Assembly (NCBI RefSeq): GCF_006345805.1
Contig: NC_043001.1
Location: forward strand, 115,506,001 to 115,570,000
Reading direction: 5' to 3'
DNA from: Octopus sinensis
Lineage: Eukaryota
Length of the DNA stretch: 64,000 bases
Below are positions 1 through 64,000 of the stretch, in pieces. The position numbers were made by a program, and so were the translations under genes. The notes under the pieces are model-generated. The model worked only from the letters and a program-made list of their open reading frames with translations, was not told the DNA's origin and did no database searches. Position 1 is the stretch's first letter. The number at the start of each line of letters is the position of its first letter.

Positions 1-299
1 GACTATGTGGTTTGTAAGCAAGCTACTTACCACACAGCTACTCCTGCACCTATTGTTATATTTGAGGATGATCTTTATTTTCTTTCTTTTCTTTTTTTGC
101 CAAATAAACTCATACACTATTCTTATTCTTCACTTCAGGTTTATTATTGTTCTTTAGCATACCTGCAAAAACACATGTAAGATCTGACAGGCTGATTATT
201 AATTATGTAACTAGTCAATATTATTCTACTGGAAAGTAACATTATGTTCTTGCGAGGGATGTTTTCCTTTTATTAATACACTACTAAACCTCCGAGTTA

Positions 300-662
300 T
301 CATGAAAAGCATTAACCAGAAATGCCCCCCAACTGAGTCCCGCACTGATGGTATGTAAAAAGCACCATCCAAACGTGCTTGAAGCCAGTGCCCCCAACTG
401 GGTCCCATGCCGGTGGTAGGTAAAAAGCACCATCCGAATCGTGATCGATGCCAGTGCTATCTGACTGACTCCCAGCTGGTGGCACATAAAAAGCACCCAC
501 TACACTCTTGGAGTGGTTAGCATTAGGAAGGGCATCCAGATGAAGAAATCTTGCTAGATCAGATTGGTGCCTGGTACAGCCTACTGGCTTGCCAGTCCTC
601 AATCAAACTGTCCAACTCATGCCAGCATGGAAAACAGACATTAAACGATGATGATGATGATG
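300..662 (+). mobile_element. 3' UTR and (GAT)n tail of an RTE-type LINE (5'-truncated copy)
   Basis: Same sequence as the 3' end of the RTE copy at 49390-49815 (aaaagcacc repeats, gggcatccag, ccatgccagcatggaaaa...ttaaacgatgatgat). Confidence 0.8.
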
Positions 663-952
663 ATTGTGTTGTCACTTGCTATTTATTTACTGTGATACTT
701 GTTCACAACCTTTCTTCTTAACCTGTTACACCATAAAATATCTTCCAATGTGTTTTAGCTGATTTTGTTTTGTATTCTGCAGAATAAAAGAAATCTTTTT
801 TTACATGTTATATTTGTACCATATTATTGTTTTTTCTTTGTTTTTCTTTTTATACATGGACTAGAGTTAAATAGCTTTGTTTTATTATATTTAAAATGTT
901 CTGTCATTTAGTGAATAATGTTTGATTTATTTTGTAATAATTTGTCTTTTAG

Positions 953-1258
953 ATGACAATGGGAATCTTTACCCAAGTTTTGAAACACCAAATGCCATAA
1001 AGGATAAAAAATTCACATTGAAATGCAATGTTGGTTCTAGTTCAAGATTTTGGTTTACTGGAAATGGAACAATTATTGCTAAATACTATGGAATAAATAA
1101 CGAAAATTATCCTAAATATTTTGGTAGCCGTCAAGAAACTAGTTGCCAAGAGAAAATCTGCACATTGAGTATAACCAGCATTAGTTTAGATGAAGACAAC
1201 ATGAGCATTATTTGCAGTACTGGTCTCCATACAAGCATGTTCAATATTACAGTATTTG
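953..1258 (+). CDS. Internal exon A of an Ig-superfamily cell-surface protein (V-like Ig domain)
   Basis: Acceptor tgtcttttag at 952, donor gtatgt at 1259; 306 nt, phase 1-1. Encodes FTLKC...FW...CTLSITSISLDEDNMSIIC...FNITVF, with B-strand Cys, C-strand Trp and F-strand Cys. Confidence 0.85.
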
Positions 1259-1309
1259 GTATGTAATTATTTTTTTCTATTTATTGTGTGATTTTATTCT
1301 CTACATTAT

Positions 1310-1550
1310 TTACATTGTACAGATATGTATTCTCATCTTGTTTGTTACCACGTTTCGGCTGATTTACTCCCCAACCCTCATCAGGTGTCCTGGTGGAATT
1401 TTGAACCCAACCCTGGGTTCTCATTCCTAAGGTATTTTTGTTAATGTTATTACTGTTATTATTATTATTTATTCAAGACACTAACTGGAATTGAACTTGG
1501 AATTTTGGGGTTAGTAGTTTACTCTTAACCACTACACTGGATGCCCACGT
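1310..1550 (-). mobile_element. tRNA-headed SINE-like element with a degenerate minimal hammerhead ribozyme
   Basis: Minus strand: A-box-like CAGTGTAGTGG and B-box AAGTTCAATTCC, an (AAT)n linker, then GGACAC-CTGATGA-stem II-GAAACGT at 1390-1350. Confidence 0.65.
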
Positions 1551-1689
1551 GGAATAGGAGAGAGAAGAGAAGGTAGTTAAGATATGTTGGAGTCCCATCA
1601 GGTTACAAATAAATTTAAGTTGGTTGTAAAGTGGTGAGAAAGAAATACAAAGATGACACAACTCAGATACATAGATGTGTATATGTATA

Positions 1690-3720
1690 CATCATCATCA
1701 TCATCATCAATATCATTTAATGTCCATTTTCCATGCTGGTATGGTGTGGATGGTTTAATAAGAGTTGCAAGCCAGAAGACTGCAAGTCCTACTGTATGTT
1801 TTGATATGGTTTTATGGCTGGATGCTCTTCCTAATGTCAACCACTTTACTGTACCAGGTGTTCTTTATGTGGCAACGGCAGTTGTGAGGTCACCAAATAA
1901 CTTGCAAGACATAACTCCGTAAATGAGTGGGGAGTAGTATTGAGGGAGGTGGCTTTGTGCCAGATGATGAAAGGTTAGAGTATGAAGAGAGGGACAGAAA
2001 TAAGTGTCTTGCTGTAGAGGAGATACATGGCTACTCCAGGTGAAATATGAAAGAGAGAAGCAAAGGTGTGGTGAGGATGTTGTAGTACCATCAGGTTATA
2101 AGTAGTTGGTAATTAGATTGGAGAGGATGAGTGGGAAGTTAAGTTCATGAGAGTGCAAAAGAAGAGTGAATACAGGTGGAGGGAGGGAGTGTTAAGATGT
2201 GTTGTGGAGAAGAGAGGTATTCATCAGGGATAGATTGTGTGCTTATAAGATCATGAGAGTGCAAAGGGTAAGTGGGAGATAAAGAGGAAGAGAATGCAGT
2301 GAGAGGTGAATATGGGTGAAGGGAGTGGGTGTTAGGAAGATGGCAAATAGCCAGCCATCTCTTCTGTGAGGCTCAACTTCTGAAAGTCACTTTTTACCAG
2401 TTCGTTCCTAGGCCTTCCTCTTCCACATGTTCTATCCACATGTAGCAACTGGCACTTCTTTATGCTGCTGTCCTTACACATATGCATTTGTGTAGCCGTA
2501 CCAGAGCAGTCTCCTCTCTTGCACACTACACCTGATACCTCTTATACTGAATTTTTCTCTCGTCACATTTCTGCTTTGTTGTTTATTTACATCAACATTG
2601 CACATCCATCAGCGCATGCTTACTTCATTCCTTCGAACCTTCACATGTCCTCTGCATTCACAGCCCTTTTTTCACTACTGTGCTGTATAGCCATTTGTGC
2701 AATCTGTCTTTCACTCTGAGGAAGAAGCCCTTGTTAACAATCAAGAGAATAGCCTTCTGAGCTTTTCTCAGTTATTATTCTAGCTACTATGCTTTCAGGG
2801 TATCCATTTTCATTACTAATTAGGTCACCTAGGTAACAAAAATTATCTACTACCACTAAGGGTCCTCCTGAGCATTTGAGAAAATCTATTTCCTGTGTGT
2901 TCTTAGTATTTATTGTATCTGCACATCTGCCAAATACAGTGAGTACTTTCTCTTATAACTTTTCTGTGATTTGACTACACCTTTTATGTCTATAGCTTGT
3001 AATGGCTACAATGTATGGAATTTCTATCTACACTTTTTCTACATATCAAACAGGGCTATTTCCCTGAAGAGATTAGTAACTTATTTGCTTTCCTGCATAC
3101 CAAGTCTTTGGGCTATTTCCCTGAAGAGATTATTAACGTATTTGCTTTCCTGCATACCAAGTCTTTGGGCTATGCTTAGTTAAGGCCTTATGATTCCAAG
3201 CATTGCTTCCACCCCTGATATTCCTTTTTTAATGCTACTGTAAATCCAGCCATAAGAAGAAGATCGTCAGGATACAGGAGCTTCCCACATGCAACCAGTC
3301 TTAAACTCCTCTGTTATTGCTTGAAGGACTATGATGAAGAAGTGGGGACTGAGAATCAACCCCTAGTGAACCCCTACCTACCCACTAAATTTATTGCTAT
3401 ATTCATTGCTGACTTCCATACTGACCACCCAGTGAGAGCACGACGAGCCCTGTCAAACGTTCTTTCCATGTCAACATATCCTAAGTACAGTGGTTTATAT
3501 TTGACTAAATATTTCTGCAGTTACTTTACTTAGAAGATAGCATCAGCAGTAGTTGCCCTGGGACAAAAGCGAATTGCATCTCATCTTTGTTAACTATCTT
3601 CTGAATTAGTTGAATTATGACAGTTTTCTGTAACTTTCATGACCTGCTCCAGGAATATCATGCCTCTAATTACTTCGGTCTAAGCCCTTTCCTTTACATT
3701 TGTAGCAGTTGTTGGGCATG
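1690..3720 (-). mobile_element. Degenerate RTE-type LINE (3' UTR, C-terminal region, RT remnants)
   Basis: (CAT)n tail at about 1691-1710. Minus-strand translation gives CKDSSIKKCQLLHVDRTCGRGRPR, matching the RTE C-terminus of other copies in the window. Interleaved with purine-rich DNA. Confidence 0.65.
3053..3173. repeat. 57-bp tandem duplication
   Basis: gggctatttccctgaagagatta...accaagtcttt occurs twice (starts 3053 and 3110). Confidence 0.85.
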
Positions 3721-3939
3721 ATACTTTCGTGGACAACCTGATTAACCATACCGAGTGCCATGTAAAAGACACATCTGACCCATTCCAGCATGATAAATGG
3801 ACATTAAACGGTGATAATGATGAAGATGATTGTGGTAATTCCTGAATAACCAGGGGATTTCCTTGTCTTTATAGCCTTTATTCCTGTATCTGACTTACAG
3901 CTCTCAGTTCAGATACTGAGTCTCTACTAAGTTCACTTC

Positions 3940-6620
3940 AAAAAGACTCATGCTGGCATGGGTTGGACAGTTTGACCAGAGCTGGAGAGCTGCACCAGGC
4001 TCTAGTCTAATATGGCATGGTTACTATGGCTGGATGTCCTTTCTAGTGCCAACCACAGAGTGTCCTGGGTAATTTTACATGGCACTGGCACAGGACTCCT
4101 GCAGGCCAATTCTCTTCACCAGAAGGACAAGTATTAACAATTCTACTGTGGAGCATGGGGCTTCTTCAGTACACCAAGGTACCAAGCATTTCAGTCCTTT
4201 GTCATCTTACCCGAAAAGTTTCGCATCCTGAGGTCGTCTTTAGTACCCATGTCTTCCTGAGTGTCCCATTTCAATGTGTTCTGTTTACTTAGGGAGACTA
4301 GCACTTTTTTATGGAGTGTCAGCATCATTGTTCATCACAGGACAAAACCAATGCAGTCTTCTTCCTTGCACAGAGTATCTAATTCATCTTAAGCTTAACT
4401 TCTGTCTCAGTACACTAGCACTCTGTCAAATATGTATGTTTGCATTACACATCCAACAGAGCATTCCAGCCTCATTCCTCTCTAACTTTTGCATGTCCTC
4501 TGCATTCAGGGCCTACATCTCACTAGCATGTAGAATGTCTGTGTACACGCACCATACAATCTTCCTTTCACTTGAAGAGAAAAGCCTTTCATAGCTAACA
4601 AACGTAACAGCTCTCTGAATTTCCTCCACCCTATTCTTATTCTAGCTATCACACTCTGTGCATCCTCCTCCACTCCTAACTTGGTCCTACTATCTCTAAT
4701 GAGCCACCAGGGCTTTTGAGAGAATCAATTTCCTAAGTCTCTATAGTTTTTATGGATCTTGTGCTTTTCAGTGTATGAATATTACCTTCTCTGATAAACT
4801 TCCTGTTAATCCACTGCACCTCTTGTGTGTCCATAGCTTATACCGGGTACACCATACAGAGTTCTTACCAACACTTTTCCCAGAAATCAAACAGGGACAC
4901 CTACTTGAAGCAGGGAGGGTCCCGTCTGTTTTCTTGCTTACTGAGACTTTAGTCTTCACTAAGTTAATCCAACAGGTTCTTAGATTCCAGATTTTGCTTC
5001 AACAAGTGGAGTTTCTCTTCTAGCTCTAATGTGGAGTCTGCTATGTGGGTAAGATCATCAGTATATAGTTGTCCCAAGGGCTGCTGATCTTGAATTTCTC
5101 TGTTATGGCCTGGAGGACAATAATGAAAAGGTGGAGACTAAGGACTGAGCCTTGATGAATTTTTTGCTGGACTCATGGTTAACTCTTACCTTATTGACAG
5201 CGTTTCTGTACATAGTCTGTACAACTTCCACCAGCCACTTGTCTATCCCTAGTCTCCTCAGAGCCCACCATATCATACAGTGGGATACTTTATCAAAGGC
5301 TTTCTCTAGATCAACAAATGCCAAGTATAATGGTTTATTCTTAGTTAAATACTTCTCTTACAGTTGTCTCACTATGAAAATAGTGTCAGCAGTGCTTCTC
5401 CATCAGATGAAACTGAACTGCATTTCATCTAACCTTAATCATGCTCCTAATTAACTGAGCTATAACTCTCTAATTTTCATCACCTGGTCCAGGAGTTTGA
5501 TAATTAATTACTTCTATCTAAAGCATCCCCCTTACTGTTGTAGCAGCTAACAATAATGCTGCTACCCCAAACACTAGAATTTACATCGTCCTGAATGACC
5601 TGGTTAAATATGCAGGTGACTATCCCGTATCCTACCTTACCAGATATTTTGAGCATCTTAGCTTTTAATTGCCTTATCTACCATACTACTGTCCACTAGG
5701 ACAGCTACTCCCTCTGTTGGTTTCACATGAGGGAGACGCCTTTTATCACATTCATTCTCTACATTCAACAGTTTTCCATAGTAACTTTTCCACACCTCTT
5801 TCTTGTCGACATCATTAAATGTAAGCATACCATTATCCATTGCACACACTTGCACAATATCTTGATTCTCACTGACACTCTGTTGGTAATTCGAGCACTT
5901 CAAATCTCTTATCTTCCCATTGTAGTACATTGGCAAATCTCTTCTTTTCTGCTTCTACTCTAGCTAGATAAACCTGATGTCTAGCTTCCCTTTTAGCTTT
6001 CTAATATGATTAATTGCTACCCCCACCCTTTTATCCCATTCTTTATAGACCTATCTCTTCTCTTTTATGGCCCTGTCAACATCACTGTCCACCACCACAT
6101 CACCTTGGCCTGGCAGAGGCTTTGCTACAACCACAGATTTGGTCTGTTGCTCTTAGTAGATTGTCTCGTAGGAACTTCCATTTGTCTTGTATGTTATATG
6201 TCTCTATCTCTTCCCCCTTCTCATCAAAGGCTTCATTAAGAACATCTCTAAATCTCTGTCCTTTTGGAAGATCTTTGAGATTCTACAACATCCTTTTCTA
6301 TATTGGCTTGCATCTCTGGATCTTTAGATAAGTGATCATATGATTGGCAGGTTTTCTGAACTTGGTGTTGCAGACTGGTAAGCCATGAGCATCACAAAAC
6401 TTCAGTAATCTTCTCCCCTCCTCAGTTCTGGAACTAAAACCACAGCTTCCATGCTCACCATGAAATTCATTGGAGTGCTGTCCAACATGTCAATTGAAGA
6501 CTCCTGCAATGATGTGAATGTTGTCATCTTTCATTGTCAAGGTAGTCTGCAGATGTGGCCTTTCTGAGTATGTGAGTTTGATGTGGAACATATGCAGAGA
6601 TCACTGACACAATTACATCA
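3940..6620 (-). mobile_element. Degenerate RTE-type LINE (RT and part of the endonuclease region)
   Basis: AFVDLEKAFDKV...WWALRRLG (5103-5324), KTKVSVS...HKRC (4768-4959), KEVWKSYYGKLLNVENE (5658-5936); many stops and frameshifts. Confidence 0.85.
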
Positions 6621-6814
6621 ACCAAGGTTATTCTTAGCTTAACAATCCTATCACACTACTTCAGTCACCTTATATTTCATTTCTCTGCTAATAGAATACT
6701 CATACTACTTAGTCTGTCTTTCTTGCCCTCTCAGAAAAATTTGTATCTGTGCCCCTTTGCCTGTAAGCAGTCTAGCTGAGGTTCCCCTTCATCGTACCTC
6801 TTGGACACAACATA

Positions 6815-7660
6815 TGAGGTCTGATCAATAAGTATCCGGACTTTTGCCATAGTAACAAAGCTAAAGCACGCAGAGTGAAGTGCTTGGCACAGACTGACCT
6901 TGGCCTCTGTTGTGCATTTACACTAAGTCTTAACATTCTAGCATACGTCTGCTGTTTACAGCAGTGCTTCAAAGTAATGTGTGATCGTCGCATTGACCAT
7001 AACAGAGAAAGATGCCATGGCGATACCTACTCAGAAGCCTATGCAAAGCTGCAGAAAGTGTATGGAGAGGAGTGTATGATCCACACACAAGTGTACAAGT
7101 GGTTCAAACGTATCCAAGATGGCCAAAAAAATGTTGATAATGATGAATGTTCTGGGACACCTGCGACCAGCAGAACTGAGAAAAACAGCGCAGATGGGCA
7201 TGCAGCTGTGAGGGGAAATTGTCAAATCACTATCCATGAGTTATCAGATGTATAGATTAATTATGGTTCAGTTCAGTCCTTATCACAGAAGATTGGGTAT
7301 GGCGCATATCTACCAAGTTGTGCAATATATCTTACCAAAAGACTGTTTTGCATCCAAACTGCTTTCAGCTGACCAAAAGGACACTGAGATTTTAGTGCAT
7401 AAAATCTCCTTGTTTGTGTCGGGGAATGATGAAAACTTTTTAAAATTTTGCCATAGGCTTCTGAGCAGGTCAATGTGATGAACATACACTACACACTATT
7501 ACTTCCAAACACTGCTGTAAACAGTAGAAGTGAGCTAGAAACATAGAACATAACTTAGTGCACATGCACACAGTGGAGGTTAAAGGTGCCAAGCATCCTC
7601 ACTCTGCATGCTGTAGCTTTGTTACTATAGCAACAGTCCGGATATTATTGATCAGACCTG
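6815..7660 (+). mobile_element. Internally deleted mariner-type DNA transposon
   Basis: TIRs TA|tgaggtctgatcaataagtatccggact and agtccggatattattgatcagacct. ORF 6875-7255 has the mariner HTH region (KLQKVYGEECM...VYKWFKRIQDG...DECSGTPATS). No catalytic domain seen. Confidence 0.85.
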
Positions 7661-8719
7661 TCTCTGCTCATTCGTAGAAACTAAGGAGTTTTGAAGAATG
7701 CTTTCAATTAATGAAAGAGAAAGATTTTTTTAGGGTCACATGCCTAGAGGCGCAGGTCCTTGTGTTTAGTGTCAAAAAAAATAAGTTACAATTGCAGTTT
7801 TAATTTCCTTCAGTGCCGGAAAGCCTTCATTCAAGTGTATGCACATACATTACAAATATGTTCCTACTTCTGTGTACATGCTCATGGGTCAAAAATCAAA
7901 AAAATGTAATAAAAGATATAAACAATGCATTTATACATATGCTTGAGTCACTTTTGCAGAGTTGATGGTGACTGAGTAGTGGGTGGGTATTAGAAATGGA
8001 TTCAGTGGATATTGCATGATAGAATATTTCCACCATGAAATTACCAATCTAAGTTGAAATAATTTGTCAGTGAGTAGAGAGATGAAATATTGAGATTATC
8101 TTATCCAGATCTGAAATAAAACTGCATATTTTTATAGAGCAAGAGAGAGAAGTTAGTTTGGTATCAGTTTGTTGTGTATTTGCCTATCGATATTGAAAAT
8201 AAAGAAAATTTCAATCATTCAACCACATAAGGAAAGAGAAAGTGGGATAGAATTGATATAAGCATGAATTTCACAATGGAAGGCCAACAACACAAGTTCT
8301 TTTAGTTTTTGTATTGAATGGCTGCTGTGATGTCATAAATTTTACTGACATTAGCATTTCTAGGATAACTTCTGAAAATACCAAAACTTGTCTGTGAATC
8401 TGCTACTTTGTTGTGTGTGATTTCTTAATTAGCCTAAAAATATTGCATGGCACTTGAAAATATGCAATAACTTAGTATCAAATGTGGGAGTAGAAGAGAG
8501 AAAGATAAGGACAGTCAGAGAGAGAGAGAGGGGGACCTATCCAAAGAGAATAATGGTGAGGGGTGATATTTAAAGGTATAACAAGTAATGGTGAGAACTA
8601 GAGAGGCCTGAAGCAGATGGTAGGGTTGTTAGGGAGGTGGATTGTGGTTGGATTTTGCCAGAGGATAGAATTATGTGTGTATGTGAAGGTGGAGCTATGG
8701 TTGTAAAAGTTATGCCTGT

Positions 8720-10085
8720 ATGTATAGATGACCATTATGTTATTTAGCTTGATGTGTCTCCTCAAGCACAACAAATCACCAGAAGTCTTGCTCCTTGTTA
8801 TCTTCTCAAAGAGAGTCTACCTCTGTAAATCATTTCTCACCAGCTTGTCCCTTGTCTTTCTGGCTTTTACCCCTTTATAGGTTCCTGCACAGACAGAGAT
8901 TAGAACTTCTTTATGCAGCTGTCCTCATCCATTACAGTGTAGCCTTCTCTCTTCCATACTATACTTCTCTCTTCAATACTCTTATACCCAGATTTTCTCA
9001 TAAATCAATTACACTCTCTCATATATGCACGCTAACATTACCCATTCGGTGGAATAGGCTGACTTCATTTCCTTCAAGCCTTTGCATGTCCTCTGTAGTC
9101 AGAACCCATATTTCAACAGCCATGTAGCATAGCTCTTTTTTACCAACAAAGGTAGCAGCTCTCTAGATATTGCCTAGTCTGTTCTTATTCTAACAACTAT
9201 GCCTTCAGAGCTTCCTCCTTCACTACTAACTTGGTTACCTAGGTAACAGAAACTATCTATTACTTCTACAGACCCTTCTAACATTTGAGAGAGTCTGTTT
9301 TCTGTACCTGCACATTTACCACACACAAAGACTACTTTCTCTGTTAATCTTCCTGTAATATTGCTGCACCTCTAGTGTGTCTGCTAGACCCGTAGGTGAA
9401 TAGGTGACTAGCAGGTTTCCTGAATTAATATTACAAATCATAAGATCATTGCATCACAGAATTTCAGCAGCCTGGTTCCCTCCATAGCACCACCATGCAC
9501 ACCATGGAAGTCCCCTGGATGTTGTCCAACATGCCCATTGAAGTCGCCAGCCACAAAGAGAAGGTCCTTGTCATTTGTTCAATATTGTAGTCTGTAAGAG
9601 GGTATCATAACATCGGTCTTTCTGTTCATCAGGTAGCCCAGCTGAGGGGCATAAGTCAAGATAATGGTTGCTAATCCTGTTGCGGTACTAATCTAAGCTT
9701 AAGTATTCTGTCATAGTCTCTGACTACCTTGATTACCTAATCAACCCATTTGTCCGCAAGAAGTATACCCACACCCCTGACCCCATCAGTGTTGTGTTCC
9801 CAGAAAATCTTATACCTTATACCTTCTTTGCCTTGCTGTGAGGAACCTAGCAGAACTTCCTCTCCAATCTTACTACTTGGATACAGCACAAATCTACACG
9901 TCTCCATTCAAGCATTTCAACAATCTCACCAGCCCTACCTTTTAATGTGCCAATATTAAGTGTACCAACTCTGAGGTTGTGGAAGGTATGGGCCTGCGAG
10001 ACCCTGGGGTGGGGGACAGCAGCATCATGTGCCTGAAAAGAAAGCTCGCATTTGACAGAACTATAAACATACAATAGACTCCTAC
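8720..10085 (-). mobile_element. RTE-type LINE fragments, including the 5' end and start of the APE endonuclease
   Basis: LRVGTLNIGTLKGRAGEIVEMLEWRRVDLCCIQ (9847-10095) is the APE N-terminal motif. C-terminal RTE fragments lie at 8720-9350. Confidence 0.75.
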
Positions 10086-10439
10086 CTGCAAACACTACAC
10101 CATCATTTTATGTCCTACATAATCACTACATTTCATAGGAGTTAAACACTAAGTAAAGATGGGGTAGCATTTAAGCCATTGGAGGTGTTTAGGGGAAAGA
10201 CATCCGATAGAGGTCAGAGGACAAAGACTTCCAGTATAGGTGGTGGGGTGGGATGGGCAGTCACAGCTTGAAACAGCAAACATTCTGGCTGCCGGTGTGA
10301 AAGAATAATAATAATGAAAACAATGATAATAAAAATAATACTAATAAAAATAATGAGATGGAATTGGACATTTGCATTCTTAACAAAAGCTATAACTAAC
10401 AGGTTTCAGTCAGTGAAACTGTGACGAAATTAAATGAAT

Positions 10440-13000
10440 CATCATCATCATCATCATCGTTTAATGTTGGTTTTTCCATGCTAGCATGGGTTGGATGGTT
10501 CGATTGGGGTCTGGGAAGCCAGGAGGCTGCACCATGTTCCAGTCTGATCTGGCAGTGTTTCTACAGCTGGATGCCCTTCCTAATGCCAACAATCCCATGA
10601 GTGTAGTGGGTAAATTTTACGTGCCACCAGCACAGGGGCCAGAGGAGGCTGGCAACGGCTACAATCGGTTGGTGCTTTTTATGTGCCACCAGCATGGGTA
10701 TCACAACTACAATTTCCATTTGATTTTCATTTTGATGTTGATATACTCCTCAAGCACAGCAGGTCACCCTACAATCCAAGGTACTTTTGAATGGGCTGGG
10801 GCTGGTTATGCGAAACTGATGTAGGATACAGGTGTGAATTCACTTTATTTGCCAGGTCTTCACAGTCAGAGCATACCTCCAGAGATCTCGGTCTTTTGTC
10901 ATTGCCTCTGTGGGCCCCAACATTCAAAGGTCATGCTTGACCACCTCATTCTGTCTTCCTTAATCTACCTCTACCCTGGATTCCTTCAACTGTTTGGAAG
11001 TGGCACTTCTTCACACATCTCTCCTCATCTATCCGTAGTACATGACCATACCAGTGCAAACGTCTCTCTTGTATGCCACAATCAATGCTTCTTATGTCCA
11101 ACATTTCTCTCAGGGCGCTTACACTCTATCGTGTGTGCACTCTGACATTATGCATCCAGTGGATCATGGTAGCTTTGTTTCTCTCGAGCCTACACATGTC
11201 CTCCGCAGTCACAGCCCATGATTCACTGCTGTGAAGCATGGCTGTTTGCACACATGCATCGTACAATCTACCTTTCACTCTGAGTGAGAGGCCCTTTGTC
11301 ACCAGTAGGGGTAGAAGCTTTCTTAACTTTGGCCAGCTTATTTTTATTCTAGTGGTAACACTCTCTGAGCACCCACCTCCCTTCCCACTACAGACTTGAT
11401 CACCTAGGTAGTGGAAGCTATCAACTACTTCTAGTTTCTTCCCCTGGAGTGTGATGGAATCTGTTTTCTGAGTATCTGTGGTGTCTATTGCCCCTGTGCA
11501 TCTGCCGCACATGAAAGCTATCTACTCAGTTAATCTTACTATGATGTTGCTGCACCTCTTATGTGTCCATAGCTTACACTGGGTACATCCTATAGAGTTT
11601 CTACCTACACCTTTTCTACAGATTGAGCAGGGCCACCTGAGGCGGTGTGTGATGTGTTCGCCTTCCTACTTACTTGAACTTTGGTCTTTGCTACATTGAC
11701 TCTAAGGCCTTTTGATTCTAAACATTACTTCCACACCTGAAATTTCTTTTCTAGTTCTGGTAGTAATTCTGCTATGAAAGCCAGGTCATCAGCATAGAGG
11801 AGCTCCCAAGGGCAACCCATCTTGAATTCCCCTGTTATTGCCTAGAGGACTATGATAAATAAAAGGGGGCTGAGGGCTGAACCTTGATGGACTCCTAATT
11901 CTACACGGAATTCTTCACTAATTGCCAATCGTAACCATACTAACGACCTGTCTGTATAGGGCCTGTACAGCCCTTATTAACCATCATCAGTCCCCAGTTT
12001 CTACATCACCCACCAAATAAGGGATCGAGGGACCCTGTCGAAGGCTTTCTCCAAGTCCACAAATGCTAAGTATATGGGTTTATCTTTAACTAGGTATTTC
12101 TCATGCAGTTGTCAAACCAGGAATATGGCATCAGTGGTGCTTCTACCTGGCACAAAACCGAACTGCATCTCATCTAATCAGACTCTCTCCCCTTACTAAC
12201 GGCCTCTCGGTATAGGGCCTGTACAGCTCTTATTAACCATTCATCAATCTCCAATTTCCATATCGCCCACCAGATAAGGGATCAGGGAACCCTGTCAAAG
12301 GCTTTCTCCAAGTCCACAAAAGCTAAGTACAAGGGTCTATCTTTAGCTAGGTATTTCTCCTGCAGTTGTCAAACCAAGAATATAGCATCAGTGGTGCTTC
12401 TACCCTGAACAAAACCGAACTGACTCTCATATAAGCAGACTCTCTCCCCTTACTAATGGTTCTCTGCTACATGCACCCTCCCAGGCTTTCCAGGCCTGTT
12501 TCTTTAGTATAATGGCTTTGTCTACCGTACTATTCCATCACCACGTAACTCTAGGTCTGGAAGGGACTTTGCACCATCCGCAGACTTGGTCTGTGGCACT
12601 CAGCAAACTGTCCTGTGGGAATTTCCAGCTACCTTCTTTGTTTTAGGACTGTAGTTCTTCTTCCCTCTCATCAAATTTCTTGATGAGGATGTCCCTAAAT
12701 CTCTGACCATTTAAAGGGTTCTTTAGCTTCCAAATCCTTCATTTTAGATTGGTCTGCTTCTTGGTAACCTTCTGGCCTCGAGCCTAAAGTCACTTATGAC
12801 TAACCTATGCTGGGGAGTACATTCTTCACCCGGGAGGATCTTTGTATTTAAGAGCAACCCTGCATCCCACTGTCTGGTGAGGATGAAAACAATCTGGCTA
12901 GCAGAGTCACCTGATTGATAGGTTATCAGGTGGCTGTTTGGTTTGCTGAAGTTAGTGTTGCAGATTAAAAGAACTCCGGTAGCCTAGTTCCTTCGTTGTT
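10440..13000 (-). mobile_element. RTE-type LINE with 3' tail, RT, an internal deletion and an internal tandem repeat
   Basis: (CAT)n tail at 10440, 3' UTR, LEVVDSFHYLG (11126-11512), ELLYADDL motif near 11790, endonuclease remnants at 12700-13000. Confidence 0.9.
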
Positions 13001-13086
13001 TCAGGAACCAATACCATGGCCCCTGTGTACACCAGTGAAGATACCCGATTCCCGCTCAACATGCCCATTAAAATCTCCATTATAAT

Positions 13087-14050
13087 AACAATAATAAATG
13101 AGCATGAAAGAGAAGAGAGAAAGAGGGAGAATTGCATTGAACATAGGGATCTTAAGTTTTCGCTAGCATATGGTATGGAAGAAGAAACTGTATTTACATA
13201 GATAGATAATGAGATAACAAAGTAATTATAATTTGCGCTAAAAAAAAGGGGGTTTTAGGTGTGTTTTAGGTTGGAAAACAGAGTTGCTTATCTGAACGTT
13301 TTCTTGGGTTCTACTTTGTGTGGCAAGATATTAAAATGTGAGGTAGCAGAATCTGAATGGCGCTACTTTATATAGGGTGGGGTTGGGAGAGCGGAGGTAA
13401 TGTCGTGTTGGGAGAAGCAAGTGGTTAACGGAACTGAGAGAGAGAGAGAGAGGGAGAGAGAGAGAGAGTCCATAGTTAGGCTGGGCGAAGACAGAACATG
13501 ACGAGATGGAATTTTTGGAATTTAGAGAAATATAATTGATCAAATGGAATGGATTTAACTTGCCATCATAACAAACTGCCTGGTGAATAACACTGCGAAG
13601 CAACAAACACTTTGGCTGTTGGTGTGAAAGATTGATGATGATAAGAAGAAGAAGAAGATAGAATTGGACATTTGCATTTTTAACTAGAGCTATAACGAAC
13701 AGGTTTTGGTCAGCCAAACTGTGACAAAATTAGATAAATGAATGAAAAACAATAATAAATGAGCATGAAAGAGAAGGAGAATTGGATTGAATGTCGGGAT
13801 CTTTAGTTTTTTCTAACATATGGTGTGGAAGACTAAACCGTGTTTATATGCATAGATAATGAAATAATAAAGTAATTATAATTTGTGCTGTTAAAAGAGG
13901 TTTTAGATGTGTTTTAGGTTGGAAAACAAAGCTGTTTATCAGAACATCTTCTTGGCTTCTACTTTGTGTGGCAAAATTACTCTGTCAGTCTCACCATGGA
14001 AAGAGTTGAGCTTGAAAATGTCATCTGCATATCCGAAGAAAAAATAGCAT
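13087..14050 (-). mobile_element. Probable Penelope-like remnant with a 661-bp-period direct duplication
   Basis: 13087-13327 repeats at 13748-13974. Minus strand at about 14045-13990 reads FGYADDIFKLNSFH, resembling the PLE RT YxDD...LNSFH region. Confidence 0.45.
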
Positions 14051-14139
14051 AAGAGTGTATTCCAGTTGGTCCATATATATGATGGTTTGCTAAGTTAGAT
14101 CAAACAGTGAGTATTGTGCAACACCTGATTATTGATATT

Positions 14140-14262
14140 AAGTATCCAAACTCTGAGGGTGTGGAAGGTGTGGGCCTGTGAGACCCTGGAATGGGGGACA
14201 GCAGCATCATGTACCTGAAGAGAAAGCTTGCATTTGGCAGAACTCATAAACATACAATAGCC
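14140..14262 (-). mobile_element. RTE 5'-end fragment
   Basis: Near-copy of 9961-10080. Confidence 0.75.
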
Positions 14263-14447
14263 TGTTTTATTTTTCATCTAACTAAAAATATATAAACAAT
14301 ATTCATGAGATTACTATTATCACAGTTCCCTTCTCCATCAGAAATAAATATACATATATATACATATTTTCAAAACACACACACACACACACACACACAC
14401 ATTCCATTCATTTCTCAATATAATTTTTGTCACTTTTCCTATTTCAG

Positions 14448-14768
14448 TTTTACCAAAATCAGTCACAATCAAGAGTATTTCTAACACAGTTCCTGTGGAA
14501 AATCAGAACAAAAGTTATGAATGCCTTATTAAAGACACCAACCCTGAATTTTCAGTCTTTTGGTTGATTACTAAGAATGATGGAACTCAAAAAAATGTTA
14601 CAAAGTATATTTCAAACAAGTCAAGCAAATCAGGAAAGCTGAGCACTTTATCATCAGAACTGACATTAACCCTTAATAAGTATTTTAAGGAATTACAGTG
14701 TGTTGCATATTTTCCGGGTAAAAGTGAATTTGATAACCATTCAAAGGAACTCGATTTGGATATAAAAT
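14448..14768 (+). CDS. Internal exon B of the Ig-superfamily gene (C2/CD80-like Ig domain)
   Basis: Acceptor tttcctatttcag at 14447, donor gtaagt at 14769; 321 nt, phase 1-1. Encodes LPKSVTI...YECLIKDTNPEFSVFW...SELTLTL...LQCVA...ELDLDIK. Confidence 0.88.
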
Positions 14769-15419
14769 GTAAGTTTCTCTTCTTTATCTCTATAAAGCAC
14801 AAAGTATAGATTTGTTCAAAGTATTTTTGTGAAATATTTCTTCATTTCTAGATTTATATTTACCACAACAATGAGAAGATTACACAACTTCAACAGTTTT
14901 GAAAAGATTTTTTTAAATTTATTTCTTTTGTTGTAATATTGTATCTCTGAGCAATTATGAACTAGTTGATCCCAAAATATTTATGGTCATTTCTGTATTT
15001 TGCCTAAATTTACTAAAGCATCTACTTCATTGAGTTCTGGTTTCTAGAGTAAGATGTATAATGTTGTGGAAGATTCCGACCACTTCCTAATGATTAAACA
15101 TGGACTGATACTTTTCTATGAAATAAAGAACTGCCGAGTTGACTCGAGCAGTTGATAGAAAGTGTTTAGCCTCATCTAGCAGCAGTAGTACTACATCATA
15201 CAAAGACCTTACTTTACGCCCAAATCAGAAAATATATCCAACGCAGTAGGCTATAAAAATGGCCATGAGATATTCGAAGCTTGCATTGAACATTAAAACT
15301 TTATGGTGCAAAACAAAAAATCAGCATCAACAACAACTACAGCAGTAACAACAACAGCAACTACAACAGCAAAGCCAACAGTTGCTTGGATTAAAATTAA
15401 AGAAGTTTAAAAATACATA

Positions 15420-15545
15420 AGGTTCATACTCACCAGAGAGCGTAGCAAACCCAGTTGAAGAATTCAGTTATAATCCAGAAGACTGGATCACCTTCTCTGT
15501 ATATTCTCAAAGATATGAAGAAATGTTCAAAGAAGAATGAAAAAA
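15420..15545 (+). mobile_element. Possible gag fragment of a second Ty3/gypsy family
   Basis: PESVANPVEEFSYNPEDWITFSVYSQRYEEMFKEE resembles the EFxYDPExxxTFxxWxxRYEDxF gag motif as I recall it; short and interrupted by a stop. Confidence 0.4.
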
Positions 15546-16219
15546 ATTACATATTGTAACAGACAAATGAACAATAAAAATATGAAGCAAATGTTTACTG
15601 TTTGTGTGTGCTATATGGTGGGCAATACGTATATTTGCCCAGGCAGAAATATGTTGGCGCGTTGTAAGAGATGTGTGTCTATTGATTACTCGACCCACTA
15701 GAGGTCTAATAGAGGCAAGGTGTCTTTCAATGGCGAAAAAGATCGAGTGGTAGCATACATGAGAATATGACTTGTAAATGAGTGTGAACATACAGGTAGC
15801 AAAAAATATATTTACAAGAAAGCAAAACATTTTAAAGAGAAAACAAAACATATGTACATGCAAAAATTAAAGAAATGTTCATTGGCAAAGTTCGATTGTG
15901 AAATGTTCCGTAAATGTTCATACAGACAGTTTTTCGTTGATGTGGAACAACGTTTTTGTTTTCATTTTTTTTCCGTGATGTACACGAATGTTCTTTGATT
16001 TCTTTGGGTTTGTATGTGGGTGATGCAGTCATGTGAGTTATGTGTTGATGTATGCATTTCATTTAGGAAGATGGATAAGTTAAGAGTTCGGAACTTACCC
16101 GAAAAACTTGCACAAACCTTGCTGGCCATCGAACTGTTCTTCCCGATTTGGTGTGTCGGGTTGTGTAGAATCTGTGGTGTTTGCTGGAGTTGTTGAGTCT
16201 GTTTGAGGAAAGGAGGGAA

Positions 16220-19200
16220 CTGAATGTAAGTCCTCCTCGATAAAGCTTTTTTTAAACGATCAATCGAGACCGTATTTCATTTACCTCCAATATCGAGGAC
16301 GAAATACTTGGGTTCTCTTTTGATAACCTTGTAGGGCCCGGAATATGGTGGCCGAAGTTGAGATGGTATCCCATCATTCCTCATGAAAACATGAGTCCAA
16401 GTGTTGATATCTTTTGGGACACATGAAACAACGTTCTGTTGTCTGGGGCCTGAAGGTGATAACTGCGACATGGATGTCCATAATCGGTGCACATATTGTT
16501 GTGGGTCAGGAAAGTCTTGTGAAACAGGTTCGATCATCTGCCCGGGTAAGGTGAGTGCTGTGCCATAAACGAGTTCAGCCAAAGTATATCCCAGTTCCTC
16601 CTTAACCGTGGATCGAAATCCAAGGAGGATGAGAGGGATATGTCCCAACCAGTGAGAACTGTCTGGAGCTGCTTTGATAGATGCCTTGAGTTGGCAGTGA
16701 AAGCGTTCGACCATGCCATTTGCTGCAGGGTGGTAAGCCATAGTGCGGGTGTGTTTACACCCGAGGAGACGAGTCAGCTCAGTGAAAAGGTGGGAATCGA
16801 ACTGACGTCCTCTGTCGGTGGTGATTGTTGCGGGTGTGCCAAAACGCGAAACCCATTGTGATATCAGCATTTTGGCGACCGTTTCTGCTGATGTATTTTA
16901 TAAGGGCCAGGCTTCGGGCCATCAAGAAAAACGGTCTACGCAGGTAAGCAAATATGTATAGTTCTGCGAAGGTGGCAGGGGTCCGACGATATCAATGTGA
17001 ACATGCTGAAATCGTGCGTCAGGTTGCGAAAAGGAACCGACTGGTGATTTTATGTGCCGGTGGATTTTTGCTTTTTGGCACGCAACACAGCACTTGGTCC
17101 ATTCTTTGATATCCTTGTTGATACTGGTCCACACAAAACGGGTCGATATCAGCTTTTGAGTGGAGCGAATAACAGGATGTGACAGAGAATGCAGAGCGGA
17201 GAAAACCTCTCGACGGTGTTTCTGTGGTACATAAGGGCGTTGGTGACCAGTGGAGATATCACACCAAATATGGGCCGTGGATGATGGTAGTGGAACATGC
17301 TGAAATTTCAAAGATGACGAATTCCGGAGCTTTAGAAGTTCTTCGTCATTCTCCTGGTCAGCTGCTATACGTGCCAGATCAATTGTAGACGTGGTGTGGA
17401 TAGCATTGATCTGCGTGCGTGAAAGTGCATTGGCTGCTAAGTTGGTCGTCCCTTTGATGTGGCGTATATCCGTCGTGTACTGCGATATGAAGTCGAGGTG
17501 GCGGATTTCTCTCGGCGAGTGGCGATCCGGCTTAGTGTTAAATGTATATACTAATGGCTTGTGGTCGGTGTATATGGCAAAATTGGTACCTTCTAGCATG
17601 TGACGGAAATGCTTAACGGCCAGGTATGCCGCTAATAATTCCCGACTGAATGTGCTGTATTTGGTTTCCGCGGATTTTAACCGCTTAGAAAAGAAAGACA
17701 ACGGTTGCCATATACCTATTTCTTTACTACCCACAAGGAGCTAAACACAGAGGGGACAAACAAGGAAAGACAAACGGATTAAGTCGATGAAATCGACCCC
17801 AGAGCGTAACTGGTACTTAATTTATCGACCCCGAAAGGATGAAAGGCAAAGTCGACCTCGGGGGAATTTGAACTCAGAACGTAGCGGCAGACAAAATACC
17901 GCAAAGCATTTCGCCCGGCATGCTAACGTTTCTGCCAGCTCGCTGCCTTATACCGTTCCCATATACCGTCAACAAGCTGCTGTAGTACACCTCCAACTCT
18001 GGAATCGGATGCATCAATGAGTAAACACTGCGGGGCGTCTGGTTTTGGATAAACCAACATGCTAGCATTAGATAACGCATTTTTCAGCGTAGCGAAAGAA
18101 GCGAGTTGATCTTCGGTCAGAGCTATATCTGCATTTTTGCAAGTTCGCTGACGTAGCAAATCCGTGAGCGGTTGCGCTATCTCAGCGAGGTGGGGTATGA
18201 ATCGTCGATAGAAATTCGCTAGACCGAGATATTCTCTTAATTTGCGGAGAGATGTGGGTGGTGGAAAATCCACGATGGCCTTGACTTTCTCGGGAAGGGG
18301 ACGAATTCCATCCTTATCGACGACGTAGCCTAGAAAATGAAGGGAAGCAACTCCGAACATACATTCACTAGGGTTGATAACAACACCGAATTTGCAAAGG
18401 CGTTCGAATAGCAGGTGAAGGTGTTGGTTATGTTCGTTGTCCGAGTTACTGGCCACGATTATGTCGTCTATGTAGGCATAGACGAAACGCAAACCTCTAG
18501 TCACCATGTCGATAAACCTTTGGAATGTCTGTGCCGCATTGCGTAAACCGAGAGGCATACGCAGGAATTCAAACATTCCGAAAGGTGTAGCGACCGCTGT
18601 CTTCGGAATGTCCGCAGGTTCCACTGGGATTTGGTTGTATGCTCGCACAAGGTCGATTTTGGAAAAGATGCGAGCTCCATGCAGCGAGCTCGAAAAGTCT
18701 TGAAGAAAGGGCACTGGATAGGCATCACTAATAGTGCTTTTATTCAGCGATTGATAATCGCCGCAAACCCGCCAATCGGTCGATGATTTTTTGAGGACGC
18801 AGTGTATCGGCGAGGACCAGTTGCTGCTGGAAGGGCAGATGATTCCGAAGTCGAGCATGTGCTGGAATTCCCGCTTGACGGCCTGGAGACGATCAGGTGG
18901 TAACCTTCGGGGCCTTGCAGCAACAGGTGGACCGCTGGTTTTGATGTGGTGGATAACGTCGTGCTTGATCGGCTGGTTGTGGAATACTGGTCGAGCGACG
19001 TCCGGATATTCCTTCAGGATAGAACTGTGACGAGCCATTGTTGTAAGCAATATAGTTGGGCTGACTGTGGCCATATGAGCGGCTATACCGCGCACAGTAA
19101 GCTTGGTGGTGCTGTCGACAAGTCGTCTGTTCTTAATGTCTACCAGGAGACCGAAATGATGCAGGAAATCGGCTCCTAAAATAGGGGTCGGCAGTTTAGC

Positions 19201-19479
19201 GATGACGAATACCCACTGAAATGTGTGGCGTAGTCCTAAGTTCAATGTTAGGGACTGTTCACCGTAGGTTGGGATGGGTGAATGGTTGACTGCCTGAAGA
19301 CAGACTGGTGTCTCTTTTCTTTTTCCAGAAGTGTTGGAAACAGGGATGATGCTGACTTCTGCACCGGTGTCATCCAGGAAACACGTGCCTGTTACCCGAT
19401 CACAAACGAAAAACAGGGGACTGTGTGGGTGCGAGCCAGGAACTTCCGTCGCATTCAATTCCTGGCTGTGCCATTTCCC
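16220..19479 (-). pseudogene. pol: Gypsy pol (protease, RT, RNase H, integrase), interrupted by a SINE and in-frame stops
   Basis: [81 protein letters not shown]. Stops near 16924, 16900 and 16279 are all in frame. Confidence 0.92.
17717..17954 (-). mobile_element. tRNA-derived SINE inserted in the gypsy RNase H region
   Basis: Minus strand shows A box TGGCAGAAACG and B box GAGTTCAAATTCC. Flanked by a 13-bp TSD with one mismatch: gttgccatatacc (17704-17716) and gttcccatatacc (17955-17967). Confidence 0.9.
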
Positions 19480-20342
19480 GAACTTGATAAGGAAAATGAG
19501 CATGGTACCGTACATTTTTGTGCCCGTGTTCTGAATGTTCGGTGGTACCAACACATGTCATGTGAGTTGCGGGTAACACTGGGGCTTTGAGACCGTCTGC
19601 CATCTCGTCGCGATCGGCTGGTGCTTCGACGCTGGGGACTAAGCTTTAGGGCTTGTATTTGGGCTGTGAGGATTTGTATTTGTGCAGCTTGCTGCGTCAT
19701 TAATGCAAGCAAATCCGAAATCTCGGAAGAACTGGTTTGTGCACGGAAAGGATTGGTACTAGGAGCGGCTGGCGTCACCGTCGATACCATTGGATATTTG
19801 TGCGGTACTTCGGCTATTTTGTCAGCTAGCTCTGCCAGTTCTTCAATGGATGTATTTTCTCTAGTAGAAGCGAGAACAACCTGGGTATTGGAGGGCAGAC
19901 GCTGGAGAAAAAGCTGCTTGAAATTTTTTTCCGGGAGGCTCTCATCTCCGAGAAGCTGCTTCATTCTACGAAGAAGCTGGGACAGCGTTTTGTCACCCAA
20001 TTCTTCCGATATCAAAAGCTAGTGAAGTTGTTTCTGTTGCGATTCGGAGGTTCTGTTTATCAGAATGGTTTTAAAAGTGTCATACGACACAGAATTGGGT
20101 GGTGCCATGATAAGATCACGGACAAAGTTTGTGATTTCTGGTGACAGAAAACCGATAACATGCAAAAGTCGAGACGCATCGCTCAGTATTCGGTGAGAGG
20201 AAAACTGTGCCTCTATATGGTAAAACCGTAATGAAGGGTCGTGGGTCCAGAATGGTGGAATTTTCAAAGAAATCGCTGCTTGGAATGCCATGTCGATCGG
20301 AGGTATGATGTTGGCCGCTGGATTCTGTTCCGGGAGGGCCAT
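19455..20342 (-). pseudogene. gag: Gypsy gag with one in-frame premature stop (TAG at 20021-20019)
   Basis: LKIPPFW...IEAQF, EELGDKTLSQLLRRM, and the Cys-His motif CWYH...KC..PC. ORFs 20019-20342 and 19455-20015 are in the same frame. Confidence 0.88.
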
Positions 20343-21753
20343 TGTGTTCGTCGGAATTCTCAGGTGTTTCGTTGCCGGGTGATGTGCAAGCTGTATTTCT
20401 TCGACGCGGTTGATGAAGCTGTTTCCGGGGAAGGCGCAATTCTTTTGACGGGGTCACCAAATGTAGTGGATGTGTGTGTATGTAAATAAATACATAAATT
20501 GTTTCATGATTAAAAAGGGATTTATTTACAGGGTTATAAGTACACTACATACAAATATAAGCAAATGCTACGAATTGGTTGTATAGAACACATATTAAAA
20601 ATGAATATGTTTGTGTGTGTGAGTGTGTGCGTGAATCATTCGAAACAGTTGTCGATAGATACTGTAGGCATTTCTCTCTGTCTGCCAAAACGCGGGGCGA
20701 GATAAATCTGTCTGCTGCCATGACCGCTGCGATTGTGTGTCCCTTCTCTGTTTTCCCCATTGTATTTATAATATTTGTGACAGCTAGAAAAACAGACATA
20801 TCGCAATAGAGACAATACTTATTTAGGTCAGCACTTGTCCATTTGAACTTAGCCTGACATGGCTGAGGTCGCAGGTCGAAGGGAGATGATCAATCACTTT
20901 TTGACAGAACAAAGAGATCCTATTTTCGCGCCTTTAATTGCATTGCTTTGGACGAACGATGATTCTTGGATTCGATTTCGAATCTAGGCTTAGAGAAGGA
21001 AGTGCTAATTCTTACAGGTCCAACTGTTCACTGTTTGAGATGTATCTAGTCCTGGAATCTCAAATTTGTATTATTAATCTTAGTGTATCATTAATCTCAT
21101 TTTCAAAGTCAGTTTGGTTTGTCCAATGTAATCTTCACTGCATATATTACATTTGATGACATATGTTAAATTATTTGATGAGCAAATGAAGTTGTTTTCA
21201 CAATAAAACGATATGCTGATTTAAATTTATGTTATGTATCTTCAATAAGTTTAGTACAAGTTATGAATTTAGAACCACACTTTTCAGCTGTTTATAGGAA
21301 GTAGTTCTGAATTGGTATATAGTTTTTTGCCTTTTTAACGTTAAATGTCTTAGTGTTTCTTGTGGTCTGTGATGTAATAATTGTTATAAAAGGTAGAGTT
21401 TAGTGTGTATCTTCAATGTCTATTGCTTTGGCATGTTCTATTCAATTCCCTGTTATCTTAGACAGGTATTGTCTTTCAAGTACTGCCTGTTTTAATTGTT
21501 GGAGCGTTTTATACTGTACTTCAAGATTGGAAACAAGAGAGTGAAGTTCTAGCAAGGTTAAATGGTATATTTGGTTTGATATGTGTTGGTTGGCATAAGG
21601 TAACTTGTAGGTACTGTTTATATTCTGGGTAAATGCATCTCTTATGGCCACTCAGTGTATTTTCAACTTGTTTTATTTCCTTGATGCTCCTACATGTATA
21701 AATAAATAACACTCATATTTCTATATACACACAGATACTCACACACGCATATA

Positions 21754-22525
21754 CACTTTCTTCTCGACTTACGAATGTGTCCTATTCCGACTGACAGGTT
21801 GTATGGTGAATTTATATTTTTCAGCAGTATTTTCATTACAAAAATATAAAACACAAAAATTTAATCTATAATTATTATATATAATGTAAAAAATACATAA
21901 GTACCTTATTGCACTGTAAACAAAAATACAATCTAAAATTAATGTAAAAATTAAAACAAAAGAAATTTCACATACATACAATAAAAAAATTGTTCCTGTG
22001 AAAAAAGTGCAATTAAAATACAATTTTAATCTTCACAGTCAGGTTCTTGGGTTGAGACAGAGGGGTTTTTGAGGAACATGGTGAGCTTTGTTGGAATAGT
22101 TTGTTTTTTTTCCTGTCATATATCTTATGATAACAATACACAGTATCTTGAATGATACATTCAACCTTTGCAAAGCGGTTGACATTAGGATCCATTGCTT
22201 TGAAACTGGTAAAAGTTTTATTGAATTGCGAAAACGAAACAATAAACACTTCATTTTGAATTTCTTTTCTGGTTCATCTTCTTCTTTCTCACTTTTTCTT
22301 CTACTGCTCTGTGTACTTCCAATTCAATCTCTGCAACTGAGTGAGAGACAGTGGCAGGCAGTGGATGCCTGGGTTTGAGGGAGACCTGTATTACCAGATG
22401 CTGCCATGGTTATCGTATGCACAACTGTCCAAAATCCAAAAATTGATTTTGTATTTTATTTATTTTTTGTGGTTATATGTGCAGATTGTCATAAGTCACA
22501 TAGGTCATAAGTCGAGGAGAAGGTG
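21754..22525 (-). mobile_element. Non-autonomous pogo/Tigger-like element (772 bp)
   Basis: 21-bp TIRs match 18/21 (cactttcttctcgacttacga vs the reverse complement of 22505-22525), each flanked by TA. ORF 22013-22249 FKAMDPNVNRFAKVECIIQDTVYCYHKIYDRKK resembles the Tigger transposase C-terminus. Confidence 0.8.
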
Positions 22526-22697
22526 TATTAGGTAGGTCATCCACATGCAATAACCATGCCAAAGCAGACAATGGAGGTTGGTGCAGTCCTCTGGCTTACC
22601 AGCTCCTGTCAAACCATCAAACACATAGGAGACGAATGTTAAATGTTGATGTTGATAATGATGATATATAACACTTACATATACATATATATATCTC

Positions 22698-25198
22698 ACC
22701 TAGGGACATCCTCATCAAGGAATTTGACGAGAGGAAGGAGGATCTACAGTCCTCAGACATAGGAGGTAGCTGGAAATTCTTACAGGACAGCTTACTGAGT
22801 GCCTTGCGGATAGTGCAAGTCCCTTCCAGACCTAGAGTTTTGTGGTGGGGGAATAATACGGTAGACAAGGCCATGAGAACAAAGAAACAAGCTTGGAAAG
22901 CCTGGAAGCGTGGGAGTAGCAGAAAACTGTACCAGATTGCCAAAAGGGAGGCTGGCACCAGTTATACATAGCCAAGGGAGAAGCAGAAAAGAAGAAGTTT
23001 TCCCATGTCCAGGCATGTGAGGACCAAAGAACTGAAGTATTCCAGATTGTAAGACAGTATGTAAGGGAAAATTGTTATGTCACAGGAGAGAAATTTGTCC
23101 ATATGGATGATGGTGCACTTGCTTTTAATGATTCAGAAAATAAAGAGGCTTGGAGGAGCCATTATGGAAGACTGCTGAATGTGGGGAATGAATGAGAGGA
23201 GAGCCTGCTAAATGTTGATCCAGTAGAGGGACCAGCTATCTGAATAGACAGCACCCTGGTAGATAAAGGAATTATGGATATGAAGCTAGGAAAAGCCCCC
23301 AGCCTATCAGGAATCACCACTGAGATGCTTAAAACATCTGGTGGTTCATGATGGAGTTATACCCAATGACTGGCACAGCAGCACCATAGTCAATTGCTAC
23401 AAAGGTAAAGGTGATGCTTTAGATAGAAATAACTACAGGGGTATCAAACTGCTGGATCAGGTGATGAAGGTCATAGAGAGGGTCACAGCCCAACTAATTA
23501 GAGAGAGAGTCTGCTTAGATGAGATGCAGTCTGGTTAAATGAGATGCCAGGTAGATGCACCACTGATGCTATATTCCTGGTACAGCAACTCCAGGAGAAG
23601 TACATAGCCAAGATATATTTGGCTTTTGTGGACTTGGAGAAAGTCTTTGACAGGATCCCCCAATCCCTTATCTGGTGGGAAAAGGGGAAACTGGGGATTG
23701 ACAAATGGTTAATAAGGGGTATACAGGCCCTATACAGAGTAGGGTTAGTATTGGAAATGAGTATAGTGAAGAATTCCGGGTAGAAGTTGGGGTCCACCAA
23801 GGATCAGCCCTCAGCCCCCTCTTATTCATCATAGTCCTCCAGACAATAACAGAGGAATTCAAGACAGATTGCCCTGGGAACTGCTCTATGCTGATGACCT
23901 GGTCCTCATAGCAGAATCCCTACCAGAACTAGAGAAGAAACATCAAGTGTGGAAGCAAGGTTTAGAATCAAAGGGCCTTAGAGTCAACGTTGTAAAGACC
24001 AAAGTTCTAGTAAGTAGGAAGGCGAACACATCACACACCCCTTCAGGTAGGTGGCCTTGTTCGACCTATAGAAAAGGTCTAGGTAGAAACTCCATAAGAT
24101 GTACCCAGTTTAAGCTATGGACACGTAAGAGATGCAGTAATATCAAAGGGAGATTAACCAGGAAGATAGCTTTCACATGCAGCAGATGCACAGGGGCAAT
24201 CAACACCACAGATGCTCAGAAATCAGATTCCATCACATGCCAGGGGAAGAAACTAGAAGTAGTTTATAGCTTCCACTACCTAGGTGACCAAGTCTGTAGT
24301 GGGGAGTGAATGCTCAGAGAGTGTTACCACTAGAATAAGAATAGCCTGGGCAAAGTTCAGAAAGCTTCTACCCCTACTGGTGACAAAGGGTCTCTCACTC
24401 AGAGTGAAAGGTAGATTGTATGATGCATGTGTGCGAACTGCCATACTTCATGGCTGCTGAAGACATGTGTAGGCTTGAAAGAAATGAAGCTACCATGATC
24501 CACTGGATGTGTAATGCCAGTGTTAACACATAACAGTGTGTAAGCTCCCTGAGAGATATGTTAGACATAAGAAGTATTGGATATGGCATGCAAGAGAGAC
24601 ATTTGCATTGGTATGGTCATGTACTACAGATGGACAAGGAGAGCTGCGTGAAGAAGTGCCACTCCCAAACAGTGGAAGGAATCTGGGGTAGAGGTAGACC
24701 CAGGAAGATATGGGATGAGTATGACGAAGTATGACGTTTGAACATTGGGCCTCACAGAGGCAGTGACAAAAGACCAAGCCCTTTGGAGGTATGCTGTGAC
24801 TGAGAAGACCCAGCAAATAAAATGAGTCCACAGCTGTAACCTACACCAGTGTCACATAACCAGCCCACTCAAAAGTACCTTGGATCGTAGGGTGGCATGC
24901 CATGCTTGAGGAGATCTATTGAGTCAAGTACATCAACATCAACAGCAATATCAAAATTAAATCAAATGGAAATAGTAGTTGTAAACCCCTTGCTGGTAGC
25001 ATGTAAAAAGCACCATCCAGATGTGGCCAATGCCAGTGCCGCTTTGACTGAATTCTGTACTGGTGGCATGTAAAAAGCATCATACGATTGTGATCAACGC
25101 CAGCTCCTCTGGCTCCTGTGCCAGTGGTACATAAAAGCACCCACTATGCTCTGACTTGTTGGCATAAGGAAGGGCATCCAGCTGTAGAAACACTGCAA
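22698..25198 (+). mobile_element. RTE-type LINE, 5'-truncated and degenerate
   Basis: YKGKGDALDRNNYRGIKLL, FVDLEKVFDRIP, VGVHQGSALSPLLF, WELLYADDL, HYLG; the 3' UTR is cut before the tail. Confidence 0.92.
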
Positions 25199-26149
25199 GA
25201 CAGTGTAAGAAAATGGTTAAGCAATAGATATGAAACAAAGAATGGAGGAATGAAAATAGACATGAGATATGTAGGGATGTTGCATCTGTAGATCCATTAT
25301 TTGGGCAGAATGGTATACATATAAGAGTCCAGTACCTTGTGAGTAAGTTCCAATAATATTTAAAGTTGGTCACTCCAAGTATAGAGTTTGTACACATTGT
25401 TATTAAATTGAGGGTTTTATTTAAAGTGACTTAAAAGTTGGTAATGTATTTGTAACATCAAATCAAAACCAGGAGGATAGGAACAAAGAAAAGAAAAAAA
25501 CAAAAAAAAGTGGGGAGAGAGATAATAAAGAGATGAAGAGGGGAAAATGTACTGGTTAGTGGTCAGTCAAGATAAATTGATAGTAGGAATGGGGAGGTGG
25601 GGTGATAGAGAGAGAAAGATATGAGAGTGTAAAAAGATGATAGGGTAAAGAGTAAAGAGTGTCAGATAGAAGGAATGGGGGTTGATTGGTGATAGAGAGA
25701 GATAGGTATGAGAGTGTAAAGAGTAAAGTATTGTCAGGAAAGTAGTGATAGAGCCTAAGTGAGGGGCGGAGACGGGGGTAGGAGTAGTAAATTGGTGGAA
25801 TGAAGAATTTGAGAATATAGGTTAGGTTGGTTAGAGGACTGGTCTATGCTTAGTAGTAGAAGAATATATATATATATAAACATGTATACACATGCATATA
25901 TTAATATAGATATTTATACATATCAACACCTACACATACAACACGTACTCATATGTTTATGTAGACCCATACATACATGTAATTGTAAGTATTATCGCCC
26001 CTATACACGCAGGTATATATACCTTGCATACATACATACATACACACACACATACACACATTTATAAGGTTATTGGGATTACCTAAGGGGTATTGTGGAA
26101 ATATGCTGTATAGTCATTTAGGCATTTGGATTTGTGGAAGAATTTGAAT

Positions 26150-27514
26150 GTGTGAAAAAAGTGGTGGTTGCATGTGCTTAGTGCCTCATTATGTTTATTT
26201 AGCAGTGTTGGATAGTTGTGCTTTAATATGTGAAGTGCCTCCTTCAGGCAAAGCTAGCTGGTTGAGCATTGACCTCTGTAGGGATGCCCTGAATCCAGTA
26301 GGGTATATTTGTATTTTTGAGATGATGTATATGGTTGGCGAGTGCTGTAGATTTACTATGTTTATCATATCTAAAAGAATGGAGGTGAGCGGCATATCGC
26401 TGCTTAAAATTTTGGGTTGATCCTATGTATATGGCTGTAGAGTTGTGTAATATATTAAGGACAGTGCTTTTATAAATTACATTATATCTTCTGCAATGGG
26501 TTTGTAACAGGCAGATGATTCCAGGATGGCAGTTACAATTAAGTGAATTTTGGGGAATGTGTTCAGGAATGGAGGAGGTAATATTATCAGAGGAGAGGTT
26601 AGAGAAGGGGGTCGAAGATTCTAGATTATTAGTATTATTAATGTTATCATTAATGTCATTGTTATTATTACTATTGTTGTTATTAATTGTACTATTTGTA
26701 AGAGTGGTCGAAATTGTGGTGGTGTTCTGGGCAGTGTCAGTAGGATGGGTTGGGTTGTGGTTGTGGTCTAATGTAAGGGCATCTGTGCTGGAGCTGTGTA
26801 TATGTTGAGTGTTCTTATGACTAGAGTTGTAATTATGTGAGTTTTGATAGTAAAGTGCTTATTAGAGGCTGCTACAATAGATTCAAAATTGGGTGGGGCA
26901 GAATAAGATAGTTTCAGAGTGGATCTAATAAAGATAGAATGATATTTATGTTTCTGAAGGAAGTTAGAGTCTAGTATTTTAAAGAAGGATTTAGCTAAGT
27001 TCTTAAAGTTAAGTGAGAATGGGGGTATGTACCACAGAATGGCACGTCTGCCACTTATTTTAGGGTGTCTGGATGTAGTGCTATCAAAGTTTTTAGATAA
27101 AGAAGTGCTATCTATACTTTTGGAGAATGTATGTGGGCAGTGAAGCCTTTTGTTATTAGCTGTTTTAGTTGTTTTAGTTTTTGACCTAGTGTTAAATGTA
27201 TGTATGTGGGATCTAGGTTGCCTAGGTGTAAGACCTTCCTGGGTTCCATCAATGAGTGTGTGTGGTTGGTTGTTATTATGATGGTTGGTGGGTGTTTGAG
27301 ATGTGATTTGAGATATATATTGTTTGACCCAGGTGTTATGGATGTATTCTATTTGTTGGAAAATGCCGCTAGCAGCAAGTGCTTGTGTGTAATATGGTGC
27401 GTGATTATTGAAAATTTCCTCAGTGGAAGAGAGGTTAGATATGCAGGTTGAGATGCCCTTGATTAAGCTATCAAAAGTGGATTTGTGGTCATTGGAGAGG
27501 ATGTTAAAGTACAA
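26150..27514 (-). mobile_element. Penelope-like element (RT thumb and GIY-YIG endonuclease), degenerate
   Basis: ILWYIPPFSLN...FFKILDSNF...HSIFIRSTLKLSYS (ORF 26768-27514). My translation of about 26490-26280 gives NVIYKSTV...YIGSTQNFKQRYAAHLHSFR...KSTALANHI. Confidence 0.85.
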
Positions 27515-27539
27515 TTCGCTTTCTGCTTACATCTTACCC

Positions 27540-27790
27540 AGAACATGATATATAACTGTACAATAAAAACTACAACTAATGATTTTATATATATCAGTTG
27601 TTTGATTAATATGAAACGGCGTCTATACAACTACCTGTCATCCTTTAAACTTAAGTATAAAGCAATTTGTACGTTATTATCCAGTAAAATTTGGAAATTG
27701 AAGGAAATAGCAGATATGGGTGTGAGCTGTTCTCTATGGAAACATGAAATTTTTAAGCAAAAAGATAAGGGCAACCTGATTAATAATTGA
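27540..27790 (+). mobile_element. GIY-YIG fragment of a second Penelope-like copy in the opposite orientation
   Basis: MIYNCTIKTTTNDFIYISC...KRRLYNYLSSFKLKYKAICTLLSSKIWKLKE. Confidence 0.7.
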
Positions 27791-27879
27791 TTAGACCTTA
27801 GGGTATCATATGTACATAGTGTCACCTGTACCTTTAAATATTTTAGAAAGTAGCACTTTATTGATCTTGAAATTTAAAA

Positions 27880-28515
27880 CCTATTAGAAACTTCTTTGCT
27901 CAAAATTAGTATATAGTGAGCATGTCCTACAACATTATTACTTTAGCTAATACAGGGTAACAGTCTTTAGAGATAAAAGCTAAATAAGTAAATAAACAAT
28001 TTTTAGTTTTAAATACTTGAATTGTATACATTTTCTATAAATCTTCTCTATTGATGTTACTAAGTTGTGTATATACTTCATCATGATTTTTAGTGATTAA
28101 GCTATTTCATATACTTTTCTATGGTGTTCTACCCTACCTGATGATTTTTAAGTGCTCTACCCTCCTGATTTTAGTATTTATATAGGCCTTTATATAAGTA
28201 GCCCTTCAAATTAAGTACCCCTTAGAAACCAGAAATATTATGTATGGAGTAACAATAATATCTTCTAAAGCCTATTATATACTTAGTTTTAAAATTTAGT
28301 ATGGAATTAGAATGTCCTATAACATCAATATTCCTTTAGATAATACCAGGTATCAGTCTTTATTGATACTAGCTTAATAAATAAAGATTTAATTTTAGTT
28401 TAGTATACTTAAATTATAATACATTTTCTTTAAACCTTCTCTATTGATGTCAATAAGGTATATTTACTTTGTCATGTTTTTAGTGATTGAGCTATTTTAT
28501 TCCTTTTCTATGGTG
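27880..28515. repeat. Diverged direct duplication with a 393-bp period
   Basis: ttctctattgatgt at 28044 and 28437; the flanks align (ttttagtgatt.agctattt...ttttctatggtgttct.ccctac). Confidence 0.75.
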
Positions 28516-29554
28516 TTCTGCCCTACTTGATTGTTTTATTATCTATTATTTTAAAATAGCCTTTATTTATTTATAAAATGAATCTAATTTTGTACCTCTA
28601 TAAATTCATACTTGGTTTATATAAAACAATACTGGTATATTCACTCCTTAAAATAAACTGCTTAGATTATAATTTAATTAATATATAGTTAGCATGCTCT
28701 CTTACCTCAGTACGCCTTTATTAAATACCAGTATATACTAATTGATCAATCTTCATAGATACCATCTTATAAGTTCGTATTTAAGTATATAATAAGTATA
28801 AATATTAAGCTATTATGAGATAACTTCTTTGCCTCCCTCTAATGTGGTAAAAGTTTGGTATATACTCAAAAGTATTCAAAAAAATCTTTTCATCCTTTTG
28901 TTTTAATATTCTTCTGAATAACCCTAAATTTTAACTTTATACAGTATGGCAATATTGTTTAAAATGTTTCAAATTTTTAACTATAGTACCACATAAGATT
29001 TCCCCTGTTTCATTTTAAATGGTCTAATAGCGGCCTGCCCCTTTAATTGGCTACTAAAATCTTGATTTCAGATTTCCTTTACCAAATCTTATGATACTGC
29101 TTCAAATAAATCTTGATAGTTTTTTATGACTATACCCACTATGATTTCTGTTGATTCCCTCATCCCACTTCCTAACAGGCACTACTCCTTGCTCTTTTGG
29201 CCTTAGATATACAAATATTTGATAAACTAGACTATAAATTAAAACTGACCCCATAAAACAGTGACAAGCAAAATCTGTAACAAGTCTTTCTTCCTGATAC
29301 CTTAGTAGCTTCTAAGCTGAAGTGAAGACAGCATGTTCTCTGTAAATCTCCTTACCTTCTTGGAGATTTAATGTAAAATTATACTAATGTGTCCATCTGA
29401 TTTAATTTAATTAAATTCTATCTCTTTGTGCAGCTGAGGATTGCTCTGCATTTAAATTGATGTAATGATTGCATTGTTCAATTAAATGGAATTACGTGAA
29501 ACGATTGTACTGCATTACTTCTGTACTGCATTACTTCTGTATACCCTTGTTGCA

Positions 29555-29591
<37 letters not shown>

Positions 29592-30164
29592 GATACAATG
29601 ATATCAAACCAATGTAAGACATGCTATCTTGAAGATAGCTTGTTCACACTAGTATATATCAAAAGAAAGACGCTGTAAAGTACGATATGTCACCAAAGAT
29701 CAGGCTCATTTGTGGGTTCCGCACTTCACACTAATATCCAATGTATTATGATACAGGGCATCAAACTTGGGGTAGGCTACTGTGCAGAATACAAGCCAAA
29801 TAACAACAACAACAATGATAATAGTAATAATTAAAAAACCAGTATGGTATCCATCACTTTATTAGACATACATGTGTTTCCGAAAAATGCCAAAGTATTT
29901 ATATGACATTTGTAGAAACATTAGGCAGCCACAGATGTCAAAACTCCTATACACTATTATTATTATTGGGAAAAGTGTATATACTTGGAGCTTTAAATCT
30001 GTTGTATTTATTGAGAGATACTAATGAGGTCAAATGTAAAGTTGTATAATGTTTCTACAAATGTTAAATAGTTAATTCAGAATTTTGTTGAAATACTTAT
30101 ATATCCTATAAAGCATTGAATACCATACTGTTTTTTGATTATTATTATTATTTCCATATAAGAC

Positions 30165-30330
30165 AGTGAGCTGGCTCAATCATTACTGCACTGGGCAAAG
30201 TGCTTAGCAGCATTTCTGGTTTTTACATCCTGAGTTCAAATTCCACCTGAAGGTGATTTTGCCTTTCATCATTTTGGGTCGATAAAGTAAGTACCAGTCA
30301 AGTACTGGAGTCATTGTAATCAACAAAACC
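30165..30330 (+). mobile_element. tRNA-derived SINE (same family as 17717-17954)
   Basis: gagctggc...gagttcaaattcc...gcctttcatc...gtcgataaagtaagtaccag. Confidence 0.8.
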
Positions 30331-31324
30331 CCTGTGAAACAGTTGGTGATTCGCTGTGCTTGAGAAGGTTCATCCAGCTAAGTAAAATCAGGACAATTAA
30401 GGCATGTCATTTATGTCTATGCTCCAGGCAAGCTTCTTCCCCACAATCCAAACACCTCCCCCTCCTTCCACCCATATTCACCACTCACTGTATTCCCCTC
30501 CCCTCTATCTCCCACTCTCCCTTTGCACCTTTGCAAACCTACCTGCATAAAATGTGTCCCCATCAAATCTCTTCCCAACAACATATCCTCCTAACATTCC
30601 ACTTCTGTCTGCTTGTGTCCACTTACTACAGACCTTCCCCTCCACCTTTCACTCTTCTTTTGCATTCTCATAAACTTACCCATCCACTCACCCTATCCAA
30701 TCACTTACACCTCCCTGTAACTTGAGTGCACTCCCCCCCCATCACATAATCATCTCTCTCACCCTTTCTTTTTCCAGCTGAGGTAGCCATGCATCTCCTC
30801 TACTGCAAGGCAACTATTTCTGTCCCTCTATTCATACTCTAAACTCTTATCACTTAGCACAAAACCACTTCTTTTGATACTCTTCCTCCTCTCAGTTGAG
30901 GAGTCTTGCCTTGCAAGTTACTTACTTAGTGATGTTACTGCTGCCAGTGCCATGTAAAAACTGAAAGAATCCTACCATATGTATGCTTAGATGTATGTAT
31001 GTGTGTATGTTACTGTCTCCTTGCCTTGACATTATGTGATGAATGACACTATCATGCATATAGTGCCTTTTATTTCCAATTGTCTTTGAAAACTTGTCTG
31101 GTCAATAGGGAAATATTACCTTACTGGGAAATAAGTGAGAGTTGTCATTAGGAAAGGCACTTGGTTATAAGAAATCTGTCTTCATGTCCACAGTTCCATG
31201 TGAGCATGGAACATTTGGTATTAAAAGGATGATGATACATTAACACACACATACATACACACAATAATAATAAAAATGGACAATTACTGTTCAGTTAAAC
31301 ACATGTTTATTCATCAGTAAGATA

Positions 31325-32641
31325 TGAGGTAGTATCAAAAAGTTCCCAGACTAGTTCTATAGTGTGCCAACAGTTGGCAGTATACAGTTGCATGTGCAAT
31401 GAAAGCTGTGAAGTAGTGACCTTATCAAAGTAGTGTGTCAAATGGTATCGCTGTGTTTACATTACAAGTTGTGAAATTTGTGTTTTTGTGGTCATGTGTA
31501 TTCTGTAGTCTATAATTTTGTCACAGACATGAAGTTTCAACGAAGAGCCAACGTGAAATTTTGCATTAAACTTTTTGTGTTAAACTTGAGAAGTCTGCTA
31601 CAGAGACATTGAGCAAGCTCTGGCAGGATTATTGTAACAAGGCAATGAATCATACACAATATTTTGAGTGGTACAGGCGCTGCAAAAGTGGAAGAACATT
31701 CCTGAAAGACACTGAGCAATCTGGAAGATTTGCAACAAGAATCACCCCCAGGAAAGTGGTGAAAATTCCTCAGCTTGTGCATGAGGGCTGTGTCGGAGGA
31801 ATGAATGACATTGCTGATGTTGTTGGTCTGTTGTATGGGTCCATGCAGGCAATTCTAATACCTGAATTGAACATGTGGTGTGTTTCTGCCAAGTTTGTCT
31901 CTCACCTACTGAGCAGAAAGAGTATCATGTTGAAGTTTGTCAAGATCTTCGTCAGCATGCCACTGATGACTCATCTTTTATGTCAAGGATCATCACCAGT
32001 TACAAGAGTTGAGCCTACAGGTTTGACCCTGAGACAAAGCAGCAGTCATCACAGTGGAAGAGCCCTTCATCTCCATGACTGAAGAAGGCACGACAGAGTC
32101 ACAGCTCAATCAACAACATGCTCATCATTTTCTTCGTCATCTGTGATATTGTGCATTGAGGGTTCATCCTCCAGAGCCAGACTGTCGATTGTAACTTCTA
32201 CTGAGATATTTTGAAACATTTGAGGAAGGGACATTTGGTGAAAGCAACCAGATTTATGGAGTGAGAAGAATTGGATTCTTCATAACAGTGTACCCTGTTA
32301 CCAAGCTCCCCTCACTCGTGAGTTTCTCCCTCAAAATAACATGGTATGACTTCCACACCCACCATGTTCACCAAATTTAGCGCCTGCAGAATTCCATCTA
32401 TTTCCCAAGATGAAAATGCAGCTCAATGGTCATGGTTCTAACACTTCTAATCACAGAAGATCCTCAACTCACTTATGGAAAACAACTTTCAGGTTGGATT
32501 CCAAAAGAAGCAGGAACGCTGAGACAAGAGTATTGTCACACAAGGTGACTATTTCGAAAGAGATGATGTTAAAACTTAGTAAGTAAATAAGTAATTTTTT
32601 ATTAAACATAACTAGTCCGGGAACGTTTTGATACTACCTCG
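31325..32641 (+). mobile_element. Full-length (about 1.3 kb) mariner transposon with a degenerate transposase
   Basis: 32-bp TIRs match 29/32 and are flanked by TA. HTH region in ORF 31609-32082; PCSPNLAPAEFHLFPKMK (YSPDLAPxD-like) near 32360-32415. Confidence 0.92.
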
Positions 32642-32644
32642 TAT

Positions 32645-33500
32645 CTTTAATTGCCTTATATATCATGCTACTGTCAACTAGGATAGATGGTCCCTGTGTT
32701 GGGTTCACATGACGGAGACTCTCTTTCTTCCATTCATTGTCCACATTTAATAGTCTTTCATAATAACTTTTTTATGCCACTTTCTTTTCAGGATTACTAA
32801 GAGCAAGCGTACCATTATCTGTTGGTACATCCTTCTCCCCCACAACATCTTGTTTCTCTCTAACACACGGTCTAGCAATCTGAAATACCTCAAATCTCTG
32901 ATCTTCACACTGTAAAACATTGGCAAAACTCTTCCTTTCTGTTTCTGCCCAAGCCAGATATACCTGACGCATTGCTTCTTTTTTACCTATCTGATATGTT
33001 TCTTTAGTACCCACACTCTTCCATTATTTCCAAGCCTGTCTCTTCTCTTTTATAACTCCATCAATCTCACTGTTTCACCACTTTGTCAACTTGGTCTGAG
33101 AGAAAGAAACTTTACTCCAATCATAGGTTTGATCTGTCACATTTTGTTGATTGTCCCATAAGAACTCCCAATTGTCCTCTATGTTGCATGACTCCATCTC
33201 TACCTACTCACGAAAGGTTTCATTAAGAACATCTCTAAAGTCTTTGCCCATTTGAAGGATACTTGAGCTTCTATAACTTCCTTTTCCATTTTGGTTTGTG
33301 AGCAGTCTAGTTGAGGCTCACTTTCATCATAACCTCTTGCATCCACATGCCTCCACTCAAGCATTTCATCAATCTCACCAGACATACCTTTCATTGTTCT
33401 CACATTGATTGTGGCAGCTCTGAGCTTGTGAATCTAGGAAGCCTGGGAGGGAAGTTGTGATGTTTTCAAAATCAGGATCTTGGCGGTTGCTTGCTTGAAT
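32645..33500 (-). mobile_element. RTE-type LINE 5'/middle fragment
   Basis: YQIGKKEAMRQVYLA...FEVFQIAR (32772-33014) and MKGMSGEIDEMLEWRHVD (33200-33403). Confidence 0.75.
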
Positions 33501-34929
33501 ATAGTGGGTCCTGCAGCCTAGAGTTAGCAGGTACAGGTACAGGTTGCAACATAGATAACAATTAAAATTTCCATCGGTTCTGATTATCTTTTGTGGATAT
33601 GCAACTATGGTGGAGGTTTCAGGTAAATTGGAAGTCTTTGACATTATTATTATTAAGGCAACAATTAGTCTTTGGCAATAGAGAAGTAGCTGTGCACATC
33701 ATGATAATATACATTTCTAAATTATAACCAGCATCACATTGTACACATATATATAGAGACATACACTTGTATGCATAAGTGCATACATGAAGCCTGCATT
33801 ACTAGTAGCGACATGCTCGTGGGTCCACAATGTTTATATGCATTACGTGTATCCATATATTATGCACTCGTGAAAACAGTTCACAGGTCAATAGAATAAT
33901 TTTGACATAGTGACAAGTGCTACATATACATACATATTTATATGCATGTATGTATATAGATACATATAGATAGATATGTATGTGTTTGTGTGTAAATTTT
34001 TAATAGAAAATTGTAAGTTGGAGTTGATTGTTGCCTGAAAATGATGTGAATTATGAGAAATATTTTTAACATGTTAGTTTATCAGTCCATATTGTAAAAT
34101 TCTTAGAATAATATATTTAAAAGGATAGATATAGGTAACTATTAAACATTTGTCCATAATGGACATATGTCTATGTGACATGCCCATGAATTCAGATGAA
34201 ACTGAAATATTTAAATAAATCATTAAAATGAAAACGGTTGTGTTTGTAATTACAGGTTGAAGAATATACACCATATAATTGATGCAAAAAAAAAACTAAA
34301 TATAATAATAGGATGAAAATGAGACCAAATTACACTGTAACAAAATGTTAATTAATTTTGTTTTTCTTTGGTCAGTTAGTGTTATTTCTTATTTGCTTCT
34401 ATCTATAAATCAAAGGGAATGAGTAGCATCACCTTCAAACTTTGCTATTGTGATCAAGTCATCAATGTTTTGAAACTGTCTCATTTCCATTATACTTCAG
34501 ACTGATTCACTGCTGAGCTGCTGAAGCAGAAATATTGTTGTAGCATATAATCTGCTTGATACCACATATTTGCTTGATCTTTATCACTTGAGCATGTCTG
34601 TTATTGGTTGACAATCTGTTAATCTCTAATTGTGAGCTGGAGTAGTGGTGGAGCATTATAGCCATGTGTTGAGAGGATTCTTTGGGGTTTGAATAAATGT
34701 AACAAAAGCAAAGTTTGAAAGGAATATAAGCCATTTTTTATACTTTCTAGGGGTAAATATATAGGAAATAACAGTTGCTACCAAGGACAAAAATCTTGTT
34801 TATAGATGTTATCAAATGTAACATGAAAACTGATAATACATGAAAACGAAATTCAAATGAGATAATGATGAATAATGTATTAGGTATTAATGTATATACA
34901 TATCTATATTAACAAATGTATTTTTTCAC

Positions 34930-35910
34930 TACATAAACAAACAAACTTTGCTTTTTATATTTATTGTTTACAATGGTCAGTGTAAAAACAAACTTTGTTT
35001 TTTTTTACAGTGAAATAGTATGTAGATTGCTAGAAATAGGAGCCAATACACCACCAAGTCACCCCCATCTATTTTCAGAAAATAAGTGTACAGTTATGTG
35101 CGGAATCATCATCATCATTTAATATCCATTGGCCGTGCTGGCATGGGTTGGATGGTTTGACTGGGCTGGTATGCTGGAAAGCTGCACCAGACTCCAGTCA
35201 GATTTGGCATCGTTTTCTACAGCTGGATGCCCTTCCTAATGCCAACCACTCTGAGTGTGTAATGGGTGCTTTTACATGCCACTGGCATGACACTGGGGTG
35301 TGTTTATGAGCCTCAGGCACAGGTGCCAATTAGTGTGACACTTGTATTTGTTGCAACTGATTTTGCTTGGCTTGATGGGTCTTCTTCTCAAGCACGACAT
35401 AATGCCAAAGGTCTTGGTCATTGCCTCCGTGAGCCCCAACACTTGAAAGGAACTCAGCCACTTTGATACACAAAACCAGAAATACTATCAATTTTATTTA
35501 GTATTTTCAGCATTCATGATAGTGAAATAGACTGTATGTGAATTGCTAGAAATAGTAGCCAGTACACCTCCTACTTGCCCCCTTTTCATTCTGTTTTCAG
35601 AAAATAAGTGCACAGTTATCTGCAGAATGGTTAGATTAATTCAAATGATGTAAAAATCCTGAAATGTTGCCAATTTTATTTAGTGTTTTCAGTGGTCAAC
35701 CTAGAAACAAACAAACTTTGCTTTTTATAAGGACATGTAGACATCATAGTGAAATGATACATGGATTGCCAATACACCACCAAGTTGACTCCCACTAATC
35801 CATTTTTAGAAAATAAGTGAACTGTTATGTGCAGAATGGTCAATAACAAGCAAAGTCTGAAATATTATCAATTTTATTGAGTATTTTCAGTGGTCAGTGT
35901 ACAAACAAAT
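34930..35910. repeat. Degenerate tandem array of three units of about 230 bp, the first interrupted by an RTE 3' end (35105-35465, minus)
   Basis: gtgaaat...ttttcagaaaataagtg.acagttat.tgc.gaat recurs near 35010, 35520 and 35750. Confidence 0.7.
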
Positions 35911-35914
35911 AGAT

Positions 35915-37060
35915 TGCTGGACCGATCACCAACTTGAGATCTCACATCTCTATGATGGCATGGTAGGATGTTTGCAAACTAAATGCACTTTCTGAATCAT
36001 TCTTCATCTCCAGAGGTCTGAAAGAAAGCTGCATCCTGGCTCTTACCTTGTTCTCCTTCAACCTGATGGTGATGCTCAATGAAATCCCACATGACTCTCT
36101 CAGTGTCAATATCCGCTATCACCTGCATAGCAGACTCTATAACCTGGCACGCCTAAGATCCAAAACTTGAACATCAAATAGCAGCATCAAGAAGTTCCAG
36201 TACACAAATGACAGTGCTACTCCTATTGCCTCTGTTGTTGACCTCCAGCACTGTTTGACTCTTGTCTTAGAAGCCTACCATTGCTTTGGGATGGAAGTGA
36301 ATGAGGACAAAATGAAAAGACTTGTGTAGTCTGTTCCTGGACAAGAAATACTAGAAGCTACTGTCAACATAGGGGACACCTCTGGAAGTCATCAGTTATT
36401 TCCAGTACCTCAGCAGCACTCTCTCACAATCTGCACCATACAAAAGGGACATCGACCACTGCATCAAATCCACCCATTTGGCTTTTAGAAGACACAGCAA
36501 GCATGTATTCAACAACCACAGGCTCCCTCTCTGAACAAAATTCATGGTGTTCCATGTCCTTGTCATCTTCACCTTGCTCTACACATGTGAGACATGGGCT
36601 CTGTATTGAAAAGACCTGAAAAAGTTTGAGCATTTCCAACCAGCTAAGCTTTAACAGATCCTCAATATCAAATGGCAGGACTGACACGTCATCTACAAAG
36701 TCTTCGATCATTCAGAAATGCCAAGCATTGAAGTTGCCATCTTCAAGCATTGCCTCAAGTGGTCAAGACATTATATCATCTGAACAGCCCCATCCTCTAC
36801 AGTGAGTTTGGCAATGGCATTGAAGACCCCCAAACTGCAGATTCAAAGAACAACTGAAGTCTTCCCTCCTTCAAGCTGCAATCACCCTTAATACCTGGAA
36901 ACTGAAATTGTCAACTGTCCACCTTGGCGAAGAGCAATTCATTTCACTTTTGAGGAGAAAGACTGAAGAAGAAGCAAAAGAAAGCAATGCAAGGCCTGAC
37001 AACTGCAGCCAAGTCCACACCCACCCTGCCATGCAGTCAATGCGTGAGGTTGTTCCATTC
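35915..37060 (+). mobile_element. Degenerate LINE of a second RTE family (RTE-1/BovB-like RT)
   Basis: LYDGMVG...SESFFISRGLKESCILALTLF...RYHLHSRLYNLARLRSKT...FQYTNDSA, similar to the BovB-type RYRxDGxLFNLxRLxAKT...FADD region. Confidence 0.7.
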
Positions 37061-37299
37061 CTGACTTGGCCTTCTCAGCCATGTCAAGTTTAAGTATTGT
37101 GGAGGCATCAAATGAACCAAATCTGGACAGAGTGGTGCCAACAACTATGTATACATTTTACCTTGTTTTGTATTTTTACTGTGTATGTTTTCTACACATT
37201 TTTATCATGCAATTCTATTTAAATCACCACATTTTATGTTCATCTTTGTGTATTGTCTCCCTCATCCATCACCCAGCTTTCAAATGAAAGAAATTGTAG

Positions 37300-38960
37300 C
37301 TGTTGTTGTTAATGTAGCAAATTAGCAGAATCTTTGAAGCATTAGAAAAAGGCTTTGTGGTGTTTGTTCCAACACTTTATGTACTGAGTTCTATTCTTGC
37401 AATGGTCAGGTGTACCTTTCACTCTTTTGGTGTTGATAAAACAAAATAAAATTATATAATATTGGTGATATTGACTAATTCCTGGAAAATTGTCTAACTG
37501 TCACCATTATTATCATTATTATTATTATTTATTATTATATATTATATTATATATATATTATTATTATTATTATCATTATTATTATTATTATTATCATCAT
37601 TATTATTATTATTATTTATTATTATATTATTATCATATTATTATTATTATTATTATCATCATTATTATTGTGGCAGTAAGCTAGCAGAATTGTAAGCACA
37701 CCAGGCAAAATTCCTAGCAACATTTCATCCATTTGTATGTTTTGAGTTCAAATTTTGCTGAGGTCAACTTTACCTTTCAACTTTTCGAGGTTGATAAAAT
37801 AAGTACCAGTTGAACCCTGGGATAGATGTAATCACCATGCCCCTCCCTCAAAATTGCTGACTTTGAGCCAGAATTTGAAATCATTATTATTATTGTTAAG
37901 GCAGTGAACTGACAAGACCATTAGCATGCTAAACAAAATGTTTGCAACATTTCATTTGTCTTTATATTCTGAATTCAAATGGCACGAGGTTGTCTTTCAT
38001 CTTTACAGATGACTAGGGTCATTGTAATTGGCTAACCCCACCTCCCTCAAAATTTCACTCCTTGAGCCCATAATAGGGTTATTGTTATTCAAGATGGCAA
38101 GCTGGCAGAATCATTGGCACACCAGGCAAAATGTTAAGTAGCATTTCACCCATTCCTATGTTTTGAGTTCAAATTCCTCAGAGGTTGACTTTGCCTTTCA
38201 TCCTTTTGGAGTTGATATATTAAGTACCAGTGAAATACTGGGGTTGATGTAATTAACTAGTCACCTCCCACCAAATTTCAGACCTTGTGCCTTTAGTTTT
38301 ACATTATTATCATTATTGTTATTATTATTATTATGGTATCAATCTGACAGACAAGATGTGTCAAACAAGATGTGTTGCAATATTCGCATTCATTTCCTAG
38401 TGAGATTAAATTCACCCTTAGTCCTTCCAATGTTGATAAAATAAAGAAATAAAGTCAGGTGGTTGATGTTATCAGCTAACACACTTCACCTCGAAATTGC
38501 TGGCTTTTTGCAAAAATCAAAAGTAATTATTGGTTTCATATTTTGGCACAAGGCCTGCAATTTTAGGAGTTGGAGTAAGTTGATTACGTTGACTCCAGTG
38601 TCCTACTTGGTACTTATTTTATTGACCCTGGAAGGATGAAATGCAAAGTTGATCTCAGCAAAATTTGACCTCAGAATATAAAGTTGGTTGAAATGCCACT
38701 AAGCATTTTTCCTGATATGCTAATAGTTCTGCCCGCTCACTGCCCTAAAATCCAAAGTAATTAATGTGGTAAATAAGCAGCATCAGCAGAAGATGGGACA
38801 AAATAAAATTAATTATTTAGTTAGGCCTGTTTACATTCTGAGTTCAAATTCTATTGAAATTGATTTTTTGACTTTCATTTCTTCAAGGCTAGTAAAAGAG
38901 AGAACCCATCTTGGGTCATTGATATTGACATAGCCCCTCCTCTCAAAATTGTACCTGATT
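37300..38960. mobile_element. Cluster of at least six degenerate tRNA-SINEs of one family with (ATT)n spacers
   Basis: gagttcaaatt...ctttcatcc...gataaaataagtaccag recurs near 37390, 37745, 37975, 38165, 38670 (minus) and 38840. Confidence 0.75.
37500..37670. repeat. (ATT)n/(ATC) microsatellite
   Basis: Seen directly. Confidence 0.95.
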
Positions 38961-39151
38961 TATTACAAACGTGACCAATGTTCAAATCTTTATTATTAGA
39001 AACATATTTTTAAAATTTTGAAAAATTGCTCATTTTCTTCAAAATATACTTCTGGTTTGTTTTTTTTCTTTACTTTTTTGTTCTTTTATTAAGTGCACTA
39101 ATTTGATTTTGTTTGTTTTTCTTTTAACTCTTTATGTTCTGAAATTCATAG

Positions 39152-39406
39152 ATTCTCCAGAAGACAGTATGATACTAGATGTTTCTGGAGGAAAAGTATG
39201 TGTTGATACTCCAACCAAATTCCACTGCAGTTGGAAAGGTGGTAATCCACCAGCAAGTGTAACCCTGAAGTATGAAAAATACTCAAATACTAGTAAAGAA
39301 GAAGTTGAAATTAATGTAATACCTTCCAAATCTCATCAAACAGTCAAGTGTCTGGGCATTCATATTGCTGCAAATGTGTCTCGTGAAAAGAATTTAACTA
39401 TTCATT
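39152..39406 (+). CDS. Internal exon C of the Ig-superfamily gene (Ig domain)
   Basis: Acceptor ttcatag at 39151, donor gtgagt at 39407; 255 nt, phase 1-1. Encodes SPED...FHCSWKGGNPPASVTL...VKCLGIH...NLTIH. The junction with exon B gives DIK-Y-SPE. Confidence 0.88.
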
Positions 39407-39839
39407 GTGAGTATAAGTGGAGCATCTTTTGAAATTTTTTATCTTCTGTTTTTATCATTTTCTTTTTTTAATTCAAATATGAAAAAAAATTTTTAACTGT
39501 AAGATTCTAGTCTTTTGTATATGTTGGTTGGTTTGGCTGTAGGTTTTTGAGTGAAGGGAGAAAATATATAATATCCTGTGATTCCAAACCAGGTGAGCAT
39601 TGTTTTATTCTTCTGGAACTATGTATCTAATTGCATTGTTGGAATTTGTGTAGTTTTATCATGCAAGTTGAATATACAGGGGAAATAAACTTATGGTCAA
39701 ATGCCATTATAAATAGTGCCCCAGCATGACCAGAACTTTGAAGCTGAAACAGTTTAAAGATTTAAAGACTTATGGCTAAATATCTGGGAGCTCTTTAAAT
39801 TTTATTTAGGAAAAGAGATCAGTAATTAGAGGGATATCA

Positions 39840-41060
39840 AATTACTGGACTAGTTCATTAAAGTCAGAAAAAGAGTTATGGCTCTGTTGATAATTGACAG
39901 TTAAACTAGATGAGATGCAGTTCAGTTTTGTTCTGGAAAAAAGAAGTACTGATATCATATTCCTGGTCAGTCAACAAGTGAAGAACCTGTTGACCTAGAG
40001 AAAGCCTTTGACAGAGGTTACTCATTTGGGGATCTAGTAATTATTGATGAAGCTAGGAGTATAAGAATGGCTTATGTGAGCCATACAATCCATATACAGG
40101 TGTATTGTCAGCAATATGAGAAATAGCAATGAGTACAGTGATGACTTTAGTGTGTAGGTAGGATACCATCAGTGCTTAGTCTCTTTCTATTTATCAAAGA
40201 CCTCCAGGGGAGTTTAAGATTAGGTGTCTACAGGAATTCTTATTTGCTCATGTTCTCTTTTTATGGCTGAAGCTGGAGTAAGACTGGGAAAACATTACAG
40301 GTGTGAAAGCAAAGCATGGAATCAAAGGGCCTCATTACCTTGGTAAACATTCAAAACTTAGTAAATCAGAAAACATACAAGACCCTTCGTCCATCTGGAT
40401 AATTACCTTGTTTCATATGTAAAAAGAGGAATGGGTGGAAAGTTGATATAGTGTATCCAGTGCAAACTGTGTATGTGCAAGAGATACAATGGAATTATGG
40501 GTAGGTTGACAAAGTGGACATTGTATGTAGCAGGTGTGCTGGAGCAATAAACATTAAGTGAACATGAGAAATGATGCCTTCAAAAGCCCAGGAAGATTTC
40601 TAGATGTAATAGAGAGCTTTTGTTATCTAGGTGATCAAAACAGTATTGGTGGAAGTTGTTCTCAAAGTGTAGTAGCCAATGTAAAATCTGAGTAGAGAAA
40701 GTCCATGGATTTATTACTTCTGTCATAAGCATAAAGTTTTTCTCTCAGTGTGAAAAGCTGACCTTATGATGCTTTTTTCAACTTGAAATGCTCCATGATC
40801 GTGAGACATGAGCCTTGAATGTGGAGGACCTGAAAAGACTAGAAATAGATAAAGCATTCATGCTCCACTGGATATGCAATGTTAGTGTGCAAAACTGATG
40901 GAATACAAATGTGTTGAGGGAACAACTGGCCAAGAATTAAATGTAGTATACATTAGTTTGGGTATGTGATATGTATGGATGAAGACAGTTGTATAGAAAA
41001 GTAATGATCACTCACAGTAGATGAAACCTGTGTGAGAGAAAGACATGGGATGAGGATCAG
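39840..41060 (+). mobile_element. Heavily degenerate RTE-type LINE
   Basis: gacctagagaaagcctttgacag (DLEKAFD), ttttgttatctaggtga (FCYLG) and C-terminal remnants. Confidence 0.7.
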
Positions 41061-43244
41061 GATGCTGGCACTCATGGAAGAGATGACAAACCAAGTTGAT
41101 TAGTGATATGCAGTACTCAACATGATTTACCTTCCTATGATTGCACATCATGGCTAAGGCTCTCAAAGCGTAATATATATATATGTACACTATGCACCTG
41201 AGTCTCCCCCATCTATCCAGACAACTGAGTTCCCCCTCTAAGTCACTTCCATTCTCCTCATTCTAACAATTGACAATCCCTACCTCACCCTTGTTAATAT
41301 CCATCTTAAACTCTCATCTTCATTTGTAACTTCTGGATCGCTGCCACTCCTATTGATACTCATTCCTCATTTTTGTCATCCATGACTACATTCCTTTCCT
41401 TGTTGGTTTCCAATTTTCACATTCACTTCACTCACAACCTCAACTCCACTTCTATCATCCTGTCCTCACATCTCACTCGCAATCTCTAATTCTACATCCA
41501 GTATCCTATCCCCTCAGTCTCCTCCACTTGCAACCTGAGTTCTATCCCTCATCACTCTATCACACATCCCTCTATCATTTCCCAATATACTACATTTTTC
41601 TGCTCTTGTAAGAAACTGATATAGAACCTGCTTCTATGCACCATACCATTGCCATCTCTGTACTGCTGATCACCACTCTTCTCCTCCATACTATTCTCAG
41701 TCAGTCTTCATTCCTCATTCTCAATTGCACCCCACTCATACTGGTTCCCTCCGCCCTTCTTCACCCTTCTCTACATTTACCTTCTATATACTACTCACCT
41801 CATTCACCTCATCTTTATATCCACCTCACTCTCCTTTCACACTCTTACAGCCTTATCTGCAAACCTTCATTATTCTCCTCTATCCTTCTCTCTTCCATTT
41901 ATCTCTTGGACATGTTACCATGCATGTATGTTCTGTTACCTTGTCATCACCATATTTACCTCTTGAGTCCCATTCCAGTCCTTCCCACCCATTGATGCAA
42001 AATAAATAGTTGCCACACATCTTTCTGCCACCCTCCACAGTGATACTTTAACATCTCAACTCCTTGCTTAAAGCATCCACCCTATCTCTTATCTTCCCCA
42101 TTAGTTGAATAGCTCTTCAGTCTTGCAAGTTACAAAGGAACTTCATTAGAGTTGATGCTATGAAAATAGCACCAAGTCAACTCTGTAAAGTGGTTGGCAT
42201 TAGGAAAGGTATACAGAAAGCATGCTAAAACTGACTTTTAAGCAAGATGTGGTTCTCTGGCCTGCAGGACCTTGTTAAAATGTATTGTCCATGCTAGCAT
42301 GGAAAGCAGACACAAGATGATAGTGGCAGTGGCAGCAATGATGATTATCATCCTCTCTATGATGATAGTGCATGTCTGTTTTGAGGAAGATATATACATA
42401 TTAAGAACCCATATGTCAGAAAAAAATAAGCTCACTTATATTTGTTAATAGAGCAGGTATAATAGTCAAAATGTACAGTATTATAGATCCATTACAGCTA
42501 ATCTTACCACTTGGTTTTACTCTGGGAATTAAAATGGATATTAGATAACAGCACAGTTAAGAAATACTCTGTGCTCTTGAGATCTGGTAGGTATGGAAAA
42601 AATATCTGTTTTGAGGAAGGTAAAAAAGAAATTAATAATGTAATGCAATTTATGAAGTTTTGCAAAATGTAGGTAAAACATTATGAAAAGTCTGCACCAA
42701 CAAATTTTCATAAATTCCTTTTTTAAAAACACCTATATTGTGGTATTTTAGTTTGACATTAAACTTCCCTTATTTTATTACAATTCTATCATTATCAGCA
42801 GTTCCAATTTACAAAAATGTAATATTTCATCATACACATTTTTATTTCATTTTATTTAATGATAGTAGTTGTGGAACTTATGTAGACTTATATTCAATGT
42901 TGCCTTTTATTCTGCATCCTTTTCCTGAAACTTTGTGTCTTGCTAATTAAATTTTGCCAACATCTTCAAAACTTAAATGGTAGTCTGATGAAATTCTTGG
43001 ATACAAGTATTTTTTATATAGATGTGTATTTTCTAATATATTGGTTAGGATTTGAAAATTTGTATTGGACATTTCTTTCAGTGTAAAAGATTGCAATACT
43101 AACAGAATTCATTTAAAATTTTCTCATTTTTATGCATCACTTTATATTCAATGCAACTTGGAATATTAATTGCCAATGTAACAGCAAAAAATAAAATATT
43201 TTATGCAAGTATTTACGTAAATAATCTGATTTCCTTTTATACAG

Positions 43245-43496
43245 ATCCACCTGATATGGTAGAAATCAAGGCTGATGAACCCTTTCTTGAAGGTGACAAA
43301 GGCATTTTGCATTGTAAGGCAAGAAATGGATATCCAGAAAAGTACAGCTACAGGTGGGATCCAAGTAAGAAGACCTCACAAAATTTAACATTTCCTCAAC
43401 TCAATCGAACACACAATAATGAGGATTACACTTGTTATGTTTCTAACAAGTGCAGTAAAAGAGAATTACATAAAACACATTGGATCAATGTAGAAT
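43245..43496 (+). CDS. Internal exon D of the Ig-superfamily gene (Ig domain)
   Basis: Acceptor ttccttttatacag at 43244, donor gtaagt at 43497; 252 nt, phase 1-1. Encodes PPDMVEI...ILHCKARNGYPEKYSYRW...NLTF...EDYTCYVSN. The junction with exon C gives TIH-Y-PPD. Confidence 0.9.
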
Positions 43497-43715
43497 GTAA
43501 GTTGAAAGCTTAAAATTCTATTACAAACCTGTAAAATAATTTATTTACATTCATTACAGAAAAGTACTACGATCTATTCATCTTTGTTAATTTTGTTTTT
43601 TACCCCAAAATCTTCACATAGTTGATTTTCTTTGTTTTTCTAAAATAAATTGTTTAATAAAAATACAAATTGTAGGTTGTAAAATTAATTTCAACCTATC
43701 AACATTTAAACAGCT

Positions 43716-43874
43716 GTACATTATTTACATTTGACGGATATTTGTCCTCATCTTGCATGTCTTGTTAACACAATGTTTTGGCTGATATACCCTCATTTCG
43801 CCTGGAATTGAACTCGGAATCTTGGGGTTAGTAGCCTGCGCACGCTCTTAACCACTATGCCATAAGCCCGTGGG
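43716..43874 (-). mobile_element. Second, internally deleted copy of the tRNA-head/hammerhead element
   Basis: Minus strand: TGGCATAGTGG (A box) and GAGTTCAATTCC (B box) joined to GAGGGTATATCAGCC-AAAACATTGTGTT; homologous to 1310-1550. Confidence 0.65.
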
Positions 43875-44665
43875 CAGTTATGGAGTGAATTTTTGGGCTT
43901 ATAAATCTAATATTTTCCTACCCTTCCTTAATACCATTTTGCATATGCTACTTATTGGATTAAGAACAGAACAAGGAGATAAGCCCTGCTTTCCCAGGAA
44001 TTACTGGGTACATCAGCTAATATATATATAGATAGATAAAACATAATAGCTTCCCCTGAACCATTTAGTTTCATTTTGGTTGACAAACAAATGAATTAAC
44101 TCTCTCTTATATATATAAATAAATTTTGCATTTTAAATGCCTTTGGTGAAAATTTTCAGGGTGCATAAAAGGACAATATGTGAACTACATAGCGATTTAC
44201 TGGAATATTCAAATATACACAGAAAATATATCTATGTTTACTATGTATATGTGTGTGTGCACGCATGCATTAAAAATATTCATTTATTTTAAAATTCAAT
44301 ATTACTAATAATAATAATCATGAATAATGATTTATACTTTGTAAGAGGAACATTATTTACTGAATAAAATGAAATAAAATTAAAGTGAAAGAGAAATAAA
44401 GTTTATGTTCATGTTTGTATATGTGTGTGTGCATGTCTATGCTCATATTTATATATACGCATGCACACACATGCACAGACGCACATACACAGGTACAGAT
44501 ATACATACACACAATAATTATGGATGCCAATGGTTTATATATCAACTTACATGTGTATATATGTTACTTTCTAAGTTTTTTATTAATGTACATAAATACA
44601 TAAGAGCAGCAATAAAAGTTCATTCACACATTATTTGATATTAATATTTATATTGAAGTTTAATA

Positions 44666-44973
44666 GGTAGGAGCACTCTGTCGGTTGCGACGATGAGGGT
44701 CCCAGCTGATACGATCAACGGAACAGCTTCCTCATGATATTAACGTGCAAGTGGCTGAGCACCCCACAGACACATGTACCCTTAACGTAGTTCTCGAGGA
44801 GATTCAGCGTGACACAGCGTGTGACAAGGCTGGCCCTTTGAAATACAGGTACAAGAGAAACAGGAAGAAAGAGTGAGGGTAAGTTGTGGTGAAAGAGTAC
44901 AGCAGGGTTCACCACCACCCGCTGCCGGAGCATCGTGGAGCTTTAGGTGTTTTCGCTCAATAAACACTCACAA
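44666..44973 (-). mobile_element. 5'-truncated SINE (3' half), part of a chimeric insertion
   Basis: Shares its 3' half with the complete SINE at 52240-52558 (acctgtatt..aaagggccagcc...gagtgctcc); the tRNA head is missing. Confidence 0.85.
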
Positions 44974-45226
44974 TGGGCTAAAAGACATGGACGACATCCA
45001 GAAACTTCATGAGAAAGTATTGACTGTCTTGAAACTTGAAGTCGGCAAGAATCACAAGGAGGAGGAGACAACTCTTGTGAAACTCCTTGGTCATGTAGAG
45101 GAGCTGCGCAACCTAGGAGGATGGCACATCGATGTGCTCAACATGTTCAAACGATCTGCTCCGGACATAGAGTTCCCTGCCCTTCACAAAGAACTTTTCT
45201 CAGTAGAAGGCATCGAAGGATCATGA
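44974..45226 (+). pseudogene. HR3: Captured fragment of an HR3/ROR (NR1F) nuclear receptor ligand-binding-domain C-terminus
   Basis: GLKDMDDIQKLHEKVL...KNH...LVKLLGHVEELRNL...H...FKRSAPDIEFPALHKELFSVE; FPALHKELFS is the HR3-type helix-12 region as I recall it. No splice acceptor upstream; lies inside a TSD. Confidence 0.75.
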
Positions 45227-45704
45227 AGTTTAATAATAATGATAATAATCAACTAAATTATGTAAAAGTAAAAGTACATGATTAAAATATATAATATAAT
45301 AAAATAAAATAAATAAGGTAGCAGAAATAATGAATATAGAATAAATAGGATAAGAATAAAAAATAGAAATAAAGGGGAAGTAAAATTTATTTATGCGTGA
45401 ATGCATGTCCGTGTATATGCATACATGGATTATATTATGTGTATGTGGATATCTATATATGGATAACATTGTTGGTATTTATAAAACATAATAAATAAAA
45501 TAAAATAAGGTAAATAAGTAAGCAGAAATAAGGAATAAAGAATAAATGAAAATATAAAGGTGAAATAAATTTGCTTATGTGTTTATACACGTGAATACAT
45601 GTATGGGTGTATCTTGTTTATATATTAGTATCTCTATATGTACTTGCATATACAGATGTAGAGATGTTTATTTCTAGTTATTTCATTAGTTCATTAGTTT
45701 ATAT

Positions 45705-46550
45705 TTCCACACCCTAGCGGTTGAGGGAACCTGTGGAAGCGGTAGACCCAGGAAGCACGACCTTCGAACTTTAGGCCTCACCAAGGAAATACACGAGATA
45801 TAGTATTCAAATTTAGGATGTTTTTGAAAGACACTATACTTTATAATGAGATTAAATATACTTACTGTGTAAAAACAAATTCAAGCGAGGTTGTTGCCAG
45901 TACCGAGACCTTTGGAAATATGCTGTGCGTGAGAAGACCCGGCAAGCCAAATGAGACCATAACCTGGTCTGCCTGTGCCAGGGGTGTAACCAGCCCACTT
46001 GTGCATACCTTTCCCTTCTCTGAACACTAATCTCTGCTTGCGAAGACCTGTTGAGGCAATTGAAATTGAAACCGAAATCAAAATCAAAGTGAAATTCGAT
46101 GACGGGCACGAGCACCATACGAGCGTGATTGTTGCCAGCTTCGCCTTACTGGCACTTATGTCCTGTGCTAGTAGGGTGCTAAGAGCACCATCTGAGCATG
46201 ATCGTTGCCAGAGTGGCTAACTGGCTTGTAGGAGGGATGTAGGAGGCACCATTCGAGCGGGATCGTTACCAGCATCGCCTTACTGGCACCTGTGCCGTTA
46301 GCATGTGTAAAAACAAATTCGAGTGAGGTCGTTGCCAGTACCGCCTGACTGGCCCGATGCTAGTGGCACGTAAAAGCACCCACTACACTCTCGGAGTGGT
46401 TGGTGTTAGGAAGGGCATCCAGCTGTAGAAACTCTGCTAGATCAAGACTGGAGCTTGGTGCAGCCATCTGGTTCACCAGCCGACAGTCAAACTGTCCAAC
46501 CCATGCTAGCATGGAAAGCAGACGTTACACAACAATGATGATGATGATGA
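45705..46550 (+). mobile_element. RTE 3' fragment (C-terminus, 3' UTR, GAT tail) with a templated insertion
   Basis: VEGTCGSGRPRK..HDLRTLGLTKE, LWKYAVREKTRQAK*, and a (GAT)n tail at about 46536-46551. Confidence 0.8.
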
Positions 46551-47519
46551 TGTATGGATAATATTGTTGGTATTTATCTGTATATATAAAAGGCAGGATG
46601 TGTGTACGTGAACGTAATTTATGCATGTCCACAAATTAGCACACATGTCGCTCCAATTTTAGGAGGACATTTGTCACGATCCTAACTGTATTTTTGTCAA
46701 ATTATTTTTCCCGAAGCACCAGCGGGTAGTAGTAAAAACCGATTTTCAACCTTAACTTTTACCAATTTTGAAGTTTGCTAACATGAGTTAAGTCCCTTCT
46801 TGCCATAAGGAAGTGAAAATGTGTGTGTGTGTGTGAGGGAGAGAGAAGTTGTGTGTGAGGGAGACAGATGTTGTGTGTTGTTGTGTGTGTGTGTGTGTGA
46901 GGGAGAGATAAAGTAAGTGACAGTGTTCACCAAAAATAAAAATGTAAAATGTTTTTTTTTCTTATACACGAGATATAGTATTCAAATTTAGGATGTTTTT
47001 GAAAGACACTATACTTTATAATCAGATTATATATACTTTCTCACACAACAATGAAAATATATTTATTTTAAATCCTGAAACACATGTCCCTAGATGCAGC
47101 CCGGGCGGCTGGGAGTATTTGTCTCCCCTTCGTAAATGTATATAAGGACACAGGAAAAATGTGTCAAAGCCATCAGGAGGCGTCGATGCTTCTTAGGGCT
47201 AAACAGCGGTGGTGTACCCCCCTACTGTCACGTTCGTGTTAGATTGACAGTATACAACCATTCTATCGCCCCACCACCGTACATGTCTCTACGAGAGATT
47301 TAGAAATTTAGTATTCCTATTTTAAATCATTTATTTATTTTAAATCGTTCATCTTTCTCCCTGCCCCCTCTCTCTCACACACAAACACATTACTTTGGAC
47401 AAGAAAGAGTTTGTTTTTATTTTACATTGAGGAAGAATGTGTTTTGTTGAGAATCTATGTATTTAACAACATAGAAACATTAAGTTTCTGAAAAGACTTA
47501 CATTTAATGTTTCTGCAAA

Positions 47520-49763
47520 GAAAGAGGCTTGGAGAAGCCATTATGAAAGACTGCTGAATGTAGAGAATGAATGGGAGGAGAAGAGCCTGCCAAATGTTAA
47601 TCCAGTTGAAGGACCAGCTATCCCAATAGAGAGCTCCCTAGTAGATAAAGCAATTAAGGGTATAAAGCCAGGAAAATCCCCCGGCCTATCAGGAATCACC
47701 ACTGAGATGCTTAAAACACCTGGTGGAGTGGGATATGGCCTAGTCACATGCATTGTAAACCAGGTAGTTCATAATGGAGTCATACCCAATGACTGGCGTA
47801 GCAGCACCATAGTCAACTGCTACAAGGGTAAAGGTGATGCTCTAGATAGAAATAACTACAGACGTATCAAACTGCTGGATCAGGTGATGACTGTCACTGA
47901 GAGGGTCATAGCCCATCTCATTAGGGAGAGAGTCTGCTTAGATGAGATGCAGTTCGGTTTTGTTCTGGGTAGAAGCACCACTGATGCCATATTCCTGGTT
48001 TGACAACTGCAGGATAAATACCTAGCTAAAGATAAACCCCTGTACTTAGCTTTTGTGGACTTGGAGAAAGCCTTTGACAGGGTTCCTCGATCCCTTATCT
48101 GGTGGGCAATGTGGAAATTGGAGATTGACGAATGGTTAATAAGGGCTGTACAGGCCCTATACCAAGAGGCCGTTAGTAAGGTTAGGATTAGCAACGAGTA
48201 TCATAAAGAATTCCGGGTAGAAGTAGGGATCCACCAAGGTTCAGCCCTCAGTCCCTTTTATTCATCATAGTCCTCTAAGCAATAACAGAGGAATTCAAGA
48301 CAGGTTGCCCCTGGGAGCTCCTCTATGCTGATGACCTGGCCCTCATAGCAGAATCACTACCGGAACTAGAAAAGAAATTTCGGCTGTGGAAGCAAGGTTT
48401 AGAATCAAAAGGCCTTAGAGTCAATGTAGCAAAGACCAAAGTTCTAGTAAGTAGGAAGGCGAACTCATCACCCCCCCCGCCTCAATCTGTAGAAAAGGCG
48501 TAGGTAGAAACTCCATAAGATGTACCCAGTGTAAGCTATGGATGCATAAGAGGTGCTGCAACATCAGAGGAAAATTAACCGAGAAGATAGCTTTTGTGTG
48601 CAGCAGATGCACAGGGGCAATAGACACCACAGATACTCAGAAAACAGATTCCATCACACTCCGGGGAGAGAAACTAGAAGTAGTTGATAGTTTCCACTAC
48701 CTAGGTGACCGAGTTAGTAGTGGAGGTGGATTCTCATAGAGTGTCACCACTAGAATACAAATAGCCTGGGCAAAGTTCAGAAAGCTTCTACCCCTACTAG
48801 TGACAAAGGGTCTCTCGCACAGAGTGAATGGTAGATTGTACGACGCATGTGTGTGAACTACAATGCTTCACGGTAGTGAAACATAGGCTGTGACTGCAGA
48901 GGACATGCATAGGCTTGAAAGAAATGAAGCTAGCATGATCCGCTGGATGTGTAATGTTAGTGTGCACACATGACAGAGTGTAAGCCCTGAGAGAAATACT
49001 GGACATAAGAAGCATTGGATGTGGCGTGCAAAAGAGACATTTGCACTGGTATGGTCATGTACTATGGATGGATGAGGAGAGATGAGTGAAGAAGTGCCAC
49101 TCCCAAACAGTTGAAGGAATCCAGGGTAGAAGTAGACCCAGGAATACATGGGATGAGGTGGTCAAGCATGACCTTTGAACATTGGGCCTCACAGAGACAA
49201 TGATGAAAGACCGAGATCTCTGGAGATATGCTGTGACTGCGAAGACCTGACAGATAACGTGAGTTCATGGCTGTTTCCTGCACCAGCTTCACATAGCAGC
49301 CCCAACCCATCCAAAGTACCTTCGACTGCAGGACGGCCTGCTGTGCTTACCTTGGATTGTAGGGTGACCTGCTGTGCTTAAGGAGACCTACTGAGTCAAA
49401 TACATCAACATCAAAATAAAAATCAAATGGAAATTGTAGTTGTGATACCTCTGCTGGTGTCACGTAAAAAGCACCATCCGAACGTGGCCGATGCCAGCGC
49501 CGTCTTGACTGGCTTCCTTGCCGGTGGCACATAAAAAGCACCAGCCGATCGTGGCCATTGCCAGCCTCACCTGGTCTCTGTGCCGGTGGCACATAAAAAG
49601 GACCCACTACACTCACGGAGTTGTTGGCGTTAGGAAGGGCATCTAGCTGTAGAAACACTGCCAGATCAGACTGGAGCCTGGTACAGCCTCCTGGATTCTC
49701 AGACCCCAGTCGAACTGTCCAACCCATGCTAGCATGGAAAACGGACGTTGAACGATGATGATG

Positions 49764-49795
<32 letters not shown>

Positions 49796-49815
49796 GACGG
49801 TGATGATGACGATGA
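47520..49815 (+). mobile_element. RTE-type LINE (RT, PHD-like insert, 3' UTR, (GAT)n tail)
   Basis: NNYRRIKLL, QFGFVLGRSTTDAIF, DLEKAFDRVPR, HQGSALSP, YADDL, FHYLG; tail at 49753-49815. Confidence 0.93.
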
Positions 49816-50418
49816 CGGAAACAAAGCATTAGGTATCAATTTTTCAATGAATTACACAATATAAATGGGTATTTGTAGCATATTAGGAGGCCAGGGTAGT
49901 TGATTCCATGCAAAAAATCCGATTTTTTTTTCTTAGTGAAAATTGTGTGAGCTTTATCTAAAATTTGCCTAGAGTGTTTCATGGTAAATTTGAGAGTAAA
50001 AAAAAAAATGTTTTCCATATTCTTAATCTCTGTGTTTTTCCACGTACATTGAAAAATTGATGGTGAAAAGATCAAAGGGTGTGGGGTGTGAAATTTCAGA
50101 AGCTTCCACCACACCCACCCTGTTTTTGGACCACAAAAAGGGTTTTGTAGCATATTTGGTGGCCATGGTAGTTGATTCCAAGCAAAAAATCCAATTTTTT
50201 TTACTTAGTGAAAATCGTGCAAGTGTTAATCTAAAAATTTAATTTAAAACCTTTTTCCATTCATTTCTGTTTATGAAATTCTCTGTATGTAATTTTGCTT
50301 CCTTGGTGGTCAAGGCAAATGATGACTGGCAAAGCAACAGTGCCCTAATGCTGACATTGGATACAATGGCCTGATCTACAATAATGCGCTGATTGAAATC
50401 AAGGATGCCCTGCTCAGA

Positions 50419-51634
50419 ATGGGTGGGGCAGCGTTAAACACATTCGGTTTGCCATCCTCATTGCGACAGGGTGTTAACACACTCCCACCAAAGTTACATC
50501 TGGACTTGTCATATGACGCTGATGGCCTTGCAGAGTACCTGAGAGTAAATGAACCGAAATTGCTGCCTGATCAGAGGCTAGTGTACGAAACTGTCGTCAG
50601 TGCCATTAAAAAACAGGTGGGTGGCATTTTTTTCCTCAATGCTACTAGAGGTACCAGCAAATCCTTTGTAACACAATTAATACTTGATAATATTCATTGC
50701 AAGAAACAAATTGCACTAGCAGTTGCTTCCTTGGGAATCGCTGCTACGTTATTGCCAGGAGGTAGGACGGTGCACTCAGCATTCAGGCTGCCTTTACATT
50801 TGGTGAGGGCTGAGGTTCCTACTTGCAAGATTGGCAAAATTTCAGAGGAAAATGAAGTTCTTAGTGCCATCTCATTGTATGGGACGAATGCACAATGACC
50901 AGTAAGGTTGCCCTTGAGGCACTGGACCGGTCACTGAAAGGTATTAGGGATTCTACAGCTTCTATGAGTGGTGTAACTCTATTGCTTTCAGGAGATTTCT
51001 GGCAAACACTTCCTGTCATCCCTAAAGGGAGCCAGGCTGATGAAGCGCGTGCATGCCTTAAGTCATCGACGTTGTGGCTCCAGGTTAAGACCTTAAGTCT
51101 AAGCGCAAACATGTGTGCACACTTGCTTGGTGATAGCACATCTGCAGCATTTGCTGAAGTCATTTTAACCCTTGGAGAAGGCAAGGTCCCTAGGAATTAT
51201 AGGGGTGACATATCCATCTCTGAACTGTGCAACACTGTGGACAACCCTTCCAATCTTTCGGAAACAGTGTTCCCCAATCTGGAGGGGAACACTCCAACAT
51301 GGCTTCCACTCACATTCTTAGGCTAAGGGTTGGATACCCAATTATGCTAATTAGAAACTTGCTTCCGCCTAAACAGTGCAATGGGACCTGCTTAGTAATC
51401 AAGTCTCTGACGCCCCACTTGACTGAGGCCACCATTGTTACAGGGTGCGGGAGGGGTGAAAATATTTCCATTTCAAGGATGCAGCTTTATCCCTCAGGGT
51501 CAGACATGCCATTTAACCTCCACAGATCACAGTTCCCAGTGAGATCATGCTTCACCATGTCCATCAACAAATCCCAAGGCCAAACACTATTGGTGGCAGG
51601 CATCCATTTGAGGTTTTCCATTCAATCAGGATAA
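50419..51634 (+). pseudogene. Helitron PIF1-like helicase fragment (frameshifted)
   Basis: FFLNATRGTSKSF (degenerate Walker A), GIAATLLPGGRTVHSAF, LLSGDFWQTLPV, IMLIRNL..CNGT, QFPVRSCFTMSINKSQGQT. Confidence 0.92.
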
Positions 51635-52239
51635 AAATTGATGAACCAATTCCTTATAGGATTTCCTACTAATATTGGCTACACCCCATTTTCAACCATA
51701 ACTTTCACATATTTTGACATATTTTCCCCAAACTTGATGCCAGCATTACTTAGGACCCATGGAATCTTTGAATGCTGTAAGTTCTCAAATAAAAAAAATA
51801 AACAATTGCTGAATGGAAATAATTGATAAACCAATTCCTTATGGGATTTCATAATCAAATTGCCTGCAACCCATTTTCAGCCAAAAGTATACCAATTTCA
51901 ATGGATTTCACTCAAATTTGATGTCGGTGTCACTTATTTTGGTTTGAAATAAAGCGTTTGATCACTTTATAATCCTAACTTAATTCCGAGCAACACCGGG
52001 CTATACTGCAAGTAAAATATATAATGAAATAACATAAAGAAGTAAGCAGAAATAATGAATGAATTAATTAATTATAAATAAAAATAACCACATAAGCAAA
52101 TTTATTTCACCTTTATATTTTTATTTATTCTTTACTCCTTATTTCTGCTTACTTATTTCATTTTATTTATTATGTTGTATAAATACCAACAATATTATCC
52201 ATGTATACATATACACATAATATAATCCATCTATGCATA

Positions 52240-52558
52240 GTAAAGGCACATGGCTTAGTGGTTAGGGCATTCAGCTCATGATCAAAAGATCATAAGTTCA
52301 ATTCCTGGTGACGCATTTTGTCCTTGAGCAAGACACTTTATTTCACATTGCTCCAGTTCACTCAGCTGGCAAAAATAAGTAGCACCTGTATTTTAAAGGG
52401 CCAGCCACGTCATGCTGAATCTCCCTGAGAACTACGTTAAGGGTACACATGTCTGTGGAGTGCTCAGCCACTTGCACATTAATTTCATGAGCAAGCTGTC
52501 CTGTCGATCATATCAGCTAGGACCTTTGTCATCATAACCAATGGAGTGCTCCTCAATG
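52240..52558 (+). mobile_element. Complete tRNA-derived SINE
   Basis: A box TGGCTTAGTGG, B box AAGTTCAATTCC. 17-bp TSD with one mismatch: taatccatctatgcata (52223-52239) and taatccatgtatgcata (52559-52575). Confidence 0.9.
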
Positions 52559-52697
52559 TAATCCATGTATGCATATACACACACAGATGTATACTTGTGC
52601 ATGAATTCCCACATAAACTTTCCCTTTATTTCTAATTTTTATTCTTATCTTATTTATTCTATATTCATTATTTCTGCTGCCTTATCTAATTTTATTA

Positions 52698-54317
52698 CCA
52701 GCTGAAATACCTACTGTTGCCCAGGTTTAAGAAAATAATGAAATTTAAAAATACCTTTTAGATCTCAAACATGAAACATAGACTACACTGGTCTTACCTC
52801 CTAGTAGCTGAGATACCAACTTTATACATTAACAGCCTGCCGTTTCCCAGGTTATTGGAAATAATGAAATTTAAATATGCCTTTTAAATCTCTAACTAAA
52901 GTGAAACCTGGATTATGCAGTTCTCAACAGTAATTAGCTGAGGTACAAACTATTAATGTCAATGACATGTTTTATCCAATGTTTTCACTGTTAGAACTGT
53001 TAAAGACCAGGTAGTTCTTTGTCTTTGCAATCACCTTCAATTATCAGTACTTATTTGAAATGCATTGAACCTGAAAGTGCATAAATTTGAGAAGAACCAG
53101 TCTGCAGGCACTCTCCTCCTGTTAATAAGTACATTTAATAAAAATTCTATGTGATGATGTGAGTATAAACAAATGTATTGAAACAAATCCAGCAATCAGT
53201 CACAGTTTAATTATCTAGAGCTTCTAAATGATGTTTAGAGTGTGTCCTGTAATTGGTGTATAAATGAAAAGATTTTGGGGACTTCCAACCTGCGAACATC
53301 CTACATATAATTGCCCATGCGAGAAGCAAGGTGAAGTTCAACAAGAGAGGCTGTCCTTATTTATTAACATAGTGAAACTTAGTTTCACTGGGAGCTGGAA
53401 CCATTCAAAGGGGATGTCATGTGGGATTAACAGGATCTGTGGAATGAAGACATCCTCACCCTTATAGTTCCTAGTCATAATTATTGCTTCCGGGACATGG
53501 AATCACATCACTTTCACCACCAGTCAGGTGCCATTGCACAGTCGAGGTGATTCCAGATTCCTGAGCAGCATGATTGGGGCCTCCTTTTTAAGTGTTAAGT
53601 GATGAGGTAGCATCTCAGATGGCTGTAGAGCATTCAAGAACTTAGTTTGAAAGACTGTTATTGTCCAGGCAACAGCTACAAGAGATCCCAGTCGATTTTG
53701 TTAATAGCATCATTACATGGTACTAAGATGGCTCGCTCACAGAGCCATTGACTGTTGCTAAAGTTTTGTGCAGTGTTTGGGAGCACATGCATTATGAGAT
53801 CATTGACAGTTGGTACCATCTCACCACAGGCTTTCTGCCCCTCCCCACCAACTTTGGATGATGATAACTTTCAGAAAAATGGATAGTTTTTAATGAAATT
53901 TTTTAATGAATATGTGTTATATCACGTAGATTCCCAACATACAAATTTTGGGGGAAAAGTATTTTGGCAGGGGTTGGAGGAGGACTTTCGGAAAATTCAC
54001 CGGAATCCACTTGAATTTGTCTTAACTTTCAGAAAATGGATATTTTTTAATACAAATATACCTTGAAGTATGTAGATTCCATCCATATAGGATTTGGGAG
54101 GAAAACAATTGGAGATTATTTTTGTGAACTATTCCCCACTGGGGGATGTTTCAGAACAAGTTATCCATATTTGTTTCTGTTTCTCCGTTTTGTGCGTTTG
54201 TGCACCTGTATATAACCCTTAACCCTAGTTGTAAAATTTCAAGAAAAAAATTGAAAAGTTAAGGAGTGGATGAATTAAAAAGTCTAAAAGTAGATTTTTT
54301 GCATATTCTCTTACACA

Positions 54318-54388
<71 letters not shown>

Positions 54389-54509
54389 ACACACTCACAT
54401 AAGTATATATCTTACACAAATAGAAAGCCAGAGAAGAAAATATAAAATGTAAGTGAATTTAGAATTTGTTTTTTATCTGAAATCGTCACAACTGTAATGA
54501 TGTATGCAT

Positions 54510-54565
<56 letters not shown>

Positions 54566-55121
54566 AGCTGTTTACTTAGTTACTATGTTGACATTGACAA
54601 TACAATTAAGTGGAAGTGTTAATAAGTTGATTTGCATCAAGAATAATCACATGGGATTTAAATGTGAAATATCAAGTCTTAATAAAGCCACTTGTTCCCA
54701 AAATGGCCAAAATATGTTTTGGAAAATTAATGTACAGTATATAGTACCTCATTTAATTAAGTTAAAAAATGGTGTCTATCTCCGTATGAAATTATTTTTC
54801 TGACATGAAAGTACCTTTAGAAATTCTTTTTGTCAGAATCATCACAACTGTAATGATGTATACATACATGTGTGTGTAGATATCTAGTTAGGACATCAAA
54901 GACAGGAAGTTCAAGCACAGGAAGTTGAGAAAACGATTTGAACAAGTGAATCTTTTCTATAGAGCAATATTATTCATTTAAAAAAATTAAAAATAAATCA
55001 AGGTTGCATTATTCTTTCCAAGGTCAAATTATTCATGTACCCCAAGTATGGTACAAATTGATTCAGAACTTTGAGAATGCATTGAGGACACACACAGATA
55101 GGGTATTTTTTTTTATTAAGA
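52698..55121 (-). mobile_element. Second Helitron, convergent with the first
   Basis: Minus strand: 5' A|TC at 55122/55121; 3' CCTGGGCAACAGTAGG...CAGCTGG|T at 52698. Helicase remnants LKKEAPIMLLRNL..RLCNGT and GEDVFIP...FSHGQLYVGCS at about 53830-53200. Confidence 0.78.
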
Positions 55122-55479
55122 TATTATATATTTTAATCATCTGCTTTTACTCTTATATAATTTAATTGATTATTATCATTATTATTAAATTTAAATATAA
55201 ATATGAATATTAAACAAGAGCACAAATCTCCACCAAGGCAACACTAACGTCCTCTCAATGATTAACTGGAGAGGATTTTTAAAATGAGAATATCTGAAAT
55301 AAACTCAACTGCTCTCACAAACGAAAATACTAAAAATGAACCTGACTTCTCTCAAAAATTAAGTAAAAAACATGGAAAATTAATCCAGAATCCTTATCCA
55401 CTACCTGATCAATCCCAATGGTAGTCATGGAATGTGACGGTGGGTGTGTGGGGCCATATTTGTAATGTTGCATTCGTGT

Positions 55480-55700
55480 CGTCTGCATTGGGAACAGGAA
55501 CAGTTTTCTCTAGGAAAGCCTTTTTTAGTCTATCCATTAATATAGTGTCTTAATGACCATTAAGGTCTATAGTGAAAAATTTATCCATGCGTGAAAGAAA
55601 ACGGAAAGGACCTGCATACGGTCCTGTTAACGTAGATTTAACAACATCGTTGCGCACAAAAATGTGAGTTCAAGAAGTAACGCTTCCTTCAAGGCAGGGC
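55480..55700 (-). mobile_element. Gypsy integrase C-terminal fragment
   Basis: THIFVRNDVVKSTLTGPYAGPF...FFTIDLNGH*DTILMDRLKKAF; homologous to, but distinct from, the integrase end at 16220-16400. Confidence 0.75.
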
Positions 55701-56169
55701 TAGAAATGCAATTGTCAAGTAGGTAAGAGGTTTTGAATAGGAGCTATATATTCAAAATTGTTAAAACTAAAAATTATCAAGGATAAATTAAATTTATTAT
55801 TGTTACTAAATATTTTAGTGTTATTTAATTTCTGAGCAGTTTTGCTGCCATTTGTTTATGTAGTTTGATTTCTTTGTCCATCAGTTTCTACTAAGATAGA
55901 GATGCGAGTAAAATTAATATTAGAGAAACAAAATAAAACTTTGGAAGCAACAACACTGTCATAACTCATGTGGAAACCATGAGTGTGCTTTCAAGGGAGA
56001 TAATCAGAGAAAGACTTAAAATTCAGCATAAGATCATAATACTTAAGTAAATATAACAAATAATCTAGAATCCTTGTCCAGTACCAAATTGATCCCAAAA
56101 TCTAATCAGTTTATGCCAGTCATGAGGCCGAACATCCATGAAGGTTTCATCTGAATCCATCTGGTTGTT

Positions 56170-57932
56170 CTTGAGATATCTTGTCCACCAGCTTTAATTT
56201 TAGCTTCACTCATGCTAGAAACAAATTTTTCACTGAGATATTTGAATCCTTCACTGTCTACATTCATGGCCGTAACAAAATTCTTAAATAAGCCAAATTT
56301 AATGTGTAAGGGATGAAGGAAAATTTTCTGAAGGTCAACTAAAGGGATATATTTAATGTTGTATCTCCCTGGAGTGAATTCACTTCACTTTGGCCACTGT
56401 TTTTGATTATAGTGATGCTTGTCATCTCTGCTGTTCTAAAGGCACAAAAAGCACTAATGCTTTACATACCCCATTTGCAACCCAAGAAGCAAACCAATAA
56501 CTTTCAAGTCCCTGCATATATTCCACTTGTGTTTAGAATATTTAATCAAGTGCAAAATTTTTTCCATTGATTCATACATCTCCTTTAATCTTACATGCAA
56601 TTCTGTACGCCGTTTTGAAAGTACGAATATTTTATAACATGGTGTAAAAGATTCCATTGTTTCAACCTGGAGCCCAGTAGTTCTGACTTTTCTTTTGTTA
56701 AACCCAAGTCTCGAACTAAATCATTTAACTCAAGTTGACTCAATAAATACGGAACTTTTTTCGAAGATCCTGGTTCATCACAGTGATCTGCAGTATCACT
56801 TGACATGCCTTCAATTGAAGTAGATGCAGTATTTTCTTCATTTAAACTATTTTTCTCAAAAGATGAAGGAGGTTCTGGAATTGGAATATTTTCAGCAGCA
56901 TGAGAAACTGGTCTTAAAGCTGAAGAGCAATCTGGATAAACAAATCTTGGATTTGTTCTTCTTAGAGAAACCTGTGATATTAGTTAAGCAGAAATAACAA
57001 TTGGTATAGTGGTTTGTTGGTTTGCGCATACTTTTCCGTTTATCTTTCAACCATTGGGTTAGAGCTATGTTGCAGCTTTTGCAACAAAGAGGAGGTGCCC
57101 ACAGTTTATCTTGGTCCCCAACTTTGGACCCAAAGTAAAGCTTGTAAGCATTTTAAAATTTCGTTGTAAGCTTATTTCTCTGATCTTTTGATGTAAATTT
57201 TCCACACACGTAACAAAAGCTGTCCACATGATTAGCACAAACTTGTCTCCTCATCATAAATATATACAGAAATAACCTAAATCAACACTCAATGAAGACT
57301 ATCAGTAAACTAAGATATAAAATTAATCAAATGTAAATGTTACTGTAAAGCATCAAAATATATTTCTCAAAAAAATCATTGAAATTATTATAGAATGTAC
57401 TGAAGCTATGGCTATCACGAAACAATTTTTTCCATCTCTAAATTTTAAGCATTGATCACTTTAATAAATAACTAAACTTTCTACTAAACAGCTTTTCATG
57501 TAACCTGGCTCTCTTATTTGATATACTTTGTTTTAACAGCACTAGCAGTTATCAAGGAAAGGTGTCTGAGTGGCTTTCTATAACCTAATATCGATAGCCT
57601 TCTGTGAGGAGAACTTTACTATAATTACAGCAATAACAAAGTAAAATAAATTCTCATCTTGTGTGACAATTTAACAGGTAGCCTACATTTAACCTCTATC
57701 AGCACTTGTTTTTGTTTCCGTGATGAGTATATGAATGAAAATTGAAAGCAAATAGCCTACTACTTTGTCAATATTATCAATTGGTTGGAAAATCTGATGC
57801 TGTGAATAACTAAAAAAGCTACACTTGCTGTCTAAAAACTGATGTCAGATTCAGATTCAGTACCTTAAAATTACCCTAAATCATCTGAAAAAGTTTAAAT
57901 AGCATGACAATTTTCTTTTTTTTTGCCCAATG
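56170..57932 (-). mobile_element. Degenerate DDE-type DNA transposon, tentatively CMC/Chapaev-3-like
   Basis: CANHVDSFCYVCG...YFGSKVGDQDKLWAPPLCCKSC, SQLELNDLVRDLGL..SELLGSRL, KWNICRDLKVIGLLLGLQ, PLHIKFGLFKNFV. Putative terminus CATTGGGCAAAAAA at 57932. Superfamily name is from memory. Confidence 0.7.
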
Positions 57933-57997
57933 ATATTGTTATTAGAAATATTAAATTTCCAAATCTCTCATAGAGATATGTATGGTGGTGGGGCGAT

Positions 57998-58272
57998 AGA
58001 ATGGTTGTATACTGTCAATCTAACGTGAACGTGACAGTAGGGGGTTACACCACCGCTGTTTAGCCCTAGGAAGCATTGATGCTTCCTGATGGCTTCGACA
58101 CATTTTTCCTGTGTCCTTATATACATTTGTCTCCCCTTCGTAAATGTATATAAGGACACAGGAAAAATGTGTCGAAGCCATCAGAAAGCGTCGATGCTTC
58201 CTAGGGCTAAACAGCGGTGGTGTAACCCCCTACTGTCACGTTCATGTTAGATTGACAGTATACAACCATTCT
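57998..58272. repeat. Foldback palindrome: 131-bp arms with a 13-nt spacer
   Basis: Arms 57998-58128 and 58142-58272 differ at 4 positions by my count; spacer gtctccccttcgt. Confidence 0.95.
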
Positions 58273-58584
58273 GATATTGTTATTAGTAATACTGAATTAA
58301 AAAAATGAATGAATATTTTTAACAATGCGTGCACACACACTTACACATAGTAAACATAAATATATATTCTGTGTATAAATTGGATATTCCATCAAATCAC
58401 TATGTAGTCCTTATATTGTCCTTTTATGTAACCTGAAGATTTTCACCAAAGGTATTTAAAATGAAAAATTTATTTATATTTGTATATGTCTTGTAATTTT
58501 GACTTCATGAAATGAAACAATTGTAGTTGATGGTATTGATTAATTAATAAATTCATTTATATCCAATTCATTTCCATTTTCTAA

Positions 58585-58587
58585 TTA

Positions 58588-58650
<63 letters not shown>
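58585..58650. repeat. (ATT)n microsatellite
   Basis: Seen directly. Confidence 0.95.
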
Positions 58651-58666
<16 letters not shown>

Positions 58667-58949
58667 ATATATATAAATAAATAAGGTATTCAGTGATCTG
58701 GATGGTTGTACATACACAAATATTTATTAAAGTGTCGAATGTTTTTACAAATCACATATCAGCACTTTCATCTACTCTAATAGATTTTTCAGATTTAAAT
58801 TTTGTGAAGGGATTTATCTCTTTTTATAGTATTAGTGAATAGGTTGTGGTGGAGAGGGAGAGGGGAGAAAGAAGAGTAATGTGGAGGAAAAGAGGGAGAC
58901 GAATGGGGAGGGAAAAACTGAGAATGTTTGTGCGCAAGCATGCGCACGC

Positions 58950-58996
<47 letters not shown>

Positions 58997-59329
58997 CCTG
59001 TATCTGAAAGGAACCTTTTGAACAAGAGACAAAGAAAAAGAATATATATTTTTAAGTAGGTGGCTAGGACAGATGCTTACTTTGGTTCAGCCAGCTTACC
59101 AGGGGGTCTGAAAGAAAAATGTTTCCAAAGTGAAAAAAATGTGTTTTTTCTTAGTGTCAATGGAAAAGAGAAGGAAAGAAAGGAAGAAAGAAGAAAAAAT
59201 GTGTTTATATCTATACAATTGGTCAGTTCTTTCAATAGATGATGACAAGTTGATTCTTGGTCTGTAAAAATGGCAAGAACAGGTGGTTACTCTAAGTTTT
59301 GTTTTGGGATTTGGTTTGCAAGATTCTTT

Positions 59330-59452
59330 ATATGAGTTCGTGCATAACTCTGGGTGGTTCCTATGTAGAAAAAGACTAATAACTGTTCCAAGTTTCGTTG
59401 CTCTACTGCTATGGGAAGTGGGTCAGGGGCATTACTTATTGAACGCCCCTCG
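59330..59452 (-). mobile_element. Mariner terminal fragment
   Basis: Minus strand TA|CGAGGGGCGTTCAATAAGTAATGCCCC, a mariner-type TIR. Confidence 0.6.
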
Positions 59453-59454
59453 TA

Positions 59455-59787
59455 TGTAGGATTAGCTCTGGCATTACCTGTAGAACTCGAAATGTAGTTT
59501 ACAGCATAAGATGCACAGAAGGTGCTGGTAAAGACGTGAACATGACGTACATAGGGAAGACATCTAGGAGCATTGCAGAACGACTAAATGAACATCTGAG
59601 ACAATATGACGACAGAAAACAGTCCTCCATACTCTACCAACATGCCAAAGACCACCATGGAGGCAACTTGGGTCAACTTGATACCCGCATCTTATCCAAG
59701 CACCCAAAAGACCCAACACTCAGACAAATATGGGAGTACATCCTCATAAATGAAACTTCCCCAATACTAAATAGGAAATATATATAG
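59455..59787 (+). mobile_element. Penelope-like GIY-YIG endonuclease fragment
   Basis: CRTRNVVYSIRC...TYIGKTSRSIAERLNEH...SILYQH..DHH...DPTLRQIWE..I.E..P.LNRK. Confidence 0.85.
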
Positions 59788-59839
59788 TAGATATCATACC
59801 TCCATACCACAGTTTACACAGGTAGAGTAGAATATTTAG

Positions 59840-60420
59840 TGGACTGTTATGTAGATAGATGTGTGTGTGTATGCACGTGTGTTTTCTTTTTTTTTTTGTA
59901 TGTAAGCATATGGGTATGAAAATAAACAGTTCAACATACAGATGGATAGGTACATAGATTATAAGAACAGACAAGCACATATATACAAATAGAGACTGAA
60001 ACACATGACCATATATACACACACACTTTGCTCCACACAAGGACACATATGGAGACACGGGTCCACACATATAGAGATTCATATCCATACATACAAACAC
60101 AGTACAAATTTGCAAAACGCACACACACACACACAGACATGCACACACAAGGAGACAGAGGTGCATACATATACAAACGCACACTCACACACACATACAT
60201 AGAAAATACACAAACACGAACATGCAAGCACATGAATATGCAGAATACATACATACAGATGCACACACACACATACCTACATATATACATATACATACAC
60301 ACACATATATACTTACACACACTTGCATACATGCATACACACATGCATGCATGCATAGGCACTCACACACACACACAGACTGACCCACACACATGTGCAC
60401 AAACAAACAAAAAGGAACTC
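59840..60420. repeat. Degenerate (CA/TA)-rich low-complexity tract
   Basis: Seen directly; source of several spurious ORFs. Confidence 0.9.
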
Positions 60421-60706
60421 AGTGTAAATAACAGACAGTCAAGACTATTGAAAAGGTTGCAAGATGCAACGAAAATTTTAGGAAAATAAAAATAAGAAAT
60501 AAGTGGAAATTTTACCAGTGAGTGTGTTAAATCATAAGGCACAAAAACAAAATGACTCTCCCCAGACACAACAGAATAATGAAAGTTATTTTTCAAAAAA
60601 TTGTCTGGACTTATCATCATCATCATCATCATTGTCCAGTACCAGATTCCCATACTGGTATGGGTTGGAAAATCTATATGCAAGAGTGTTTCTATTTATG
60701 TATATT

Positions 60707-60774
<68 letters not shown>

Positions 60775-61051
60775 CATATATCTTAGGGTTCCAGATGGGT
60801 TTATAAGGAAGTTAATGTGATTTTCATATTTTCAGCCATTCAGTTTGTGGGAGAATTTTGCTATGAAGTGTTGTTCCATATTTTTTCTGAAGATGGTATC
60901 ATTCCTTAGGCATTTATAGAAGGGAAAGATCTTGAATCTTCCTTCTCCACATGTTCCTAAGTGGAATTTTTTGTAGCTCTCTCTCTCTCTCTCTCTCTGT
61001 TGGATATGTTGTCCGTGAATTCTGGCTCAGTCGCATAAAGAATTGCCAGTT

Positions 61052-61290
61052 TCACCTATATAGTTCTTGCATGTGGGACAGGTTATGCAATATATTAAGT
61101 TTTGTGTCTTGCAATTCATGCTTGCATTTGCTTTGAATGTGTGTGACATCGAAGCTTGCAAGTATGGTATTTTCTGGGACAGTATTTGGAATGTGTGTGA
61201 GAAAGTCTATGTCATCCCTTATGTAGCTTGGTATCAGTTGGCATAAAGGTTTGAGGAATACATCTATGAAGTGGCTTAGTTGTTGTGTTG
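61052..61290 (-). mobile_element. Penelope-like RT fragment
   Basis: PTQQLSHFIDVFLKPLCQLIPSYIRDDIDFL...ILASFDVT, matching the PLE RT region up to the first catalytic Asp. Confidence 0.8.
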
Positions 61291-61728
61291 GTGTGTGTAT
61301 GTATATACATAAATAGAAATATTCTTGCATCCAGATTTTCCAACCTATACCAGCATGGGAATCAAGCATTGGACAATGATGATGATAATAAGTCAAGACA
61401 ATTTTTTGAAACCCTACTTAGAGTAACCACCTGGTTTTGCCATTTTTACAGACCAAGAATCAACTTGTCATCATCTATTGAAAGAACTGACCAACTGTAT
61501 AGATATAAACACATTTTTTCTTCTTTCTTTCTTCCTTCCTTTCTTTCCTTCTCTTTTCCATTGACACTAAGAAAAAACACATTTTTTTCACTTTGAAAAC
61601 ATTTTCCTTTCAGAAAACCTGGTAAGCTGGCTGAACCAAAGTAAGCATCTGTCCCAGCCACCTACTTAAAAATATATATTCTTTTACTTTGTCTCTTGTT
61701 CAAAAGGTTCCTTTCAGATACACGAGCG

Positions 61729-61779
<51 letters not shown>

Positions 61780-62221
61780 TTTCTCCCACTGCCTCCCCAT
61801 TTCTCTCCCTCTTTTCCTACCCTATACACTCCACATTACTCTTCTTCCCCCCCCCCTCTCTACTCATTCCCTAATACCATAAAAAGAGATAAATCCCTTC
61901 ACAAAATTTAAATCTGAAAAATCTATTAGAGTAGATTAAAGAGCTTATATGTGATTTGTAAAAACATTCGACACTTAATAAATATTTGTATGTGTACAAC
62001 CATCCAGATCTCTGAAAACCTTTTTTTTTTCTAACATATATATATATTTGATTTGAAAACCCCACTGGAATGGGAGAAAGCGCTAATAATCTGAATGATA
62101 TGATCTGAATGATATGATATATATATGTAAAAAATGTAATATATAAATAAATATCTATAAATATGAACCATCCTATCTTCTGATTACCTCATTTCTTCTA
62201 ATATATATATATATACATATA

Positions 62222-62262
<41 letters not shown>

Positions 62263-63033
62263 TATCATTGTCATTTAACTTACGTTTTCCTTGCGGTAGG
62301 TTGAACAGTTTGACATGGAACTTGCCAACTGGCCAAACTCGAGTCGTTTGTTATGGCTTGGTTTGTACAAGTGAATGTCTTTCCTAATGCCAACCACTTA
62401 ACAGAATGTGTTGGTTGCTTACTATGTGTCATTTGCACCTGGAAGAACAAGACTATGTATGGAAGACGGCAATTTTAATTTGTATGACACTAAAATTTAA
62501 AAAATGCCGAATATTTTCTCAATTACAATCATTGCCTACTTAAAATAGTTACAACAGTTAACATGTCCGAAGGGCTTTTGTCCTATTCTAATTTAAGACT
62601 ATATTAAGACAGAGAATGATGTAAAGGAAATTTGGCTTCTATTTCATGCAGGTTGAGCCACTGTTTAAAGGCTCCCAAATAGCTTTATGTATAATTCATG
62701 TGTAGTTTTTGTTTTATTTAATTGTTGCCAAATACTCAAAGCTTATTTTTATAGTTTCTCTTGTAAAATTTACTTCAGGAAGCCTTTTGTGCAGAGACTA
62801 TTGATAGTCCCTACCAGCAATAGATATGTCACATGAAGAGAGGTTGGTCAACACAAAGAAATTCTCTATCAAAAAGATAATATATCAAAGATAAATGCAT
62901 CATATTCTGATTATAATTGTGAGAATGAATATCATCATCATCTTCATTGTCATTTAACATCCGTTTTCCATGCTGGCATGAGTTGGAAAGTTTGACTGGA
63001 TCTAGCAAGCCAGAAGCTGGCACCAGGCATCAC

Positions 63034-64000
63034 TGTCTGTTTTGGCATGGCTTTACAGCTGGATGCCTTTCCAAACACCAACCACCTTACAAAGTGGACA
63101 CTGCATTTTGCAGGACACCAGCACCAGCAAGGTCTGTTTTGGCATGGTTTTTACAGCTGGATGCTCTTCCTAACACCAACCACCTTACAAAGTGGACAGT
63201 GCATTTTGCAGGACACCAGCACCAGCAAGGTCTGTTTTGGCATGGTTTTTACAGCTGGATGCTCTTCCTAACACCAACCACCTTACAAAGTGGACAGTGC
63301 ATTTGCAGGACACCAGCACCAGCAAGGTCTGTTTTGGCATGGTTTTTACAGCTGGATGCTCTTCCTAACACCAACCACCTTACAAAGTGGACAGTGCATT
63401 TTGCAGGACACCAGCACCAGCAAGGTCTGTTTTGGCATGACTTTTACAGCTGGATGCTCTTCCTAACACCAACCACCTTACAAAGTGGACAGTGCATTTT
63501 GCGGGACACCAGCACCAGCAAGGTCTGTTTTGGCATGGTTTTACAGCTGGATGCTCTTCCTAACACCAACCACCTTACAAAGTGGACAGTGCATTTTGCA
63601 GGACACCAGCACCAGCAAGGTCTGTTTTGGCATGGTTTTTACAGCTGGATGCTCTTCCTAAACCAACCACCTTACAAGTGGAACAGTGGCATTTTGCAGG
63701 ACACCAGCACCAGCAAGGTCTGTTTTGGCATGGTTTTACAGCTGGATGCTCTTCCTAACACCAACCACCTTACAAAGTGGACAGTGCATTTTGCAGGACA
63801 CCAGCACCAGCAAGGTCTGTTTTGGCATGGTTTTACAGCTGGATGCTCTTCCTAACACCAACCACCTTACAAAGTGGACAGTGCATTTTGCAGGGACACC
63901 AGCACCAGCAAGGTCTGTTTTGGCATGACTTTTACAGCTGGATGCTCTTCCTAACAACAACCACCTTACAAAGTGGACCAGTGCATTTTGCGGGACAACC
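63034..64000. repeat. 97-98 bp tandem satellite (about 10 units, runs off the window), derived from the RTE 3' UTR
   Basis: gcaaggtc starts at 63127, 63225, 63322, 63420, 63518, 63615, 63713, 63810 and 63908. Preceded by the RTE tail end at 62935-63035. Confidence 0.95.

What the first reader, a model, noticed from the sequence alone, without database searches (positions are those of the whole stretch)
44654..45235. Twin-primed chimeric retro-insertion: SINE 3' half fused head-to-head with an HR3/ROR nuclear-receptor coding fragment
Seen: an exact 12-bp direct repeat TGAAGTTTAATA (44654-44665 and 45224-45235) brackets a minus-strand SINE 3' half (44666-44973) joined to a stop-free plus-strand NR LBD fragment (44974-45226). 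The fragment's TGA stop is the first three bases of the right TSD. The inverted paralogous segment carries one copy of the site (tattaaatttaa, 55183-55194), i.e. the empty state. Known: twin priming produces TSD-flanked inverted retrocopies for L1. Inference: the plus-strand target end primed on the SINE 3' end, and the minus-strand end (...CTTCA-3') primed on UGA(AG) at the HR3 stop codon. One or two RNAs were thus captured by LINE (probably RTE) machinery. This would imply germline HR3 RNA, and a 3' UTR or intronic SINE if only one RNA was used.
Basis: partly seen in the sequence, partly recalled or inferred. Interest (0 to 1): 0.85.

Follow-up and report, generated by a model that had tools for sequence, protein, structure and literature searches.

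The report
Inverted SINE-tail plus HR3-exon retro-insertion
An octopus-type genome carries a 558-base insertion, flanked by a 12-base duplication, that joins the tail of a mobile element head-to-head with a copy of the last coding exon of the HR3/ROR nuclear-receptor gene; it is a tidy single example of an already described side-product of LINE retrotransposition, not a new kind of system.

Summary
TGAAGTTTAATA occurs exactly twice (44654-65, 45224-35). It brackets a GC-rich 558-bp block (44666-45223) that is absent from an inverted paralogous segment, which has one copy of the site (55183-94).

The block has three parts:
- 44666-44850 (minus strand): the 3' tail of a tRNA-derived SINE, with no A-tail.
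- 44851-44974: 124 nt that match nothing available. The "SINE 3' half" is therefore only 60% verified.
- 44975-45226 (plus strand): an open copy of the NR1F (HR3/ROR) ligand-binding domain, helices 9-12, with its stop codon.

In the closest relative available, the true terminal exon starts 8 nt further upstream, behind a normal acceptor, and ends GIEGS-TGA-AGT. The window copy lacks that acceptor, the DRP codons and every other HR3 exon. It is a stray fragment, not the gene. It lies within one exon, so intron loss cannot be scored.

The geometry fits twin priming exactly, with 3-6 nt of microhomology at the stop codon. A template switch onto an antisense RNA would give the same structure. One versus two RNAs, the partner LINE clade ("RTE") and the parent gene could not be tested, because no octopus genome search was available. 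Antisense mRNA/LINE-1 chimeras attributed to twin priming are already catalogued in mammals, so this is a new member of a known kind. Interest is moderate to low.

The parts
44654..44665 (.). Left target-site duplication, TGAAGTTTAATA. Its 3' end is the plus-strand primer for the first cDNA.
   Evidence: aligned to the paralog site
44666..44850 (-). 3' tail (185 nt) of a SINE/LINE family. It ends ...AGAGTGCTCCTACC directly at the TSD, with no poly(A) or microsatellite.
   Evidence: 80% identity to 52384-52553 of the full-length SINE
44851..44974 (-). Unassigned 124 nt, contiguous with the tail. It does not match the tRNA head or core body of the reference SINE or anything else in the window. 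Candidates: 3' region of the partner LINE, body of another SINE subfamily, or HR3 3' UTR.
   Evidence: no match; alignment to the L001 3' UTR is not above shuffles; no Rfam match
44975..45226 (+). Open copy of the NR1F (HR3/ROR) terminal-exon coding sequence: 83 codons (LBD helices 9-12 with the AF-2 motif FPALHKELF) plus the TGA stop. The first 8 nt of the exon and the acceptor are missing.
45224..45235 (.). Right target-site duplication. TGAAGT (45224-45229) is also homologous to the relative's stop codon + 3 nt, giving 3-6 nt of microhomology.
55104..55217 (-). Paralogous unfilled site. Continuous homology to 44631-44665 + 45236-45311, with a single copy of the target (TTAAATTTAATA, 55183-55194).
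52240..52554 (+). Reference full-length SINE: tRNA-like head, core-like body and the same tail. It is flanked by a ~21-bp TSD (52219-52239 / 52555-52575). The window segment has the single unfilled copy at 45416-45436, so it is a reciprocal insertion in the other paralog.

Best explanation
A LINE-encoded endonuclease/reverse transcriptase made one staggered break, 12 bp apart, in an AT-rich repeat of an octopod genome.

Steps of the proposed mechanism:
- The plus-strand end (...TTTAATA-3') primed reverse transcription at the 3' terminus of a SINE- or LINE-tail RNA. It copied about 308 nt (44666-44973, antisense on the plus strand).
- The opposite, minus-strand end (...AAACTTCA-3') annealed by 3-6 nt to UGA(AGU) at the stop codon of HR3 mRNA. 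It copied about 250 nt towards the 5' end of that RNA and stopped 8 nt short of the start of the terminal exon.
- The two cDNA ends were joined at 44974/44975 and the gaps were filled. The product is TSD, antisense tail, sense HR3 fragment, TSD. This is twin priming.
- The product is a dead, promoterless and acceptorless gene fragment.

Shown: a single-event composite insertion with a TSD and an empty site; the identity and orientation of the tail and of the HR3 piece; the absence of the rest of the gene; the microhomology in the nearest relative.

Inferred: that the second primer, rather than a template switch, produced the HR3 piece; that HR3 sense mRNA was the template; and whether one RNA (HR3 mRNA with a tail element in its 3' UTR) or two RNAs were used. 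I lean to two RNAs, with 44666-44973 being a 5'-truncated LINE or SINE copy.
For: - Exact 12-bp TSD.
- Joined flanks align 100/114 across the junction to the paralog.
- GC is 0.49 in the insertion against 0.20-0.26 in the flanks.
- The tail is 80% identical to a full SINE that itself shows a TSD and an empty site in the other paralog, so the family was active after the duplication. Neither copy has an A-tail.
- The HR3 piece is 81% aa / 76.7% nt identical to a genuine multi-exon NR1F gene in L001. Homology starts 8 nt inside that exon and ends at TGA+AGT.
- A transcript from that lineage crosses ...SALILIRT|DRPGLKD, and the intron position is shared by four other relatives.
- tblastn with four full-length NR1F proteins finds no other exon in 64 kb. 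In L001 four LBD exons lie within 9.7 kb upstream.
- dN/dS is 0.09 with dS 1.55, so the sequence evolved as a working gene until recently.
- Both RNA 3' sides face outwards to the TSDs, as twin priming requires (derived).
- Antisense orientation is the published hallmark of twin-primed chimeras.
Against: - The parent HR3 gene of this species could not be reached, so the microhomology (only TGA is certain) and the age of the copy are inferred from a distant relative (dS 1.55).
- The fragment lies inside one exon, so there is no intron-loss proof of an RNA intermediate.
- Its inner end falls 8 nt from the exon start, an unexplained near-coincidence.
- 124 nt of the 'tail' side are unidentified.
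- The partner LINE and its endonuclease preference are unknown.
- The structure rests on a single assembly.
- A template switch onto an antisense RNA predicts the same final structure.
Confidence: 0.6

Rival explanations
1. Template switching plus microhomology-mediated 5' joining. A single first-strand cDNA, primed on the tail RNA, jumped after about 308 nt onto an antisense transcript of the HR3 3' end (or another antisense template). It copied that as far as the complement of the stop codon, and its 3' end was then captured by the other target end through the TGAAGT microhomology.
For: It yields exactly the observed order, orientation, TSD and microhomology. Template switching and microhomology at LINE 5' junctions are established (one search lists PMC4245944). 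Octopus transcriptomes are reported to be rich in SINE-containing lncRNAs and overlapping coding/non-coding pairs.
Against: It needs a hypothetical antisense HR3 RNA, whereas sense HR3 mRNA must exist. The published survey finds that template-switch chimeras are in the same orientation as the LINE and assigns antisense ones to twin priming.
Confidence: 0.17
2. Classical single-RNA twin priming. An HR3 mRNA whose 3' UTR carries this tail element in sense was the only template, and 44851-44974 is the start of the HR3 3' UTR.
For: In textbook twin priming the inner end of the direct segment lies next to the internal priming site in the RNA. The unassigned 124 nt are exactly where such UTR sequence would be. 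The best, though non-significant, local alignment of this stretch to L001 falls at its stop codon.
Against: The alignment score equals the shuffle mean (11 versus 10.9 +/- 1.7). L001 has no such tail within 10 kb downstream, though it is a distant species. It would require reverse transcription to start on a tail inside or at the end of an mRNA.
Confidence: 0.15
3. It is the genuine terminal exon of an HR3 gene, and the 12-bp repeat is a coincidence.
For: The reading frame is intact, dN/dS is 0.09 against a relative, and the AF-2 motif is conserved. Cephalopod introns can be long, so upstream exons might lie outside the window.
Against: The conserved acceptor and the DRP codons are missing and replaced by repeat-associated sequence. 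Sequence right after the stop is the paralogous AT-rich repeat, not a UTR. The whole block is absent from the paralog, with base-exact TSD edges. No other NR exon lies in 44.9 kb upstream.
Confidence: 0.03
4. Artefact or DNA-level event: an assembly chimera, or capture of stray cDNA/DNA fragments as filler during double-strand-break repair without LINE involvement.
For: Only one assembly was seen and no reads were available. Filler-DNA insertions can combine unrelated pieces.
Against: An exact 12-bp TSD, a tail terminus precisely at the TSD and a sister SINE with its own TSD are signatures of target-primed reverse transcription, not of mis-assembly or blunt end joining.
Confidence: 0.05

Closest known systems
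Antisense-oriented mRNA/LINE-1, tRNA/LINE-1 and 5S/LINE-1 chimeric insertions attributed to twin priming (Cell Genomics 2026, PMC13174262)
   Same: A single TSD-flanked insertion. The LINE-type 3' segment is joined head-to-head with a fragment of an unrelated cellular RNA in the opposite orientation. The mRNA part has no first exon and no splice features.
   Different: Those are mammalian L1 events with poly(A) tails and the TT/AAAA site. Here the host is an octopod, the tail has no A-run (a tail-recognising LINE/SINE system of unknown clade), and the captured piece is coding sequence ending at the stop codon.
Classical L1 twin priming / 5'-inverted L1 insertions (Ostertag and Kazazian 2001; cited)
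   Same: Two cDNAs are primed from the two ends of one staggered break. The second primer anneals internally by microhomology. The product is an inverted segment plus a direct segment inside one TSD.
   Different: The classical case uses one RNA, and the two breakpoints are adjacent in that RNA. Here the two halves are unrelated as far as can be shown, and adjacency is untestable.
Template-switch chimeric retrogenes (U6/L1, U3/L1, 28S/L1, mRNA/L1 in sense)
   Same: A bipartite retro-insertion with one TSD, with the LINE-type 3' part at one end.
   Different: Those parts are in the same orientation. The head-to-head orientation here does not fit unless the second template was an antisense RNA.
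Processed pseudogene (retrocopy) of a host mRNA
   Same: A stray, promoterless copy of coding sequence with a TSD, recently derived from a constrained gene (dN/dS 0.09).
   Different: There is no poly(A), no 3' UTR and no 5' part. Only 252 nt of one exon are present, and they are attached to a repeat tail in inverse orientation.
tRNA-derived, LINE-tailed SINEs of molluscs and cephalopods
   Same: The last 185 nt match a SINE with a tRNA-like head and core-like body in the same window. Both copies have TSDs and no A-tail.
   Different: The inserted copy has no head or core. Its upstream 124 nt differ from that SINE.

Membership tests
Twin-primed (inverted) LINE-mediated chimeric insertion | One target-site duplication flanks the whole composite, and an unfilled site exists | tested here: met
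   12/12 TSD. The paralog has one copy, and the joined flanks align 100/114 across the junction.
Twin-primed (inverted) LINE-mediated chimeric insertion | Two segments in opposite orientation, each with its RNA-3' side facing a TSD | tested here: met
   The tail 3' terminus is at 44666 next to the left TSD. The HR3 stop codon is at 45224-26, inside the right TSD.
Twin-primed (inverted) LINE-mediated chimeric insertion | Complementarity between the second target 3' end and the internal priming site | tested here: inconclusive
   TGA is certain. TGAAGT (6 nt) holds only if the parent resembles L001. The same-species parent was not available.
Twin-primed (inverted) LINE-mediated chimeric insertion | Classical form only: both segments come from one RNA, with adjacent breakpoints | not testable with these tools
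   The parent 3' UTR is needed. Comparison with the L001 UTR is not above shuffles.
Twin-primed (inverted) LINE-mediated chimeric insertion | First-strand nick at the LINE endonuclease's preferred site | not testable with these tools
   The partner LINE is unknown. The two nick sites in the window are TTTAATA^ATAATG and GATTATATT^ATGTGT, both AT-rich. With n=2 no consensus can be drawn.
   No LINE with this tail is in the window. The TSDs are 12 bp and about 21 bp. The 5' TSD starts with T in one case and A in the other, and neither has a clear T-run at -10.
tRNA-derived SINE (for 44666-44973) | tRNA-like head with A and B boxes, body, and LINE-like tail | tested here: not met
   Only the tail (185 nt) is present. 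The head and core of the reference copy (weak tRNA hit of 17 bits) are absent, and the upstream 124 nt do not match. It is a 5'-truncated SINE of another subfamily, or a LINE 3' end.
Functional NR1F (HR3/ROR) gene | LBD C-terminus with the AF-2 helix | tested here: met
   ROR-alpha/beta are the best PDB matches (E 1.7e-8). FPALHKELF is invariant in the alignment.
Functional NR1F (HR3/ROR) gene | Splice acceptor and complete terminal exon; DBD and other LBD exons upstream on the same strand | tested here: not met
   The acceptor and the first 8 nt (DRP) are absent. tblastn finds only this piece in 64 kb.
Processed pseudogene | Intron loss, poly(A) tail, TSD | tested here: inconclusive
   A TSD is present and there is no poly(A). 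The fragment lies within one exon, so intron loss cannot be scored.

The most novel reading that the evidence does not exclude
A tail-recognising, non-L1 LINE/SINE system of octopods carries out twin priming on host mRNAs. Alternatively, it mobilises any mRNA that happens to carry a SINE tail in its 3' UTR. Either way it would scatter open coding-exon fragments through a SINE-rich cephalopod genome. That would be a so far undescribed route for exon dispersal and shuffling outside mammals, and this locus would be its first documented footprint.
Probability: 0.3. Interest if true: 0.5.

Novelty: new member of a known kind. Interest (0 to 1): 0.33.

Why it matters
If the reading is right, the double-priming side reaction known from mammalian L1 also happens with the poly(A)-less SINE/LINE machinery of a cephalopod, and it can drop an intact piece of a developmental transcription-factor gene into a repeat desert.

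- The locus is a ready-made search pattern for a genome-wide screen: repeat tail in one orientation, exon fragment in the other, one TSD. Such a screen could measure how often octopus retroelements capture host coding sequence.
- For genome annotation, it is a warning. An open, well-conserved 83-codon HR3 LBD fragment here is a stray copy and should not be stitched into an HR3 gene model.
- On its own it is a single neutral insertion with no sign of function.

Tried and rejected
- Looked for the parent gene and for independent copies of this locus. The protein word search gave only three short relatives, none from this species. Exact look-ups of the 79-aa and 117-aa window ORFs found nothing. 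Scans of metagenome, viral and prokaryote genome collections for the HR3 piece or for SINE-tail 18-20-mers gave nothing, or only chance 18-mer hits.
- Tried to identify 44851-44974. It has no other copy in the window even at word size 7. A protein search with its longest ORF found nothing. There is no Rfam hit, and no copy in 21.8 kb of Octopus sinensis.
- Tested the idea that the 124 nt are HR3 3' UTR by aligning them to the L001 UTR. The score equals the shuffle mean, so the idea is unsupported but not excluded.
- Pfam on the 83-aa fragment alone gave no Hormone_recep hit because it is too short. Identity was established through PDB and full-length relatives instead.
- Rejected sequential independent insertions: neither piece has its own TSD.
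- Rejected Helitron or DNA-transposon gene capture: there are no terminal inverted repeats and no Helitron ends, and a 12-bp TSD abuts a retroelement terminus.
- Rejected 5' transduction or read-through from a colinear source. The source would need the repeat 8 nt inside the exon, which only moves the problem one step back.
- Checked the RTE insertion signature from PMC6007223. With two sites it is uninformative.
- A 3' stem-loop in the tail is predicted but rests on two sequences, so it was not used.

Full report
**Observation.** The sequence is as described. TGAAGTTTAATA occurs at 44654-44665 and 45224-45235 and nowhere else in the 64 kb, even with one mismatch.
- Between the two copies lies a 558-bp block (44666-45223) of 49% GC, in flanks of 20-26% GC.
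- Frame 2 of 44975-45226 is open and reads GLKDMDDIQKLHEKVLTVLKLEVGKNHKEEETTLVKLLGHVEELRNLGGWHIDVLNMFKRSAPDIEFPALHKELFSVEGIEGS*. The TGA is the first three bases of the right repeat.
- A 12-bp repeat is not remarkable in itself. About 40 non-trivial exact direct repeats of 12 bp or more, 300-1000 bp apart, exist in the window.
- What matters is that its inner edges coincide to the base with every other boundary described below.

**Empty site.** The region belongs to an inverted, diverged duplicate.
- The colinear matches are 44108-44338 to 58484-58257, 44631-44665 to 55217-55183, 45226-45311 to 55192-55104, 45303-45436 to 52696-52555, and 45404-45586 to 52252-52084. Identities are 82-89%.
- The left-flank and right-flank matches overlap on one copy of the site in the paralog (TTAAATTTAATA, 55183-55194).
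- When the two flanks are joined with a single repeat copy, they align without a gap across the junction, 100 of 114 identical, to 55217-55104.
- The 558 bp are therefore an insertion with a 12-bp target-site duplication (TSD).
- The paralog carries its own later insertion. This is a full-length SINE at 52240-52554 with a ~21-bp TSD (52219-39 and 52555-75), for which the window segment holds the single unfilled copy at 45416-45436. So both copies collected retro-insertions after the duplication.

**The repeat half.**
- On the minus strand, 44850 to 44666 is 80% identical to the last ~170 nt of that full-length SINE. It ends ...AGAGTGCTCCTACC directly against the TSD.
- Neither copy has a poly(A) or microsatellite tail.
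- The reference SINE has a tRNA-like head, with boxes TGGCTTAGTGG and GTTCAATTCC, that gives a weak tRNA hit of 17 bits, below threshold. Its body resembles CORE-SINE cores; that resemblance is from my own knowledge and was not tested.
- The inserted copy has neither head nor body. Its upstream 124 nt (44851-44974) match nothing in the window, nothing in Rfam, nothing in 21.8 kb of Octopus sinensis, and gave no protein hits.
- 'SINE 3' half' is therefore verified for 185 of 308 nt. The remainder may be the 3' region of the partner LINE (SINE tails are borrowed from LINEs), a different SINE body, or HR3 3' UTR.

**The coding half.**
- The 83 residues match ROR-alpha and ROR-beta ligand-binding domains best among solved structures (E 1.7e-8, residues ~175-252, i.e. 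helices 9-12). PPAR-gamma follows at 2.6e-4.
- An exhaustive HMMER search finds full-length relatives with zf-C4 plus Hormone_recep domains. One is named 'probable nuclear hormone receptor HR3' by NCBI (Lingula, 53% identity).
- The best relative, L001, is a 163-kb ENA contig of unknown species with 81% aa and 76.7% nt identity. It is a bona fide gene. Colinear LBD exons lie at 311-436, 5512-5652, ~8334-8549, 8962-9090 and 9980-10237.
- Its terminal exon begins behind a polypyrimidine tract and AG (...ttttttttaaattgaactag|ATCGACCCGGACTCAAAGAC). It ends GGATCA TGA AGTGAAAAC.
- A transcript-derived protein of that lineage crosses the junction as ...SALILIRT|DRPGLKD. Genomic ORFs of four other relatives break at the same place.
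- Window homology runs from 8 nt inside this exon (44975 = L001 9989) to three bases past the stop (45229 = L001 10243) and no further.

**Not the gene.**
- The window copy lacks the acceptor and the conserved DRP codons.
- What follows its stop is the paralogous AT-rich repeat.
- tblastn with four full-length NR1F proteins finds no other exon in the whole window.
- Against L001, dN/dS is 0.09 with dS 1.55. So almost all divergence accrued under constraint, as expected for a recent copy of the species' own HR3 gene.
- A few unique replacements at otherwise conserved positions (NKFK to NMFK, R/Q to W) are compatible with relaxed constraint.

**Host.** The window's degraded Ty3/Gypsy pol ORF is 89% identical to an Octopus sinensis protein. 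O. sinensis DNA shares many repeat families with the window at 65-91%. The window is therefore from an octopod. Published annotation of O. vulgaris reports 11.6% SINEs and several active LINE clades (RTE, Dong-R4, CR1, L1-Tx1).

**Mechanism.** The geometry follows from the sequence.
- The antisense tail begins immediately after the left TSD on the plus strand. So the plus-strand nick lay 3' of ...TTTAATA, and that end primed cDNA on the tail RNA.
- A second nick 12 bp to the left on the minus strand leaves the end ...TATTAAACTTCA-3'. This is complementary to UGAAGU at and after the HR3 stop codon: 3 nt are certain, and 6 nt hold if the parent resembles L001.
- Extension from that end on sense HR3 mRNA gives exactly the observed minus-strand reading ...ACTTCA|TGATCCTTCGATGCC....
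- The two cDNA 3' ends meet at 44974/44975.
- This is twin priming, and I give it 0.6.
- I cannot tell whether one RNA or two were used. The classical one-RNA form predicts that 44974-44851 (reverse complement) is the start of the HR3 3' UTR. Alignment to the L001 UTR is no better than shuffles (score 11 versus 10.9 +/- 1.7), but UTRs would not be alignable at dS 1.55.
- The main rival gives the same product: a template switch of a single cDNA onto an antisense HR3 transcript, followed by microhomology-mediated 5' joining (0.17).
- The fragment lies within one exon, so there is no intron-loss proof of an RNA intermediate. The retro origin rests on the TSD and the tail terminus.
- Its inner end, 8 nt from the exon start, is an unexplained near-coincidence.

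**Comparison with what is known.**
- Twin priming was proposed for 5'-inverted L1 copies.
- A 2026 survey of mammalian genomes lists TSD-flanked chimeras in which tRNA, 5S and mRNA fragments lie antisense to L1. It attributes them to twin priming, while sense chimeras are attributed to template switching or RNA ligation (PMC13174262).
- The present locus has the same architecture in an octopod, with a poly(A)-less tail element.
- 'RTE' is not established. No LINE with this tail is available. The TSDs are 12 and ~21 bp, against the 7-15 bp cited for RTE. The T/T-run signature of RTE-related SINEs is not evident at two sites.

**Verdict.** It is a neutral, single-event chimeric retro-insertion, a new member of a known kind. 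Its value is mainly as a search pattern for a genome-wide screen and as an annotation warning. Interest is 0.33.

Noticed in passing
window 52219-52575 and 45416-45436: A full-length tRNA-headed SINE (52240-52554, + strand) sits in the paralogous segment with a ~21-bp TSD (AATATAATCCATCTATGCATA / AATGTAATCCATGTATGCATA). The focal segment keeps the single unfilled copy. It is the reciprocal of the focal insertion and shows long TSDs and no A-tail for this family.
   Followed up: yes
window 44108-45586 versus 58484-52084: An inverted, 82-89% identical duplicate of an AT-rich segment. The distal copy is interrupted by two extra blocks (55218-58256, about 3.0 kb; 52697-55103, about 2.4 kb) of unknown nature. 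It is unclear whether this is a segmental inverted duplication or two copies of a dispersed repeat.
   Followed up: partly
window 15568-20603 (minus strand): A degraded Ty3/Gypsy-type LTR retrotransposon. Protease/RT (17923-19554), RNase H plus integrase zinc finger (16922-17734) and integrase core (16277-16870) are split into separate ORFs. It is 89-90% identical in DNA to a copy on Octopus sinensis CM016864.1 (L038), which identifies the host as an octopod.
   Followed up: partly
window 50419-51634 (+ strand): PIF1-like helicase and Pif1 2B domain spread over three overlapping frames. This is probably a decayed Helitron helicase, lying between the two arms of the inverted duplicate.
   Followed up: no
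window 63035-63997: A 98-bp satellite with 9.9 copies at 96% match that runs to the end of the window. Each monomer contains about 37 nt that match (inverted, ~95%) an interspersed repeat at 46396-46432. That repeat family has at least six other copies in the window (e.g. 445-616, 10490-10657, 35147-35288, 49471-49723). The satellite may derive from a mobile-element fragment.
   Followed up: no
window 47117-47319 versus 57943-58272: A 92-96% identical short element that matches 57943-58272 in both orientations, so the latter is a near-palindrome. It may be a MITE-like or hairpin element sitting at the edge of the paralog's 3-kb extra block.
   Followed up: no
window 11938-12456: A 257-bp unit repeated twice in tandem (88% match), of unknown origin.
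   Followed up: no
L001 1-10240 (ENA ERZ21867824 ctg115959l): A 'metagenome' contig that carries a complete multi-exon NR1F/HR3 ligand-binding region of an animal (five colinear exons). It is evidently host DNA, probably from a cephalopod or other mollusc, in a metagenome assembly.
   Followed up: partly
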